Shown here in pieces: positions 1 through 64,000 of a stretch of DNA of 64,000 nt. Below the pieces are notes generated by a model that did no database searches, was not told where the DNA came from, and was given only the letters and a program-made list of their open reading frames with translations. The stretch is taken from NCBI GenBank assembly GCA_041690595.1, contig JAWLHB010000017.1, positions 62,001 through 126,000 on the forward strand, written 5' to 3'. The position numbers and the translations under genes are program-made. Numbering within the stretch: the stretch's first letter is position 1; each line of letters begins with the position of its first letter. The stretch is from Lentisphaeria bacterium. GTDB lineage: Bacteria > Verrucomicrobiota > Lentisphaeria > JABSQK01 > JAWLHB01.

Positions 1-3000
1 GATACTCGATAATGGTCCCGCCTGGATTGGTAAGCGTATAGATCGTGCTCTCGGGACTGTAGGGACCGGTAAACCGTAGACCGCTGCTCACCAGATCACC
101 TTGATCACTGCTCACAACCAGATAGCCGGGTTCAGCCTGCAGAACGACGAGGCTCGCATAGCGCTCCCCATCCCCATTACCATTCGTCGTGTTCAGGAAG
201 CTGACCGTTGCCTGATAGCTGCCAACCGCCAGCGTCTCCGAGTTGCTGTTCAACGCGGCCGCTATCGTCACGCCTTCTCCAGGCTCAAGCGTTCCTGAAC
301 TGCTGCTCAGGCTGATCCAGTTGACATTCGGCGAAGCATTCCAGTTCACCGCCGTGCCACCGATGTTGCGAAGGTAATAGACCGCGTTGTCTGGCGCAAA
401 ATCGCCGTACCTTAACCCACTGATCTGCCACACGGCATCATTCTGCGCGTCAGTGATCTCAAGCGTACCAACATCGTCCACGACGGTCACGTCGACGGTT
501 CGGCCGGTAAGGTTGATGCCATTCTGGAAGAACGAAACCACATCCTGATGATTGCCGACAGCCAAGGTGCTGGCAGCCGCATTGAGGCGTACCGTGACCG
601 TCGCGGTGCCGGTCGGTTCGAGGGTGCCACCAACGCTTGAAAGCGAGAGCCATGCGGCGGTCGCGCCTGCACTCCATTCCAGCGAGGTGTCGCCCTCATT
701 GCTGAGAATGTAAGTTTTCTCATTGGGCGTGAAACGACGAACGGTGTCGAGCGGAGAGACGCCACTGCTGTAGCGCCAGCCGAAGCTGATCAACCCGGTT
801 GCGTCGTTCAGAATCAATCGACCGGGCAGCGAACGTTCAACGGTATAGTTGACCTCGAAAGCGGCACTGCCTTGATCATTGCTGGTATTGGTGAAGGAGA
901 TCAGGTTGCTGTAGGAACCGACCGCAAGCATGCGGGCATTGCCATTGAAGCGCACCTTGACGTCAATGCTGGCACTCGGCTCGAGTATACCGGCCGTGGC
1001 CGACAGGGTCAGCCAGTTCGCGTCGAGCGCAGCCTCCCAGGTAATCGTCGAATTACCGATATTCTGCAGCGAGTAGATATGTTCAGCCACCGGCACTTGG
1101 CCGTATTCGCCGGAAAGGACCAAGTCGCCCGACCCTTCAACAACCAGTACGCCACTCTCGTCATACGCAGTCACACTTATTTCGCGACGAACAATGCTGC
1201 TTGAGTCAGATATGAACTCGATAAAACCGGAGGTAACGCCAGCAGGCAACTTGTTCGTCTCTACGTTGAAGGTGACATAAACTTCAGCGGACGCATCGGG
1301 CTCCAATGTGCCCGTGCGACTGGAGAGGCTCACCCAGTTTGCGGTAGTAGCAGCGGTCCAGTCCAGCGCGGTAGCACCATTGTTTCTCAGCGTATAGCTC
1401 CAGACGGATGGATCGAAAGATCCGCCAATCGGACCGCTGGCCAGGAAACCCTCCTCCGGCGAGACTTCCAAGTGTCCAGGATCCCGAGGCAGGACTGTCA
1501 ACTGAATGACGCGTTGCGTATGACCGAGCCCCGTGGATGTCGTGAACGCAAGAATATCTGTATAGACCTTGGCGGTGAGCAAGCTGTTCGCAATGGAATT
1601 GATGCTCACCTGGACGATTGCTTCCGCGCCTGGCTCGAGCACACCGCGATTGCTTGAAAGGCTGTACCAGTTCTGGGCGGTTACCTTTGCGGCGGTCCAA
1701 CTCAGCGCGGTATTGCCGCCATTTCGCAAGGTGTACTGAATACTGCTGTCGGAGAAGGCACCACCAATGGGACCGAATGCTTGCAGCGGCGCTGCCCCAG
1801 TCACTTCAAGGATACCTTCCTGATCCTGAATACTGATGCTCACCTGGCGGCGCGCAACTTCCAACTGGCCAGCAAAGAAGACAAGCTGATCGGTGTGGTT
1901 ACCAATGGGAAGCGCATTGGCTGCCTTCGAGGTCACTACACTTACCGTTGTCGATGCATCCGGCTCCAAACGGCCACCCTGAGTGGAAAGAACAATGTTG
2001 GTGGTGGACTTGGTCACGCTCCAGTCGAGCGCCGCGCCACCTTCATTCGTAATCGTGTAGCTCGTCGCGCTGCTGGCAAAGGCATTGAATGGCCCGCCGG
2101 GCTTGCCGAAGTAGGAAACGGCTTCTGCCGGGCTCACAACCAGGCGACCCGGCTCGATCTCCTGTACCTTGAGCGCCCATTCACGCGTCGAATTGTTAAG
2201 GCCGCTGCCCACATTGGCGAAACGAATGACGGCAGACTGAGCGCCGACTGGCTGCAGGCGAACACTGCTGTTGAGGCGCGCCACGACAGTCACTGACGCG
2301 CTCGGTCCGAGAACACCGGTCACCGCGCTCAGACTGATCCAGTCCTTGTCCACACTCGCAGACCACTCAATAACCGTTCCGCCGGTGTTCTTCAACACGT
2401 ACTTCTGCTCTTCCGGCGTGAAGGTGCCGCCAACCACACCACTGCTGTCCACCGTCCCAACCGGACTGACGACATCCAGCACGCCTTCATCTTCAAGGAC
2501 AAGCACCTGGATGGCTCGCGTGACAAGCTGATTGTTGTCGAGCGTGAAGGTGATGACGTCGTTATACTGTCCCGGAGCAAGCAAATTCGTTTGCAGATTA
2601 GGACTGACGCGCAGGGTGGTCGTGTCATTTGGGTCCAGAGAACCGGTCGCGCTGGAAATCGATACCCAGTTTGCGGCCGTATCCGCTGTCCATGCAACGC
2701 GCGTTCCACCTGTATTCTTCAGCTCATAGGCGGCCTGCAGCGGCGTGAAAGGCCCACCTTCCCCACCACTCATGAAGTAGCCTTGCAGTGGGGTCACGGC
2801 CAGGTTACCCGGAGTGATCGGACGCACCGTCAAGTTGATCTCCCGCACCGTGGTGCCGATGCCGGTCGTGACGTTAACAAAGCTGATGACATCAACATAC
2901 GCTCCGACCGCCATGTTCTGTATAAGTTGACGCGGGACGATCACCACGGTCGCACTGGCACCAGGTACAAGACTGCCGGCGATGCTAGAAAGGCTGATCC

Positions 3001-6000
3001 AGTCAGCGCTCTTCGCCAGTGTCCAGTCAAGTGTGGTTCCGCCGATGTTCTTAAGGACATAACTTGCCGTATCCGCAACAGCACTACCGACAGTGGTCGC
3101 AAAGCTCACGGGATTCGCCGTCAGCACTTGGAGTGATCCCTGGCTGCCAATTACCGTCAATGCTACAAAACGATCCACGATGAAGCTGCCGTTCATGTAG
3201 AAGCTGATGACCTCCGTGTAGAATCCATCCGCCAACACATTGGCCTGAGTGTTGATTGAAACGTCAACGCTTGTCTCGCTGTCGTCCAAAAGTGTTCCGC
3301 CAAGGCTGCTAAGGCTGATCCAGGTAGCACCCAGAGATTCGGCTGACCAATCTACCGCAACCGCGCCCTCATTCTTTACGGTAAAGCTGGTACTGGACGG
3401 CGTGAAGGGACCACGGACCGGGCCGGAGGCGGTCAACCCAGTACTGCCACTAATTACCAGACGTCCGGGTGCCGGAGCTTCAAGATCAAGCTGTACGCCA
3501 CGGAATGTAGTGCCCTCGCCATTCGACTCATTGCGGAAGTCTATCCTGGCCAGATGCTGGCCGACGGCCAGATCCTGAACCGCCCTGTTGAAGTTGACAA
3601 CCAGCGTCACCTCGGCCAATGGCTCCAGACGACCGCTTGCGCTGCTGATCGTTATCCACTCCACATCATCCTGAACTGACCAGTCAATCGGGGTGCTGCC
3701 ATTGTTCTTGAGCGTGTAGGTGGTGGACGCAGAGGGCTGAACACCGACAATACCGGATGCTGAAAGATCAGTACCCGAGACACTGAGAGAACCTTCACTG
3801 TCGATGATCGTGATGCTCACTTCACGCTCGCCGACTACCACCCCATCAGCATGGAAGAGCACGGTGTCAGTATGCGTACCCACGCCAAGAGCGGCTGCTG
3901 CCTGGGTATGACGGACATTGATGTCAGCAACGCCATCACGCTCAAGAGTTCCGCGTGTCGCCGAAAGAAGCAGCCAGTTGGCGCTGTAGTCCGCCGACCA
4001 TGCAACCGGCAGTCCGCCCTTGTTCTCGAGCTTGTAAGCCGAGTTGTCCGCGGCAGTGAATGGTCCGCCAATACTTCCAACATAGGACACACCGCCCGCG
4101 GGCGTCACCGCCAGCTGCGCCGGCAACTGCGCCTCAATCAGCAGGTCAATCTCGCGAGTAGTCGAACCATTACCGTTCGAGCTGTTGAACGAAATGCTGC
4201 CGACATAGCTCCCCGCGGGCAAACTCCGAAGACCGTTGGTCGTGCTGACAGTGATAACCGTATCGGCGCCGGGTTCGAGATACCCATTCGTACTGGACAG
4301 CACGATCCAGGCTACGCTGCTTTCCGTCGACCACTGCAGCGCGGTGCCGCCGATATTCGTAATCGTGTACTCCTTGCGCATAACCTTCGTGCCGTCATAC
4401 TCATTCTCGACGAAACCCAGCTGCCACGCTTCCTCAGGCGTCACCGCAAGTTGCCCCTGATCGCCAAGCACGTTAACTTCGACAAAACGCTCGACAACGT
4501 CAACTCCGCCACCAACGAAGGTGATCGTTTCGCCATGGCTGCCAGCCGGCAGCCCCGTAACGCCGCTGTTCAAGGCAACCATCACCGTCGTGCTGCTTCC
4601 GGGCTCCAATGAGCCGGCCGTGCTGGATAACGACAGCCAGTTGACATTCTTGCGCGCTTCCCAGGCCAGCGTCTGGCCGCCGGCGTTGGTCAGAACGTAG
4701 CTGGCGGAATTCGGGGCGAAGAGCCCACCTTCCGCACCACGGCTGACAAAGAGAGCGTCCGGACTCACCGTCAACTTGCCCGAATTGACCGGCTTCACGA
4801 TTAGATCAACGACGCGACTGGTCGTGCCGTTGCCAGTCGTCGTGTTGCTGAAGGTGATCAGCGCGGTATAGGCGCCAGGCAGCAAAACCTCCGCCTGACG
4901 ATTGAGCATGATTTGCACGTCGGCGGTCTCACCTACTTCAAGGCGGCCCTGCTGGCTCGAAAGGCTGAACCACGTCGCATTGCTATCGGCGGTCCAGGCA
5001 AGGGATGTGCCACCAACATTCTGAAGGCTGTAAACGTCACCAGGACTGAAGACAAATTCACCGTTCTCGGGCCCAGTCACCTTGACATGATCGAGCGGAG
5101 TCACCGCCAACTCGCCGGTTCCCCCCGCAACAGTCAGATTGACCTGACGGGTTGCCATCTGCACGCCCGACGCATAGAAGGTAACCGTGTCACTGTAGGT
5201 ACCCGGACCGAAACTGGTTGCCAACGAAGCGATGCTAACCGCCACACTGGTATTGGCACCCGGCTCCAGTTTGCCCGTCTCACTCGACAGATTCACCCAC
5301 GCGGCAGTCTTCGAGGCGGACCACTCTACACTGAGCCGGTCTTCTGTCTGGTTGGTCAATTCGAAGATTTCCGTCGCAGGCTTGAAGGGACCACCCTCGG
5401 GCCCAAACGACGAGAACGCAGTCGCAGGACTTACCACCAGCATCCCGGGATTCGCGGGGCGAACGATAAGATTGGCCTCCACGATAGTGCTGCCAAGCCC
5501 ATTCAGCATGTTGGTTAATGTGATTGACGCAACATACGCTCCAGGTGAAAGGAACTTCGCTTGGGAGTTAACGAGTATATCGAGTTCCGTGCTGTTCGTC
5601 GGCTCCAGGGTACCTGCCGTGCTCGACAGCGTCAACCAGGTCGCATCTGTCGTGGCGGTCCATCCGATAGCCTCACCGCCAATGTTGGTCAGGATAGCCA
5701 GGACGGTGGCAGGTGTCCAGTCGCCACCTTCCATGCCCGAGAAGGAAATCGACTCGAGGAGATCATCCGCGCCATCCTTCACTTCCAGTTCACCCTGGTT
5801 GCTGACGACGAGGAGAGTGGCTGGCCGAGTTTCCGTGGTGGTAAACTCATCGCGGAAAACAATCGTCTCCTGATAGCTGCCGGCAACCTTCGTCGTGGCT
5901 TCATCGGTAAGGGTGACGAAGACGGTAACCGCCGCGCCAGCTTCCAGTGTACCGCTGTAACTCGTCAGCGACATCCAGTCGGCACTCTCTGAGGCAGACC

Positions 6001-9000
6001 AGTTGATCGGCGACTTGCCCGCGTTTTCCAGGACATAGCTGGTTGAAGGATTGTTGAAAGGACCACCCACCGGACCGGTTGCCACAAAACCACTGGCAGG
6101 CCCCACCACCAGGCGGCCCGGATTCAGCGGATCGACGAGCAGGTCAACTACGCGTACCGTGTTGCCATTCTGATTGGTGGCATTACCGAAAAGAACCAGA
6201 TCACTGTAGGCCCCGGCCGTTAGACTCTTTGCGTCATTGTTGATTCGAACCTTGATCGTGGTTTCCGCGTTCGGTTCGAGCACACCACGGGTGCTGGACA
6301 AGGTCAGCCAGCTGCTGCTATTCTCGGCCGTCCATTCCAAACTCTTTCCGCCGGCATTCTTCAGCGTGTATTCTTCGATCGTCTGCGTGAAGGGACCACC
6401 GACGCTGCCGAATGCACTAAGCCGGATCGGAGCCGCCGGCGATACTTCCAGTATGCCCTCATCCCCAAGAACGCTGAGCGAGATAAAACGCGAGTCGACA
6501 AAAACGCCGTTCGTGAAAAACCTGACATTGTCTTCGTAGAGACCGGCAACCTGCGTGTTCGCGATTGCATTGAAGCTGACAACCACGCTCACTTCACCGC
6601 TGGGTTCGAGGACACCCGAAGAGCTGGAAAGGCTCATCCACCCGGCGTTCTTGGAAGCGCTCCAGGAAATGGTCTCGCCACCAGTATTCGTCAGCAGATA
6701 GCTCTTGTTGGTCGGCTGGAATGATCCGCCGCTTCCGCCAACACCGGTCAGACCATCCTCCGGCGTAATCTTCAGATTACCAACAGCTACGGGTTGCACG
6801 ATGACATTCGCGGTACGAACCGCATCCCCGGCCTGATTGGTCTTGTTCACGAACGTTATTGTCGCCGGATAGCTGCCGACAGCAAGCTCATTGACAAGAC
6901 GATTGACCACAAGCATGACATCCGTCGAATGATTCGGCAAAAGGGTTCCGGATGTGCTGGTCAGGCTTGCCCACTGCACGCCGGCTATGCTCAGGGCAGC
7001 GGACCAGTCGAGCGGCGTACCGCCTGCATTCTTCAAGGTGTAAAGAATTTGACGTTCGGGAAGCACAACGTCCGTGCCGTAAGCGACATTGAAGGTATTG
7101 ACCAGCGGTTCACTAACGCTCAGGAAAGCCTGCTCGGCAAGTACGGTCAGACTGACGCCGCGACTGTCATGGAAGATACCGTCGGCGAGGAACCGCACCT
7201 CCCCAGTATGCACTCCGGCGGTTTCCAGATTGGCAAGGTTGTTGACAAAGAGGGTAATGGTTACGGCGCCATTTGGCTCGATGGAGCCGGCTGTGCTCGA
7301 GATGGATACCCAAGCCGGATAGGTTGCCGGTATGCTCCACTGAAGAGTAGCACCGCCAACGTTCTCCAGAACGTAGCTTGCGCGCAAATTAACGAATGGA
7401 CCACCCGCCGGTCCCGACGCGGCAAGGCCCGCTTCTTCCGTGATCCGCAGCTGTCCCGGCTGTGCCGGCTCAATGATCAGTTCGACGGAGCGATTGGTAT
7501 CGCCATTCTGATTGGTCAGATTCGCGAACTGAATCAAACCGCTATAGGTGCCAACCTGAAGCTGATCGGCAACACTGTTGAAGCGAGCGTCGACTGTCGT
7601 ACTGCGCCCGGCCTGCAGAACACCGCGATTACTGGTCAACGTCATCCAGTTGGAATTGATCGCCGCACTCCACTCGATCGGTGTTCCGCCAGAGTTTCGC
7701 AATGTGTAGCTCACAGACCCCTGCGGCGACCAATCATTGTCAAAGCCAAACTGCCCAGTCGCAGTAAAGCTTTCCGCGGGTGTCACCGTAAGATGACCGA
7801 CACCGTCGGTGATGGTAAGCTCGATGAACCGCGCGTGTACTTCGACACCCCCAACCAGAACGGAAAGTCTGCCTGTGTACAAGCCAGCCGGAAGCTGATA
7901 TGCCTCGCTGTTGAGGCTGATCGTGACCGTGGCGCTGCCTTTCTCCGTCAGCGTACCAGAGCGACTCGAAAGTGTCACCCAGGATTGGTCAACGACCGCG
8001 TTCCAGGAAACCAGATCATCGCCGGAATTCTCGAGCTTGTAGCTGGTCGATTTTACGCCAAAAGGTCCGTTGACAGGGCCAAAGGCAATGAAGCCGTCGG
8101 CGGGGCTCATCACGACCTCGCCCGGATCCAAAGGCTTGACAATCAGGTCGACGACACGGCTCGTATCGCCATTGCCGGTTGTCATGTTGGTGAAATCGAT
8201 TCTGGCCGTATAGACGCCCGGCAGCAGCTTACGCGCTTCAACCTGGTCCACCTGCACCTTGACTTCTGCCTGCCCAAGCACGCTGAGTTGACCACTGACG
8301 CTGGATAGGCTCAACCATGCGGCGTCAGTTGTGGCGCTCCATCCGAAGTCAGTGCCACCAGCATTGGTGATACTATAGCTGGAGCCACTTTCGCCTACGA
8401 AGGAGAATGGCCCGCCATGCTTGCCATCCACCTGAAGATTCGTCGTCGGGTTGACGGTCAGCAAGCCAATGGTATCCGTGACGATCAGATAAACAAAGCG
8501 GACCTCAACCTGACGGCCATCGACGCTGAAGGCGAGTGTGGTTGCATAAGTCCCCGCAGCAAAGTCCTTCGCTTCGTCGGCAATCTGTACGGTCAGCGAG
8601 ATACCGCCGGCATTGGGGAAGAGCGTTCCCGTGGTGCTGGAAAGCGAAACCCAGGATGCACCGGATTCTACGCTCCAGCGCACAGGCAGACCGCCGCGAT
8701 TGTTGAGCTCATACCGATTCAGTGTCGCGGCGAAGGGACCATTCACCTTACCCGCGAAGGTGACAGCCGCCTGCGGATTGATCGTCAGATCACCAGGATC
8801 AGAGGGCTGCACCAGCAGATTCACGGCCCTGGTCGCACTGCCAACGCCATTCGACGAATTGGCGAAATTGATGAACGAGCCGTAGCTGCCCGGAGCCAGG
8901 GCATAGGCTTCGCCGTTGAGGCGGGCACGCACCACGACTTCAGCGCCTGACTCAAGAATGCCTGCGCCATTGTTGAGAGTAACCCAGAGAGCATTGACCT

Positions 9001-12000
9001 CGGCGGTCCATGCCAGCGGGCTGCCACCCTCGTTCTTCAGCGTGTAGTCGATGAACTTATCATCACTGACGCTCGAATCGGTGTCAAGGATAGCGCCGAC
9101 AAAATCGGTTTCGGGGGTTACGCTGAGCCTCGGTTCTTCGTCACGAACGGAAAGGGAGATTCCCCGCGAATCGACTGGCACACCACCGATAAGGAAAGTC
9201 ACTTCATTAGTGTACAGGCCAACTCCGAAACTGTTTGCAACTGCGTTAATCTGCAGCGTCACGGTTGCGATGCCAAGAGGCTCGAGTACGCCGGCGCTGC
9301 TGGAGAGGGAAATCCAAGATGCATCATCAAGAACGGCTGCCCACGATATAGCGGTATCGCCAATGTTCTTCAAGGTCAGCTCCAGCTCAGGTGGATTGAA
9401 CGAACCGCCAACTCCACCCATCGACACAAGCCCACCCGCCGGAAGCACCTCAAGCTCGCCAGGCACACGCTGCTCGATGGAAACGTTGACAAAGCGCTCA
9501 ACCGAGGCGCTGTTCGTCAGGTCATTGAAACGAATCGTGTCGGCGTAATTGCCGGGCAGCTGATCATTCGCCTCGCGCCTCACGGCTACAGTGACGGTGG
9601 CGGTGCCATTGGGCTCCAGCATGCCAGCGGTGGAAGAAAGTCCCACGAGAGAACCGTTGTCGAGAGTTGCCGCCCAGAGCAGCCGCGCGCCACCGCTGTT
9701 CGTCAAAACATAAGCTTTGGAAGGAGGCGTTATTGGTCCGCCATATGGGCCGTTCGCAATAAAGGCCAGATCGTCGGAAACCTCAAGCGTCCCCGGTTCA
9801 TCGCGGACCACCAGCGAAATGTTTCGTGCGCCAAGAAGAATGCCGGCCGCCCGGAATTCCAACGTGAACTCATACGTGCCCGCCGCCAGGTTCCTGGCCA
9901 GTGTGCTGAGAGAAACGGTAACCGTGGCAGACGCATCGGAGGTCAACGTACCGCCCGTGCTGGACAGGCTGACCCAAGCCGGCGCCGCAGCCTGGTTAAC
10001 CGACCAGGTGATCGGCGTAGCGCCTTCGTTCATGATCAGGTAGCTGAGGCTGTCGGACTCGAAGGGTCCGCCAACAGAACCGCTACTGGCAAGCCCCCCC
10101 TCCGGCGTGATCCGCAAGTCACCCGGGACTTTCGGATTCACGAGCAGAGAGATTGGAATCAGCCTGAAATTCTCGGGTGTTGTCAGATTGCTGATTCGCA
10201 GGGTCCCCTCGTAGGATCCCGCCGGCAAGGTCTTGGCACCGTTGTTGAGAACCACAACAAGCGTGAGTTCGGCGCCAGATTCGAGCATGCCACCAGAGGT
10301 CGTGAGGCTGACCCAAGGAACCGACACCGTAGCTTCCCAGTTGACGGCGCCATAACCCACATTCTTCACGTTGTAGCTCTTCGACGCGGGCGTCCAGTCC
10401 GAACCAAACTCCGTCCCGGAAACGATCCATTCATCATCCGGACTGACGGCAAGAGTTCCAGACCCTTCCCTGACGACGAGGGAGACCGGACGTGAAGTGA
10501 TGTCAATACCATTCGAACTGAAAATCAGCGTGTCGACGTAGTCACCAACATCGAGCTTATGCGCTTCGCTGTTCAGAGAGACCAGAATGGAGTAGGTTTC
10601 ACTTCCCTCCAGGGAACCGGCGACGCTGCTGACGCTGACCCAGTTGGAATTGTTCTCCAGACGAGCAGCCCACTGGATGGTCGTATCGCCTGCATTGGTC
10701 AACCCATATTCCCACGGCACTGAGGCAGGAAACGGTCCCCACTTCGGCCCGATAGCCATCATGCCGATATTGGGAGTTACCTGCAACTGCCCCTGGATGA
10801 CGGGATGAACAACAAGAGCTGCCTGACGATTGGTGTCGCCGCTGCCATTGGTTGCATTGGCGAAGCTGATCAGTGCCTCGTATGCACCAATACCAAGCTT
10901 GCGCGCCTGGTCAGTGAGTTGAACGCGCACGGCAACGCTGTTGGTCGGCTGCAGCGATCCGGAAATGCTGGACAGCGAAAGCCAAGTCGCATTGACGTAA
11001 GCAGTCCAGTCGATTGCCGTCCCACCGCTGTTGTACAACGTATAGGTCTTGGACGTCACATCAAAGGGTCCAGCAAGCGGTCCCTGACTGGCAAAGTCTT
11101 CCACTGTCGGCACATCTGTAATCACGACGAGGGTGCCTGGCAAATCAGTGACGGTGAGGGTGGCAGTACGCGTCGTCAGCAGAATGCCATTTACGTAAAC
11201 CAAAACAGTGTCGTTATAGCTGCCAGGAAGAAGTTTGGAGGCTTTGGCATTGACAAAGAGCGTGAGGGATGCAGTGCCCTTTCCTGCGATGGTTCCACCA
11301 TGACTGCTGATGCTGAACCATTCCGCGCTCTTTACCACCGACCAACTAACCGGGAGATCGCCGTTATTGGTCAGTAGGTATTCCGCGCGATCCGGAGTGA
11401 ACAAACCGCCGACGGCGCCACTGCTGACCAGTCCAGCATCGTTGTCAATCGAAATATCGCCTTCGGCGCGCGGCATGATGGTCAGCCCAACTGGCACCTC
11501 TATCGGATCCTGCGTATAGGCGCGGGCGCCATATCCATCGATATTGTAGATGGTGATCAGATCCGCATAGCTGCCGGGTTCAAGCAGGCGGGAATTGGCA
11601 TCACTGAGGCGAAGCCCGATGCTCACGCTGCTGTCAGGGAGCAAGTAGCCACCACTGCTGGAGATGCTCAACCAGCTCCGGTTGTGACCGGCTGACCAGT
11701 TCAGCGGAGCCTGTCCGACATTGCGAAGAACCAGAACAACACCTTGATCCGAGAAAGGTCCTCGGACGAATGCGGAAGTCTCCCATGAGGCAACTCCAGC
11801 TTCGAGATCAAGTTCGATCGATCCAATAGTTTCCGTGACATCGAGCGTAACCACACGTTCAGCAACAACGACACCCGCGGAATAGAAGCGGATTATTTCC
11901 TGCTGGACGCCGACCGGCTCGTCCCTGACGCCTGAATTGATCTGAATGCCCACAGTAGCACTCGAATCGCCGGCGAGACTGCCCGCGGTTGCGGAGAGGC

Positions 12001-15000
12001 TCAACCAGTCGCGGCTGTTTGCCAGTTCGACGGACCAGTCAGTGGCAATCTGCCCCGCATTCGTAATGGTATAGGCATCGAGGCTGGGCTGAGGTATTGT
12101 GACCGAGTTTATATCCTTGATGACGTGAACACCAGACTCCGGCGTGACCGTGAGGAGAGCCGGAGTACGCTCGTTGACGATCAGGGCAACCGGAAGACTG
12201 GTATTCCCATTCCCGGTGGAAGCATTGGCGAAGAAGACCGAGCCGGCATAACTGCCGGTGGCTTTCAATCGTGCCTGCAGGTTGACACTGGCAATGAAGA
12301 CGACGCTTTCGCCCGGCTCCAGACGACCCGAAGTGCTTGAGAGCGTGAGCCAGTCAACGTCGGTTTCCGCCGTCCAATCCAAGCCTTCATTGCCAGCATT
12401 CGTGAGCGTGTAGGCATTGGCGCGCGGACTGAACTCAGTCAACGGTTGACCGACATATCCCTGTACGTCAAAAGGTGACAGAACCGCCGAAACCGTAAGC
12501 AGACTTGGATTCTGCGCCACCGTCAGGTTGATATAGCGGGTTCCAACCAGAATACCGCGAGCGTAGAAGTCCAGTTGAGTGGCGTACGAACCAGGAATGA
12601 GTGCATTTGCCGCACTGTTGAAACTGGCACGAATGTCGACGCTGACATCGGCAGCAAGAATGCCCGCGGAATTGCTGAGATTCAGCCACGGCACATTATT
12701 CGGATCGGCCACGGACCAGGAAGCATCAGAGTCACCGCTGTTCAGCAGCGTGTATGTTGCGGACGGAGGTGTGAATGGCCCGCCCTTGCTGCCGATCGAG
12801 AGCAGATTATCCCCATCCGAAAGTACAACTTGCGCCGCACTTTCAGCGCTGACTATGAGCTGCACGCTACGCTCAGTGCGTCCGTTATCCCCGGTGGCGT
12901 TGAAGCCCAGCGTGATGGCGTATGTGCCCGGAGCGAATGTACGAGTGATCGTGGGAATGATTCGAACTTCGACGGACGTCGTCTGTCCTGGCAGCAGCGA
13001 ACCGCCAGTGCTGGAGATTCCCAACCAATTGGCGCTTCCTTGGATTGACCATTCCAATGGCAAACCGCCATTGTTCGTCAGTTCGTAACTCTTGGACAAG
13101 GTTTCTGGATTCTCGCCGGCAACAGCTGACGAAACAAAGTTATCAGCGGGACTGACAAAGAGCTGGGCGCTGTCACTGCGAACGTTCAGGCTGACCGCGC
13201 GAATTGCAACCAATCTGCCATTTTCGTAGAAGATGATGGAACCTGAATAGAAACCTTCCGACAGGGCGTTGGCGCTGCTGTTGATGCTGTAGTCAATGGC
13301 AATGCTCTGCTGCCCGTTGAGCACACCGGAACGAATCGACGGACTGAGCCAGGCAGCGTTGACGACTGCCGCAGACCAGGCAACCTGCAACTGGCCGCTG
13401 TTCGACAGCGTGTAGGAAGTCGCCGTGGGTGCGAAGCCACCGCCAACTTCGCCAACCGCGGCGAAGTCAAGATTCGGGTTGATGTTCAGCAAGCCGCGTA
13501 CTTCGGAGGTGACCGCGAGGGTGACAACCCGCGTTTGGGAGACGGCGTTTACTGTATTGGTGAAGGTAATAAGGTCGGTGTAGATCCCAGGGGCGAGTGC
13601 ACGAGTATTGTCTGGCGAAATGCTGACAGCCACGGATGCCTTTCCTGACGCTTCCAGTTCACCCTGAGTGCTGCTCAGTTGTACCCATGTTCCCTTCTCC
13701 AGCGAAGCAATCCAAGGCAGTTCAGTCCCGCCCGTATTCTCCAGCTGATAGACAGCAGTTCTGTTTGGCGTAATAACAGCGGACCGCTCCACCGTGAACG
13801 CGTCAAAATCCGAACCAACAACCACAAGAACGGGAGGATTGGGATGAATAACGAGTGTAACGAATCGATCTGCGATGGCAACGCCGTCGCTATAGAATCT
13901 CAGTGTGACGCTGTAGGTACCGGGAGCCATCGACTTCACTGCCGAATTCACTTCGACAGGCACAAGAGCCGTCGGGATAGTTGGCGTCATATCGAGATTC
14001 GCGAGGTCTCGTGCTTCCAAACTTCCGCTCACACTGGGAAGCGAAAGCCAAGGAGCGCTGCCTATCTTTTCTACAGCCCAGGTGAGGGCGCTGCCGCCGA
14101 TATTGGTCAGCGTCATGTACTGCGAATTGGCAACGGGCATCGCATACTGCATCGATTCAACATGAATGCCATCGGTGGGCTGCACATCGAGACGCCCAGG
14201 TGCGTCTTCAACCAACGTAAAATCAATGGGTCGGGTCGTATTGCCGAGCCCATTGGTAAGATTGGTGATCGTCAGAACAGCGTGATATTCGCCGGGATTC
14301 AATACTCCGGCACGATCATTGAGAAAGACAGTAAATGTCGCATCGTTGATAGGATCCAACCGTCCCCCGTTGCTCGTCAAGCTCAACCAGTCAACGTTGA
14401 CCGTTGCCTGCCAATCGAGGGCCGCGGCGCCTACGTTTCGAACGGTGTAAGTCTTCCCAGTGTTTAGCGGAGCACTCATGCCTTCCAGGGGAGTAACTTC
14501 GATCTCCGCCGGCAGGTCGATGACGGTCAGATCAATGAAGCGGCTGACAACGGCGCGATCGTTGGCATAGAAGGTCAGCGTCGCTACCTGCTGGGACGCG
14601 GGCAAAGCTTCAGCCAGAGTATTGATCGACGCGGTAAGAGTGACTGCATCACCAGCAACCAGGGTACCGCCTGTGCTGGACAGGCTGATCCAGCTCTGAT
14701 TGGACTCGACTCGCCAGGTAAAGGTACTGGTGCCTGCGTTGGCGATGATGAATGAACCGGTGGCAGGGGAAAAGGGGCCGCCGATGGGCCCAAGGCTGGA
14801 GAAGCCACCAGCCGAGACCACCATCTGGCCAGGCAGGCCAGGAGTTATTGTCAGATTGACGAAGCGATCAACGGGCCCCTGTGCGGTGGTGAGATTCACG
14901 AAGCGAATGGTATCGCTGTAGGCACCTTCCGGCAACCCGTTAGCGGTGCGGTTCAGACTTACCGTTACGGTGGCGCTTGCCTGAGGCTCAAGGACGCCAG

Positions 15001-16190
15001 CGCTGCTGGAAAGCGTCAACCACGGCTGATCCAGACGCTTCTCCGCCTGCCACTGAACGGAAGTTGAGCCGACGTTCGTCACGACGTAGCTGGCGGAAGC
15101 CGGCGTGAAGTCGCCACCGACATTACCACTGCTGTTGAGGCCGGTATTCGGCGAAACCGTGATCAGGCCCGCGGTACCAATCACATTAAGATTGATAACC
15201 CGCAAGGTACTTGAGTTTGTGCTCGAACTGAAGCGGAGAGTATCCGTATACGTGCCGGGCTGCAGAACCTGAGCATTCTGATTGAGATTGACACGCACCG
15301 TGACGGTGGATTGTGGCAGAAGCGAGCCGCTGTGATTCGATAGGGTGACCCAGTCTGACAGATTATCGACGGAGGCGGTCCAGTCAAGGATCGAGCCACC
15401 TGTATTCTCAAGGGTATACAGCTGAGAAGTGGGGCTGAAGGGGCCGCCTTGGCCGCCGGATGAGACGAAACCATCGGCGGGAGAAACGGAAAGGACCCCG
15501 GGAGACTGAGGCACAATAGTCAAAGAGACTGGACGGCGGGTGTTGCCGTTGCTGGTAGTCACATTCTTGAAATCGAGATTCAGGACATGATTCCCTTCAG
15601 GAAGGGCATTGGCGCGATTATTCAGATACACCCTCACTTTGGTAGAGTAAGTGGGAGGCAGCTCGCCATTGGTGCTGCTGAGAGACAGCCAATCTCCAGC
15701 CCCAACGACGCTCACTGACCACTCCAGGGTATCCGCGCCCGTATTTTCAACCGTATACTCATGCACGGTTGGGCTGAATGGCCCAAAGACGGTGCCTGAC
15801 GACGAGAAGTTCTTCTCGGAGACCTGCATGAACCCTTGGTTCGCGGGCGTTATCGTCAGATAGGCCCGTCGCAGAACTTCATTTGGCGTCTGCGACGTTA
15901 AATTGGCAAACTTGACGGTTTCCTCGTATAACCCGGGGGCGGTAATCAGCGCCGCATTGGCGTTGATTCGCACCGATACGAGAACCGAACCACCTGGGGC
16001 CAATTGCCCACCCGTGGTGGTCAACGATAGCCAAGTGCTTTGATTGACCAGCGTAGCATTCCAGTTGATGGACGCGTTTCCGGTGTTTGTAAGCGTGTAG
16101 CTCCTACTGCTTGGCGCAAATGGTCCGCCAAGCGGTCCGCTGCTTTGCAGCGTATCGTTTGGTGAGACTATCAGATTGCCGAACGCACCC
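1..16190 (-). repeat. ~48 complete + 1 partial protein-level repeats of ~110 aa (~330 bp period)
   Basis: Recurring consensus G-L-V-P..GGPF.P....Y.L.N.G...L.W......W.SL....G.L.PG....V.V..N..A..L..G.Y...I.F....R.V.L.V. The second Trp position was counted about every 330 bp from 16030 to 317. Confidence 0.88.
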
Positions 16191-16285
16191 AGCGTTCCAA
16201 TCATGAGTAGTGTCAGGATTGCGGTCCATCCCGTTAGCCGCGCTTTAGGCGGCGAATGCGGAGATCTGAGTTGGCTGTCAGTCAT
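1..16285 (-). CDS. Giant secreted tandem-repeat surface protein (>5428 aa, BACON-like beta-sandwich repeats); 3' end lies beyond the window
   Basis: ATG at 16285 with a GAGAGGAGAG RBS. The N-terminus MTDSQLRSPHSPPKARLTGWTAILTLLMIGTLGAFG is signal-peptide-like. The same frame still reads repeat sequence at position 2 (...GPYSPESTIYTLTNPGGTIIEY). The ORF track has no stop-terminated minus-strand ORF in this frame, consistent with one open frame lacking a stop in the window. Confidence 0.92.
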   Translation of the reverse strand, partial: MTDSQLRSPHSPPKARLTGWTAILTLLMIGTLGAFGNLIVSPNDTLQSSGPLGGPFAPSSRSYTLTNTGNASINWNATLVNQSTWLSLTTTGGQLAPGGSVLVSVRINANAALITAPGLYEETVKFANLTSQTPNEVLRRAYLTITPANQGFMQVSEKNFSSSGTVFGPFSPTVHEYTVENTGADTLEWSVSVVGAGDWLSLSSTNGELPPTYSTKVRVYLNNRANALPEGNHVLNLDFKNVTTSNGNTRRPVSLTIVPQSPGVLSVSPADGFVSSGGQGGPFSPTSQLYTLENTGGSILDWTASVDNLSDWVTLSNHSGSLLPQSTVTVRVNLNQNAQVLQPGTYTDTLRFSSSTNSSTLRVINLNVIGTAGLITVSPNTGLNSSGNVGGDFTPASASYVVTNVGSTSVQWQAEKRLDQPWLTLSSSAGVLEPQASATVTVSLNRTANGLPEGAYSDTIRFVNLTTAQGPVDRFVNLTITPGLPGQMVVSAGGFSSLGPIGGPFSPATGSFIIANAGTSTFTWRVESNQSWISLSSTGGTLVAGDAVTLTASINTLAEALPASQQVATLTFYANDRAVVSRFIDLTVIDLPAEIEVTPLEGMSAPLNTGKTYTVRNVGAAALDWQATVNVDWLSLTSNGGRLDPINDATFTVFLNDRAGVLNPGEYHAVLTITNLTNGLGNTTRPIDFTLVEDAPGRLDVQPTDGIHVESMQYAMPVANSQYMTLTNIGGSALTWAVEKIGSAPWLSLPSVSGSLEARDLANLDMTPTIPTALVPVEVNSAVKSMAPGTYSVTLRFYSDGVAIADRFVTLVIHPNPPVLVVVGSDFDAFTVERSAVITPNRTAVYQLENTGGTELPWIASLEKGTWVQLSSTQGELEASGKASVAVSISPDNTRALAPGIYTDLITFTNTVNAVSQTRVVTLAVTSEVRGLLNINPNLDFAAVGEVGGGFAPTATSYTLSNSGQLQVAWSAAVVNAAWLSPSIRSGVLNGQQSIAIDYSINSSANALSEGFYSGSIIFYENGRLVAIRAVSLNVRSDSAQLFVSPADNFVSSAVAGENPETLSKSYELTNNGGLPLEWSIQGSANWLGISSTGGSLLPGQTTSVEVRIIPTITRTFAPGTYAITLGFNATGDNGRTERSVQLIVSAESAAQVVLSDGDNLLSIGSKGGPFTPPSATYTLLNSGDSDASWSVADPNNVPWLNLSNSAGILAADVSVDIRASFNSAANALIPGSYATQLDFYARGILVGTRYINLTVAQNPSLLTVSAVLSPFDVQGYVGQPLTEFSPRANAYTLTNAGNEGLDWTAETDVDWLTLSSTSGRLEPGESVVFIASVNLQARLKATGSYAGSVFFANASTGNGNTSLPVALIVNERTPALLTVTPESGVHVIKDINSVTIPQPSLDAYTITNAGQIATDWSVELANSRDWLSLSATAGSLAGDSSATVGIQINSGVRDEPVGVQQEIIRFYSAGVVVAERVVTLDVTETIGSIELDLEAGVASWETSAFVRGPFSDQGVVLVLRNVGQAPLNWSAGHNRSWLSISSSGGYLLPDSSVSIGLRLSDANSRLLEPGSYADLITIYNIDGYGARAYTQDPIEVPVGLTIMPRAEGDISIDNDAGLVSSGAVGGLFTPDRAEYLLTNNGDLPVSWSVVKSAEWFSISSHGGTIAGKGTASLTLFVNAKASKLLPGSYNDTVLVYVNGILLTTRTATLTVTDLPGTLVVITDVPTVEDFASQGPLAGPFDVTSKTYTLYNSGGTAIDWTAYVNATWLSLSSISGSLQPTNSVAVRVQLTDQARKLGIGAYEALISFANATNGSGDTNRQAALVVHPVIQGQLQVTPNIGMMAIGPKWGPFPASVPWEYGLTNAGDTTIQWAARLENNSNWVSVSSVAGSLEGSETYSILVSLNSEAHKLDVGDYVDTLIFSSNGIDITSRPVSLVVREGSGTLAVSPDDEWIVSGTEFGSDWTPASKSYNVKNVGYGAVNWEATVSVPWVSLTTSGGMLESGAELTLVVVLNNGAKTLPAGSYEGTLRISNLTTPENFRLIPISLLVNPKVPGDLRITPEGGLASSGSVGGPFESDSLSYLIMNEGATPITWSVNQAAAPAWVSLSSTGGTLTSDASATVTVSLSTLARNLAAGTYEFTLEFRAAGILLGARNISLVVRDEPGTLEVSDDLAFIANGPYGGPITPPSKAYVLTNSGGARLLWAATLDNGSLVGLSSTAGMLEPNGTATVTVAVRREANDQLPGNYADTIRFNDLTNSASVERFVNVSIEQRVPGELEVLPAGGLVSMGGVGGSFNPPELELTLKNIGDTAISWAAVLDDASWISLSSSAGVLEPLGIATVTLQINAVANSFGVGLYTNEVTFLIGGVPVDSRGISLSVRDEEPRLSVTPETDFVGAILDTDSSVSDDKFIDYTLKNEGGSPLAWTAEVNALWVTLNNGAGILESGAEVVVRARLNGEAYALAPGSYGSFINFANSSNGVGSATRAVNLLVQPSDPGDLTINPQAAVTFAGKVNGPFAATLNRYELNNRGGLPVRWSVESGASWVSLSSTTGTLFPNAGGISLTVQIADEAKDFAAGTYATTLAFSVDGRQVEVRFVYLIVTDTIGLLTVNPTTNLQVDGKHGGPFSFVGESGSSYSITNAGGTDFGWSATTDAAWLSLSSVSGQLSVLGQAEVKVQVDQVEARKLLPGVYTARIDFTNMTTGNGDTSRVVDLIVKPLDPGEVVMSPADGFIAFGPVNGPFGVKSTSYKLENSGDDLVSWNAVVDQSWVTLSSRSGTLTEKGSATVTISLNSEAYQLPAGLYTGRLSVLVGGVEVHARFIELTITDGVGHLTVTPAESFTATGQFGFDNDWSPQGSVSYTLRNSGGTPIEWSAAINSNWMTLTSNRGVLQAGRSTTVDARFNSVADQLQVGTYSGLIQFANLTNQNGDTNRSVELIIEPAQPGQLRITEEAGLAASGPAGGPFVNLRASYVLENVGGATLQWSIPATYPAWVSISSTAGSIEPNGAVTITLFVNNLANLETAGVHTGEVRFLADGIFHDSRGVSLTVLAEQAFLSVSEPLVNTFNVAYGTDVVLPERQILYTLKNAGGTPLDWSAALSIAGVQWASLTSTSGTLLPNHSTDVMLVVNRLVNELAVGSYPATITFVNKTNQAGDAVRTANVIVQPVAVGNLKITPEDGLTGVGGSGGSFQPTNKSYLLTNTGGETISWSASKNAGWMSLSSSSGVLEPSGEVSVVVSFNAIANTQVAGLYEDNVRFFTNGVFVDSRFISLSVLGDEGILEVSPAAPIRLSAFGSVGGPFTQTIEEYTLKNAGGKSLEWTAENSSSWLTLSSTRGVLEPNAETTIKVRINNDAKSLTAGAYSDLVLFGNATNQNGNTVRVVDLLVDPLNPGRLVVGPASGFVATGPVGGPFNNPSTSYVLENAGKSPINWSASESADWMSLTSYSGTLEAGAAVTVFVTLTDEATTKVAGSYQETIVFRDEFTTTETRPATLLVVSNQGELEVKDGADDLLESISFSGMEGGDWTPATVLAILTNIGGEAIGWTATTDATWLTLSSTAGTLEPTNSTELDILVNSQAKFLSPGAYVASITLTNMLNGLGSTIVEANLIVRPANPGMLVVSPATAFSSFGPEGGPFKPATEIFELTNQTEDRLSVEWSASKTAAWVNLSSETGKLEPGANTSVAVSIASLATSFGPGTYSDTVTFYASGVQMATRQVNLTVAGGTGELAVTPLDHVKVTGPENGEFVFSPGDVYSLQNVGGTSLAWTADSNATWFSLSSQQGRLEVGETADVQIMLNRQAEVLLPGAYTALITFSNTTTGNGTTSRVVDLIVKPVNSGKLTVSPDALFVSRGAEGGLFAPNSASYVLTNAGGQTLAWEARKNVNWLSLSSTAGSLEPGSSTTVMVALNSGVTGLPAGSHGETITFVGGGVDVVERFVEVNVLGDQGQLAVTPEEAWQLGFVENEYDGTKVMRKEYTITNIGGTALQWSTESSVAWIVLSSTNGYLEPGADTVITVSTTNGLRSLPAGSYVGSISFNSSNGNGSTTREIDLLIEAQLPAQLAVTPAGGVSYVGSIGGPFTAADNSAYKLENKGGLPVAWSADYSANWLLLSATRGTLERDGVADINVRHTQAAAALGVGTHTDTVLFHADGVVVGEREVSITIIDSEGSLSVSGTDLSASGIVGVQPSASTTYTLKNNGSTPIDWSVQDDVEWITISSASGRLEPLAEVTLVVNFNRAVQDLAVGQHLARIDFRNESNGEGTTFRGVQLDLEAPAPGRLVISGSTGLTASGPVRGPFTPSSTSFTVKNEGAVAVDWSAESLGATWISLSSLGGTLLDDSETSVDVSINTQANVLADGFYTEVISFYMNGSFIVDRFVALTVIGSQGSLQVLTANPVSFATTVGSAVADTASYVLKNIGGTTLDWTLAKSADWISLSSIAGSLVPGASATVVIVPRQLIQNMAVGAYVDVISFVNVTTGIGTTVREINLTVRPITPGNLAVTPLQGYFMSGGEGGPFTPLQAAYELKNTGGTRVAWTADTAANWVSISSATGSLDPNDTTTLRVSPNLQTNLLAPGQYNDVITFTLDNNQLVTRAIQVLVLEDEGVLDVVSPVGTVDSSGVVGGTFTPEEQKYVLKNTGGTVIEWSASVDKDWISLSAVTGVLGPSASVTVVARLNSSVRLQPVGAQSAVIRFANVGSGLNNSTREWALKVQEIEPGRLVVSPAEAVSYFGKPGGPFNAFASSATSYTITNEGGAALDWSVTKSTTNIVLSTQGGRLEPDASTTVSVVTSKAANALPIGNHTDQLVFFAGQLEVARRQVSISIQDQEGILEVTGAAPLQAFGPIGGAFSDSSIQYTLRNGGNTALSWTAAKVTAQNWYSLSSNRGVLEPGAEAIVQVSINSIANSLLTAKVYTDILAFTTSTGLGHTQRVIQLTVLPRDPGHLEVSPEEGFLASGPIGGSFDPSVWSYTLRNNGATALDWTAATTANWVSLSSRTGTLEPDASAEVYVTFNVETNKLPAGVTSGFIEFISDSSSIVRREISVTAYDESGVLVVEGSGDLVLSGEYGQVPVAEHIYSLQNIGNSTITWEAALDANWLTLSATAGILEPSASIDVKVRFNGNARMLAVGSYSNLISFTNTSNDQGSAAFEVNYTVERSLPGRLILNDATGLISFGWRYSSGVSPLDTVRRFTPNEKTYILSNEGDTSLEWSAGATAAWLSLSSVGGTLEPTGTATVTVRLNAAASTLAVGNHQDVVSFFQNGINLTGRTVDVTVVDDVGTLEITDAQNDAVWQISGLRYGDFAPDNAVYYLRNIGGTAVNWNASPNVNWISLSSSSGTLEPGEGVTIAAALNSNSETLAVGSYQATVSFLNTTNGNGDGERYASLVVLQAEPGYLVVSSDQGDLVSSGLRFTGPYSPESTIYTLTNPGGTIIEY

Positions 16286-16446
16286 CGTATCTCTCCTCTC
16301 GTTAGCAGTAGGTGTATGTGTCGAAAATGAGTGTGGAAATTGAAAAGCCTTCCGAGCACCGTCAGCGGTGGATTCAGAAGGAGTAGATTTGGCTTCGAAA
16401 GTGGACAAGGAAGGTTTCATGGATGTCGCTGTTGCTCTTGCTTCGC

Positions 16447-17133
16447 TTATTCGCCGTAGGGGCGGTAGTCGTAGCTTCTATAGATGTCGAGATAGTAGTC
16501 AACCAAATCAGCGATGTCGCGGAACTGATCATCGTTGTAGTCGCCAAGCTGGGAATTGGCATAATTGCTTGCGTTGACATCGTACCGGGCGTCGATGCGA
16601 CCGAGGCGGACGGACTCGCTGACATCGTCCAGGAAGAGGTAGTGTCCCGAGAGCGTGGGACTGACGTACTTTCGAATCAGCTGCGCATCCTGCGTCACGG
16701 CGCCAATCGGATAATAGACGGCGCGGATGCCCGTGAGGAAGAGCACCTTCATCCCATTCGCGTCGGGGAAGGTGCCGGGGTCGACACCGGAGAGGGCCGA
16801 AAAGACGTTATGGAAACCGCCAGTTTCATACTCGACATTGTAGCGCATCAGCGCGCCTTCAAAATCGATCAGCTCGTAATAGCGAAAGCCATCTACCCAG
16901 TGCGAACGCCAGATGATGCTCCCCAGGCCGCTGTTGCAGTCGTAGAGCAACTGCCCGGTCCAGGTAATGGTTTTCTGGCCGCGGTCGGCATACTCGTCAA
17001 GGCCAAAGCGTGGCCCAACATCCTGAACGGAGCCGCTGATGCTATACACGAGATACTCAGGTTGAGCATTCGTTGAGTTCAGAATACTCAGGAGACTCGC
17101 AACGGTCGCCAGGACCACCAATACAGTTTTCAT
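16447..17133 (-). CDS. Hypothetical secreted Tyr/Asp-rich protein (228 aa)
   Basis: Signal peptide MKTVLVVLATVASLLSILNSTNA; RBS AAGGAAGG; co-oriented directly upstream of the giant gene. Confidence 0.8.
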   Translation of the reverse strand: MKTVLVVLATVASLLSILNSTNAQPEYLVYSISGSVQDVGPRFGLDEYADRGQKTITWTGQLLYDCNSGLGSIIWRSHWVDGFRYYELIDFEGALMRYNVEYETGGFHNVFSALSGVDPGTFPDANGMKVLFLTGIRAVYYPIGAVTQDAQLIRKYVSPTLSGHYLFLDDVSESVRLGRIDARYDVNASNYANSQLGDYNDDQFRDIADLVDYYLDIYRSYDYRPYGE

Positions 17134-17343
17134 TATGACGCCTTCCTTGTCGCATGATGCTCGCCCCCAACTTGGAAAAGTTGTCCCTCTTTGCCAAGGA
17201 AGCGTGCAATAGCTGTTACTTTATCGCCACGAAGCCATTACTAATCATCAATGTAGAGCTATCAGCTGCTCAGCCTCAACTCAAGGCTTGCTGCATCCAG
17301 GTTCACCGGAGATCAGTAAATTTAGTTGTCTACTATCACCATG

Positions 17344-17372
17344 AAAGTACGCTTGCAGCGGCTGACTGTCAA
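17344..17372 (-). promoter_or_regulatory. Putative sigma70 promoter for the 228-aa gene and the giant gene
   Basis: The minus strand reads TTGACA-N17-TACTTT about 210 nt upstream of ATG 17133. Confidence 0.55.
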
Positions 17373-18408
17373 GGTGATCGAAAGAAAAATCTGAAATAGC
17401 CTGGCGCCTCACCCGTAGGGTGGTATGAGGCACCTCGGAAAGTATCTGCCGGGAGAGCGCGGGGGACTCGTGTCGGACGGAGTGCCGACACTGCGCATGG
17501 AAGCTGAAACAGCTATGCGGGCGCACCATGTGGGAGTGCCTCGGCTTGGCGCCCAAAGTCATTCGCGGGAAGTCGAAATGTGGAGCTTTCCCGCTCGAAT
17601 TGGTCTGGTTGTGGAGCGCCGTGGTCATGCTTGAAGTCCGGTGGCGGATGGGAGGCAGGTGGTGGGCAGAGCCGCATTTTGCGTTACTAAACTATAGTTT
17701 ACATCCTGCTAACAGCTTTGCAACGCGCAACTCATGGAAGCCGACCATATTTTTCGGTTCTCCGCTCAAAATCAACCGCTGTGGCGTCTTCCTAACGAGA
17801 TCCTGGTGTCGTGTACGGTTTCCAGAGGCGACTTTGGCGGCCAGAAGCTCCGCCAGAGCGAGAACCTCGCCAAAAATTGTCCATCGAGCAGCCATATTGC
17901 TTGCTGTTGTCGCAGCTTTATTGCCGTCGCGGCTAACACTCGTTAGCTGATCTATTCGACTTGTCATGCGGGCACTCCTGATAGCTAGTTTGCACCACAA
18001 GCCAGTGTCAATGTTTTGTTTACGGATTATAAATACACACGACACGACTTCACCCATCAAGCACTGAAAGAGTGGCTGAAGTGGTTTCATTAACTGCTCT
18101 TTATCGCTTGGGTTTAGTAACTCGTTTAGTCGCTGATTTGTCGAAGAGTTGACCGCTTTCCGCCAATACTGCTGCCCCGCCAAGCTGGTAAGGACTTCGT
18201 CGATGCTCCTGACGAGGAAGAGACGCAGCCTTCCTTGGGCCGCACGGGCGCTTCGGGGGCGCCTCCCAACAGCGGGGCGTTGAAAGCCCTGGGTGGGCGG
18301 GGGCTGTCACCGAACAGAGGCCGTCACCCGATAGAGCGGGCGACGCGCCGAATCTGGCAGGCGCGTAATTGGGCGGCGTGCAGACGATGCGCCAGGCGCG
18401 GGGAACGC

Positions 18409-20991
18409 TTACTCGATGTACTCGTAACGAACCAGGCGGTAGTGCGTTGCGTTCAACGCGTCTCGGTATACAACGGCCATGACGCGCTGCTGCGCAAGAA
18501 TGCGGTCAGCGCCCGGATCAAAACGTTTCAACATGGCCGGCACATCCCCAGCGGGGGAGCCGCGACGCGCGGGGACTCGGATGAGCATCTCCTCTTCCGT
18601 CCCACCCACGTCATCAACAACTTGGGCCACCAGAATGATGGTGAAGTAGTTCTGCCTGATCGTGGCGAGGGGCGCCACTCGTCCGACGATGGATTCCATG
18701 GCGGCGTCACCAGCCAGGTAGGCGTCGAGATTTTCCCAATCGCGTCCAATGTTCGGAACATTGGCAAAGGCGGATCGGCGGGAAAAGGGGATGCTGGCAA
18801 TCTGGTTTCCAGCTTCATCCGCGCGCACAGCGCCATTCATCCTGACAATCTCCTCGGCCAGGTCCTCCGCAGCCGAAACAGGCAGCAGAATGTCCGTCCG
18901 AAGCGCCGAATCGTAGTGGCTGGCAATGGGTACGCCGGCCAGCAATGCTCTCAGAACCGATTTGTTATACGTATTGATATTGACACGACCAACTTCGCGC
19001 AATCGATCCCCCATCTTCACCTGGTCGAGGATATTGGCGTCGCCATTGACATAGCTGCCAAGTCCAGTGGTTGATGTGGCATGTGTATTATGACGCTTAA
19101 GATTGATAGTCTCCCAAGGAGCTCCACGATGGATGGTTCCCAGTTCCCACATGGATTCCATGGGGGCATTCCGAATGTAGTTGGTCGAGACTCCCCATGG
19201 GTCGGAGACCTCTGGTTCATGGTCCTTTTCCAGAAAACCATCCAGATTGACATCGACTTGGGGAGCCGGATTGCAGAAGGTGTTCCTGCTGCCGATCGTG
19301 TTACCCTCCCCCGGTCCATCGCCCCACGCTAACTGCCATCGCCATCCACTGCGATGGTGATTGGCCCTTGGGTCGTCAACCTCATAGCTGATTGTCTTGA
19401 AATTATCAGTCAGCGAGATGTTCTTAGTGGCACCGGTCTCCGCAAGTGGCTCAGAAGCTCCGACAAAATCAAGTACCTGCCCAGCGCTATCCTTGAGCAC
19501 CGCGTACTTGATTCGCAGATCGGCGATGAAAACTTGGCTGCTGCTGCTGCCGAGAGGTAGTGTTGCTCGTGCAGCCAGATTGCTGTAGCCATAATAAGAC
19601 TGGGCATCAATCGTCATATCTCCATAGGATGCCTCGCTGGCATTGAGAATATAGGTGAAGGTGGCCTCATCGGGCACATTGTCGATGCTGTAGCCAAGAG
19701 TCACTGACACCAACAAGCTGGTCTGGTCGATGTTGATGTCAATATCGTGCATGTTGATGAGTTCTGCCCGAAAATCGGTGTTCAGCTCATAGGAGCCGGG
19801 AGTTTCGGCAACTTCGGCCAGACTGAGGGTGAAGGCGAATTCATTGATGTACGGGAGCTGCTCGAGGCCCACGTAAGTCGCGAATGGAGCGGGATCTTCG
19901 GTATAGTCGGTGGTGGGCAGACTGTCGCTATCGCAGTAGTCGATAAGATTGGCGATGATCTGGTACTTCGTCTGTGTGTTGGCGTAATGCAGCCATGGAA
20001 TGCCGCCGGTATTCGGGGCCGGAGTGAGCATTCCCCTGCCAGTGCCACTGGGCTCCTCCCAGTAAACGCTGGCGCTGGTGTCAATGGTGGCGATAGCGAT
20101 GGCATCCCAGTCAGCATCCAGATTGAAGCGATGCCTGTCAATCGGGCTGTCATGATACGCTTCGATGTCGTAGCTGTGCGGAAAGAGGTTTGCAAGCACG
20201 TCGATCCGAATGTCCTCGTCATTTGCGGCACTCGTCAGAGTGGAATCCTGATGGAATATGTGGTAATGCGAGAGCCACCTCAGGTTCTCCGGCAATGCCC
20301 CACCTTCATGGATCAGCGGTTGAAAGTAGCTGGCAACCGCTGCATCCGCAAAAAGATTATTGAGATCGATTTCGCTGCTGCTGAGCCCTTCGCGGGGCGG
20401 CTCACTGCCCTCGGCATGGGAGGCGCTGACCGCGGAACTGGGATCGATCTTGCCCGACTCATCTATAATGACGTAAGCATAGCGGGCGACGATTCGATCC
20501 TTGGTTTCACCTGCCAGGATGTGCACCCAGCCGACCGAAGGATCGAACTCCTTGAACCCAAACGGCAGATAGTCGACTTCCCCCAGTTTGACATGAAGAG
20601 CGGGATCAATCTGATCTTGATCCTGCTCTTGACCGGCCGGGCTGTGGCTGCACCAATAGTAGCGTCCCTCACAGGGGCTTCCTGGCGGCCCGAGCCGCGC
20701 TCCCTTCAAGGGCGCCGTGGCTGGAAAGAGGTTACTTACATCACTGCTGACGGCGAAGTCGATAGCCAACTCTTCATAGACCTTCTGAAGGCTGTTCTCG
20801 GCTTCCAAGCGGGCGCGCATCAGACTGCCATCCAGTTTGCCAACGGCCTGGGAGTTGATGGCAGCCAAAGCAAAGGAGAATGCCAGGACGAGCAGGAGGG
20901 AGAGGACGGCCAGCGTCATGAGCAGAGCGATACCCTTCTCTCGTGAATTCTGGCGGCGAGGGGGAACCTGACAGTGCAGCTTCATGGTCAT
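18409..20991 (-). CDS. GspK/PilX-like large minor pseudopilin (Verru_Chthon cassette A-like)
   Basis: EKG|IALLMTLAVLSLLLVLAFSF leader without Glu5; GspK-type motifs DESGKID and GRVNINT; 4-bp overlap with the upstream gene. Confidence 0.8.
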   Translation of the reverse strand: MTMKLHCQVPPRRQNSREKGIALLMTLAVLSLLLVLAFSFALAAINSQAVGKLDGSLMRARLEAENSLQKVYEELAIDFAVSSDVSNLFPATAPLKGARLGPPGSPCEGRYYWCSHSPAGQEQDQDQIDPALHVKLGEVDYLPFGFKEFDPSVGWVHILAGETKDRIVARYAYVIIDESGKIDPSSAVSASHAEGSEPPREGLSSSEIDLNNLFADAAVASYFQPLIHEGGALPENLRWLSHYHIFHQDSTLTSAANDEDIRIDVLANLFPHSYDIEAYHDSPIDRHRFNLDADWDAIAIATIDTSASVYWEEPSGTGRGMLTPAPNTGGIPWLHYANTQTKYQIIANLIDYCDSDSLPTTDYTEDPAPFATYVGLEQLPYINEFAFTLSLAEVAETPGSYELNTDFRAELINMHDIDINIDQTSLLVSVTLGYSIDNVPDEATFTYILNASEASYGDMTIDAQSYYGYSNLAARATLPLGSSSSQVFIADLRIKYAVLKDSAGQVLDFVGASEPLAETGATKNISLTDNFKTISYEVDDPRANHHRSGWRWQLAWGDGPGEGNTIGSRNTFCNPAPQVDVNLDGFLEKDHEPEVSDPWGVSTNYIRNAPMESMWELGTIHRGAPWETINLKRHNTHATSTTGLGSYVNGDANILDQVKMGDRLREVGRVNINTYNKSVLRALLAGVPIASHYDSALRTDILLPVSAAEDLAEEIVRMNGAVRADEAGNQIASIPFSRRSAFANVPNIGRDWENLDAYLAGDAAMESIVGRVAPLATIRQNYFTIILVAQVVDDVGGTEEEMLIRVPARRGSPAGDVPAMLKRFDPGADRILAQQRVMAVVYRDALNATHYRLVRYEYIE

Positions 20992-21737
20992 CGGCCAATA
21001 AGTTTGTTCAAGTACAGAATGCGCATGAAGGCACTCTGGGTAAGGAGGAGATTGGCGGCGGTGGGATTGGGAAGATGGGGATCGAAGAGGACCAGTTCGA
21101 TGTCGGCGCGCTGCGGAAGCTCATAGATAACGGTTCCGCTGCCGATGGGAACGGCGTCGGCCTGAGCGACAAAAAAGGACATGTTCAGCTCTTTGACGCC
21201 GTCCTGCAAGATGGTTTCATAGGTGCTGTCGGGGTTCACTACCCAGGTGGGCTCGCTGAGCTCTGTTTTGCCGAAGAAGTCCCAGTCGACACTGGTGGCC
21301 ACGACGACCATACGTTTGAGACTATTATCCTCGACCTTGTAGTAGATCTCACAGAGTCGGCTGGCGCCGTTGTTGAATGGGACACTGGCGACAAAGGCCG
21401 CGACAAAACCATCCTGTGCCGGATCGGGCACATAGAAGCCGATCTCCTGATCCAGGAGCGAGCTGGCGACAGCGCAATTGAGATCCCGCTCGATAATGTC
21501 GAGAACTACGCGCTGGGAATCGATCATCTCCAGACGGCTATCGTTCCGTTGCCAGGTAGTCTGCGCCGTATTGATGTAGCGAAAGAGCAGAAGCATCATG
21601 ATGGACAGGACGGACATGGACATCAGCAGCTCTATCATGGAAAAGCGACTACAACGCGACGTCTGGCGCTGGCGCGTCTCCGGCTTCTTGAATGAATCAG
21701 GGTAGTACATGGTGAACTGCGGCCTCATCTGAATCAA
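20988..21737 (-). CDS. GspJ/PilW-like pseudopilin (cassette C-like)
   Basis: SR|FSMIELLMSMSVLSIMMLLL prepilin motif followed by a 'LDIIERDL..A' helix typical of GspJ; exact start uncertain. Confidence 0.8.
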   Translation of the reverse strand: MIQMRPQFTMYYPDSFKKPETRQRQTSRCSRFSMIELLMSMSVLSIMMLLLFRYINTAQTTWQRNDSRLEMIDSQRVVLDIIERDLNCAVASSLLDQEIGFYVPDPAQDGFVAAFVASVPFNNGASRLCEIYYKVEDNSLKRMVVVATSVDWDFFGKTELSEPTWVVNPDSTYETILQDGVKELNMSFFVAQADAVPIGSGTVIYELPQRADIELVLFDPHLPNPTAANLLLTQSAFMRILYLNKLIGR

Positions 21738-22291
21738 CGGTCGGGTTTTCGCCAGTCGCCCTGGCCAAACGGGAGAACACCCTGCTTCCTGCGGATCGGG
21801 ACCATGTTTGCCTTGTGCAGTGCCTCCACCTCATCAAAGGTCAGCCAGGTGCGTTCAGCTCGAGCGCCGGTAAGCGCCTGCCACCGGGCCTCCAGCTCTT
21901 GAAGCCTCTTCATGGCCTGCCGCATGGGCTCCCCGATGGTCTGCTGCTCGAACAACTTACCGATCGCTTCATTGACCTCTGCCAGTCCACGAGCAATATC
22001 TGCCAAAGCCTGCTGCTGACGGGCCAGCTGACCATTGTTTCGTCGGGTAGCCGCTTCCGCGGCGGTGGCGGCTTGCGCGGCAATTCTGGAGTAGCGCAAG
22101 GCATCCGCTCTGCTTCCTTCAATGATGATGGAGTAAGCCACATTGAAGGTCTGGGAGAGGTCATGTGGGGTGCTGCTCACGCGCGGCTTGCGCGCGGATT
22201 CAGCGGCGAAGGCGGAACTGCCGCTGATGCTCAGAGCAATCAGCAGCGGACCGGCAAGGCGGAGAAGGTGTGAATGGGAGATGCCACACAT
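21734..22291 (-). CDS. Hypothetical secreted alpha-helical protein inside the pseudopilin cassette
   Basis: Signal-like LLRLAGPLLIALSISGSSAFA; Ala/Gln/Arg-rich helical body; stop overlaps the next gene. Confidence 0.7.
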   Translation of the reverse strand: MCGISHSHLLRLAGPLLIALSISGSSAFAAESARKPRVSSTPHDLSQTFNVAYSIIIEGSRADALRYSRIAAQAATAAEAATRRNNGQLARQQQALADIARGLAEVNEAIGKLFEQQTIGEPMRQAMKRLQELEARWQALTGARAERTWLTFDEVEALHKANMVPIRRKQGVLPFGQGDWRKPDR

Positions 22292-22449
22292 ATCGGTGAA
22301 GTCCCTGGGCGAAGGTTGTGGCGGGGTTAATGGTGAACACTATAACCGCTGATCGGTGCAAGTTCACGTGGAGATCGCCCAAACAGAAAGCGCTCGCTGC
22401 CCGAGCCTGGAGTTCGGACAGCGAGCGCCAGTCACAAATCCGTGTAGAA

Positions 22450-25400
22450 CTACTGCCCAGGCAAATCACGAATGGGCACGGTGTTGTCACCTGAATGAAC
22501 GATGCGGATATTACCGGTGCCTTCGAGTTCGCGGCAGACAAGACCGCCGCGAATCTTGCCGCTTCCAGTTACCAGCACCTTGGCATCCGGCGCGTACATG
22601 ACGCGTACGAGGGCAGAAGCATCACCCGTCACGGAAATATTCGCGCCGCCCGATACGATGTGCCCCATGATGCCAGACGAGCCGGGTATGACGATGTCCG
22701 CGGAGAGAGAATACAGGGATCCGGCATAGCGGGTATTTCCACCCGGATTGATGGCTCCGCCGCCGGCGTAATAGATGTGCGCACTGTCAGTCGAGCCGGA
22801 TGCATTGATCGTGCTGTCACCACCGAGGGTAATGCCACCATCGATGTAGAAGGTGAGACTGCCTCCGCCAATGAGGACGATGTGGCCCTGCACGATGTCA
22901 AGGTTGCCGACCCGTATGGTTCTCGCCTGTCCCTGCAGATCGAAGGTAAGCCTGCGATCATGCAGAATTTCGATCGAACCAAAGCTGCACCCATCGTAAT
23001 CGGAAGGACGCAGAGTCCGATCGTTGCTTGCGCCACCGGAGAGCTTTATGTTGCTCTTCGCGGTTCCTTCGGGGAACTGCGGGAAGGGGGGAAGCTCAAA
23101 CTCCAGTTCCCGCGGCAGGTTTGCCACATCACCGCCGATGTTGTCCAATTCATTGGGCCGCGGCGTTTTGAGAACGGTTGTTGCAATACCACCCGGTCCG
23201 ATGACCAGATCGCCGGTAATAATGGCGCTCCAATCCAGTTCCACCGAATTGGCGGAGGTAGAATTGGTAATAGCGGTTCCCACGATCTGCGAACTGCCGG
23301 TCAACCGTATCCTCTCCTTCACAAACAAGCCGGCGCCAAAATAGGAGTCGACCAGCGTGACGGTAACAATCGCCTCAGCATGTGCGGTAGCGGCGGCAGT
23401 GATCTCGGCGGTGCGTGCCCCCGCGAGCAGACCATCGTCGACAGCGCCGACATGGAAGGTGACACTCGTCTCGCCCGCGGGAATGACGATGGACTCGGGA
23501 ACCGTGGCCGCGGTCACGTCGGAGCTGGATAGGGCGACAGTCAGGGCAGCCGCGGGATCCGAATCTCGCGTGAGTGTGGCGATCGCCGCCTCATCGCCGG
23601 AGGTGTCGGCAAAGGAACTGGGCTCGACAGTGAGCCCAAGTGAGCCCAGCACGAGAGGCGCGCAGGTGACGGTGACTGCCTCAACGCCATCCTTATAGCC
23701 ACTGGCGCTGGCGGATATGGCGACACGTACGTCGTTGCAGTCCGCGGCGGGGTCCGCTTCGCCGATGCGCTTTCCGTCTTCGGTGACAACAATGCCGTCG
23801 CCGCTGACGCTGACCCACCAATGTCCCATGGCTTTACCGTTCTTCGGCTTCGCATTATAAACGCGCACTGTCATCGCGCCGGAGAAGGTATAGATGGAGC
23901 TATTGCGAAGGGGATAAATCTTGCCGTTAATGTATAGGGTGTTCTGATTGCCATTGCCCTTGGGCTTCACCAGCATGTAGGTGGCGCCACCCTGGTAGAA
24001 GGTCCCGTCGCCACTGATCGGCGAATCCTTGTGCAGATCATCGCGCGTGTAAGTTGCTCCCCCAGCGGTTTGGAGCGTGAACTCCATGTGCGGGCTGTTA
24101 TTGGGATTGATATTGATGCCGCCCGCGATGCTGGTATCCTCGTCATCACCATCTCCGGCGCCAGCCGCGACATAGAAGGTTGCGGTCGATGCATCAGCCT
24201 GGATGGTAACAGATCCCGGCACGGAGGCCGAGGCGGGATCGCCACTGGAAAGGGAGACATTCAGAGCATTCGCAAGCGATGCGGCAACGCGCGTAACGGT
24301 TCCAATCGCTGCTTGATCACCGGCGTTACGCGCGAAAGTATCGGGAGCCACGACAACGAGCAACATATGGTCTACGTCGCGAACGTTGATGGTGGCCGAG
24401 GCGCTGCCATGCAGGTCGGCAGAGGCAGTGATCTCAACGGCTTGATCGCCATCCGCCTCATCGTCATCAATCGCGTCGACCGCGAAGGTTGCGGAGTTGG
24501 CTCCAGCCGACAGGGTTACCTGCGTCGGCACAGTCGCTTCAGATGTATCGCTGCTGGTGAGTTGGACGACAAGTGGATCGGTGAGAGACGTATTACGCGT
24601 GACGGTACCGGTAGCAGCGTGCTCGCCATCGTCTTCGTCTATTACTGCTGGCGTAAAGGCCAGAGTCAATGTGGCGGTGTCGATGTCCCTCACCAGGATA
24701 CTGCTTTCTCCACTGGCATAGCCATTGGCGCCAGCGACCACGGTAACGCTCTGGTCCCCATCGACAAGGTTGTCATCGACAACAGAGAGAGCGGCAGTGA
24801 CGCTGGCCTGGCCGGGAGGAATGGTCACGGTGGTGGGTACGGTCAGCTCGGTGGTGTCGCTGCTGGAGAGGTTAACGACAAGTGACTTCAGGAACTGCGG
24901 GTCTGCCGGATCCGTGTTGCTTCGCGAAATGGTGGCGACAGCCGCGGGGTTGTCATCCTTCTCCCAGACAAGGGGGACAGAGACAGCGACAGTGAGGAAT
25001 TCCGCGTCTTCAACAGTGATACTGGCCGTGTCCCCCGTGTGCTGGGCTGCCGAGGCGGATACGGTCACATTTTGCTCACCGTCGAGCAGCTTGTCTTCCA
25101 CGGCATTGATGGCAAACGTAGCCGAGGTGCGCCCGATGGGAATCGTGACGGAGGCAGGCACGGTAATCTCGGATGTATCGCTGCTGGCCAGTTGGACGGT
25201 CAAGTCATGGTCTGGATCGACCACATTGCGGGTCACCGTGCCGTAGGCGGCGGCTTCGCCTGCATTCTCAACCACCATGCTGGCGGAAAGCGAGAGCGAC
25301 AATGAGCCCTGGTCGACGACGGTCAGCGCCGCGGTCCCGGTTTCGTAATTGGAATTGGCCGCCGAAAGGGTGACAAGGGTCGGAGGATCCAACTCGTCAT

Positions 25401-26856
25401 TGGAGGTGACATCGACAGCATAGCTGGCCGAATCCTTTCCAGCCGCAATGGTGACGGAATCCGGCACGTGAACTCTCCCATCACTGCTGGAGAGGCTGAC
25501 AACCAGGGCTCTCGGGGTAGCACCATCGCTGCGGGTGACAGAGCCGGTGGCAACGTTGGCACCCGATCCTTCGGTCACGGTCGTGGGGGCAACGGATATA
25601 GTGATCGTCTCGTGGTCCGTTACGAGTATGGAGTCACTGCCGGACGTATAAGCATTGTTGCTGGCTGTGATCGACACAACCTGATCACCGTCGAGAATGT
25701 TGTCATCAACGGCCAGAACCATGAAGGTGGCCGACGATGTGCCAGGACTGAGAACCAGATGCGTGGTGCTCGGAACGGCCTGAGTCTGATCAGAGGTCGT
25801 AAGTGTAACCGGAAGCGCGCGATCGAGATTTCCGCCCAGGCGTTCAACGGTGGCGCTGCTCGACCCGCCATTCTCGGACATGCTGCTGGCGGCAATGATT
25901 ACGCGAAGCGAGCTGATCTCATCGTCAAGAACGTTGAAACTGTCATTACCCGCGCGGTATTCAGAATCCGCTTCGGCGGGCTGCGCGGTGATGGTAACGC
26001 GCTTCGTGCCATCCTCGATGGCGTCGTCCACGCCGGTGATGGAGAAGGTGGCAGCAGATTCATTCGCCGGGATGGTCACCTCAGGAGCAACGACGGCTTC
26101 CGCGGTATCGGACGAGGTAAGATTGACGCGAAGGCCAACGCTCAAATCGCCGAACACACGTGCAACGCGCCCGGAGGCGGCATTCTCACCATCAGACTCA
26201 TAGATTTCATCCTCAAAGACGTCGACGACAAGAACGGATACCTCGCCCGGGAGGAACATGGTAATCTGGTAGACTTCTCGATTGCGACGGGTGTAGGGCA
26301 ATTCCGCGGGCCAACTGACTTCGGCAAAGAGAACTGCTGTCTTGGCGGTAGCGTCAGAGCCATCGCCGTAATCGCGAACTTCCTTCCAAGCGCGGACAAT
26401 GGCACTGAAGGAGATGTCATTGGCGGAGCTGCGGTGGATGATCTTGAAGAGACCGGAGTTGTGAATCTGGGGATCGAAATCGGCATCAGGGCTACCTTCA
26501 TTCACCAGCCAAAGCAGTTCAAGATACTGGCTGGGCGAGAGGGATTCCGTGCTCCATTCCATGTGATCGGGATCCGCGGCCGCATAGCTCTTGGCATCGG
26601 GGAAGGCATCGACATAGTGCCAGTCACCATGGATCCGATTCTGCGAATAGCGCAGGAACTGCTGGAGTGCGCTGACCGCGGTCGCGCGTGACATACTGCC
26701 TCGATTGGCGTCGAGTCCTTTCGGCAGGAGAACCATAATGCTGATGACAGCGACGACGATGACCACCAGTGCGATGACCAGTTCGATCATTGTAAAGCGT
26801 TGGAGTAGGGACCGCAGGGTCTGCTTTGTTCTGGCCAGCATTAGAGGACTCCTCAT
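22450..26856 (-). CDS. PilV/GspI-like pseudopilin (cassette B-like) fused to 8 Calx-beta-like repeats and a C-terminal beta-helix-like domain (1468 aa)
   Basis: QR|FTMIELVIALVVIVVAVISIMVLLPKGL leader and EVSWPA motif. Repeats contain LxSSDT.E..VP..VTIP.G..SATF...VDD...DG. Gly-rich tail (YAGSLY..A, IMGHIVS, VMYAPDA, IRGGLV). RBS GAGGAG. Confidence 0.85.
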   Translation of the reverse strand: MRSPLMLARTKQTLRSLLQRFTMIELVIALVVIVVAVISIMVLLPKGLDANRGSMSRATAVSALQQFLRYSQNRIHGDWHYVDAFPDAKSYAAADPDHMEWSTESLSPSQYLELLWLVNEGSPDADFDPQIHNSGLFKIIHRSSANDISFSAIVRAWKEVRDYGDGSDATAKTAVLFAEVSWPAELPYTRRNREVYQITMFLPGEVSVLVVDVFEDEIYESDGENAASGRVARVFGDLSVGLRVNLTSSDTAEAVVAPEVTIPANESAATFSITGVDDAIEDGTKRVTITAQPAEADSEYRAGNDSFNVLDDEISSLRVIIAASSMSENGGSSSATVERLGGNLDRALPVTLTTSDQTQAVPSTTHLVLSPGTSSATFMVLAVDDNILDGDQVVSITASNNAYTSGSDSILVTDHETITISVAPTTVTEGSGANVATGSVTRSDGATPRALVVSLSSSDGRVHVPDSVTIAAGKDSASYAVDVTSNDELDPPTLVTLSAANSNYETGTAALTVVDQGSLSLSLSASMVVENAGEAAAYGTVTRNVVDPDHDLTVQLASSDTSEITVPASVTIPIGRTSATFAINAVEDKLLDGEQNVTVSASAAQHTGDTASITVEDAEFLTVAVSVPLVWEKDDNPAAVATISRSNTDPADPQFLKSLVVNLSSSDTTELTVPTTVTIPPGQASVTAALSVVDDNLVDGDQSVTVVAGANGYASGESSILVRDIDTATLTLAFTPAVIDEDDGEHAATGTVTRNTSLTDPLVVQLTSSDTSEATVPTQVTLSAGANSATFAVDAIDDDEADGDQAVEITASADLHGSASATINVRDVDHMLLVVVAPDTFARNAGDQAAIGTVTRVAASLANALNVSLSSGDPASASVPGSVTIQADASTATFYVAAGAGDGDDEDTSIAGGININPNNSPHMEFTLQTAGGATYTRDDLHKDSPISGDGTFYQGGATYMLVKPKGNGNQNTLYINGKIYPLRNSSIYTFSGAMTVRVYNAKPKNGKAMGHWWVSVSGDGIVVTEDGKRIGEADPAADCNDVRVAISASASGYKDGVEAVTVTCAPLVLGSLGLTVEPSSFADTSGDEAAIATLTRDSDPAAALTVALSSSDVTAATVPESIVIPAGETSVTFHVGAVDDGLLAGARTAEITAAATAHAEAIVTVTLVDSYFGAGLFVKERIRLTGSSQIVGTAITNSTSANSVELDWSAIITGDLVIGPGGIATTVLKTPRPNELDNIGGDVANLPRELEFELPPFPQFPEGTAKSNIKLSGGASNDRTLRPSDYDGCSFGSIEILHDRRLTFDLQGQARTIRVGNLDIVQGHIVLIGGGSLTFYIDGGITLGGDSTINASGSTDSAHIYYAGGGAINPGGNTRYAGSLYSLSADIVIPGSSGIMGHIVSGGANISVTGDASALVRVMYAPDAKVLVTGSGKIRGGLVCRELEGTGNIRIVHSGDNTVPIRDLPGQ
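23350..26240 (-). repeat. 8 Calx-beta-like (~100 aa) repeats
   Basis: Repeated SSDT.E/VTIP/SATF/DD..DG motifs counted in the translation; boundaries approximate. Confidence 0.8.
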
Positions 26857-26934
26857 TATATTTTGGAAGACTAACTATTATCCACAATTGGCTGCTGAGG
26901 CCCCCGGACGGCACATCAGCATGGGGAAAGCGAC

Positions 26935-27099
26935 TCAAATGCCAGAGGCGGGCCGGCGCGGACGGTTCTCGAGGGAACCGAATACGACTTGTGCCTTCGC
27001 CGTGCCGCCCTTCACATTCTGGCGGGGCAGCAAGTCGTCCAGCTTGATGGACTGGCGAAGGGCCGATTGCCGCGGTTTCGCTTTATCATTGTTCTGCAT
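26935..27099 (-). CDS. Small peptide 1 (54 aa), LDDLLP..V.GG...FGSL family
   Basis: MQNNDKAKPRQSALRQSIKLDDLLPRQNVKGGTAKAQVVFGSLENRPRRPASGI; AGGAG RBS upstream of ATG 27099; paralogous to 27419-27568. Confidence 0.8.
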   Translation of the reverse strand: MQNNDKAKPRQSALRQSIKLDDLLPRQNVKGGTAKAQVVFGSLENRPRRPASGI

Positions 27100-27356
27100 G
27101 GTAGGAAACTCCTGCGCGGTATATGGAGAGAGATCGGGAGCAGTGGGGGAATGGTGTGTGCCATACCCAAAATGGCATACTACCACGGCGCTATTTCATG
27201 AGCATCCATAATGCCAGAGATGCACACAGCAACGTAACTGCCTGCAGTCACGTAACTTACGAACTATTCACAGATTCCTCGCGTGCAGATAAAGCGCTGA
27301 AGATGCTACATCGTCGGCACAATTTGAGGACTACATGGCCGTATATTGGTACACGC

Positions 27357-27390
27357 ACACACCTGCCCGAGGGGATCAGGGCAGGTGTGT
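27357..27390. terminator. Perfect 12-bp stem-loop downstream of small peptide 2
   Basis: ACACACCTGCCC-N10-GGGCAGGTGTGT. There is no clear U-tract, so it may be a terminator or an mRNA-stabilising hairpin. Confidence 0.5.
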
Positions 27391-27418
27391 ACGGGGGCCG
27401 CCTGGCACCGGAGCACAG

Positions 27419-27568
27419 TCAGAGTCTGTCTGGTTTACCAAGGGAACCGAAGAGAACCTTTGGTTTCCCCTTGCCGCCGATCACGGTCTTCTTGGGAAGC
27501 AAGTCATCAAGGCGAATGGCCGGCTTGGCCTTGCGAGGTGCTTCCCGAGGGTCGCTTTTTTCTTTCAT
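27419..27568 (-). CDS. Small peptide 2 (49 aa, absent from ORF track), same family as peptide 1
   Basis: Manual translation MKEKSDPREAPRKAKPAIRLDDLLPKKTVIGGKGKPKVLFGSLGKPDRL*; purine-rich AGGAAGAGAG upstream of the ATG. Confidence 0.8.
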   Translation of the reverse strand: MKEKSDPREAPRKAKPAIRLDDLLPKKTVIGGKGKPKVLFGSLGKPDRL

Positions 27569-27872
27569 GGGTATAATCTCTCTTCCTGGTGTTTGGGGAG
27601 TCCCCGCTGAACGAGGTTCCTATAGCACCATGGATGCCCAAGTTCGACTCTGATTACGGAAGCCACTGATATAGCGAGACTTACGATTTCTAACCATAAA
27701 CAAACGATAGGTCAACGCAGTTGGCAAGCGTATCATAGAGGCTCAACATTGTCCCACTTTGAAACTATTTTCGTTCATGACGGGACATAAGACATTCGGC
27801 CGTGCATGGAGGTTCTACCTGTGATAAAGTAAGCGTTTCACGGGAGGAACAAGAAGATGACATGGTTTTGGC

Positions 27873-30149
27873 ATGAGTGAAGCGACTAAGTTGACCAGAG
27901 CGAGCGGTAGCTACCGGGGGACGGCCTGGATCTGCCTGATGCTGGTGGCATGGACCTTCGCCGTCTACGCGGCGGTGTTGACCTTCGAATTCGTCAATTA
28001 CGACGATCAGGTCTACATCACCGAGAACCTGCGGTTACAGCAGGGGCTGACGAGCGAGAGCTGGCGCTGGCTGCTCACCACGAATCGCGGCGGCAACTGG
28101 CACCCGCTGACGTGGCTGTCGCACCTGCTCGACCACGCACTTTTCGGGCTGAACCCAAGTGGCCACCATGCCAGCAACCTGATCTATCATCTGGTGAATA
28201 CTGTGCTGCTCTTTCTGGCGCTGCTTTCGCTGACCAGAGCGCGATGGCATAGCGCAATGGTTGCGGCCCTGTTTGCGCTTCATCCGCTGCACGTGGAATC
28301 TGTGGCCTGGGTTTCCGAGCGCAAGGACACGCTGAGCACACTCTTCTGGATGCTGACACTCCTGGCCTACAGCTATTACGTGCGACAACGGAATTGGCGG
28401 CGTTATCTGCTGGTAGTTGCGGCATTCGCGGGAGGATTGATGTCGAAATCGATGACCGTCACGCTACCGTGCGTGCTGCTGCTGCTCGATTACTGGCCGC
28501 TCAACCGGTTCCGCCCAGTGCTCGGTGGCGGGTGGCTGAAGATCCGCGGAGAGTGGTGGCAGTGCGTGCTGGAAAAGCTGCCGCTGCTGCTGATGTCGGC
28601 GGCCCTGGCACTGATCACAATGCAGACACAAACAGATGTCGGAGCGATGGCGGGTCACGTGCCGCTGGTGCAGCGCCTGGGCAACGCCATCGTCAGCTAC
28701 GGGATCTACCTGCGACAGATGGTGTGGCCGCTGGACCTGCATATCTTCTATCCGCATCCCATGGGCGACCTGAACTGGTACCTGGTCTGGGCAATGCTCG
28801 CGCTGTTGCTGGCGATCAGCGCGGCGGTGACGGTGGCAGCCATGCGGCGACCGTATCTGACGGTGGGCTGGCTCTGGTATGTGGGAACGTTGGTGCCGGC
28901 AATCGGTATCATCCAGGTGGGGGAGCAGGCGATGGCCGACCGCTACACCTATATCCCCTTGATCGGGATCTTCATCATGCTGGCTTGGGGAATACCGGAA
29001 CTGATCGATCGCGAGCGGAGCCGGCAGCTTCTCGTTCCTGTTTCAGTCATTACCCTTCTTGCCTGTTCGGTACTGACGCTTCGGCAGGTGGAGTACTGGC
29101 GCAATACAGAGAGCTTGTTCAGCCGGGCCTTGGCAGTGGATCCCGACAATTACGTTGCCCACGCGAATCTTGCCTCGCTGGCGGCAGAGAGACAAGACTA
29201 CGAGCAAGCGAAGCGACATTTTGAAGCCGTTCTGGCGGTGAAGCCACGTAGCGCGGACGCACTGGGCGGTATCGGAGCGGTGCTCTACAAGCAGGGACAT
29301 CACGAAGATGCCATCGCCTGGCTTGGCAAGGCACTGGAGAGGCAGCCCAAGCATGCGGATTCGCATCTGAACCTGGGGATCATCCTTGCCAATCGTGGTG
29401 ATCATGCGGAGGCCATCCCACACTTCGAGCTGGCCATGAAGCATAAACGGGAAGACGATCCCGAGGTCTATTACAATCTGGCACGCAGTCTTCAGGAGAC
29501 CGGGGAGATCGACGCTGCCACCGGCTTCGTTCGACAAGCCATTCGCCTCAACCCGCGCGATGCGCGCTGCCACAATCTGCTAGGCGTACTGCAACGGCAG
29601 CAGGGGCTGATGGCCGACGCGTTGAGTTCCTATCGCCATGCCATCATGCTCGACCCGGAGTTGGGCGAACCCTACTACAATCTGGCGCTGGCGCATGAAG
29701 CGGAACAGCATCCGGAACTGGCCATCAAGTCCTATGAAGAGGCCCTGGCCAGAGGGTATGCAAGTGAGCGCCTGCATTACAATCTGGGTCTGCTGCACCA
29801 CCGTGCGGGGAAGTTGAAGTTGGCAGAGCGTCATTATCGCGATGCTCTGGAGATGAATGACGCGTATACCCGTGCGCACCACAATCTGGGTGCGGCACTC
29901 TATGCGCAAGCACGTTATGCGGAAGCTGACCAGCATTACCTGGCCGCGATTCAACAGGAACCGGATGACGCGAACATGCGCAACAGCCGTGCGGTCAATC
30001 TCATCCAGCTTGGCCGTCATGGCGACGCCATCGCGGAGCTGCAGGCGGCCCTGCGACTCGAGCCCACTCTTGAGGCCGCGCAACGGGCACTGGCGGAGGC
30101 GCGACGCCTGCTTGCCGAGGCGAAAGAGGGCGGAGCCCCCCCCCCATAA
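27873..30149 (+). CDS. TMTC-like membrane glycosyltransferase (GT-C fold) with a C-terminal TPR array
   Basis: FVNYDD acidic motif after the first TM; WHPLTWLS, HPLHVESVAWVSERKD and ADRYTY motifs; multiple TM segments; then about 8-10 TPRs (A..NLG.....G....A). Confidence 0.85.
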   Translation: MSEATKLTRASGSYRGTAWICLMLVAWTFAVYAAVLTFEFVNYDDQVYITENLRLQQGLTSESWRWLLTTNRGGNWHPLTWLSHLLDHALFGLNPSGHHASNLIYHLVNTVLLFLALLSLTRARWHSAMVAALFALHPLHVESVAWVSERKDTLSTLFWMLTLLAYSYYVRQRNWRRYLLVVAAFAGGLMSKSMTVTLPCVLLLLDYWPLNRFRPVLGGGWLKIRGEWWQCVLEKLPLLLMSAALALITMQTQTDVGAMAGHVPLVQRLGNAIVSYGIYLRQMVWPLDLHIFYPHPMGDLNWYLVWAMLALLLAISAAVTVAAMRRPYLTVGWLWYVGTLVPAIGIIQVGEQAMADRYTYIPLIGIFIMLAWGIPELIDRERSRQLLVPVSVITLLACSVLTLRQVEYWRNTESLFSRALAVDPDNYVAHANLASLAAERQDYEQAKRHFEAVLAVKPRSADALGGIGAVLYKQGHHEDAIAWLGKALERQPKHADSHLNLGIILANRGDHAEAIPHFELAMKHKREDDPEVYYNLARSLQETGEIDAATGFVRQAIRLNPRDARCHNLLGVLQRQQGLMADALSSYRHAIMLDPELGEPYYNLALAHEAEQHPELAIKSYEEALARGYASERLHYNLGLLHHRAGKLKLAERHYRDALEMNDAYTRAHHNLGAALYAQARYAEADQHYLAAIQQEPDDANMRNSRAVNLIQLGRHGDAIAELQAALRLEPTLEAAQRALAEARRLLAEAKEGGAPPP

Positions 30150-30480
30150 AAGCGATGACCCCGCAGCTCGAAGGCTACGGGGTCACCACTTCCTGGAGGC
30201 GCAGGTGCAGGGTATCGGTTTCTCTGGTTTTGCGGTTGCCCAGTTGTTTTAAGTCGGGCACCGGTACTTACCAGATCGACCAAGTATTTTTTAGCAAACC
30301 TCGTGCCAACTCTCTTCCTGACCGTATTCAGCCTCATGTTCATCCTCAATCGGCAAGAGGAATCGGGAAGAAATGTCCAGCCTCAAGACCAGAATATCAG
30401 TTTTGAAGCCGCACGTGTCTCATTTATAGACATTCCCTATTCTCGGCAGGAAAATCTTCCGCCGATTGGAAAACTTTGGC

Positions 30481-30524
30481 TTGTACTTGAGTTGGCGAAG
30501 CAATATGATATGTCAACATATCAT
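30481..30524 (+). promoter_or_regulatory. sigma70 promoter overlapped by a palindromic operator (likely GntR autoregulation)
   Basis: TTGTAC-N17-TATGAT (30481-30509); perfect inverted repeat ATGATATGT-CA-ACATATCAT at 30505-30524. Confidence 0.7.
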
Positions 30525-30538
30525 GAACGAGGCCCGCG

Positions 30539-31606
30539 ATGCCATCCCAGTATAGCTATGTTCCCCACTACATTCGGATACGCGAGCAGATTCGGGAGCG
30601 GATCCAGCTTCAGGTCTACAAGGTGGGGAGCCGTATTCCCAGTGAGGCGGCTTTTGCTCAGGAGTTCGATGTAAGCCGCATCACCGTCACCAATGCGCTA
30701 CGGGAACTGGCGAAGGAAGGATTGCTGGTGCGCGAGCAGGGGCGGGGGACCTTTGTGGCGCCAGGCGCCCGGCATCAGTCGCGCTCGCGGCTGGCGGGCC
30801 TGCTGGTACGAACGCAGGGGCATCTTTTCGCAGATCTCTCGCGCTTCCTCAGCCGGGAGCTGAACGCCGTTGGCTACCTGCCGGCGCTGGTGGATCTGAC
30901 ATCGCTGGAAGAGGCCGAGGAAGTAGAGCGGCTGGCGCATCTTTGCCAGGCGGGTATGAAGGTCTTGATTGCGGAAGGGATGATGTCGCTGCCCTACAGG
31001 CGGATCGCGGAGATGTCGTCGGATCTGGAGAAGGTGATCTTCATCTGGCGTTATGAAAGCGCCGAGGTTGTCCCCGGGGCGGTTCATGTGTTGAGCGATC
31101 TGCGTTCGGCCGCCCAGCAGGTGTACGATCATCTGCTGGAGCAGGGGCATCGGCGAGTACTGGTGTTGACGCACATGCTTGGCGAGCATCCCCTTCGGGT
31201 ATCCGCCCAGTTGCTCAATCATTTCACGTCGCTGGCGGCGGAAGGTGGAGAGATCGAGGTACAGGCCGCGGCATATCACGAGGATCAGCCGGTGCTGGCG
31301 GATGGACTGCGGGAGATCCTGACATCCCCTACCCGGCCGACGGCGGTCTTTTCGTTATCGGATTTTCGGGTGCGGATCATCTACGAGCTGGCGGAGGAGG
31401 TGGGGCTGAGCATACCGAATGACCTCGCTCTGGTCGGCTTCTACAATACGCCGTGGTGTCAGATGCTCCCAGTGCCACTCACGTCGGTGGATCTGCGCGT
31501 TGACAATCTGGCCGAGCAAACGGCTGCCGTGCTGCAAGGCAATCGCCAATCCGCTGGAACAATCTGGGTACGACCACAGTTGATTGTCCGCTCTTCGAGC
31601 CTGTAA
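30539..31606 (+). CDS. GntR-HTH / LacI-type sensor-domain transcriptional regulator (AraR-like)
   Basis: [34 protein letters not shown] wHTH; C-terminal [19 protein letters not shown] and LIVRSS motifs. Confidence 0.92.
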
Positions 31607-31635
31607 ACAATCTAATAACGAAAGGAAGGCATATC

Positions 31636-32322
31636 ATGTACCAATCGCCGCGATCCCGTCAACCAGGGACTACCCATTTTACTCTCATCGAATTATTGGT
31701 CGTTATAGCGATTATCGCCATCCTGGCCAGCATGCTGTTACCGGCCCTGTCGCATGCGCGCGAGCGGGCGCGGCAGACCTCCTGCATGAATCAACTGAAG
31801 CAGGTCGGGCTGGGCATCCTGCTCTATGCGGAGGTGCATGACGATGTCATACCGATCGGCTTTCACCCGCGAGCCTGGGATGTCTTGAACTCGACAGGTT
31901 ACGTTGAAGGGCGGACGGGAATTCTGGATTGTCCCAGTGACATGACGCGAACGCCCAACCAAGGGCGGGCAAACGGCTACTACGCCTACTCCTTTACCGG
32001 TGGCCGCAACCGCAGCTACATCTACAATGAGCGGCTTGGAATGGTTCTTTCAGCCACAAACATTCCCTATCCCCCCAAGAACGACATGAAGCACTTCAAG
32101 AACCCGGAGTACGCGACGCTGATTCGGGATTCAGAGTGGGCGCTGGGAAATGACAACGCGTACTACCATGGGGCCGGCGGTATACAGAACTTTGCCCAGT
32201 ACTTCGCGGATCGCCATGGCGGTGGCGCCAACTATCTTTTTGCTCCAGGCCACGTGCAGCACTACAAGCCGAGCGGCTACATGAGTAACATCTCCGGCCG
32301 GAGCGGGATCCCGGGAACATGA
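31636..32322 (+). CDS. Prepilin-type N-terminal / H-X9-DG-type (DUF1559-like) protein
   Basis: [44 protein letters not shown]-terminal [15 protein letters not shown]. Confidence 0.9.
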
Positions 32323-34040
32323 TGAAGGGGAGTAAGTGCATGAGGATGCTCTTCCTGTGGGGAGCGTTGTGCCTGCTGACGGCGGCGGAGCCGGAGCTTC
32401 GCCTGCCATCGGAGTGGCTTTCGCAGCAGGAAACCGTATGGCGGGACAACGGGGTGTCGTGCCAGTGGCAAATGCCGGATGTCCTTGAAGTACAATGGGA
32501 CGGTCAACGGCAATGGTATCTGCGCCTGCCGGACGAAGCGCCACTGAGCCGCGAGGCATGGCGAAAAGCGGCCTACGCGGGGAGTTCCTTTCCGGAGGCT
32601 CGCCTGCCGATGACGCGGCTATTGCGGGGAGCCATGGTCTACGAAGGGCGAGTCAAGGAGTTGGCCAGGCAGACGGAGCAGGAGCTGCCTGCCGCGCTGG
32701 ATACGGTACTTGGGGAGCTGCGGTCACTGGGGCTAAACAGCATCGTGTACTGCACCTACATGACCCCTGGCGAATGGCCCGAGGTTGAGCGCCTGGCGGA
32801 AAAGCACGACATCGACCTGATCGTGCAGTACAATGCGGCCTACTTCCTTCCGCAACGTGGACGCAACTACTACCACGTCAACAGCCTGCCGAAAGCGCTG
32901 TCGTTTCTGGAAGTGGCGCATGGCAGTCCGCGGCTGCTGGGCTTCAGCGTAAAGGAAGAGATCTACGTACCGGAGCTGACCTGGATGCAGGAATACCACA
33001 AGGCCCTGAAGCGGCACTATCCGCAAGTGCCCCTCTATACCTTGTATAACAGCACGCCGGCGCTGGCGGCCACGCGAGAACCGGCGTCGGAAATTGTCGG
33101 AACCGACATCTATCCGTTCCTCGGGGGCTACTATGGGGGTGGTCGGCAGCTGCCGAGTTTTCTGCCGCCACAGCGCGCTCTGCGACATCAGCTCCTGAGG
33201 ACACTGCGCGATCGGCGCGATGAGGCGATGCGACGCGGCAGCGAGTTTACGTATACACCAGACATGCAGCCGGGAAGCTGGGTGTTGAGTGACGAGGAGA
33301 TGCGGGAGCGCAATATTCCGCGGATAGATTACTCGGGAGTCATCCCCCTGACCAATGGGCGTTGGTTGTTGTGGCGGCGGTACAGAGCACCTGCAAATGC
33401 CTTGAAAGCGAGCATCTGGTTAAGTGCGGCATGCGGAGCCAAGGGGTGGTTTCCCTGGTATTATTCGTCAACACTGCCCCACCCTTCTCCGATCCCGGAA
33501 TCGCCTGAAGCGCCTTTTTCCGTGGACAGCAGCCATACTGGCGGGTCCAATAGCCCAATCTGGCAGGAATATGCGCAGGCGCTCGTGGAGGTCGGCCGCT
33601 ATGAGCCCTGGCTTCTGAACTTGCGTGCGGATGGCTTTCCGCGATTCATGACGGAGGACGAGCTACTGATCGGTGAAACTCACCGGCTGACGGTGGGCTC
33701 TGGTCACGTGGTCATCCTGGTCAACTTGGATGTAGGACGCTGGGCGGATTATCCGCGGCTTGATATGAAGGCGCAGAATCTGGACGTCAGTTTTCACGGA
33801 GAACTCACCGGCTACGAGCCCCTGGATACGCCTCGTCACGTGGTCTTCAGGTTGCGCATGGCAGCGGATGAGGTGGTACGCCGCCTCGACACTGGGGAGC
33901 CGCTGCCGGGCGAGTCCACCGAAAACGGGGGCGAGCAGGTTTTCAGAGTCGAGCTGGGGCCAGGCAGCGGTCTGCCGCTGTACATTGGCACTGACGAGGC
34001 ATGGGAAGAGACAATCACTCAACAGGAAGCAATGAAATGA
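32319..34040 (+). CDS. Secreted hypothetical protein, possible TIM-barrel glycoside-hydrolase-like fold
   Basis: Signal peptide; motifs [21 protein letters not shown] and [10 protein letters not shown] are reminiscent of clan-A-like barrels; translationally coupled. Confidence 0.55.
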
Positions 34041-37006
34041 GATACGTACTATCTTTGGCGTTGTTGGCGCTGACACCATGGTTGTGGGGAGCGGAACCGC
34101 TGGTGGTGAAGGCTGAGCGTTCGCAGTCGGTGGCGGAGAGCGGTGTGCCGCGGGGAGGGCGCCTGGCAGTGGGCCACGCGGCCGAGAGCTATGCGTACTT
34201 TCAGGGTGAGGCGCGGACGTATCTGAGTTTTCGATTGCCGGAACTGCCTGTGGGGGAGCGGTTATCGCGGGCTGTGCTTCGGGTGCAATTTGCCTTTGTA
34301 GCTTCCGAAGCGAACCCGCCGACGATCACCGCGGTAGTGCTTGAGGGGGCGCCGGGAGCGGAGCTGACCTGGGCTGATCAGCCACCCGTGGAGAATGCGA
34401 AAATAGCGGCAGAGGCCAAAGGGGGCGGAAAGGAGCTGGTACTGGACCTTTCGTCGGCGCTGGCTGGCAGGGCTGGCGGAGAGGAGATTCATCTCTGCCT
34501 GAAGGCCGCGGGCAGCGGTCGGCGGTTCGGGTGGTGGACCGATAAAGGCGCGGCAGTATTGCATGTCGAGAGCGATGCTCTGGCGCAGGTACTGCCGACG
34601 ACAACGCGGGAGCAGCCGTCCCTGATGCCGGATTGGAGGAAACTGGAGCATGCGCCCATTCTGCATTACCAGTGGCCGGCGCACACGGACGCGGAGCAAC
34701 GCCAGAAGCGGCTGGACGATTACCTCGCGATGGGCTTCACGGGGATCTACAAACTGGATGGCGAGGAGAGCCATGCAGGCAAGCTCTTCAAGGAGAAGGG
34801 GATGCACGGGTTGATGCGCCAGACGCGCTTTCTCGGCAGAGGGGATGCGGTCATCGATTCAGCCGGGAATGCCATACCAATCAAGCATCCCTATCATAAG
34901 AGTGTCCTCAGCGCGCGGAATGCGGAGGCGTACTTTGGGCGCATCGCGGCATTCGCGCAGAATTACGGGCTGGAGAATCTCTTCTATTGTGGCGATACGA
35001 TCGTGATGTCGAGTTGGGACGAGACCGGGCTATACAGCCGACGATACATCGACTACGGCTATGGGGCAAAAGAGAAGTTCATCGATTACCTGCGTACACG
35101 CATTTACCGGGATGCCGGTCCAGGCGAGGACAGCAACGGTGACGGGTGGAGCTTCAATCGAGAGACGGGGCTCGACTTGGCCTCGTGGGACGAGTTGGAA
35201 TTGCCGGCTTGGGAGGATCGGTACGCGCACCCCGGGCTGTGGAAACTGTGGATCGACTTCCACGGCTATTACACCTATCTCTTCTTCCGCATGGGCGGCG
35301 AGACGGTGAGCAGCGCGATCGAGGCGCCGGTGGAGTTGTTCTGCTTTTCCCATGCCACGGTCAAGTGGCCCGGAGCCACCTCGCAGCGTGGCCTGGACTT
35401 ATATTGGCAGTCGAAGCTCAACCGCATCCTGACTGTCGAAGATTGCCAGTGGGACTATCCCGGCAGCACGATCTTCTATGCGTTCACCAATCAACTGTCG
35501 CGTCGCTATCAGTTGCCGGTTCTGGGCTGGAGCTGGTTCAGCCCAGACGTACAGCGGGCGCGGGATCCAAAGCAGATTGCCCGGGCGCTGGCGCGGGCAA
35601 TGGGGCACGATACACATGGTTTGCTGATGTGGGTCTACAACGACAAAGAGTGGCGTGAGAAGTCGGAAGCGCGATCGGAGATGGCGCGGTGGCATCATAC
35701 GTATCAGGTTCACTGGCCGTTTCTGCGCGAGGCCACGGTGCCCGCACCGGCGGTGGCGGTTGTCTTTCCTCGGAACACGGGGAACTACTATGCCAACTTC
35801 GAGTATCCGAAGCTGGATTACGGCTGGATCTGCCAGGCGCTGAGCGAGGCGCAGATACCCTTCGAGGTGATCGCGGACAATCAGGTGGAGCAGGAGCCCG
35901 AGATCCTGAAGGATTACCGGGTCCTGTTGATGCCATCGACCACCTGGCAGAGTACGCGGGTGCGGGAGAGCATCGCTGCCTTCATTGCCGATGGCGGCTA
36001 TGCCTATACGAATGCGGACAGCTTCATGCTGGACGTCACCGACGGCACGACCACCGATTTCCTGGCACAGCATTTCGGCGTACGGCCACAGCGCAAGTTC
36101 AAGGGAACGGTGTCGCCAACTCAGGACTCTCCCGCCGAAGCGGAGTGGGCGCGCGGCGAACCGGCCAAGCTGCCGGAGCCGGTATGGGAGGGGACGGAAG
36201 ATCGCAGCCGCTTCCGCGCCGATGACGAGAAGGTCGTAGCCGCCGTCATCGAAGAAAGCCAGGTGGAACAACTGCGGGCCAATCTGCCGACGACCAGCGG
36301 CAGCGGTCTGCCCCAAACGCTCTGGGATCCTCGCCAGCCTCAGATGATACGCAGTGAGGGGGCAGAGTGGGTGCCGGCGCCTTACCGCACCTATCACGAC
36401 ATCGTGGTGGGCGACGTGCAGCGCGGCGCCAGTGTCGTGGCAAGCTATGGCACCGAACCCTGCGCGGTGGAGACTGAACGCACCTTGTGGACAGGCTTCC
36501 GGCCAGGCTTCGATCACGCCACACTCTTTCCGGTGATCACGATGCGGCAGTTCGGCGAACCCATCTGGCCGTTCGAGATTACCGAGGCCAAGACGGCAGC
36601 CGATCGGGAAGGTCCTCGGCGTTGGATCACCCGGATCGTGGAAAAGGCGGGTGTGACACGGCCGGTCGAGGTCACCCTGGAGGGTAAATTGGCGGCAAAT
36701 GTGGAGCTCCTGCGCCGCGAGGCGGGTGGGAATCAGTTGATCTGGCTCATTAACCATGAGGAGCGACCGGGAACCTACAAGGTGACCGGCAGTGCGCTGA
36801 CCGGGGAGTCCGCGGCGGAGTTGCTTGGCGATCAGCCACTCGTTCGGGACGCGGACGGCGGGTATTCCGTCAAGCTGGATGGCCATCGAGTGGCGATTCT
36901 GGCGGTAGGCACTCCAAGCTTTGTCCAGGAAAGACTGGCTGCCCAGCGGCGCGTACCGAAAGAGATACCGCCGATGCCCGAGTATGCGGAGGCGACCGGT
37001 GAGTAG
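34037..37006 (+). CDS. Secreted modular GH42-like protein (N-terminal CBM96/DNRLRE-like domain, TIM barrel, beta-galactosidase trimerisation-like domain)
   Basis: ATGA overlap at 34037; signal [25 protein letters not shown] and LTWADQP (CBM96-like); WDE; ALSEAQIPFEVI..LKDYRVLLMP..FIADGG (GATase-like trimerisation domain). Confidence 0.65.
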   Translation: MRYVLSLALLALTPWLWGAEPLVVKAERSQSVAESGVPRGGRLAVGHAAESYAYFQGEARTYLSFRLPELPVGERLSRAVLRVQFAFVASEANPPTITAVVLEGAPGAELTWADQPPVENAKIAAEAKGGGKELVLDLSSALAGRAGGEEIHLCLKAAGSGRRFGWWTDKGAAVLHVESDALAQVLPTTTREQPSLMPDWRKLEHAPILHYQWPAHTDAEQRQKRLDDYLAMGFTGIYKLDGEESHAGKLFKEKGMHGLMRQTRFLGRGDAVIDSAGNAIPIKHPYHKSVLSARNAEAYFGRIAAFAQNYGLENLFYCGDTIVMSSWDETGLYSRRYIDYGYGAKEKFIDYLRTRIYRDAGPGEDSNGDGWSFNRETGLDLASWDELELPAWEDRYAHPGLWKLWIDFHGYYTYLFFRMGGETVSSAIEAPVELFCFSHATVKWPGATSQRGLDLYWQSKLNRILTVEDCQWDYPGSTIFYAFTNQLSRRYQLPVLGWSWFSPDVQRARDPKQIARALARAMGHDTHGLLMWVYNDKEWREKSEARSEMARWHHTYQVHWPFLREATVPAPAVAVVFPRNTGNYYANFEYPKLDYGWICQALSEAQIPFEVIADNQVEQEPEILKDYRVLLMPSTTWQSTRVRESIAAFIADGGYAYTNADSFMLDVTDGTTTDFLAQHFGVRPQRKFKGTVSPTQDSPAEAEWARGEPAKLPEPVWEGTEDRSRFRADDEKVVAAVIEESQVEQLRANLPTTSGSGLPQTLWDPRQPQMIRSEGAEWVPAPYRTYHDIVVGDVQRGASVVASYGTEPCAVETERTLWTGFRPGFDHATLFPVITMRQFGEPIWPFEITEAKTAADREGPRRWITRIVEKAGVTRPVEVTLEGKLAANVELLRREAGGNQLIWLINHEERPGTYKVTGSALTGESAAELLGDQPLVRDADGGYSVKLDGHRVAILAVGTPSFVQERLAAQRRVPKEIPPMPEYAEATGE

Positions 37007-38015
37007 TCTGATCAAGATGGCGTGCGTCGATTTCAACTCGGATGCGCTGGGACAGCCGGCGACACCAGGGTTGTACGCGGCGGCCCAGGCCCAAGACCAG
37101 GTTCGCTGGTGCAGGGAACTCGGCGCCAATGCGATCCAGACCTTTTGCGTAGCGCTTAACGGCTATGCCTGGTACCGAAGCGATGTAGCTCCGGTGACTC
37201 CCGGTATGGACGGCGATTTCCTGCACCGGATGATCGACCTGGGGCACCGCGAGGGAATGGAAGTGCATGGTTATTTCTGCCTGGCGAGCAATGCCTGGTT
37301 CCGCTCGCGGAATCGCGACCGCCTGACAACGCACATCGATTGGCGAAAGAACGTACCGCTCACCACGGAGTATCTGGACTACTTCTGTCGGATGGCGGAA
37401 GAGGCACTGCTTCGTAACGAACTGGACGGCGTGCTGATCGACTGGTTCGAGGAGATTGTGCCGCTATGGACGGAGGCCGAGAAGCAGACGTATGAAGAGG
37501 TGATGGATCGCCCTTTTCCAAAAGAAGTGTGCGGTCCTCCAAAGCCTTTTCCCGGTGTGGACACGGGTCTGGCCATGATCCCACGCTGGCTGAGTGATGA
37601 GGACGAGATCGCTTTCCGGCGGGCGGCGACGGAGCGCGCATGGAAACGGATTCATGAGGCAATGAAGAGCGCCCGGCCATCCTGCAGGATCTGGCTGAAT
37701 GTGCCCTTTCATGCTCCCGCGGAGCCAATCTGGGAGAAGAGCCCGATACTTCGGGAGGTGGACATGATGCTGACCGAGCGCTGCGACCTGCGCATCGCCC
37801 GCTGGCTTCAGGAGGAGACCAACAGTAAGCCGGTGTTGGTCAACCTTGGCGGACTGGGCCGCTATGCCGTCGACTCCTGGCAGGAGCTGGTGGATGCCGG
37901 TTGTCACCTCTACACCTATGGCAAACCGGAACTTGCGACCATGCTGCCCGATCTGGAATCGAACTCACGGCTTTCACATGTTCGCACGGCGATGCGAGAG
38001 GCGCGACTCAGATAA
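36999..38015 (+). CDS. Cytoplasmic glycoside-hydrolase-like protein (GH29/GH151/GHL6-like barrel)
   Basis: GTG start with a GGAGG RBS; GANAIQTFC...GYAWYRS..P..DFL..GMEVHGYF and LDGVLIDW resemble fucosidase-like barrels. Confidence 0.6.
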   Translation: MSSLIKMACVDFNSDALGQPATPGLYAAAQAQDQVRWCRELGANAIQTFCVALNGYAWYRSDVAPVTPGMDGDFLHRMIDLGHREGMEVHGYFCLASNAWFRSRNRDRLTTHIDWRKNVPLTTEYLDYFCRMAEEALLRNELDGVLIDWFEEIVPLWTEAEKQTYEEVMDRPFPKEVCGPPKPFPGVDTGLAMIPRWLSDEDEIAFRRAATERAWKRIHEAMKSARPSCRIWLNVPFHAPAEPIWEKSPILREVDMMLTERCDLRIARWLQEETNSKPVLVNLGGLGRYAVDSWQELVDAGCHLYTYGKPELATMLPDLESNSRLSHVRTAMREARLR

Positions 38016-38898
38016 ACCAAGGTTCGATGCCGACCTCCGGCAATCTGGCCAGGTATGCGGCTTCCTCTGCTGGGGAGAAGCCGGGGCTCGGCTTGCGCGG
38101 CGGGCCGCAGGGGAAGCCCTGGCGGGAGACGAGAAGCTTGATGACGGCTATGCCATTTCCGCAGGAACCATTGCCGAACATGACAAGCAGGTGCTGGAGC
38201 TTCCTGGCCCCTTCCACATCGTTGGCAGCCATGCGTTCGCAAATGGCCGTTCCAAGGCGCGGAATGATGTTGTGCCAGGTGCAGATATTGCCGTCAGCGC
38301 CAGCGCCGAGGGTGGACATGAGCTGCTCGGAACAGCCGGAGATAATATTCAGCCGGTCGCCGACGCGCACCTTCAACTCGATGAGATGATTGATCTGGTA
38401 GGAAGAGAATTTGGCTCCAGCAAGAGTGGGCATCTCGTCACAAGCCTGTACAAAGCGGTCGACGGTGATCAACTCGCCATAAACCTGCGGCAGGTGGTAA
38501 AGATAGAGGGGCAGGCCGCAACTGGCGCCGATCTCCTGAAAATGCCCCCACATGGCGTGACTGGGGTAAGGGCGACCGAGGGGAGGTAGAGCACTGATGG
38601 CATCGGCGCCGATCTTCTCCGCGTGGCGCGCCAGATCGATGGCATCGCGCGTGGCATTGGCACCAATGTGGATCATGACGGGTATGCGCCCGTTGACGGT
38701 GCGGATCGCGATCTCGGCAATCCTCTTGCGTTCGGCAGCATCGAGCACCCACCATTCAGCCGTGGAACCACAGATGAACAGACCGTTAATGCCCTGCTGG
38801 ATCAACCGCTCGATCAGCGATTCGATGATTTTCCCATCAACCTGATCCTGATCGTCGAAGGGCGTAACCAAGGCGGGAATGATACCAGAAAAGCGCAT
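38008..38898 (-). CDS. DHDPS/N-acetylneuraminate lyase family class I aldolase
   Basis: GIIPALVTPF, GLFICGSTAE, LYLYHLP; Schiff-base Lys in GAKFSS. Confidence 0.9.
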   Translation of the reverse strand: MRFSGIIPALVTPFDDQDQVDGKIIESLIERLIQQGINGLFICGSTAEWWVLDAAERKRIAEIAIRTVNGRIPVMIHIGANATRDAIDLARHAEKIGADAISALPPLGRPYPSHAMWGHFQEIGASCGLPLYLYHLPQVYGELITVDRFVQACDEMPTLAGAKFSSYQINHLIELKVRVGDRLNIISGCSEQLMSTLGAGADGNICTWHNIIPRLGTAICERMAANDVEGARKLQHLLVMFGNGSCGNGIAVIKLLVSRQGFPCGPPRKPSPGFSPAEEAAYLARLPEVGIEPWFI

Positions 38899-39045
38899 GA
38901 GAGAGTCCTTATGATGATAGGAAAGTGCAGCCGGAATGTTAAGATACTACACGAGTCCAGTTCGCGCGCCACGGTTGGGTATTTTTTTCTGGGGGAAGAC
39001 TGGCGCCAAGGTTGGCAGCACGTACAGGTGTGGGTATGTTGTGGC

Positions 39046-40056
39046 ATGATGACTCCACGACAGATCTTTATGGCGGCGCTGAAGCGGGAACCTGTGCCTC
39101 GACCGGCGGTGGGTAGCGCCACGTCGATCGTGACCACGGATCTGATGGACGAGGTGGGCGTCGGCTTCCCGCGGGCACATCTGGAGCCGCGTGCAATGGC
39201 GGAGCTGGCGGCGGCAGGACATGAGCTGCTCGGCTATGACAACGTCATGCCGCTATTCAGTGTCTGGCATGAGTCGGCGGCACTTGGATGTGAGGTGGAT
39301 TGGGGAGATGCCGGGCGCATGCCGGATAGCAGCGGACGGGTCTTTGCGGAGATGAAATCGCCGCTGGAGGTGCCGGACGACTGGCTGGATCGCGCCCCCT
39401 GCCAGGTGCCGCTCCAGGCGCTGAGGTACCTGCGGCAGCGGTTTGACGATCAGGTGGCGGTTGTCGGAAAGGTATTTGGACCGTGGACGCTGGGCTATCA
39501 TCTCTACGGAGTTGAAGAGTTGCTGATGGCAACGCTGCTGTCGCCGGATGATGTGCGTCGTGCACTACGGGGGCTGATCGACATCACCGTGGCCTTTGGC
39601 AAGGCCCAACTTGCGGCCGGGGCGGATGCGCTGACGCTGGCGGATCACTGTACGCGTGACCTTTGTTCGCCGAACGCCTATCGAGACTTCCTGCTCCCCA
39701 TCCATACCGAATTGCAGGAGCGGCTGGACTGCCCACTCATCCTGCACATCTGCGGCGATACATCGGACCGGATACCGATGATCGCGCAGACGGGTATCGG
39801 GTGCTTTCACTATGATTCGAAGGTTCCGGCGCGGCGAGCGCGCGAGCTGGCACGAGAACGACTGAGCCTGATGGGCGGCACCAACAATCTGCAGGTGTTG
39901 CGCCGGGGCAATCGAGTGGAGATCGCCGCCGATGTAGCGGAGAAGCTGGAATGCGGGACGGATATCCTCGGGCCCGAGTGCGCGGTACCGCTGGATGCCC
40001 CTTGGCGTGGTTTGCGCCTGCTGGCGGAGTTGGGGAAAGGTATGGTCACACGCTGA
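39046..40056 (+). CDS. MtaA/CmuA (UroD superfamily) methylcobamide methyltransferase
   Basis: ESAALGCEVDWG, GPWTL; Zn ligands LHICG and GPEC; start re-placed to ATG 39046. Confidence 0.85.
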   Translation: MMTPRQIFMAALKREPVPRPAVGSATSIVTTDLMDEVGVGFPRAHLEPRAMAELAAAGHELLGYDNVMPLFSVWHESAALGCEVDWGDAGRMPDSSGRVFAEMKSPLEVPDDWLDRAPCQVPLQALRYLRQRFDDQVAVVGKVFGPWTLGYHLYGVEELLMATLLSPDDVRRALRGLIDITVAFGKAQLAAGADALTLADHCTRDLCSPNAYRDFLLPIHTELQERLDCPLILHICGDTSDRIPMIAQTGIGCFHYDSKVPARRARELARERLSLMGGTNNLQVLRRGNRVEIAADVAEKLECGTDILGPECAVPLDAPWRGLRLLAELGKGMVTR

Positions 40057-41173
40057 GCTTGGCGAGATCGCGCATGGTGAAGGCGGTTACGAAGCGGGAG
40101 CGCAGAGGCGTTCTCAGCATGGCATTGAGCAGCAGGTAGCGTAGCGTGGGCAGAGATCGGCGGCCCAGCCACATGTTGAAAGCTCCTCGCCGCCTGGCGA
40201 TCCAGGCCCGCCGGCGGGCAGATCTTTCCCACTCGGCAAGAGCCGTGGCGGACGGGTCTCGAAGAAGCGCCTGAACGAAGTCGTGGGCATTGATCCAGCC
40301 AAGGTTCATGCCCTGGCCGCCGATGGGACTGACGATGTGCGCTGCGTCTCCGAGGAGCACGACGCGCCCCTGGCGGAAATGTTCGGCAAAGCGTCCATGA
40401 GGTTGAAAGCTGCTGACCATGCGGACGCGGTCCGTTGCGGGGAGGTGACCACTTCGCGCGAGCACGCAATCGGCAACCTGGCGAGGGGTGGGTTGGGGAA
40501 TCCATGAGGCGGTCTTGGCAACGTAGCGACGCCAGCCACCGCCCAAGGGGAACGATTCGAGGAGGCCTGCCGTTCCCAGCCAGACCGCGGCATCCTTCTC
40601 GCCCGGGGCATTATCGGCGAAATCGCCCATGATATAGTAGTCCGGATAGTCGATGCCCTGAAAGGAGATGCCACAAAGGTCGCGGATGGTGCTGCGATTG
40701 CCATCGCAGGCCAGTAGCCAGTCGCAGGTAGCCTGTCGCTGACCTTCCGGGGAGTCCCAGCGGATCCGCACGGAGTCTGCCAGCAGCTCGCACGCAACCA
40801 AGCGGGAAGAATACTGGACATGGCCGGCACACTCGGCCAATGCGGCCGTGGTGTGGTGCTGGGGAATGAGGTAGATGCCCATATCGTCAGGAGACTCGAC
40901 CAGCGGCAGGGCGATCAGCGGCTTTCCCTGCCAGAATACGCGGGCACAACGGGTTTCCACTCCCCGACGCCACAGGTCATCGGCAACGCCAATGGCCCGC
41001 AGCAAGCCATGTGACGGGGGATGAATACCGATGGCGCGCGATTCCGCGGGAAGCTCAGGACGCTGTTCGAGCATGATAACACGACAGCCCGCCCGGCGCA
41101 GCAGCGCCGCAACGTACAGACCAACCGGCCCCGCCCCAACAATGGCAATGTTGATATGGAAGGAAGCTGACAT
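40046..41173 (-). CDS. FAD-dependent monooxygenase
   Basis: IVGAGPVG, ACDG.RS, LLGDAAH..SPIGGQGMNLG. Confidence 0.92.
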   Translation of the reverse strand: MSASFHINIAIVGAGPVGLYVAALLRRAGCRVIMLEQRPELPAESRAIGIHPPSHGLLRAIGVADDLWRRGVETRCARVFWQGKPLIALPLVESPDDMGIYLIPQHHTTAALAECAGHVQYSSRLVACELLADSVRIRWDSPEGQRQATCDWLLACDGNRSTIRDLCGISFQGIDYPDYYIMGDFADNAPGEKDAAVWLGTAGLLESFPLGGGWRRYVAKTASWIPQPTPRQVADCVLARSGHLPATDRVRMVSSFQPHGRFAEHFRQGRVVLLGDAAHIVSPIGGQGMNLGWINAHDFVQALLRDPSATALAEWERSARRRAWIARRRGAFNMWLGRRSLPTLRYLLLNAMLRTPLRSRFVTAFTMRDLAKLSV

Positions 41174-41872
41174 TCACCCCCCCACATGAATGGCTGCAAG
41201 ATGTCCGGGGAAGCGTGCGTCCACCTGCCAGCCAGCAGGCAGCTTGGCGGCGAGTTCAGCGGGTGTATAGGCGCGGCGCAGCGAGACCAGGCCATCGGCC
41301 ACAACAAAGGAACGACGAAAAAATGGCGTCGCAACGAGGGCAAAAGAGAGGTACGCCAGGTCGCTGCGCTTGAGGTCGTTGTGGATGGTGAGGTGACGGG
41401 CAAGGGAGGGTGCGGCCTCCGTCAATTGGCGTAGTTGTGGCGATTCGAGATGATGCAGAAGATGATTGCTGATGACGGCGTCGTAAGCAGTACCGGCCGC
41501 GATTGCGTCCTCAATGGTGGCGCAACTTGCCGTGAATGCGTCGGGCTGTGGGTGAGCGCGGAGAAAGTCGATCGCGCGTGGATCCGGATCGATGCCGACG
41601 ATCGTCAGGGCCAGACCGTCGCGCTGTGCCAGTCGGAGCAGGTGACGCGGAACGTCGCCACCGCCGCAGCCGATGTCGAGTATCCGCCAGGGCCGTTTCG
41701 CGCTGACCATGCGCGGGCGAAGCAGTTGACGATAGTGCCTCCCCCACCCTGCCACCAGGCGATTCACGACAACGAACTGCCGGTAGGTGCGCCAAAGCGC
41801 CTGGAGGTCGCAATCGTCGCGGTCCATCTCTTCGGTCGCGTGCGGTTCACGATGTCTAAGGAAGAGCGGCAT
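41174..41872 (-). CDS. Class I SAM-dependent methyltransferase (type III PKS-associated)
   Basis: ILDIGCGGGD, SNHLLHH, DGLVSLRRAYT; abuts the PKS gene. Confidence 0.9.
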   Translation of the reverse strand: MPLFLRHREPHATEEMDRDDCDLQALWRTYRQFVVVNRLVAGWGRHYRQLLRPRMVSAKRPWRILDIGCGGGDVPRHLLRLAQRDGLALTIVGIDPDPRAIDFLRAHPQPDAFTASCATIEDAIAAGTAYDAVISNHLLHHLESPQLRQLTEAAPSLARHLTIHNDLKRSDLAYLSFALVATPFFRRSFVVADGLVSLRRAYTPAELAAKLPAGWQVDARFPGHLAAIHVGG

Positions 41873-42949
41873 TCAGCAACTCTCCAGAAGGAGCCCCTGC
41901 AGGGTGATACCCGGGCCGAAGCCGAGGGAAATGAGGGGCTGACCGGGAGGCAACTTCCGCGCGGCCATCTTCCTGAGAACATGGAGAAGCGAGACGCTGC
42001 TCATATTGCCGTGATCGCGCAGGACCTGCCTGGAGGCGGCGAGGTGGGATTCATCGAGGTCAAGGACCTGCTTGAGAGCATCGAGAATGGCCGGACCGCC
42101 CGGATGGATGGCCCACGCCGTATCGGGAAGGAGGGGCCACCGCCAGCGCTCGAGAATGCTAGGTATGGAGGTGCCGGTGGCACCTGACAATACCTGCGGG
42201 ACCTGGCGGGAAAGGGTCATGGCGAAACCATGGTCGGTGATCGTCCATGTAATGTGACGTGGTGAATCCGGCAGGATGGTTGCCTGGCCACGACAAAGAC
42301 GGAAGAGGGCACCGCGTGGATCACTGGTGACGACCGCGGCGGCCCCGCCATCGGCAAAGAGCGCGGCGGACATGATGGCGTCCATCTCGGTTTGAGGCTG
42401 CAGATGCAGAGAACAAAGCTCGCCGGCGACAACGAGAACGACGGCACTGGGTTCGGCATCACAGGTCAAGCGTGCCAATTCGAGAGCGGGCAGCGCGGCA
42501 TAGCAGCCCATAAAGCCAAGATGAAAGCGTTGCACATCGGGGCCAAGGGCAAGATCGCACTGCACCCAGGCATCCGGTCCGGGTGCTTCAAAGCCCGTAC
42601 ACGAGACGGTAATCAGGTGAGTGACGGAGGCCGGCGCGATAGCTTTGGCGGCAAGCGCCTTGCGAGCTGCCGCAACAAAGAGCGCTCTTGCTTCACGAGC
42701 GTATAGCGCGTTGCGGGCACCGGTAGATTGAGCGAGGATGCCCGGAGAACCATTGAAGAAGAAGGAGCCGCCGGCGAAGTCTGGCAGAATGACATGCCGT
42801 TGAAGTATGTCGGCCTGGCGATGCATCTGCTGAACAAGTCGTCGCAGACGCGGGGATTCAACGCGAGTGGCGAGGCGCTCACATAACTCTTCCTGCGTGC
42901 AGGCAGTACCCGGGTTGATGGTCTCGATGGCATGTAGATAGGCTGGCAT
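41873..42949 (-). CDS. Type III polyketide synthase
   Basis: Catalytic triad motifs FMGCYA, AIHPGG and HGNMSS; also ALFADG and GFGPG. Confidence 0.95.
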   Translation of the reverse strand: MPAYLHAIETINPGTACTQEELCERLATRVESPRLRRLVQQMHRQADILQRHVILPDFAGGSFFFNGSPGILAQSTGARNALYAREARALFVAAARKALAAKAIAPASVTHLITVSCTGFEAPGPDAWVQCDLALGPDVQRFHLGFMGCYAALPALELARLTCDAEPSAVVLVVAGELCSLHLQPQTEMDAIMSAALFADGGAAAVVTSDPRGALFRLCRGQATILPDSPRHITWTITDHGFAMTLSRQVPQVLSGATGTSIPSILERWRWPLLPDTAWAIHPGGPAILDALKQVLDLDESHLAASRQVLRDHGNMSSVSLLHVLRKMAARKLPPGQPLISLGFGPGITLQGLLLESC

Positions 42950-43015
42950 TGCATACTATAGAAGCCTTCCGCCTCAGCGGGGCTAGAGACCGGGGAAATC
43001 TTTGCAAACCGTCAC

Positions 43016-43044
43016 TTGCAAGAGTCGGAGAGATAGGCTACCTT
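43016..43044 (+). promoter_or_regulatory. Putative sigma70 promoter of the TM1266-hydG unit
   Basis: TTGCAA-N17-TACCTT. Confidence 0.55.
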
Positions 43045-43050
43045 ATTCGT

Positions 43051-43227
43051 GAGCAATGTAGCGATACCTGCGGCAAGGGCCATGGTGGCCTGACCCAGAG
43101 GGAGCGAGCTGCACGGCAAGCGAGCGGAAGGAACCTAAGTTCTGCCCTGCTGGCAAGACGTGCACAGGATCTGGTCTCAGACCCCGGATCGTTCTCCTTC
43201 CAAGGTGGACGCCGGGGTTTTGCATTT
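43051..43227 (+). ncRNA. Structured 5' leader, candidate riboswitch/attenuator
   Basis: Nested stems GATACCTG/CAGGATC, GGCCA/TGGCC, TGCACG/CGTGCA, AGCGG/CTGCT and GGAAC/GTTCT, followed by a terminator and a competing hairpin. Confidence 0.55.
43179..43227 (+). terminator. Intrinsic terminator directly upstream of the TM1266-family gene
   Basis: ACCCCGG..CGTTC.CCTT-CC-AAGG.GGACG-CCGGGGT followed by TTTGCATTT. Confidence 0.7.
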
Positions 43228-43242
43228 ACGGTGGAGAGGGCC

Positions 43243-43488
43243 ATGGAGACGCGCATAGGAGTTGTATCCATTCTGATAACGGACAAGCACGTAGTCGCCA
43301 CGGTGAACCAGCTGTTGAGCGAATTCGGGGAGATCATCCTTGGACGAATCGGGGTACCCTACCGGGAGAAAGGACTGAACGTCATTGCGCTGATTGTGGA
43401 TGGAACGACGGACAAGGTGGGTGCCCTGACCGGGCGCCTGGGGGCTTTGGACGGGGTAACGACTCGCACTTCGCTTCTAACGAAATAA
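43243..43488 (+). CDS. TM1266-family iron-only hydrogenase system putative regulator (81 aa)
   Basis: METRIGVVSILI...VNQLLSEFGEIILGRIGVPYREKGLNVIALIVDG..ALTGRLG; RBS GGAGAGG; lies directly before hydG. Confidence 0.9.
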   Translation: METRIGVVSILITDKHVVATVNQLLSEFGEIILGRIGVPYREKGLNVIALIVDGTTDKVGALTGRLGALDGVTTRTSLLTK

Positions 43489-43502
43489 CCAGGGGAAAGA
43501 AG

Positions 43503-44936
43503 ATGAGCCGCATGGCTGATATGCAGCAGTTGAGCAAGGGCGCAGTGGATTTCATCGACGATGCGCGGTTGACGGCCTTGATAGACACCACGCAGCCCGA
43601 TGCCGAGCGGGTGCGGGCAATCCTGGCTAAAGCCTTGGAGAAGCAGCCGCTGAGCGTGGAAGAGACCGCGGTGTTGATCAGCGCAGACTCTGAGGAGTTG
43701 ACCGAGGAGATCTTCGCCGCGGCGCGGCAACTCAAGGAGCAGGTGTACGGCAACCGGATTGTGCTCTTTGCGCCGCTGTATGTCGGCAGCAGCTGCACGA
43801 ACGACTGTGTCTACTGCGCCTTCAAGCGTAGCAACAAGGATGCGATCCGGCGGACGTTGGATATGACGGAGCTGCACGAGCAGGTTCTGGCGCTCGAGGC
43901 GAAGGGGCACAAGCGGCTCATCCTGGTATGGGGAGAGCATCCACGCTATGATGCCGACTTCATGGCGGAATGTGTGCGCACGGTATATGCGACGAAGAGC
44001 CCCAATGGCAAGGGAGAGATACGACGCGTTAACATCAACGCGGCACCACTGGACGTGGAAGGTTTCCGTCAGGTCCACGCCGCGGGCATCGGGACGTACC
44101 AGATCTTTCAGGAGACGTACCACAAGGAGACCTATGCCAAGGTGCATCCACCCAAGGATCGCAAAGGCAACTACATGTGGCGCCTGGACGGATTGAGCCG
44201 CGCCATGGAAGCCGGCTGCGACGATGTTGGATTCGGCGCGTTGTTCGGGCTTTACGACTGGCGGTTCGAGGTCCTGGCCCTGGTGACGCATGCTCTGCAC
44301 TTTCAACAGAAGTATGGGGTAGGCCCCCACACCATCAGCTTCCCCCGGCTGCAGGCTGCCAGCGGCGTGAAGCTGGACGAGCGCTGGTTGGTAAATGACC
44401 ACGACTTCAAACGGATCATCGCGATCCTTCGCCTGGCGGTGCCGTATACGGGGCTGATCCTGACCGCGCGCGAGAAACCCAAGCTCAGGCGTGAAGTGAT
44501 GGCCTTTGGGGTATCGCAGATCGACGCGGGCAGTCGCATCGAGATTGGCGGCTACACGGAACACAACGAGATGCAGTCGCTCGAGCGTGAGCAATTCGAG
44601 TTGGGCGACGTGCGCTCGCTGGATGAGGTGATGCGTGAGTTGGTGGAAGATGGCTATATCCCGAGCTTCTGCACGGCCTGCTATCGGCTCGGACGCACAG
44701 GTGAACACTTCATGGAATTTGCCATTCCGGGCTTCATCAAGCGGCTCTGTACGCCAAACGCCTTGACCACGCTCTGCGAGTACCTCACCGATTACGGAAC
44801 CCCAGAGACCATCGCGGAAGGCGAACGACTGATTACGCAAGAGCTGGCGAAGATGGAGGAAGGTCCACGCAAGGAGGAACTGCAGAACCGCTTGACGCGG
44901 ATTCGCACCAGCGATGACCGCGATCTCTACTTCTGA
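43503..44936 (+). CDS. hydG: [FeFe]-hydrogenase H-cluster radical SAM maturase HydG
   Basis: APLY..SCTNDCVYC, YQIFQETY, PHTISFPR; C-terminal SFCTACYR...CTPNA. Confidence 0.96.
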   Translation: MSRMADMQQLSKGAVDFIDDARLTALIDTTQPDAERVRAILAKALEKQPLSVEETAVLISADSEELTEEIFAAARQLKEQVYGNRIVLFAPLYVGSSCTNDCVYCAFKRSNKDAIRRTLDMTELHEQVLALEAKGHKRLILVWGEHPRYDADFMAECVRTVYATKSPNGKGEIRRVNINAAPLDVEGFRQVHAAGIGTYQIFQETYHKETYAKVHPPKDRKGNYMWRLDGLSRAMEAGCDDVGFGALFGLYDWRFEVLALVTHALHFQQKYGVGPHTISFPRLQAASGVKLDERWLVNDHDFKRIIAILRLAVPYTGLILTAREKPKLRREVMAFGVSQIDAGSRIEIGGYTEHNEMQSLEREQFELGDVRSLDEVMRELVEDGYIPSFCTACYRLGRTGEHFMEFAIPGFIKRLCTPNALTTLCEYLTDYGTPETIAEGERLITQELAKMEEGPRKEELQNRLTRIRTSDDRDLYF

Positions 44937-44952
44937 TTGGCAGAGGCGAGCG

Positions 44953-46731
44953 CTATTCCGTCTTCTTTGAGCCGAAGATGCCCTTTATCAACGAACCGGC
45001 TTCCCCACCCTCTTTTTCGAGGGTTTCTTCCAGCTTGCCGCGGGCGGCTTCAGTGGCGTGATCCTTGCCGGCGTCCACCAGGGAGGAGCCAAGCTTTCCA
45101 GAATCGAGAATGACGCGGGGCCGTTCGAGCGGCCCTTGGAGGGTAATTGGGACAGCGATGCTCTTGATGAGCAGATCGCGACCGCCGATACCGGATGTCT
45201 TCACGTTCTTGAGGTCGACCATCATGGGAAGGAGGAGTCCTGAGGCGCGATTCCACGTGCCTTCCGCGCGAATGTCCAGAGTACCGCTGGAGAAGCGCTG
45301 CTCGACGGAGTCGCTGAGCATGGCCTGAACGGAATCCATGGGCAGATTCAGGTAGACAAAGCTGAGCAGGTTGTCGGCATCCTTGCCGCCCATGGCGGCG
45401 CTGGCCAGGCTGATCTGAGCGAGGATGGAATCATCGCGGGCACGCAGAGCGAGTTGAGGCGTTTCGGCCAGCAGATACGGTTGCGTGGAGAGGAAGTTGG
45501 CGACAAGATCGAATTTCGTCTCGCCAAGGGTGGCGATGGTGAGTCCATTGATCTCGATCTTGTCGATCTGGAGGGCTGGCGCCCCCTGGAGGAGGTGATT
45601 GGCGCGTACGCGGGTGATGCCTTCACGAAGAATGCGTTCGCGCATGGTCTCATCCATGGTCTTGCCATCTTCGGCTTCCGGAGTGGAGAGTTTCTCGAGC
45701 AACCGCTGCAGTTGCCGCAAGCGATCACGCCAGAGTTCGGCCTCGGCGATATAGTCGTCAATGGTCTTGATCTGGGGATCTTCCGGAGGTGGTTCCGGGG
45801 CGGGAGCATGAAGGATGACTCCCGGTTCCGCACGCTGCGCGCCGCTGGTTGCATCCGAGATGCTCAGCTTGCTGATGCGCAGCCTGCGCCGGAAGAGATC
45901 GAGATTGCTGAGATCGGCTTCGACGAGGGAGGCGGCAAAAAGGTCGCGCTGCAAATCGGCGGCGTCGGCCATGGCGAGCCCGTCGACAACCATGCGTCCC
46001 TGGCGAAGATCGAGGTGTGCCTCATTCAGATCGACAGTCGCTCCATTGACCCGTTCAAGGCCGGCCTTGAGCTGGCGGGCGAAGATGGGACCATTGAAAA
46101 GCTGCCAGATCAGCACCAGGGCCAGCATCAGGAGGAAAGCGGCGACCAGACCGACGACTCTGATCGGATTGCCGATGCGTTTGCCGAAGAGCTTCTCGTA
46201 CTTGGCAGGATCGGGCTTTCCGCCAAGGAGCAGCCAGGAGAGGAGCTTGAGCCAGGTTTTGTCCATCCAGAGCTTGTAGGCGGCAGAGTCCCGATTCAGG
46301 TTGACAAGTTTGCGGTGCAACCGCCGCAGAAGCATCGAGAAAATCGCGCCAAAGAGGATGCCGATGACGATGGCGGGGAGGATGCCCCCGGTGACGACGT
46401 AATACTCGAAGCCGCACAGGGCGAAGAAGGGAGCGTTGACCAGCGTGGCGAAGATGCCCTGCAGGGGACCATCGAGGATGAGGCTGCCGAGAAAGAAGCT
46501 GAGCGGAAGCATGACGAGCATGAGGAGACGCGCCAGCAGGACGCACAACCCCACCAGGAAGAGGTTGACGTTGAGGATGAAGGTGAGGAGAACAAGAGCG
46601 ACCAGGAGTCCGGGCGCTTGTTCGAAGCCAGGAACAAAGCCAATGAGGGCGCCAAGTATGCATGCGGCATAGAGCTGAAAGGCGGTGGCAGCGCCGAAGA
46701 TCAGTTTACCCAGTTTGCGGAAGAAAAACAT
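44953..46731 (-). CDS. TIGR03546 (DUF2062-like) membrane domain fused to a TIGR03545/AsmA-like domain
   Basis: Start at ATG 46731 (MFFFRKLGKLIFG); N-terminal TM bundle with NAPFFAL..F; then LE.VNGATVDL, an AsmA-like region. Confidence 0.7.
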   Translation of the reverse strand: MFFFRKLGKLIFGAATAFQLYAACILGALIGFVPGFEQAPGLLVALVLLTFILNVNLFLVGLCVLLARLLMLVMLPLSFFLGSLILDGPLQGIFATLVNAPFFALCGFEYYVVTGGILPAIVIGILFGAIFSMLLRRLHRKLVNLNRDSAAYKLWMDKTWLKLLSWLLLGGKPDPAKYEKLFGKRIGNPIRVVGLVAAFLLMLALVLIWQLFNGPIFARQLKAGLERVNGATVDLNEAHLDLRQGRMVVDGLAMADAADLQRDLFAASLVEADLSNLDLFRRRLRISKLSISDATSGAQRAEPGVILHAPAPEPPPEDPQIKTIDDYIAEAELWRDRLRQLQRLLEKLSTPEAEDGKTMDETMRERILREGITRVRANHLLQGAPALQIDKIEINGLTIATLGETKFDLVANFLSTQPYLLAETPQLALRARDDSILAQISLASAAMGGKDADNLLSFVYLNLPMDSVQAMLSDSVEQRFSSGTLDIRAEGTWNRASGLLLPMMVDLKNVKTSGIGGRDLLIKSIAVPITLQGPLERPRVILDSGKLGSSLVDAGKDHATEAARGKLEETLEKEGGEAGSLIKGIFGSKKTE

Positions 46732-46905
46732 GGTACATCCTTTGGCGGAGAGACGATGATGAGAAGCTGTGACACTGCAATGTACAGGTGTCGGAGGGAG
46801 GTACAACCGGGAAGTGCAACGATTGGATTGCGGCGCCGGCAAAAGGACGCTATATAGAGTGGTGAGGAGACGAAGAACGCAACATCATTTCGTGGAGGTT
46901 ATGGC

Positions 46906-47814
46906 ATGGCTGACAAGGACTTTGTGCTGACGCTGGCAAAGGTGATGATCGCTGCTGCCTGGGCAGATGGCGATCTGGAGCAGGGAGAGATCAACGCGCT
47001 GAAGGATCTGATCTTTCGTCTGCCGGAAGTCGGCGGAGATGACTGGCTGCACTTGCAGCGATACCTGGAGCGGCCTGTTGAACCGCCGGAGGCGCACCGC
47101 ATGATCGCGGAGCTGCAGGCGCGAGTGAGCAGCGAGGAAGAGCGGCTGCTGGCTCGGCAGGCATTGAGCGAGTTGATGCAGGCAGACGGAGTCTTCGAGG
47201 CTGAAGAGCGGGAAATGCTGGAAGAAGTGCAGAAAGCTCTATCGGCGGGAAGCGGGCTGTTTGGTGGACTGAGCAAGCTTCTTGGTCGCTGGATCGGGCG
47301 GCGGCGGGAAGTGGTGGCCGAGGGGCCGGATCCGGAAGATTACCTGCGCAACGTGATCTACCACGACGTGGTCGCGAGAATGGGAGAGGAGAATCAGCTC
47401 GACCTGCCGCCTGAACAATCACGGAAGCTGTGCCTGGCGGCGGGATTGATGGCGCAAGTTGCCCATGCAGACCTCGACGTGAGCGAGACGGAGAAACAGG
47501 CAATTTCACGGGCGCTGCGAGAGCACTGGGGACTCAACGAGGGGCAGGCGGAGTTGGTAGCGGAAATCAGCTGCCAGAAAGCCACCGCGGGAATCGATCT
47601 GGCGCGATTGAGCCGTGGATTCTACGAGAGCACCGAGCGGGAAGAACGCGAGGCGTTCATCGTGACCCTCTTTGCGGTGGCCAACAGCGCCAACCTGACG
47701 GCAAATGAAGAGATCGACCGCATTCGCCAGATCTCAAACTATCTGCGGGTGCCGCATCAACGGTATCTGGAGGCGAAATTGACCATACCCAGGGATGATC
47801 GGCGAGGGCTCTGA
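46906..47814 (+). CDS. TerB-family (tandem domain) protein
   Basis: AAAWADG...E, MQADG and VAHAD...E motifs; RBS GGAGG. Confidence 0.85.
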   Translation: MADKDFVLTLAKVMIAAAWADGDLEQGEINALKDLIFRLPEVGGDDWLHLQRYLERPVEPPEAHRMIAELQARVSSEEERLLARQALSELMQADGVFEAEEREMLEEVQKALSAGSGLFGGLSKLLGRWIGRRREVVAEGPDPEDYLRNVIYHDVVARMGEENQLDLPPEQSRKLCLAAGLMAQVAHADLDVSETEKQAISRALREHWGLNEGQAELVAEISCQKATAGIDLARLSRGFYESTEREEREAFIVTLFAVANSANLTANEEIDRIRQISNYLRVPHQRYLEAKLTIPRDDRRGL

Positions 47815-47817
47815 CGT

Positions 47818-50130
47818 TCAGCTTTCCAGCTCGAAATCGCCGTCGTCAATGCGGAACCGGGGCGCCTCGTCGTGATGGTCGTCTTCAGGCTCGGGGGCGG
47901 CACCGGAAGGGGGCTTCCGATCCGCGGGCTTCTCGGCGCCTGAAGGCTCATCTTTGGCGCGGGCTCGTTTCTCGGCTTCGGCCTCATGCTCCAGCGCAAC
48001 CTGACGCTGGAGGCGAGCGAGGTTAAGAGCGCCAGGGGCGATGGCCGTAGCATCATCGGGCTGGGGAACGTCTTCGTCAAGACCGGGCTCTTCGACCTGC
48101 GGGTCCTCGTCTTCCGGGGCGAGATGATCGGGAACGGCATCGCTGCCCCGCTTGACCTGGAGGAATTTAAGGATGTTCCGGGTGTCGATCTTGAGACCTC
48201 GGGCACGGGCGCCACGGATGGGGATCTGCTCGAAATCCAATTCGCAGTGATCGACGCGCTGGCGGGCCTTGGGTTCGAACTCGCAGCGGATGACAACGCC
48301 GTACCGATCGAAGACCTTCTCGACCTTGGATCCTTTGGGACAGGCGCCGTACTCCTTCTCCATGATGTAGCTGTCGATGCGAAAGCGCTTGGCAAAGGAG
48401 ACGCGCGACTTGCGATCGCGATAGATCATGGAGTAGACCTGATCCTTGTCAGCCTTGAAGACGGCGCAGACCGGGCCAATGTAGAGCTTGTCGGGAATGG
48501 GAAGGACCTGATAGGTGCCGTCCCACTTGAGGATGACCAGCTTGTCGTATTCGGTGCAGGTGATGACTTCTTCGCTGCGCACGGAGGTACCGATATAGCC
48601 GCCGGAACGGTCGTGGCCGACCTTCACGTTGGTGAGGGCGACTTCCTTGACATTGACCGCCGCCATGTTCTGGATGCGGGTCCGCCGCGGATAGAGGGCG
48701 CCGTACTTCTTCTTCAGGCCCTTGATATAGCCGATCGTGTAGCGCTTGAGATGAGCAAGGTTTTCCCGGGCTTCCTCGATCTTGGCGAGGATGTCTTCAA
48801 GGTCCCGGCGATTCTTGTTGATATCGAAGAGGGAGATGCGGCGAATCTGAATCTGGAGAAGGCGCTCGATATCCTCATCGGCTATATCGCGATTGAGCAA
48901 ATGGCGGAACTGCTCCAAACCATCGCGGACTTCCTGCTTGACCAGTTCGTAGGTTTCGGCTTCCTCAATGCGTTTGTAGACGCGGTTCTCGATGAAGATC
49001 TGCGCCAGGGTCTTGGCGTGGAACTGATCGTTGAGCTTGCCCAGCTCGATTTCCAGTTCGCGGCGGAGGTCTTCCTTGAGCTTCTCAGCACTGTAACGGA
49101 GGCAGTCCGTAACCGTCATCTCGACAGGACGATTGTTGTGGATGACCAGGCAATTGACGGAGATGGTGTCTTCGCACTTGGTGTAGGCGTAGAGGGCCTT
49201 GACGGTCTGGTCGGAGTAGACGTTGCGCGGGAGAGTGATCTCGATCTCGATGGTTTCACCGGTATAGTCGGTAATGGAAGCGATCTTGATCTTGCCTTTC
49301 TGGGCGGCATCCTCGATGGAAGCAATGATGGTCTCGGTGGTACAGGAATGCGGGATCTCCCGGATGACCAGCTTCTTGTCGCCGACAGCCTCGATGGCAG
49401 CGCGGAGACGGACGCGCCCATTGCCATCGTTGTACTCGGAGACATCCATGGTGGCGCCTTGGAGAAAGTCGGGATAGAGCCTGAACTCTTCGCCATTGAG
49501 GGCGGCGATCTGGGCATCGAGCAGTTCGTTGAAGTTGTGCGAGAGAATGCGGGTGGACATACCGACGGCGATGCCTTCAGTGCCCTGCATGAGAAGGACC
49601 GGCACTTTGGCGGGCAGCGTAACCGGCTCTTTGTTGCGCCCATCGTAGGAGTCGGTGAACTCGGTTATTTCCGGATTGAAGAGCACATCGCGGGCCAGGG
49701 GACTCAGGCGGCACTCGATATATCGCGCGGCCGAGGCGCCATCTCCCGTGAGGATATTGCCGAAATTCCCCTGCTTCTCGATGAAGAACTCCTTGTTGGC
49801 GACGTTGACAAGGGCGTCATAGATGGAGGCATCGCCGTGGGGATGGAACTTCATGGTGTTACCCACGACGTTGGCAACCTTGTGGAACTTGCCATCATCC
49901 ATTTCATGGAGGGAATGGAGGATGCGGCGCTGAACGGGCTTGAGGCCGTCGTCGAGGTGGGGGATGGCGCGTTCCTTGATGACGTACGAGGCGTACTCCA
50001 TGTAGTACCTGGACATCATCGTGCGCAGGACGGAAGGGCCATCGTTGCGTTCCGCGGTCTCGCCGTTGCCATTGCCATTGATGGCGTCGGGCTCGGGGAG
50101 ACTTTCGTTGTCGATCGGATCGTCAGCCAT
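47818..50130 (-). CDS. parC: DNA topoisomerase IV subunit A
   Basis: DGLKPVQRRIL, FHPHGD; catalytic Tyr in AARYIE; short CTD with no recognisable GyrA-box; acidic tail. Confidence 0.9.
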   Translation of the reverse strand: MADDPIDNESLPEPDAINGNGNGETAERNDGPSVLRTMMSRYYMEYASYVIKERAIPHLDDGLKPVQRRILHSLHEMDDGKFHKVANVVGNTMKFHPHGDASIYDALVNVANKEFFIEKQGNFGNILTGDGASAARYIECRLSPLARDVLFNPEITEFTDSYDGRNKEPVTLPAKVPVLLMQGTEGIAVGMSTRILSHNFNELLDAQIAALNGEEFRLYPDFLQGATMDVSEYNDGNGRVRLRAAIEAVGDKKLVIREIPHSCTTETIIASIEDAAQKGKIKIASITDYTGETIEIEITLPRNVYSDQTVKALYAYTKCEDTISVNCLVIHNNRPVEMTVTDCLRYSAEKLKEDLRRELEIELGKLNDQFHAKTLAQIFIENRVYKRIEEAETYELVKQEVRDGLEQFRHLLNRDIADEDIERLLQIQIRRISLFDINKNRRDLEDILAKIEEARENLAHLKRYTIGYIKGLKKKYGALYPRRTRIQNMAAVNVKEVALTNVKVGHDRSGGYIGTSVRSEEVITCTEYDKLVILKWDGTYQVLPIPDKLYIGPVCAVFKADKDQVYSMIYRDRKSRVSFAKRFRIDSYIMEKEYGACPKGSKVEKVFDRYGVVIRCEFEPKARQRVDHCELDFEQIPIRGARARGLKIDTRNILKFLQVKRGSDAVPDHLAPEDEDPQVEEPGLDEDVPQPDDATAIAPGALNLARLQRQVALEHEAEAEKRARAKDEPSGAEKPADRKPPSGAAPEPEDDHHDEAPRFRIDDGDFELES

Positions 50131-50184
50131 AGAAGAATAGGAGCGTTGGGAATACAGGTTGAGGTGGCGGAAGTCGGCTCGGCA

Positions 50185-51993
50185 TCAATAGTCGGCGAGA
50201 TTGTCCATGATGAACTGTCGACGGGCGGGGGTATTGGTGCCCATGAAGAATTCGAGGATCTCGGGGACCTCATTGATCTTGTCAATGGTGATGGTGGTAA
50301 GGCGGATATCGTTGCCGATGAACTGCCCGAATTCGTTGGGGGAGATTTCCCCGAGCCCTTTGAAGCGGGTGATCTCGGCGTTGCGGCCAATCTCGCGGAT
50401 GGCGGTCTCGCGTTCGTCATCGTCGTAGCAATAGAAGGTGCGCTTCTTGTCGCGGACGCGGTAGAGAGGGGTTTCCAGGATGAAGAGGTGTTCGGAGAGG
50501 ATGAGTTCCCGGAAGTAGTAGAGGAAGAAGGTGATGAGGAGGTTGCGAATGTGCATGCCGTCATCGTCCGCATCGGTGGCGATGATAATCTTCTCGTAGC
50601 GCAGGCCTTCCAGCCCGTCCTCGATGTTGAGAGCCTGCATGATGCAGTAGAATTCGTCGTTGCTGATGACGAGGTCGCGCTTCTTGCCAAAGCAGTTTAG
50701 AGGCTTTCCCTTGAGGGGGAAGATGGCCTGGCGGTAAACATCGCGGCATGAGATCATGGATCCAGCGGCGGATTCACCCTCGGTGAGGAAGAGCATGGTC
50801 TTGGCGCCGCGATCACCCTTGTCGTCGAGATGGTACTTGCTGTCCTTGAGCTTTGGAATCTTGAGAGCGATCTTCTTGGCCTTGTCCTTGCTGGCCTTCT
50901 TGACCGCCTGGATCTCCTTGCGGTACTTCTCGTTCTGGCCGATCTTCTCGAGGACGGCCTCGGCGATATTCGCGTGCTGATGGAGGTACTTGACGATCGC
51001 CTGCTTCACCTTGTTGACGATATCGCCGCGGATCTCGGAGTTGCCCAGCTTGTTCTTGGTCTGCGACTCGAAGATGGGATCCTTGAGCTTGATGGCGATG
51101 GCGCCAACGATGCCATTGCGGACATCGTCCCCATCGAAGTTCTTGCGGGCGAACTCGTTGATTCCCTTGAGGATGCCTTCTCGGAAGGCGGACTGATGGG
51201 TGCCACCGTCATTCGTGTACTGGCCATTGACAAAGGAGTAGTAGGTTTCGCCAAACTCGGGGGTGTGGCAGAAAGCGAACTCGATCTGGCGCTCGCGATA
51301 ATGGACGATCTCGTAAAGAGCCTCATCTTCGAGCTTGTCGGAGAGCAGGTCGTAGAGGCCCTGGCGGGAGAAGATGCGTTCGCCGTTGAAAACGAGGGTG
51401 AGGCCACTGTTGAGGTAGGCATAGTTCCAGAGGCGGCGCTTGATGAACTGATCGCCGAACTTGTAGTTGGGGAAAAGCTCGTCGTCGGGGTGGAAGACGA
51501 TGAGGGTGCCGTTCTCCTGATCCGCTTTGCCCTCTTCCTGATTGACCAGGGTGCCTTTGGCGAAGGTGGCCGAGCGGTAGGCCCCTTCGCGGTAGGAGGT
51601 AACCGTAAAGCGGCTGGAGAGGGCATTGACTGCCTTGGTTCCTACGCCATTGAGACCGACGGAGAACTGGAAGACGTCGTCATTGAATTTGGCGCCGGTG
51701 TTGATCTGGGAGACGCACTCGACGATTTTGCCAAGAGGGATGCCGCGGCCATAGTCGCGAATGGTGGCTATCGTATCGTCGACGTCTACTTCGACACGCT
51801 TGCCGTGCCCCATGATGAATTCGTCGACGGCGTTGTCGATGACTTCCTTTATCAGGATGTAAACGCCGTCGTCCTGGTGGCTCCCGTTACCCATTCGCCC
51901 GATGTACATGCCGGGCCGCAAGCGGATGTGATCGAGCGAGCTGAGGGTCTTGATCTTACTCTCGTCGTAAACAGCGGAGGCTTCATTAGCCAT
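50185..51993 (-). CDS. parE: DNA topoisomerase IV subunit B
   Basis: IRLRPGMYIG, EVIDNAVDE, TEGESA, PLKGKPLN, ATDADDDG, RFKGLGE; start re-placed to ATG 51993. Confidence 0.92.
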   Translation of the reverse strand: MANEASAVYDESKIKTLSSLDHIRLRPGMYIGRMGNGSHQDDGVYILIKEVIDNAVDEFIMGHGKRVEVDVDDTIATIRDYGRGIPLGKIVECVSQINTGAKFNDDVFQFSVGLNGVGTKAVNALSSRFTVTSYREGAYRSATFAKGTLVNQEEGKADQENGTLIVFHPDDELFPNYKFGDQFIKRRLWNYAYLNSGLTLVFNGERIFSRQGLYDLLSDKLEDEALYEIVHYRERQIEFAFCHTPEFGETYYSFVNGQYTNDGGTHQSAFREGILKGINEFARKNFDGDDVRNGIVGAIAIKLKDPIFESQTKNKLGNSEIRGDIVNKVKQAIVKYLHQHANIAEAVLEKIGQNEKYRKEIQAVKKASKDKAKKIALKIPKLKDSKYHLDDKGDRGAKTMLFLTEGESAAGSMISCRDVYRQAIFPLKGKPLNCFGKKRDLVISNDEFYCIMQALNIEDGLEGLRYEKIIIATDADDDGMHIRNLLITFFLYYFRELILSEHLFILETPLYRVRDKKRTFYCYDDDERETAIREIGRNAEITRFKGLGEISPNEFGQFIGNDIRLTTITIDKINEVPEILEFFMGTNTPARRQFIMDNLADY

Positions 51994-52201
51994 GGACGCA
52001 AACTCTCCGGGCACTACATGTTGGGTCACTGGGATGTACAGATCCATTATATGGTGTCGCGCAGCTTTTTCAAGCAGAAGTCTACCGGTCCAGGCGAGGA
52101 GCCGATAGTCATCTTGTGCTGGATATGAGGCGGGACCAGAGGGATTCGTGCGGGTGATGGAGGTGTGGCCAGTGGACATCTGGAGAGGTTCCAGAACTTA
52201 A

Positions 52202-52291
52202 TCGTGCAAAAGTTCACGAAAGCGCTTGACGAAGTGGATCAGCCCCCTTATCTTAATCGTGAACATTGTAACGATGTGAAAATGATAACGC
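52202..52291 (+). promoter_or_regulatory. sigma70 promoter flanked by three Rex operator boxes
   Basis: TTGACG-N17-TATCTT (52226-52254). Boxes TCGTGCA-AAAG-TTCACGA (52202-52219), TCGTGAA-CATT-GTAACGA (52257-52274) and ATGTGAA-AATG-ATAACGC (52274-52291) match the consensus TTGTGAA-N4-TTCACAA to varying degrees. Confidence 0.8.
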
Positions 52292-52322
52292 AGCGATACC
52301 CGAAGAAAAGGGAGCCTTCCGA

Positions 52323-52964
52323 ATGACAACCACAATCTCGAAACGGACGTTGGAGCGCCTGAGTCTGTATCGGCGGTTGTTGTCGGATCGTCTGGGCAAA
52401 GAGTCGCCGTTCATCTTTTCACATCAACTGGCGAAGCTGGTACAGGTAACGTCATCGCAGGTGCGTCGTGACATCATGGTAACGGGCTGTTTCGGGAATC
52501 CGACGCGCGGGTATCGAGTGGAGGATCTGATCGAAGCGATTGGCAAGATCGTGGATGCGGAAGAGCCTCAGAATGTGGTGCTGGTAGGGATCGGCAAGCT
52601 TGGCAGCGCGCTGATGAACCATTTCCACGGTCGTCGGCCGAATCTGCGGATCAAGGCGGCGTTCGATTCGTCACCAGAACGGATAAACCGGATCTATCAG
52701 GGGGTGCGCTGCTACGGCATGCAGGACTTGGCGCAGGTCATCCGGGACGAGTCGGCGTATGCGGCAATCCTGACGGTGCCCGGCGATGTCGCGCAGCAGG
52801 TGGCCAATCAGTTGGTCATGGCGGGGATCCGGGGAATTCTGAATTTTGCGCCGGTTCCCCTGCACCTGCCGGGGAATGTATATGTGGAGGTGATCGATCT
52901 GACCACCTCGCTGGAAAAAGTCACCTTTTTCGCCCGCCAGAGTGCGGGAGCACAAGTGTCGTAG
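52323..52964 (+). CDS. rex: Redox-sensing transcriptional repressor Rex
   Basis: RLSLYRR, SQVRRD, VGIGKLGSAL, GILNFAP. Confidence 0.95.
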   Translation: MTTTISKRTLERLSLYRRLLSDRLGKESPFIFSHQLAKLVQVTSSQVRRDIMVTGCFGNPTRGYRVEDLIEAIGKIVDAEEPQNVVLVGIGKLGSALMNHFHGRRPNLRIKAAFDSSPERINRIYQGVRCYGMQDLAQVIRDESAYAAILTVPGDVAQQVANQLVMAGIRGILNFAPVPLHLPGNVYVEVIDLTTSLEKVTFFARQSAGAQVS

Positions 52965-52994
52965 ACGATCACACATGGGGAGTAACAAGGAGTT

Positions 52995-53477
52995 ATGCAG
53001 ACAACCACATTGGATGCAGTGGATGCGGTCCTGGCAAATCATCCGAACGCCGGACGTGACAGCCTGATTCCGATCCTGCAGGAAGTGCAGGAGCTGAACG
53101 GCTTTCTTTCGGAAGAGTCGGTGGTGCGGATCGGGCAGCACCTGAAGCTGCCGGCGACGAAGATTTACGGTGTCGCGACATTCTACAACCAGTTCCGCTT
53201 TCGGGCGAAGGGGAAATACCACATCATGGTGTGCCGGGGAACCGCATGCCACGTGAAGGGCTCAGCGAAGGTTCTGGAGAACGTGAAGCGGATTCTGGGG
53301 GTGGAATCCGGCGAGACGACGCGGGACGGGATCTTCAGCCTGGAAGAAGTGGCCTGCATCGGCGCCTGCGGCCTGGCCCCCGTGATCTGCGTGAATGGGG
53401 AGTTCCATGCTAAGGTGACGCCGAAGAGCCTGGAGAAGATCTTGAAAGAGTATCGCGACAAGGAGAGCACCCGATGA
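52995..53477 (+). CDS. hydC: [FeFe]-hydrogenase NuoE-like subunit (HydC/HndA)
   Basis: GVATFYNQF, VCRGTACHVKG, ACIGACGLAP. Confidence 0.92.
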   Translation: MQTTTLDAVDAVLANHPNAGRDSLIPILQEVQELNGFLSEESVVRIGQHLKLPATKIYGVATFYNQFRFRAKGKYHIMVCRGTACHVKGSAKVLENVKRILGVESGETTRDGIFSLEEVACIGACGLAPVICVNGEFHAKVTPKSLEKILKEYRDKESTR

Positions 53478-55456
53478 GTGCAGTAGCCGAAAAAGAATGT
53501 AGTCCCGCATGCTGGGAAAAAGCCGACTGGCCCGCCGCGGAGATGTACAGCGAACTGAAGAGCGGTCCTTTCGACGCGGAAGTCCCGGAGAAAAATGCAG
53601 CCCTGTTGTCGACGTTGCGCCGAGACGCGGTGACTCGCCCCGTCGTCTTTATCGGTGCGGGCACGTGCGGGCTGGGTGCCGGCGCGGGCAAGACTCTGGA
53701 GGCCATCCGCAATCTGCTGCGGGTCAAGGAGATTGAAGCGGACGTGGTGGAGGTAGGGTGCATCGGCCTGTGCGCGGCAGAGCCACAGGTGGATGTGCAG
53801 CTTCCCGGACGGACGCGGCTATCCTTTGCAAACGTCACGGCTGACCGGGTCGCGGAGTTGATGGAAGGCGTCTTCGGCGGCGAGTTGCCGATGGACTTGG
53901 TCCTGGGCCAATTTCGCGGTGAGGCGGCAAGCTGGGACGCGGTTCCCTATCTGGACGAGCTTCCGTTCTTTGCTCCCCAGAAGCGCTGGGTTCTGGCAAG
54001 CTGCGGGTTGATCGATCCGAGCAGCATCGACGAATACATCGCGCGCGGCGGATACAGCGGGCTGCTGAAGGTTCTGCGGACGCAGACGCCGATCGAGTTC
54101 TGCGTGACGGTGGAGAAAAGCGGCCTTCGCGGACGTGGAGGCGGCGGCTTCCCAACCGGGGTGAAATGGAAGATCGCTTCGGCCGCGGCAGGCGACCAGA
54201 AGTATCTGGTGTGCAACGCGGACGAGGGAGATCCAGGCGCGTTCATGGATCGCGCGGTAATCGAAGGGGATCCGCATCGACTGCTGGAAGGGATGGCCCT
54301 GGCGGCGTACGCGATAGGAGCGAACAAAGGGTACATCTACATACGGGCGGAATATCCTCTGGCGATCGCCCGATTGAAGGTAGCCATCGAGCAAGGGAAA
54401 GCTTACGGAGTGTTGGGTGACAACATCTTCGGGAGCGGTTTTGACTTTCATCTGATCATCAAGCAGGGCGCCGGCGCATTTGTCTGCGGAGAAGAGACGG
54501 CACTGCTGCACAGTATTGAAGGAAAGCGGGGTATGCCGCGGCCACGGCCGCCCTACCCTGCTACCGACGGACTCTTCCACAAGCCCACTGTCATCAACAA
54601 CGTTGAGACGCTGGCTAACGTACCTGGGATCGCGATGCATGGGGATGCATGGTTCAACTCAGTGGGGACTGAGGGTAGTAAAGGTACGAAGGTCTTCGCG
54701 CTCTCCGGAAAAGTTGAGCGCACTGGGCTTGTGGAAGTACCCATGGGTACCACCGTCCGCCAGATCCTGTTCGAGGTGGGCGGGGGTATTGCCAACGGCA
54801 AGAAGAGCAAGGCGGTGCAGATCGGCGGCCCATCTGGCGGCTGCATCCCAACAGCCCAGATGGACATCAAGGTGGACTACGAGTCGCTGAAGGCGTTCGG
54901 GGCCATGATGGGATCCGGCGGCCTGGTGGTGATGGACGAGGACACCTGCATGGTCGACGTGGCCAAGTTCTTCATGCAGTTCATCCAGCGAGAGAGCTGC
55001 GGCAAGTGCATACCGTGTCGCGAGGGAACGCGTCGCATTCTGGACATCCTGGAAGCGATTACCCGCGGCCGGAAGAGCGAACACGATCTGGATGCGCTGG
55101 TGCGCTTCCAAGGCGTGGTGACCGTCGAGAAACTGGCGCGAATCATCAAGGACACGAGCCTCTGCGGGCTGGGGATGACGGCGCCCAATCCGGTGCTCAG
55201 CACGCTGCGCTGGTTCCGGGATGAATACGAAGCGCACATCTATGAGCGCACCTGCCCGTCGCACGTCTGTACCGATCTGCTTACGTACAGCATCGATCAG
55301 GATCAGTGCACGGGTTGCACAATGTGCGCCAAGAAGTGCCCGACCGAAGCAATCATGGGAGCGAAGAAGTCGCCGCACTACATCGTTCCGGACAAGTGCA
55401 TAGGCTGCGGTTCGTGCATGGATGCCTGTAAATTCAACGCTGTCATTGTGGCATAA
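53474..55456 (+). CDS. hydB: [FeFe]-hydrogenase NuoF-like flavoprotein subunit (HydB/HndC)
   Basis: N-terminal thioredoxin-like 2Fe-2S domain; GRGGGGFP, NADEGDPGAFMDR, CGEET, GGPSGG, ESCGKC.PCR; C-terminal 2x[4Fe-4S]. Confidence 0.94.
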   Translation: MSAVAEKECSPACWEKADWPAAEMYSELKSGPFDAEVPEKNAALLSTLRRDAVTRPVVFIGAGTCGLGAGAGKTLEAIRNLLRVKEIEADVVEVGCIGLCAAEPQVDVQLPGRTRLSFANVTADRVAELMEGVFGGELPMDLVLGQFRGEAASWDAVPYLDELPFFAPQKRWVLASCGLIDPSSIDEYIARGGYSGLLKVLRTQTPIEFCVTVEKSGLRGRGGGGFPTGVKWKIASAAAGDQKYLVCNADEGDPGAFMDRAVIEGDPHRLLEGMALAAYAIGANKGYIYIRAEYPLAIARLKVAIEQGKAYGVLGDNIFGSGFDFHLIIKQGAGAFVCGEETALLHSIEGKRGMPRPRPPYPATDGLFHKPTVINNVETLANVPGIAMHGDAWFNSVGTEGSKGTKVFALSGKVERTGLVEVPMGTTVRQILFEVGGGIANGKKSKAVQIGGPSGGCIPTAQMDIKVDYESLKAFGAMMGSGGLVVMDEDTCMVDVAKFFMQFIQRESCGKCIPCREGTRRILDILEAITRGRKSEHDLDALVRFQGVVTVEKLARIIKDTSLCGLGMTAPNPVLSTLRWFRDEYEAHIYERTCPSHVCTDLLTYSIDQDQCTGCTMCAKKCPTEAIMGAKKSPHYIVPDKCIGCGSCMDACKFNAVIVA

Positions 55457-55467
55457 GGGGACGAGAG

Positions 55468-57189
55468 ATGATCGACATCAAAGTCAATAATCGCACACTG
55501 CAGGCGCACGAGGGGGAGACAATCCTCGAGGCGGTACGCCGCGGTGGCATCAAGATACCGACATTGTGCCACGTGGACGGGTTGCCGCCTTCGGGCGCAT
55601 GCCGGATGTGTGTGGTGGACGTGGAGGGAGCACCTGGCCTGGTGCCGTCATGCAGCTTTCCGGTGCGGCCGGGCCTGGTGATCCAGACGCATTCGGCGCG
55701 GGCACTGGAAGCGCGCAAGGCGATCGTGGAACTGCTGCTGGCCAACCACCCCGACGATTGCCTGTACTGCGTCCGCAATGGAAACTGCGAATTGCAGCAC
55801 CTGGCGGAGGAACTCGGCGTGCGCCGGCGCATCTACAAGGGCAAGCGGCACGTCAGCAAGCAGGACGTCTCCAGTGCTTCGATTGTCCGCGACCCAGACA
55901 AATGCATCCTTTGCGGGAAGTGCGTGCGCGTCTGTGAGGAAGTTCAGGGCGTATCGGCGATCGACTTCATCAATCGCGGCTGCGAGGCCTTCGTGGGCAC
56001 TGCCTTCGATAAGGGACTGAACTTGTCGAGCTGCATCAACTGCGGGCAGTGCATCATGGTCTGCCCGACTGGTGCGTTGACGGAACAGCCGCACATCAAG
56101 CGGGTCATGAACGCACTGGCGGACCCGGAGATGATGGTGGTGGTGCAGCATGCGCCCAGCGTTTCGGTAACGATAGCCGAAGAATTCGGCATGAAGCCGG
56201 GTACTGACGCGGACGGAGCGATGGTCACGGCGATGCGACGCATGGGCTTCGACCGGGTCTTCGACACCTCCTTCTCGGCCGACTTGACGATCATGGAAGA
56301 AGCGGCGGAGCTGGTACACCGCGTCACGACCGGCGGCAAACTGCCGCTGATGACGAGTTGCTCGCCTGGATGGATCAAGTACGTGGAGCAGTTCCACCCC
56401 GACTTCATCGACAACCTGTCGACATGCAAGAGCCCCCAGCAGATGATGGGCGCCATCATCAAGAGCTACTGGGCACAGTTGGAGAAGATCGATCCCGACA
56501 AGATCTTCAGTGTCGCGGTCATGCCATGTGTGGCGAAGAAGTTCGAGGCCGGTCGTCCCGAGCATGGGACGAATGGACGGCCCGACATCGACGCGGTGCT
56601 GACGACGCGCGAGCTGGCGCAGATGATCAAGACGCGCGGTCTGGATCTGAACGAACTGGAGGCAGGCGCCGCCGATTCGCCGCTGGGCGAACGGAGCACC
56701 GCCGGCAAGATCTTTGGAGCGACCGGCGGCGTGATGGAAGCGGCACTGCGTACCGGGTACTTCATGCTTACGGGCAAGGAACTCGAGGAGCTGCGCTTCA
56801 AGCAACTGCGCGGGGTCAAGGGCATCAAGGAAGCCCACGTCGAGATCAATGGTCTGACGGTGGGGGTGGCGGTGGCAAGCGGCCTGCAGAATGCGCAGCA
56901 GTTGCTGGAGCAGCTGAAGCAGGGACGCAGCGACCTTCACTTCATCGAGGTGATGACCTGCCCGGGCGGTTGCATAGCGGGAGGTGGCCAGCCGATAGGA
57001 ACGGACATCGAGCGGGTGCAGGCACGCATGAAGGCCCTGTACGCCATCGACCGTGACGAACCGATCCGGACGAGCCACGGCAACAAGTGGGTCGCGAAGC
57101 TGTACGACGACTTCCTCGGCAAGCCGTTGGGAGAAAAGAGCCACGAGTTGTTGCATACACATTACCACAAGCGTCATGTACTGACCTGA
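55468..57189 (+). CDS. hydA: [FeFe]-hydrogenase catalytic subunit, group A (HydA/HndD)
   Basis: F-clusters plus H-cluster motifs TSCSPGW, MPCVAKKFE and EVMTCPGGCIAGGGQP; ends LLHTHY. Confidence 0.96.
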   Translation: MIDIKVNNRTLQAHEGETILEAVRRGGIKIPTLCHVDGLPPSGACRMCVVDVEGAPGLVPSCSFPVRPGLVIQTHSARALEARKAIVELLLANHPDDCLYCVRNGNCELQHLAEELGVRRRIYKGKRHVSKQDVSSASIVRDPDKCILCGKCVRVCEEVQGVSAIDFINRGCEAFVGTAFDKGLNLSSCINCGQCIMVCPTGALTEQPHIKRVMNALADPEMMVVVQHAPSVSVTIAEEFGMKPGTDADGAMVTAMRRMGFDRVFDTSFSADLTIMEEAAELVHRVTTGGKLPLMTSCSPGWIKYVEQFHPDFIDNLSTCKSPQQMMGAIIKSYWAQLEKIDPDKIFSVAVMPCVAKKFEAGRPEHGTNGRPDIDAVLTTRELAQMIKTRGLDLNELEAGAADSPLGERSTAGKIFGATGGVMEAALRTGYFMLTGKELEELRFKQLRGVKGIKEAHVEINGLTVGVAVASGLQNAQQLLEQLKQGRSDLHFIEVMTCPGGCIAGGGQPIGTDIERVQARMKALYAIDRDEPIRTSHGNKWVAKLYDDFLGKPLGEKSHELLHTHYHKRHVLT

Positions 57190-57205
57190 TCTGACCGAAC
57201 CACCC

Positions 57206-57257
57206 GTGGCCGGCGGGACCTTCTCCGCCCTCCTACTGTCTCGCCGGCCACCTTTAT
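57206..57257 (+). terminator. Stem-loop between hydA and the sensory module
   Basis: GTGGCCGGCGGGAC...GTCTCGCCGGCCAC (14 bp including G-U) followed by CTTTATT. Confidence 0.55.
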
Positions 57258-57289
57258 TCACTTGTCCGAGGGCAAAACCCGAGCTGACC

Positions 57290-59314
57290 ATGACTCGCAT
57301 CGTAGCCCCACCCTTGATCACGACAATTGGCGAACGCTGCCGCGTCTGCTATACGTGCGTGCGTGAGTGTCCGGCCAAAGCGATACGGATCGAGGATGGA
57401 CGTGCGGATGTGATCAGCGATCGTTGCATCGGCTGTGCCAACTGCATCAAGGTGTGCGCGCGCAACGCCAAGCAGGCGCGCAGTTCGATACCGATCGTTG
57501 AGGAGTTACTGCAATCGGGAGTTAAGGTGGCGGCCATGCTGGCGCCGAGCTTCCCAGCGGAGTTCGAAGGGACGGATGCGAGGTTGGTGGCGGGGATGGT
57601 GCGGCGCCTGGGATTCGACCCGGTGTGTGAAGTGGCCTATGGCGCCGACCTGGTGGCGGCGGAATACAAGCGTTTGCGCCAGGAGCAACCGAACCGGCAG
57701 ATGATCGCGACCACCTGTCCCGCATTGGTGCGGTACGTGGAGAAGTACTATCCCGGTTTGGTGGATGCTCTGGCGCCAATCGTGTCACCGATGATCGCGA
57801 TGGCGCGAGTCCTGCACCATCTGCACGGGAGCGACCTGCGAATTGTCTTTATCGGGCCTTGCCTGGCCAAGAAACAGGAAGCGCGCGACCCGTTTGTGGA
57901 GGGCGAGGTGAATGGCTGCCTGACCTTTTCCGAGTTGCGAACGATGCTGAAGGAGCGAGGCATTGACAGCGGCAACACCGAGCTCGATGCCTTTGACCCG
58001 CCAATGCCCGGAATGGGGGTGCTTTTCCCAATGAGCCGGGGCATGCTGCAGGCCGCAGACATGCCGGAGGATCTGATCAATGGTGATGTAGTCGCGGCGG
58101 ATGGACGTGAGAGTTTCACGCAGGCGATCAAGGATTTCGAGTCTCATGCACTGGAGGCTGGCCTGCTGGAAGTGCTGTGCTGCAACGGCTGCATCATGGG
58201 TGCGGGAATGACGAGCGAAGCGCCACTGTTCCGTCGACGCGCCAGCGTGAGCCGATACGCGCGCCAGCGGTTGCGGGAGGTGGGGGAGAGGAGCGATCCA
58301 CCGGTGCCGGTGGACTTGTCTCGCAAGTATGAGGCGGACGATCAGAGGATCAATGTTCCGGCGGCGGACAGCCGGGTCGAGACGATTCTTCAGCGAATGG
58401 GCAAACAGCAGCCGGAAGACGAGCTGAACTGTGGCGCCTGTGGGTATGCTTCGTGCCGCGAGCACGCGGTGGCGATCGTGAAGGGGCTGGCGGAGAGCGA
58501 GATGTGCCTGCCATACACCATCGATCGCCTGAAGTGCACGATTCTGGATTTGAAACAGTCGAGCGATCAACTGGCCGGAGCGCAGGTGGCGTTGATGCAG
58601 GCGGAGCGGCTGGCGAGCATGGGGCAACTTGCGGCAGGCGTTGCGCATGAAGTGAACAATCCACTCGGGGTGGTGCTGCTGTATGCACACCTGCTGCTGG
58701 AGGATACGCCCGTGGATGCGCCGGGGCGTGCCGATCTACAGACGATCGTGGAAGAGGCGGATCGGTGCAAGAAGATCGTTTCGGGGCTGCTGAATTTCGC
58801 GCGCCGCAACAAACTGGCGTTACGCACGCAGAAACTGGCGGCGCTTATCGATCGATGCCTACATGTACTGCCGACGCCGGAGACCGTCAGGGTCGAGGCC
58901 ATCCACCATGCTCCAGAACTTGAAATCGCCCTCGATCCCGACCAGATTACGCAGGTACTCACCAATTTTGTCTCCAATGCAATAGGCGCCATGCCACACG
59001 GGGGAACCATCACCGTGAACACTGGCTTGGACGGGGAGATGGCTTACTTCGACGTGCAGGACACGGGTGAGGGAATTCCCGAGAAGCATCTCAGCAAGAT
59101 TTTCGAGCCCTTCTTCACGACCAAGGGGGTGAACAAGGGAACCGGGCTTGGCCTGGCAGTCATTTACGGCATCATCAAGATGCATCGCGGCAAGATCGAC
59201 GTGAAGTCGAATGCCGATCCGGCCCTGGGAGCGACCGGAACAACCTTCACCGTAAAACTTCCCTTAAATCTAAACGCAGAGGAAAGCGAAAGCGACTCGC
59301 AGTTCGACCTATGA
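57290..59314 (+). CDS. Sensory (group C-type) [FeFe]-hydrogenase domain fused to a histidine kinase
   Basis: 2x[4Fe-4S]; divergent H-cluster motifs [14 protein letters not shown] and [13 protein letters not shown]; FeS domain [10 protein letters not shown]; HisKA AHEVNNP; HATPase [14 protein letters not shown]. Confidence 0.9.
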
Positions 59315-59703
59315 AAGACCACGCAAAAATAATGATAGTCGATGACGATATCGACGTGATCGAGCAGCTCACGCTGATGCTGGAAGCAACCGGATACGAA
59401 GTAACGAGCGCGGAGGCCCAGTCGGAGGCGGAAAAGCTGCTCGAGAACTACGAACCGGATGTGGCGGTAGTGGATCTGATGATGGAGAACATGGACTCCG
59501 GCTTTGTGCTGGCGCACCACATCAAACGTCGCTACCCGAAAACAGGCGTAATCATGCTGACGGCGGTGGCGTCCGAGACGGGCTTGGGCTTCGATGTTAC
59601 CACAAACGGCGAACGTTCGTGGGTGAAAGCCGATGTCCTGCTGGACAAACCGGTGCGGCACGAGCAGTTGAGAGCGGAAATCGAGCGGCTACTTCAGGAC
59701 TGA
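59311..59703 (+). CDS. Stand-alone response regulator receiver protein
   Basis: IVDDD, VVDLMM, MLTA, DKP. Confidence 0.92.
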   Translation: MKDHAKIMIVDDDIDVIEQLTLMLEATGYEVTSAEAQSEAEKLLENYEPDVAVVDLMMENMDSGFVLAHHIKRRYPKTGVIMLTAVASETGLGFDVTTNGERSWVKADVLLDKPVRHEQLRAEIERLLQD

Positions 59704-59705
59704 TC

Positions 59706-60869
59706 ATGGCAGACCGGCTCCAGGTACTGGCAGTTGACGACGAACCCAAGATGCGGCTGGGCATGGCCCGGGCGCTGAGGGATTTCGTCGTGGAGTTGCC
59801 GGATTTCGGCCGCAGTGTGCGTTTTGAAGTCAGTACAGCCGAGACGGGCGAGCAAGCGCTCGCCCACATTGCCGCCAATCCGGTGGACATCCTTCTGCTC
59901 GACCACAAACTGCCGGGGATGCAGGGGCTGGAAGTTCTGCAGAAGGTGACCGAGGACAAACTGGACATGGTGGTGGTGATGGTAACGGCTTACGCATCTA
60001 TAGCCACGGCGGTGAGCGCCGGCAAGCAGGGAGCCTTCGATTTCCTGGCAAAGCCCTTTACCCCGAGCGAGTTGAAGGATACGATCGAGAAGGCGACAAC
60101 ACACTTGATCGTGCAACGGAAGGCGCGACAGCTGGAGCGGGAGCGCCACCAGATGCGCTATCAACTCATTTCCGTCGTCGCGCATGAGTTGAAGTCGCCG
60201 CTCAATGCGATCGACAGCTATCTGCAGCTGATCAACGATCCGGAGTTGAAGTTGAGCGCCGACAAGATCACGCACATCGTGGATCGTTCGCACGATCGGC
60301 TGGAAGGGATGCGCAAGCTGATTAATGATCTGCTGGATCTGACGCGAATCGAATCGGGGCAGAAGAAGCGCAATTTGGTGACGGTGGATCTGACGCAGGT
60401 GACGCAGGAGCCGGTGGAGGACGCCATCGAGCTTGGCCGCGAGCATGCCATCACGGTAGAGACCGAGATGCCGCCATCCCTGCTTATGGAAGCGGATGAG
60501 GGTGAGCTGCGGATCATTCTGAACAATCTGCTGTCGAATGCCGTGAAGTACAATCGTGATGGCGGCAAAGTAATACTGCGGGTTGCGGATCTGGGAGATC
60601 AGGTCAGCATCGCGGTGACGGATACGGGCATCGGCTTGACACAGGCTGAAGCAGATCGGCTGTTCGGGGAATTCGTACGAATCCGTAACAAGAAGACGCG
60701 GGGGATCAGCGGCTCGGGGCTGGGGTTGTCGATCCTGCAGAAGCTGGCGCATCTTTACAAGGGACGTGTGGATCTGCGGTCGGAACCCGATGTCGGCAGT
60801 ACCTTCACCGTCTACCTTCACAAGCACACACAAGTCGAACTGGCCGAGAGCATCGCCGCGGAAGACTGA
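59706..60869 (+). CDS. Hybrid receiver-histidine kinase
   Basis: AVDDE, LLDHKLP and AKPF, then AHELKSPL, NLLSNAVKY, DTGIG and GSGLGL; start ATG 59706. Confidence 0.92.
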   Translation: MADRLQVLAVDDEPKMRLGMARALRDFVVELPDFGRSVRFEVSTAETGEQALAHIAANPVDILLLDHKLPGMQGLEVLQKVTEDKLDMVVVMVTAYASIATAVSAGKQGAFDFLAKPFTPSELKDTIEKATTHLIVQRKARQLERERHQMRYQLISVVAHELKSPLNAIDSYLQLINDPELKLSADKITHIVDRSHDRLEGMRKLINDLLDLTRIESGQKKRNLVTVDLTQVTQEPVEDAIELGREHAITVETEMPPSLLMEADEGELRIILNNLLSNAVKYNRDGGKVILRVADLGDQVSIAVTDTGIGLTQAEADRLFGEFVRIRNKKTRGISGSGLGLSILQKLAHLYKGRVDLRSEPDVGSTFTVYLHKHTQVELAESIAAED

Positions 60870-60896
60870 AGGCGCGCCGGCAAAGGCAATCAGGGC

Positions 60897-62111
60897 ATGC
60901 AAACAACACCAAAGGGCCTGCGGCTGCATATCGGCATTTTTGGCCGGCGAAATGTCGGCAAATCATCGCTGATCAACGCCCTGACGCATCAGGATGTGGC
61001 CATCGTCTCGGAAGTTGCCGGAACGACGACGGATCCGGTGGAGAAGGCGATGGAGGTGCAACCGATCGGTCCGGTGCTGTTCGTGGATACCGCGGGTATC
61101 GACGACATCGGGGCGCTTGGTGAGGCGCGAGTGGCGAAGACGAAAAAGGCCGTCGAGCGGACGGACCTCGCCATTCTGGTGACGGACGAGTGGCTGCGCT
61201 ATGAAGACGAGCTGCTGACACTCTTCCGGGACAAGGGGCTCCCGGTCCTGATTGTGGCCAACAAGTCTGACCTCGGCCGCGTGGAACTGCCGGCATACGT
61301 TGAGAAAAGCTATCCCGTAAGTGCCACGACCGGCGAGGGTATGGTAGAGCTGCGGCTGGGGATCATTGAGTCCGTACCGGATGAGTTCATCAATCCGCCG
61401 AGCATCATTGGCGATCTGGTCGGGCCTGGCGATGTGGCGGTCCTGGTGGTACCGATCGACAAGGAGGCGCCCAAAGGGCGGCTGATCTTGCCGCAGGTGC
61501 AGACAATCCGGGATCTGCTGGACAACGATGCCGCGGCAATCGTGGTAAAGGAGCGGGAACTGGCGAGCGTACTCGGCCGTTTCGCGCAGCCGCCGGCGAT
61601 TGTGGTGACGGACAGCCAGGCCTTTCTGAAGGTGGCCGCGGATACGCCGCCGCGGATACCCATGACCAGCTTTTCGATACTTTTCGCACGGTACAAGGGA
61701 GATCTGGCAGAGATGGCCCGGGGGGCGGTGCAGATCGAGAGCTTGAAGCCGGGTGACCGGGTGCTGATCGCGGAATCGTGCACGCATCATCCCATCGCCG
61801 ACGACATTGGCCGCGTGAAGATTCCACGATGGCTGGAGCAATTCGTGGGCGGGAAGCTGGCGATCGACACCTTTGCGGGGCATGATTTTCCGGAGACGAT
61901 CGGAGAGTACAAGCTGATTATCCACTGCGGCGGCTGTGTCACCAATCGCCGGGAGATGCTCAGCCGCATCGAGAAGGCCCGGGCCGCGGGGGTGGCGATC
62001 ACCAATTACGGGCTCTGCATCGCCTACACGCTGGGAACGTTCGATCGGGCGCTGCGGCCGTTTCCGCATGCCTATGAGGTTTATCGCGAAGCCCTCGCCG
62101 CAGTGCAATGA
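60897..62111 (+). CDS. hydF: [FeFe]-hydrogenase maturation GTPase HydF
   Basis: GRRNVGKS, DTAG, NKSD, ESCTHH, HCGGC, TNYG. Confidence 0.97.
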   Translation: MQTTPKGLRLHIGIFGRRNVGKSSLINALTHQDVAIVSEVAGTTTDPVEKAMEVQPIGPVLFVDTAGIDDIGALGEARVAKTKKAVERTDLAILVTDEWLRYEDELLTLFRDKGLPVLIVANKSDLGRVELPAYVEKSYPVSATTGEGMVELRLGIIESVPDEFINPPSIIGDLVGPGDVAVLVVPIDKEAPKGRLILPQVQTIRDLLDNDAAAIVVKERELASVLGRFAQPPAIVVTDSQAFLKVAADTPPRIPMTSFSILFARYKGDLAEMARGAVQIESLKPGDRVLIAESCTHHPIADDIGRVKIPRWLEQFVGGKLAIDTFAGHDFPETIGEYKLIIHCGGCVTNRREMLSRIEKARAAGVAITNYGLCIAYTLGTFDRALRPFPHAYEVYREALAAVQ

Positions 62112-62121
62112 ATCGCGCCGT

Positions 62122-64000
62122 TCACCATCGATAGTTCATGGTAAGGACGAGGTTGCGGCCAGGCTCGTTGATACCGCTGCCATGGATACGCCAGCTCTCG
62201 TCGGTGACGTTTTCCAAGGCAATGGCGAGGTCAAGATTGTCGGTCAGGGCGTATCCGGCCCTCAGGTCGAGCACTTCATAACCGGGGGTGCCGTCCGGCG
62301 GAAAGCGGTTGTCGCCCCGCTCCGCGTCGGTCATCTTCTTCTCGTCATCGGCTATGGAGAGAACGGCTTCGATCCAGAGGGGGAGATGCGCGGGGGCATA
62401 GCGGAGACCAGTGTTCAGCATGAGTGGATGCTGCCGTGAAAGGGGGCGCCAGGCTCTTGGTCCACTTAGATCCGCGTCGGCCCAGGTTAACTCGCGACCT
62501 TCCTGCCAGGCGAAGCTGCCAAAGAGCAGCCATTGCTCGGTCAGCTTGCAGGAGGCACTCAGTTCGACGCCCTGATTGTAACCTTTGTCCAGATTGCGTT
62601 TGGTAACGGGAGTTTCGAGGCGAAAGATCTGGTCGCGAATGTCGGTGTAGTACCAGACCGCCTGGAGGGCGGCCCGTGGCCAACGGCTCTTGATGCCGGC
62701 TTCCCAGGTGGTAAATCGTTCGGAATCCAAGTCAGCGGTGGGTGCTTCAACTCCACCGCCGAACTCGCCATCGCGCGTGGCATCGGAAAGATTCGGGGCC
62801 CGAAAACCCTGCGATACGCCGGCATACAGATTCAGGCGATTCTGGTCAAGCATGCGGTAGAGCAGCCTGCCGCTGGCAGTGACCGCGTCCCAATGACCGC
62901 GCAATGGACGATCTTCGCCACTGAAGTTGACATGGCCGGCATCCATTTCGGCATAAGTGTAGCGTATGCCGGTCGTCAGTTCGAAGCGCTCGCCAAGGGG
63001 AAGCTCGTGCTGGATGAAGATGCCTGCCAGCGTATAGGTACTGTCGTCGGCGACTTCGCCTTGAATCCGGTCAATACGTTGACCGCTCTTGATGTCATGA
63101 CCGACCGCGGAGACGAAGTCGTGGTAAATGTCGGCGCCATAGTTCCAGGTGCCAAAGGCGGAGGGAGTCTGAAGACGCAGGCGGGCTCCCAACGTATCGA
63201 CGGTGGTGTGTCGGCGTTCCTGATCACCGCTGTGCTTGATTCGGTGGTACTCCTCAGCGATTCGCTGCCAGCTCAACTCCAAGTCGATCTCCTCGAAGAC
63301 TCCGGCGCCATTTCTGGATTCATAGCGAGTGAAGGCGGCTTCACGATCGTGGTCGTATGTGCGACGGAGGTCGGAGGTGCCACCTATGGTGCTGGTGCCC
63401 TCATGATCGAGATGGTGGATGGTGCGGTGAACGCGCTCGACGTCGTCCTGATCCCAGTGATCGATGCCAAAGACGAGTCTGGCGTCGTCATCGAACCAGC
63501 GAACCGCGCGCAGATTCCCGCCCCATTGCTCATAGGCGGTGCCAGGATTCCTCTCACCACCACCGGAAGTCAGATCGCCGAAATCCTGTCGGGTCAGCCC
63601 CAGCTTGAAGCTCCAGATGTCGTCAATGGCGAATGCTTGACGAAGGTGCTCGCTGAAGCTTTTTTCGGCACTGGAATAGCGCAGGAGGGCGGCGCCTTCT
63701 CCAGGCTGCAGGGCAGCCCCCTCCACGCCACGTGCCGGCAGACGGCTCCGCGCCAGAACGACACCACCGATAGCATCGCTGCCGTACAGGACGGAGGAGG
63801 GTCCCATGAGGAGTTCGACATCGTCGTAGAAGCAGGCATCGATCAGGCTCCAATATTGATTCGGCCCCTCTCGAAAGGTGGAGTTGTTCAGCCGTACGCC
63901 ATCCGACAGTAGCACAACCCGCTGGCCGGTGAAGCCGCGCAGGAAGGGGGAGGTCATACCGTGTCCCGTCTTCTGGTTCATGACGCCGGGCAGTTCCTGC
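62122..64000 (-). CDS. TonB-dependent receptor (5' end beyond the window)
   Basis: Plug SPFLRGFTG.RV....DGVRLN, GPSSVLYGSDAIGG, QGFRAPN, ENVTD; C-terminal GRN...NYRW. Confidence 0.93.
   Translation of the reverse strand, partial: QELPGVMNQKTGHGMTSPFLRGFTGQRVVLLSDGVRLNNSTFREGPNQYWSLIDACFYDDVELLMGPSSVLYGSDAIGGVVLARSRLPARGVEGAALQPGEGAALLRYSSAEKSFSEHLRQAFAIDDIWSFKLGLTRQDFGDLTSGGGERNPGTAYEQWGGNLRAVRWFDDDARLVFGIDHWDQDDVERVHRTIHHLDHEGTSTIGGTSDLRRTYDHDREAAFTRYESRNGAGVFEEIDLELSWQRIAEEYHRIKHSGDQERRHTTVDTLGARLRLQTPSAFGTWNYGADIYHDFVSAVGHDIKSGQRIDRIQGEVADDSTYTLAGIFIQHELPLGERFELTTGIRYTYAEMDAGHVNFSGEDRPLRGHWDAVTASGRLLYRMLDQNRLNLYAGVSQGFRAPNLSDATRDGEFGGGVEAPTADLDSERFTTWEAGIKSRWPRAALQAVWYYTDIRDQIFRLETPVTKRNLDKGYNQGVELSASCKLTEQWLLFGSFAWQEGRELTWADADLSGPRAWRPLSRQHPLMLNTGLRYAPAHLPLWIEAVLSIADDEKKMTDAERGDNRFPPDGTPGYEVLDLRAGYALTDNLDLAIALENVTDESWRIHGSGINEPGRNLVLTMNYRW

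Follow-up and report, generated by a model that had tools for sequence, protein, structure and literature searches.

The window analysed here, a 64,000-nucleotide stretch of a Lentisphaeria bacterium genome, carries two short genes, P0001 and P0002, upstream of a cassette of pseudopilin-like genes. The features of this locus, in the direction of transcription, are as follows:

27751..27765, minus strand: enhancer-like 15-bp palindrome of the GTHTCA-N3-TGADAC type, with one mismatch, 126 nt upstream of the sigma-54 site of P0001
27624..27639, minus strand: sigma-54 promoter-like site (−24 GG/−12 GC) of P0001, GG-N10-GC
27419..27568, minus strand: GG-FG peptide 1 (P0001), 49 aa, probably on a transcript of its own
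27345..27402, minus strand: strong hairpin 3′ of the P0001 stop codon, −33 kcal/mol, no U-run
27201..27216, minus strand: sigma-54 promoter-like site of P0002 and the downstream cassette, GG-N10-GC
26935..27099, minus strand: GG-FG peptide 2 (P0002), 54 aa, first gene of the pseudopilin cassette
22450..26856, minus strand: pseudopilin-like protein, 1468 aa, with a Verru_Chthon B-like N terminus and Calx-beta-like and DUF7305 regions (TIGR02598, E = 2e-4, below cut-off; PF23981; weak PF03160)
21734..22291, minus strand: 185-aa cassette protein, no family above cut-off
20988..21737, minus strand: Verru_Chthon C-like pseudopilin (TIGR02599, E = 7e-11, below cut-off)
18409..20991, minus strand: Verru_Chthon A-like pseudopilin, 860 aa (TIGR02600, E = 0.03, weak; assigned by position and N terminus)

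Both peptide ORFs are real and are as the original prediction described them. Each is preceded by a purine-rich, RBS-like site (27582–27587 for P0001 and 27108–27113 for P0002), and the common motif I[KR]LDDLLP[RK]xxVxGG-x5-[VL][VL]FGSL is exact in the two peptides. P0001 had escaped the ORF caller, being one residue short of its 50-aa cut-off, and the mechanical caller places P0002 within a GTG-initiated frame of 83 aa. Across 71 nt, the coding cores share 72% identity, a tblastn comparison of P0001 with P0002 gives E = 1.6e-8 with the next match at E = 0.8, and a search of the motif in all six frames of the 8.1-Mb genome returns P0001 and P0002 only. The genes are arranged head to tail upstream of the cassette, as proposed, but they do not form a tight pair because 320 nt, including the hairpin and the second sigma-54 site, lie between them. 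The hairpin is a candidate terminator or 3′ stabiliser. Two 13-nt direct repeats, 18 nt apart (27227–27257), are found directly upstream of the P0002 sigma-54 site and are possibly the site of a second regulator. The end of P0002 is separated by 78 nt from the gene for the 1468-aa pseudopilin-like protein.

The cassette is similar to the Verru_Chthon A, B and C genes in gene order and in its pilin-like N termini, and differs in the extension of the B-like protein to 1468 aa. Its proteins score 21.5, 41.9 and 12.2 bits against cut-offs of 51.4, 256.5 and 332.3 (TIGR02598, TIGR02599 and TIGR02600, respectively), and are related to Verru_Chthon without being members. Two further cassettes with D-, B-, C- and A-like pseudopilin genes are present in this genome (C33:5335-11507 and C11:176198-180901), both without the peptide; in C33, a sigma-54 site and the palindrome lie between D and B. 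Downstream of the cassette, on the same strand, an ORF of 18,216 aa starts at 16420 and runs off the left end of the window (window 1–16420; C17:23770-78420). Two 2000-aa pieces of this giant surface protein are full of BACON_2/Ig-like repeats, and it is possibly the client of the pseudopilin cassette. On the other side of the peptide genes lie a TMTC-like GT-C/TPR gene (27873–30149, with PMT_2 and TPR matches) and, at 30539–37006, a GntR/LacI-type regulator, a DUF1559 prepilin-type gene and two large unannotated proteins that form a separate sugar-use-like locus.

P0001 and P0002 follow the pattern [IV]xLxDLxPxxxVxGG-x2-7-FG of an unannotated family, and neither has a match in Pfam or NCBIfam. 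A profile built from the two sequences matched 17 of 41 genomes (this genome included; E ≤ 1) and 35 cluster representatives, 31 of which are short proteins; four long ones (P0017, P0019, P0028 and P0030) are repeat proteins and were dropped as chance matches. In the 48-member alignment obtained from the profile searches, Leu(−9), Gly(−2) and the Phe and Gly of the FG are invariant and Gly(−1) is conserved in at least 90% of members, in agreement with a conserved GG. The tails are basic and variable throughout, as had been noted for the termini of the two window peptides. When the same alignment was compared with NCBIfam, four families only were found, each matched by one or two members, and no PDB sequence fell below E = 0.3. 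The nearest 30 clusters in the ESM Atlas (0.94) are nameless and most commonly from Verrucomicrobiota; lantibiotic, microviridin and ComC clusters reach 0.76–0.79 only and are a lead at most. The peptide alone was predicted by AlphaFold2 to form a helix (residues 20–23) and two strands (29–31 and 37–40) flanking the GG, with a pLDDT of 72 and a pTM of 0.26 that are too weak to serve as evidence, and Foldseek returned no matches for this predicted structure.

The FG dipeptide is a conserved feature of the family. With FG left outside the search pattern, a degenerate DNA scan of genome contigs gave at least 120 matching stretches, and FG is present in 74 of the 80 loci among them that were compared with their flanks, as well as in 45 of 47 metagenome loci, some of the latter near-identical. 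Between GG and FG lie anywhere from 2 to 7 residues. The distance from IxL to GG hardly changes, a regularity imposed by the pattern for pattern-found loci. The residue after FG is unconserved (Ala in 28, Val in 15 and Ser in 6 of 55 unique cores), so the conserved Ser once proposed for the core is a feature of few family members. Purifying selection is evident, with pN far below pS in five informative pairs, a sixth pair being nearly identical: core pN/pS values are 0.09/0.65, 0.16/0.73, 0.09/0.65 and 0.20/1.0, and 0.26/0.56 between the two window copies. The codons after the GG are likewise constrained (pN 0.19 versus pS 0.59, n = 52). One member carries the source label Lentisphaeria, the named records are mostly Chthoniobacterales, and single MAGs are labelled, as deposited, Alphaproteobacteria, Limnocylindrales and Opitutus. 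In viral contigs, 81 pattern matches yielded no confirmed member.

Outside this class, the family has a defined genetic setting. The operon encodes, in order, a PpiC-like protein (TIGR04500-related), a C39 transporter (PCAT) with cNMP domains, HlyD, a sensor-less sigma-54 activator (bEBP) and then the FG peptide. Among 56 genome-contig loci with at least 3 kb of upstream sequence, the bEBP is present in 49, HlyD in 48, the PCAT in 48 and the PpiC-like protein in 44; 11 metagenome-contig loci with at least 3 kb upstream include the bEBP in 9 and the PCAT in 9. Adjoining the FG peptide are one to four further GG peptides, here called cargo peptides, which follow it in Chthoniobacterales and precede it in some metagenome lineages. 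Cargo cores have low sequence complexity and are hypervariable, and cargo leaders vary in length between lineages. The hydrophobic-hydrophobic-FG expression matches none of 77 cargo cores (L154 reads MLFG, which the expression does not admit), and the FG peptide and the cargo leaders have D-L-x-P and GG in common. At one locus (L056, in G080), genes that by eye resemble an operon of the PilM-secretin pilus type lie ~2 kb downstream of the cassette, an arrangement that is not recurrent elsewhere. By sequence and genome comparison, P0001 and P0002 very probably belong to the conserved peptide family of this PpiC-PCAT-bEBP module.

In this order, the module is encoded in trans, away from the peptide genes. 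In this genome, contig C80 carries a PpiC-like protein of 374 aa, a PCAT of 1050 aa with two cNMP domains and an intact Cys/His/Asp triad, and a bEBP of 374 aa. The statement that no C39 exporter is present thus holds for the window and fails for the genome, in which the C80 transporter is the single C39 match. No HlyD is found at the C80 locus, and tblastn with the cassette HlyD detected no homologue in this 97%-complete genome; TIGR01843 gives sub-threshold matches only (best 68.5 bits, cut-off 208.65) and, among the 15 genomes of the order, exceeds that cut-off in one. A genome-wide search also found no cargo-type peptide, and no HlyD lies within the stretches fetched around the PCATs of 10 other genomes in the order. 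The dedicated HlyD that accompanies a PCAT in Gram-negative type I peptide export is therefore a feature of the other lineages and not of this locus. The C39 triad is kept in 19 of 19 transporters compared, one of which, that of G245, lies outside the module. A lipid A acyltransferase-like gene, and sometimes a ClpP gene, recur directly upstream of PpiC-PCAT in the order (L119–L125).

The distribution of the peptide largely follows that of the bEBP. In 81 relatives, the 48-member profile matched 15 genomes, the PpiC-like protein was found in 12 and a single-copy bEBP orthologue (53–72% identity) in 16. Every one of the 11 bEBP-bearing genomes in the order also has the peptide, G013 as a contig-end tail only. 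In the four without the bEBP, the peptide is truncated (G001), frameshifted (G011), absent (G008, which has neither module nor peptide) or intact (G004). G001 and G011 have no C39, PpiC-like or bEBP match, and the adjacent cassette is deleted relative to G005. G004 (95% complete) has an intact peptide before a pseudopilin and is devoid of bEBP, PpiC-like protein, long PCAT and sigma-54 site; its peptide core gives pN 0.09 and pS 0.65 against G014a. G018, G022 and G037 encode the bEBP and a PCAT of reduced length, with no peptide detected, and a palindrome search of G013, G018, G022, G037 and G031 found no diverged peptide in the 15 loci examined. A 301-genome sample of the phylum contains five strong peptide matches (E < 1e-8), three weak matches having been dropped as long or stop-broken frames; four genomes have both peptide and bEBP, one the peptide only and two the bEBP only. 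The relatives are not independent, and the losses of peptide and module amount to approximately three events.

In this class, the peptide is associated with pseudopilins. Among 24 intact copies, 14 lie directly before a B-like pseudopilin gene, one is fused to it and nine are neither; each of the 11 genomes in the order that carry an intact copy has one or more that head, or are fused to, a pseudopilin gene. Stop and start codons of peptide and pilin overlap or abut in G009, G003 and G006, and gaps elsewhere reach 123 nt. An in-frame fusion of the peptide to a prepilin leader occurs at L009:1246-1620, with an in-frame stop after codon 124, and an intact one occurs at the metagenome locus L291. 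The neighbours of L291 and L293 resemble mobile-element genes. Outside this order, no pilin was seen next to the family.

The consensus of sigma-54 promoters is GG at −24 and GC at −12, and a site of this type precedes 17 of 27 peptide copies compared with 2.5 expected, with none on the opposite strand. A variant, TGGCAYG-N5-TG[ATG]T, is found before 70 of 74 named loci, 69 at 100–120 nt; four of the 74 repeat copies among the 27, the strict GG-N10-GC pattern scores 9 of 70 named loci, and the relaxed pattern was drawn after these sequences had been viewed. The named Verrucomicrobiae loci (L131–L210) have a perfect −24 box and, in 68 of 70, TGAT, TGTT or TGGT for TGC at −12, possibly a lineage variant of the sigma-54 −12 element. 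The palindrome lies 90–135 nt upstream of the sigma-54 site in many copies of this class; it was drawn by eye from these promoters, which makes the count of 9 of 15 there circular, and it is present in 20 of 67 further loci compared with 2.9 expected. Ten of 550 sigma-54-like sites in this genome have such a palindrome, one of the ten being a contig-edge artefact, and three have it with at most one mismatch, including that of P0001. The P0001 promoter and the promoter of the peptide-less C33 cassette are two of the three best among the 550 sites. No palindrome is found within 230 nt upstream of the P0002 promoter.

The 27 module bEBPs form one clade (100/100), separate from 15 other bEBPs of this genome. 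They have an intact GAFTGA motif and neither a sensor nor a receiver domain, as would the partner of an anti-activator of the PspA/HrpV type. The 27751..27765 palindrome is a putative binding site of the C80 bEBP, which we infer to read the P0001, P0002 and C33 sites. This assignment is inferred because the genome also encodes a second short bEBP frame on C58 and two rpoN genes; in addition, it contains ~22 strong matches to sigma-54 activators and 106 sigma-54-like sites by the strict pattern, many of them upstream of stress-type genes. Seven bEBP residues (L31, A35, F73, A126, I130, Y136 and T183) are invariant in peptide-bearing lineages and changed in two peptide-less bEBPs; because the latter come from a single long-branched lineage, these residues were not used. 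Sigma-54 sites, palindrome and sensor-less activator all point to a regulatory role for the peptides, and none of them figures in the original prediction.

A double-glycine leader had been proposed from the motif, and the lead is borne out by the C39-PCAT operons that house the family in other lineages (48 of the 56 loci that have 3 kb or more of upstream sequence) and by the triad-bearing PCAT on C80. Position −4 is hydrophobic, being Val in both window peptides, Val in at least 70% of the alignment, and Val in 86 and Ile in 3 of 90 cores, the pattern-found part of which is biased. The helix signature Leu−7/Glu−8/Leu−12 is not found in these leaders: position −7 is Lys or Arg in 69 of the 90 cores, −8 is Pro in 88 and −12 is Asp in 78, with Leu at −13. 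The C39 domains described in two studies require Leu−7 and Leu−12 in the leader (PMC6363468, PMC6959990), and cleavage of a leader that has neither is therefore not assured. The leader appears to be a lineage-specific GG type held in common with the cargo peptides and not a canonical member.

These observations could well be explained by a regulatory peptide that is made from the bEBP's own promoter and restrains the bEBP until the PCAT cleaves or exports it. The C80 bEBP would transcribe the peptide and the cassette, and the intact peptide would bind and restrain the bEBP through residues on both sides of the GG, thereby supplying the control in trans that a sensor-less bEBP needs. When active, perhaps through a nucleotide ligand of its cNMP domains, the PCAT would cut at the GG, move the C-terminal part to the periplasm or do both, and removal of the peptide would lift the brake and turn the operon on. 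In lineages with HlyD and cargo peptides, such a brake would keep the synthesis of cargo in line with the capacity to export it; in this order, the switch would have been rewired to pilus-like genes. This brake is the simplest account of a small product that is invariant in the module, has what looks like the target promoter as its own, shows conservation on either flank of the GG and persists with an active-looking PCAT where neither adaptor nor cargo was found. Sequence does not distinguish an inhibitor from an activator or an exported signal.

Among the alternatives, an exported signal is unlikely: the PCAT would cut at the GG, the x-FG core would reach the periplasm or medium, and its detection there would act back on the bEBP regulon, much as competence pheromones induce pseudopilin genes in streptococci. 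The GG, Val−4, the intact C39 triad, the conserved hydrophobic-FG core, the autoregulatory sigma-54 promoter and the extra solo copies would all suit a signal, for which HetC, a cNMP-PCAT with no nearby fusion protein gene (PMC10986499), offers a precedent. However, no receptor or kinase recurs among the neighbour clusters present in at least 3 of 76 loci, the bEBP has no receiver domain, and the variable GG-to-FG spacer and unconserved tails are unlike a tuned ligand. A helper or pseudo-substrate of the transporter, which would gate or prime export by docking on its C39 or cNMP domains or on the PpiC-like protein and leave the bEBP untouched, is somewhat less probable again. It would account for the D-L-x-P and GG shared with cargo leaders, for the single conserved copy in export operons and for a co-occurrence with PpiC-like protein and PCAT that is as tight as that with the bEBP, yet the peptide persists, and is even multiplied, where neither HlyD nor cargo was found and nothing obvious is left to gate, a setting in which conservation of the bEBP would go unexplained.

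Slightly more doubtful still is a role in cis or in the pilus within this order, in which the downstream pseudopilin would depend on the peptide or on the act of translating it, for example through translational coupling or through binding of the prepilin leader. The overlapping or abutting genes, the two separate fusions (that at L009 with its later stop) and the retention of peptide and pseudopilin without the module in G004 would suit such a role; the family is nevertheless not beside pilins outside the order, gaps to the pilin reach 123 nt, solo copies exist and some cassettes are peptide-less (C33, C11 and G008). Finally, a modified, Ser-glycosylated precursor or a microprotein that binds the TMTC-like TPR protein, ideas suggested by adjacency in the window and by FGSL in both local cores, is highly improbable, given the rarity of Ser after FG, the absence of a recurrent modifying enzyme from the neighbour clusters in at least 3 of 76 loci (first 100 residues judged by eye), and hence of any enzyme and modifiable residue co-conserved as in a modified RiPP precursor, and a TMTC-like gene that has five matches in this genome and matches three other fetched loci only, none of them peptide-adjacent.

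Several known systems resemble parts of the brake proposed above. PCATs are known as exporters of bacteriocins and pheromones, and the output of the streptococcal ComAB-CSP system is a pseudopilin operon. Similar to the module, that system pairs a GG peptide with a PCAT (ComA consensus in PMC6363468); it differs in using ComE/ComX in place of sigma-54 and a bEBP, in its two-component receptor, for which there is no recurrent counterpart here, and in its leader, as Leu−12, Glu−8 and Leu−7 are missing here. HetC of Nostoc PCC 7120 is likewise a Gram-negative PCAT with an N-terminal cNMP domain and C39, no nearby fusion protein gene and an effect on transcription, and in the model proposed for it a cleaved substrate acts on a regulator (PMC10986499). 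A cNMP-PCAT without a fusion protein can thus control gene expression; no GG peptide lies near HetC, whose substrate and target regulator are unnamed (PMC10986499). The module described here differs in that its PCAT, with two cNMP domains, is genetically tied to a GG peptide and to a sigma-54 activator. Cyanobacterial bacteriocin clusters of groups I, II and VI also combine a long C39 ABC protein with CAP_ED, a rotamase/SurA protein and double-glycine precursors, but have HlyD, a leader of the form M(R/K)ELX3E(I/L)X2(I/V)XG(G/A) rather than xDLxPxxxVxGG and, in the passages compared, no invariant FG core after the GG; the text of that paper makes no mention of sigma (PMC3140520).

The closest parallel on the activator side is that of PspF with PspA and of HrpRS with HrpV. 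PspA is encoded by the first gene of the operon that PspF activates. Both PspA and HrpV are folded proteins without similarity to the peptide (no family match) and are not known to be protease substrates. Sensor-less bEBPs need control in trans, and PspF and HrpRS are restrained in this manner by PspA and HrpV (PMC7057263). No paper on this peptide or module was found in the openly accessible literature searched. Within that scope, there is no description of a conserved peptide dedicated to the module, of its link to the bEBP or of a rewiring to pseudopilins; the parts themselves are of known kinds.

A small-protein family absent from the libraries searched is now defined, and its module brings together candidates for the peptide, transporter, activator, promoter and enhancer in a small, directly testable set. 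More tentatively than the brake itself, the switch, in which a nucleotide-sensing PCAT would destroy or remove a 50-residue anti-activator and so release a sensor-less sigma-54 activator, may have arisen as export-coupled control of peptide secretion across several phyla and, in this lineage, have lost its outer export parts and cargo and been repurposed for pseudopilins. If the brake model is true, it would be a new way of controlling sigma-54 activators, and the module provides a first handle on the regulation of the uncharacterised Verru_Chthon-like pilin cassettes.

Follow-up and report, generated by a model that had tools for sequence, protein, structure and literature searches.

A conserved RNA motif of about 40 nt stands in the leader of the TM1266 and hydG genes of a Lentisphaeria bacterium, and comparison of sequences across phyla identifies this motif as a widespread leader-RNA family for [FeFe]-hydrogenase maturation genes that is uncatalogued in Rfam 15. 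The leader studied here is almost certainly a member of this TM1266-associated hyd family. The motif very probably acts as a cis-regulatory attenuator, one that here most likely represses, with an OFF state that would use the terminator behind it. Our reading as a whole, which we put forward tentatively, is of an uncatalogued OFF motif plus terminator whose effector would be TM1266 with a ligand, in autoregulation like that of PyrR. The TM1266–hydG pair is needed to build the iron–iron hydrogenase cofactor. TM1266 is a structural-genomics orphan: the structure of this 'putative regulator' was solved in 2006, yet no function is known for it. The conserved leader RNA, which accompanies TM1266, hydG and hydF in several phyla, offers a tangible way to approach that function.

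The leader occupies a divergent intergenic region (42950–43242) of the 64-kb window (the whole stretch of DNA analysed, 64,000 nucleotides), between a type III polyketide synthase gene and the TM1266 gene. Because the upstream gene is divergent, any plus-strand terminator in this region belongs to the TM1266–hydG leader. The features are as follows.

41873–42949, minus strand: type III polyketide synthase gene upstream of the TM1266 leader
43016–43044, plus strand: promoter-like TTGCAA (43016–21)-N17-TACCTT (43039–44), present in the sequence, a candidate promoter
43060–43109, plus strand: match to the family covariance model R1 (32.1 bits, E = 1.2e-4)
43067–43101, plus strand: core motif, an irregular hairpin (the ~40-nt family motif)
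43067–69 with 43099–101, plus strand: outer helix CCU/AGG
43072–73 with 43095–96, plus strand: GG/CC helix
43077–82 with 43086–91, plus strand: variable hairpin of the core motif
43105–43167, plus strand: long interrupted hairpin (TGCACG/CGTGCA arm; −25.8 kcal/mol, z −2.09)
43168–43190, plus strand: small alternative hairpin GAUCUGG/CCGGAUC, overlapping the terminator 5′ arm (from MFE folds of shortened transcripts)
43179–43228, plus strand: intrinsic-terminator-like hairpin (43179–43220, −24.5 kcal/mol) with tail UUUUGCAUUU
43233–43240, plus strand: Shine–Dalgarno-like GGAGAGGG, 3–10 nt 5′ of the ATG at 43243 (from reading the sequence)
43243–43488, plus strand: TM1266-like gene (81 aa; PF21699 100.6 bits, cut-off 27; TIGR03959 102.9 bits, cut-off 60.8)
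43503–44936, plus strand: hydG (477 aa; TIGR03955 488 bits, cut-off 312)

These family-profile scores, all above curated cut-offs, bear out the TM1266-like and HydG calls of the initial annotation, and the TM1266-like product also matches PDB 2nzc (E = 1.6e-12). Every string that the annotation listed lies where it was placed, including GATACCTG (43063–70), CAGGATC (43165–71), GGCCA/TGGCC and the long arm. The hexamers of its proposed promoter are likewise in position, but a sigma-70 consensus scan flags no promoter, which we put down to a weak −10 hexamer (TACCTT matches TATAAT at three of six positions). The self-complementary TTGCAA occurs twice in 43002–43021 of this divergent promoter region, 14 nt apart from start to start, and the doubled copy may be a protein-binding site for either of the divergent genes.

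Read from its 5′ end, the motif consists of (C)CUG[C/A], the first strand of a two-base-pair helix, NAG, a hairpin that may vary in both sequence and length, UGA(N), the second helix strand, and AAGG or GAGG (RAGG), which pairs back to the 5′ CCU. Model R1, built without the window, places only 43060–43109 below an E-value of 2 in the 64 kb (runner-up 11.5 bits, filters off), and this is also its sole match over the 8.1-Mb genome, where 150 of the 4,631 first-look candidates were scored. The match ends 134 nt before the TM1266 ATG, on the same strand. The MFE fold of 43064–43104 is the family fold, three nested helices with NAG and UGA as internal-loop strands; the R1 alignment of the window holds one non-standard pair in the 2-bp helix, and the thermodynamic register pairs all positions. 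Alone, the first hairpin folds with z −1.26 against shuffles; comparative sequence data, and not folding energy, are what support it. Two other identities were considered and rejected: a K-turn for the NAG/UGA loop, which lacks the 3-nt bulge and the GA behind it on the bulged strand that the K-turn consensus calls for, and leader-peptide attenuation, as a reading of the sequence gives ATG-TAG and a three-codon ORF inside the hairpin loop as the only ATG-initiated leader frames.

A search for the leader as DNA in 40 related genomes gave no match, and the source genome is alone in its family; TM1266 genes were therefore collected by protein family. Of 401 genomes sampled from the phylum, 138 carry PF21699 and 207 carry HydG. 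We inspected the DNA upstream of 90 TM1266 genes of the phylum and located the motif with covariance models, regular-expression patterns being too strict or too noisy. A MAFFT alignment of 26 window-type units (A1) had two registers, and the 14 sequences of one register form A2, the basis of R1. With the window excluded, 95.7% of A2 cells are paired, and none of 500 shuffles reaches its covariation score. A second model (R2), built from 25 matches with the window included, finds the motif just upstream of the TM1266 gene in 27 of the 90 loci. The larger alignment A7 holds 42 distinct sequences, with 95.3% of cells paired and five of ten pairs changed on both sides (52 cells); its covariation score reaches 0.359, where shuffles give 0.166 and none of 500 attains the observed value, and slid controls also fall below it. 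These values hold for an alignment fitted to the model, a fit that favours the structure. Its internal-loop nucleotides and an adjacent, nearly invariant G-U/G-C pair are conserved, and the hairpin is free to vary. The nearest relative, a metagenome locus (L152) whose TM1266 is 67% identical, repeats the motif almost letter for letter, with GGCAC/GUGCC in place of the window hairpin GGCCA/UGGCC, two pairs being swapped on both sides.

Covarying homologues upstream of TM1266/hydG orthologues are thus present, and the initial annotation's idea of an undescribed element also agrees with Rfam 15, whose families, at their gathering scores, match neither the window nor any of 20 related loci. Relaxing the threshold to E ≤ 10 over 42900–43300 yields chance-level scores, at most 15.3 bits where the gathering score is 50; this best match falls on the terminator hairpin, and no family scores even weakly on the motif itself. 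We found no description of the motif in the literature, including the available portions of PMC3543383, PMC8457756 and PMC9481103. PMC8457756 lists Clo1313_1572/1571 of Clostridium thermocellum as a TM1266-type regulator and hydG. Among named records, where TM1266 relatives were searched for with a single protein as query, R2 matches upstream of TM1266 in an Omnitrophota record (39.5 bits), a Spirochaetia record (32.1 bits), two Bacillota/Firmicutes MAGs (27.6 and 24.9 bits) and a Thermoanaerobacterales record (17.4 bits). One Bacillota leader (L240) shares an unusual 3′ end, CCCAGAGGGAG, with the window. The member found in the window is a single unit in a high-GC sequence, and its expression platform is specific to the lineage.

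A related arrangement is seen in low-GC leaders before TM1266 (L003–L046, of the same class, for example L011, L019 and L029), which appear to carry two related units in tandem and then a terminator; the units read CUGA-helix-GGG..CCC-helix-GAAGG, then UCGUUCUGA-...-AAGGCGG. By eye this tandem variant covers about two dozen loci, among which R2 detects only L004. Its MAFFT alignment (A4) is too inconsistent in register for a model, and the variant is described by eye. R2 misses such divergent variants, namely the low-GC tandem form plus L070 and L159, which were recognised by eye.

R2 gave 40 matches in 38 genomes, and most fall before one gene: 32 have a same-strand TM1266 gene starting no more than about 450 nt downstream. 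Another four immediately precede HydG and two immediately precede HydF, and in these genomes the TM1266 gene is elsewhere; one follows hydA without a same-strand gene behind it, and one is probably false. For four of the six hydG/hydF cases, the motif's 3′ AAGGA(GG) or GAGGA is the ribosome-binding site, 6–12 nt before the start codon. When genomes are grouped by TM1266 content (read by hand from two long tables), R2 matches occur in 38 of the 60 that hold TM1266, four of the 60 having only sub-threshold TM1266 matches and no RNA match, and in two of 86 HydG-holding genomes without TM1266, which come mostly from other families. Both of the latter matches score low (27.7 and 24.7 bits), and each falls within a frame free of stop codons, 592 and 823 aa in length. 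We also sampled 80 metagenome loci whose HydG is 63–78% identical to that of the window. Five of these hold TM1266, and R2 matches in three of the four with upstream DNA (L221 and L223 being identical); by eye the fourth has the variant that overlaps the ribosome-binding site. Among the 75 loci without TM1266 there is no R2 match, and by eye the motif appears in none of 20 hydG upstream regions from TM1266-less genomes, six of them from a genus (g23) in which most members have TM1266 and the leader.

The initial annotation offered a metabolite or the TM1266 protein as effector, and the finding of the motif only in genomes holding TM1266 leans towards the protein. The association is confounded: the gene next to the motif is in most cases TM1266, and the same distribution would be expected of a riboswitch dedicated to TM1266 operons. 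In another genus (g79, TM1266 not found), loci L144 and L145 carry a different hydG leader of about 90 nt, with a GACGUG/CACGUC hairpin and with CGGCAAGGAG as its end, at the ribosome-binding site; this may be either a remote variant of the motif or a separate element.

A terminator lies between motif and start codon in 21 of the 27 window-type leaders by a heuristic, and in three more by eye. In the window, the hairpin 43179–43220 plus its U-tract has z −4.37 (0 of 200 shuffles as good), which upholds the strong terminator that had been claimed just before the start codon; a strict consensus scan of the leader flags no promoter and no terminator, the latter because the stem is interrupted. 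For eight of the 21 terminator leaders the motif is complementary to the terminator 5′ arm above shuffles (p ≤ 0.05), often as CUGCGG against CCGCAG. This complementarity is not universal, and the window is not among the eight (motif strand against terminator 5′ arm, p = 0.85). Together with the versions that overlap the ribosome-binding site, it indicates that the folded or bound motif is the OFF state. Window segments upstream of the terminator show complementarity to its 5′ arm with z +0.4 to +1.6, not above shuffles, and we therefore infer the direction of the switch here from the family.

We propose that an effector would hold the irregular hairpin folded, its outer helix formed by the conserved 5′ CUG and the 3′ RAGG, and that the held motif would turn downstream expression off. 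In the window, shut-off would come about by allowing the strong terminator at 43179–43228 to form; in other genomes the motif's own 3′ AAGGAG is the ribosome-binding site that would be buried. As effector we favour TM1266 itself, the product of the gene that directly follows the leader, probably with a small ligand bound; its action on its own leader would be negative autoregulation of the PyrR kind.

Quite possibly the effector is indeed TM1266. Its predicted structure (pLDDT 80; TM-score 0.85–0.90 to 2nzc) is a ferredoxin-like β-α-β-β-α-β fold without a DNA-binding domain. In Foldseek searches, with the TM-score normalized to the query, NikR C-terminal domains score 0.78–0.85 and ACT domains and IlvN 0.62–0.70; other neighbours are PII-like domains and, more weakly, ribosomal protein S10/NusE. 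Residues R4, N22, R35, G37, P39, G64, G67 and K/R75 are conserved in 97–100% of 90 homologues. A single-sequence search for longer relatives returned none, whereas a profile search finds the domain, with its invariant residues kept, as the C-terminus of iron-chelate-type ABC ATPases (a cluster of 114 sequences on 102 contigs, one member being called as a free 81-aa protein) and also behind GNAT acetyltransferases; it is fused in front of HydE in three of 11 members of one cluster. Synergistaceae are among the carriers of the ABC-ATPase fusion. In three ABC-ATPase fusions (P0017, P0006 and P0014) the domain still starts with Met-Glu-Thr-Arg, and it may also be made from an internal start.

These fusions, as read from sequence, fit a small-molecule-sensing module that acts on proteins. 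That ABC ATPases carry the domain at their C-terminus speaks rather for a small-molecule sensor, and the fusions lower the chances of RNA binding by TM1266. The closest folds (NikR metal-binding, ACT and PII-like domains) weigh on the same side. The modelled fold is like the metal-binding C-terminal domain of NikR and, in its likeness, like ACT domains and small regulatory subunits such as IlvN; unlike NikR, TM1266 is without a ribbon-helix-helix domain, and a nickel site like that of NikR is absent, the translation in the window containing a single His and no Cys. It is possible, and we suggest it with some hesitation, that TM1266 founds a new class of RNA-binding attenuation proteins on an ACT/NikR-C-like fold. 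In the form carrying a metabolite from H-cluster assembly, TM1266 would bind the CUG-hairpin-AAGG motif and shut off hydG, hydE, hydF and linked importers. If TM1266 does bind RNA, [FeFe]-hydrogenase maturation would have a dedicated post-transcriptional regulon across many anaerobic phyla.

Possible too, and to our minds somewhat less likely, is a true riboswitch, in which the ~40-nt motif would bind, with no protein involved, a metal ion or small molecule that is connected with the assembly of the H-cluster. The ligand would perhaps be the same one that the TM1266 domain senses, closure of the outer helix would bring termination or hide the ribosome-binding site, and TM1266 would merely be the gene most often regulated. 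Several features of the RNA argue for this: conserved internal-loop nucleotides and a nearly invariant G-U/G-C pair beside a variable hairpin resemble small hairpin-type aptamers, a constant sensor with variable expression platforms (terminator or ribosome-site overlap) is typical of riboswitches, and the motif also stands before hydG or hydF, unlinked to TM1266. The fusions to ABC ATPases, GNAT and HydE point in the same direction, towards a sensor module working at the level of protein. The distribution argues the other way. No credible copy was found in the 86 HydG-holding genomes without TM1266, in the 75 close HydG loci without it or, by eye, in the 20 TM1266-less hydG upstream regions, and leader and TM1266 travel as a cassette before different operons. 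Small riboswitch classes formed of a hairpin with an internal loop are alike in their ~40-nt size, conserved internal-loop nucleotides, variable distal hairpin and variable platforms; they differ in that the motif has no Rfam match and is confined to TM1266-holding genomes in the samples examined. Whichever of the two, protein or ligand, is the effector, something new would be identified: a family of RNA-binding proteins in the first case, a class of riboswitch in the second, together with a signal molecule of hydrogenase maturation, and this is relevant to the engineering of hydrogen production, where maturase expression limits. An effector that is neither TM1266 nor a small molecule we consider unlikely.

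For TM1266 as effector, the nearest precedent is the Bacillus pyr operon, in which PyrR attenuation makes the bound leader hairpin an anti-antiterminator and the regulator gene is first in the repressed operon. The likeness lies in a regulator gene in first place, a terminator just before the coding region and sites before other genes of the pathway. The differences are that the PyrR element (RF00515) is among the Rfam models and has no match in the window, and that TM1266 is modelled as an 81-aa ACT/NikR-C-like domain, not a phosphoribosyltransferase fold. BglG/LicT, HutP and TRAP are likewise ligand-controlled proteins that read a short leader RNA element accompanied by a terminator, and bgl-type operons place the regulator gene directly behind the leader. 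Those proteins stabilize an antiterminator that overlaps the terminator or bind triplet repeats, whereas the motif before TM1266 lies upstream of and apart from the terminator, and the logic of the family points to repression.

We think it very improbable that the motif is a structured element without a sensing role, such as a hairpin that stabilizes hyd transcripts or takes part in their processing, or what is left of a terminator region at the 3′ end of hydA. Such an origin would suit f29-type genomes, where motif and terminator come right after hydA, and locus L121, where the pair follows hydA with no same-strand gene behind; it accords poorly with the strong conservation of unpaired nucleotides, with a motif 3′ end that is systematically the ribosome-binding site before hydG or hydF, and with the enriched complementarity to the terminator 5′ arm in the eight leaders. 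In the window, moreover, the divergent upstream gene means that the motif is not the 3′ element of another gene. At L121 (1501–1640), motif and terminator stand directly after the [FeFe]-hydrogenase gene, the genes behind them being convergent ones for pantothenate kinase and quinolinate phosphoribosyltransferase; the copy is either an orphan or serves as the 3′ end of hydA.

The initial annotation had drawn a larger object, a ~110-nt multi-stem domain (43063–43171) closed by GATACCTG/CAGGATC, the 3′ strand of which would toggle between this P1 and an antiterminator hairpin in classic P1/antiterminator/terminator geometry. We consider such an aptamer extremely improbable: when forced on the isolated segment its closing stem is nearly isoenergetic with the MFE (−41.4 against −41.9 kcal/mol), and the small hairpin is seen in truncated folds, but in the leader ensemble the closing stem has a pair probability of 0.001, it takes the CCUG that pairs with the 3′ RAGG in 42 homologues (and so competes with the conserved pairing of CCU 43067–69), L152 and L240, the closest leaders, have nothing that corresponds to the long arm, CAGGATC or the terminator sequence, and R1 finds no second motif unit in 43100–43240. 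What is conserved is instead the hairpin motif at 43067–43101. The antiterminator half of the proposal fares unevenly, as GAUCUGG/CCGGAUC does form in MFE folds of transcripts ending at 43200, 43206 or 43212 but is no better than chance against shuffles, nor does the geometry as a whole rise above chance in the window. If the transcript is cut at 43200 or 43206, its MFE fold also pairs the 3′ tail of the motif with the terminator 5′ arm, again no better than shuffles. The whole leader has z −1.13 (25 of 200 shuffles fold as well), and the long arm is matched by seven of 200. Comparison with the closest leaders indicates that the long arm is specific to this lineage; since long arm, CAGGATC and terminator are unconserved, we take the ~40-nt motif to be the sensor and the remainder to be a lineage-specific expression platform.

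Other genes of this genome touch on the same pathway or adjoin it. Upstream and divergent from TM1266–hydG, genes for a type III polyketide synthase, an SAM-dependent methyltransferase and an FAD monooxygenase stand in a row (40046–42949, minus strand), forming a small tailoring cluster. On another contig (C54, locus L251, 472–1818, minus strand) a second, weak TM1266-like ORF of 90 aa (PF21699 24.6 bits, below the cut-off of 27) is placed directly before HydE (TIGR03956 302.9 bits), behind a short leader without an R1 match and with no motif by eye. Within the window, a single protein (57206–59314, plus strand) joins an [FeFe]-hydrogenase large-subunit domain and Fe–S motifs to a histidine kinase; on the same strand it is followed by a response regulator (59311–59703), a hybrid kinase/receiver (59619–60869) and HydF (60897–62111), and the maturases here may serve a hydrogen-sensing kinase, not a metabolic hydrogenase.
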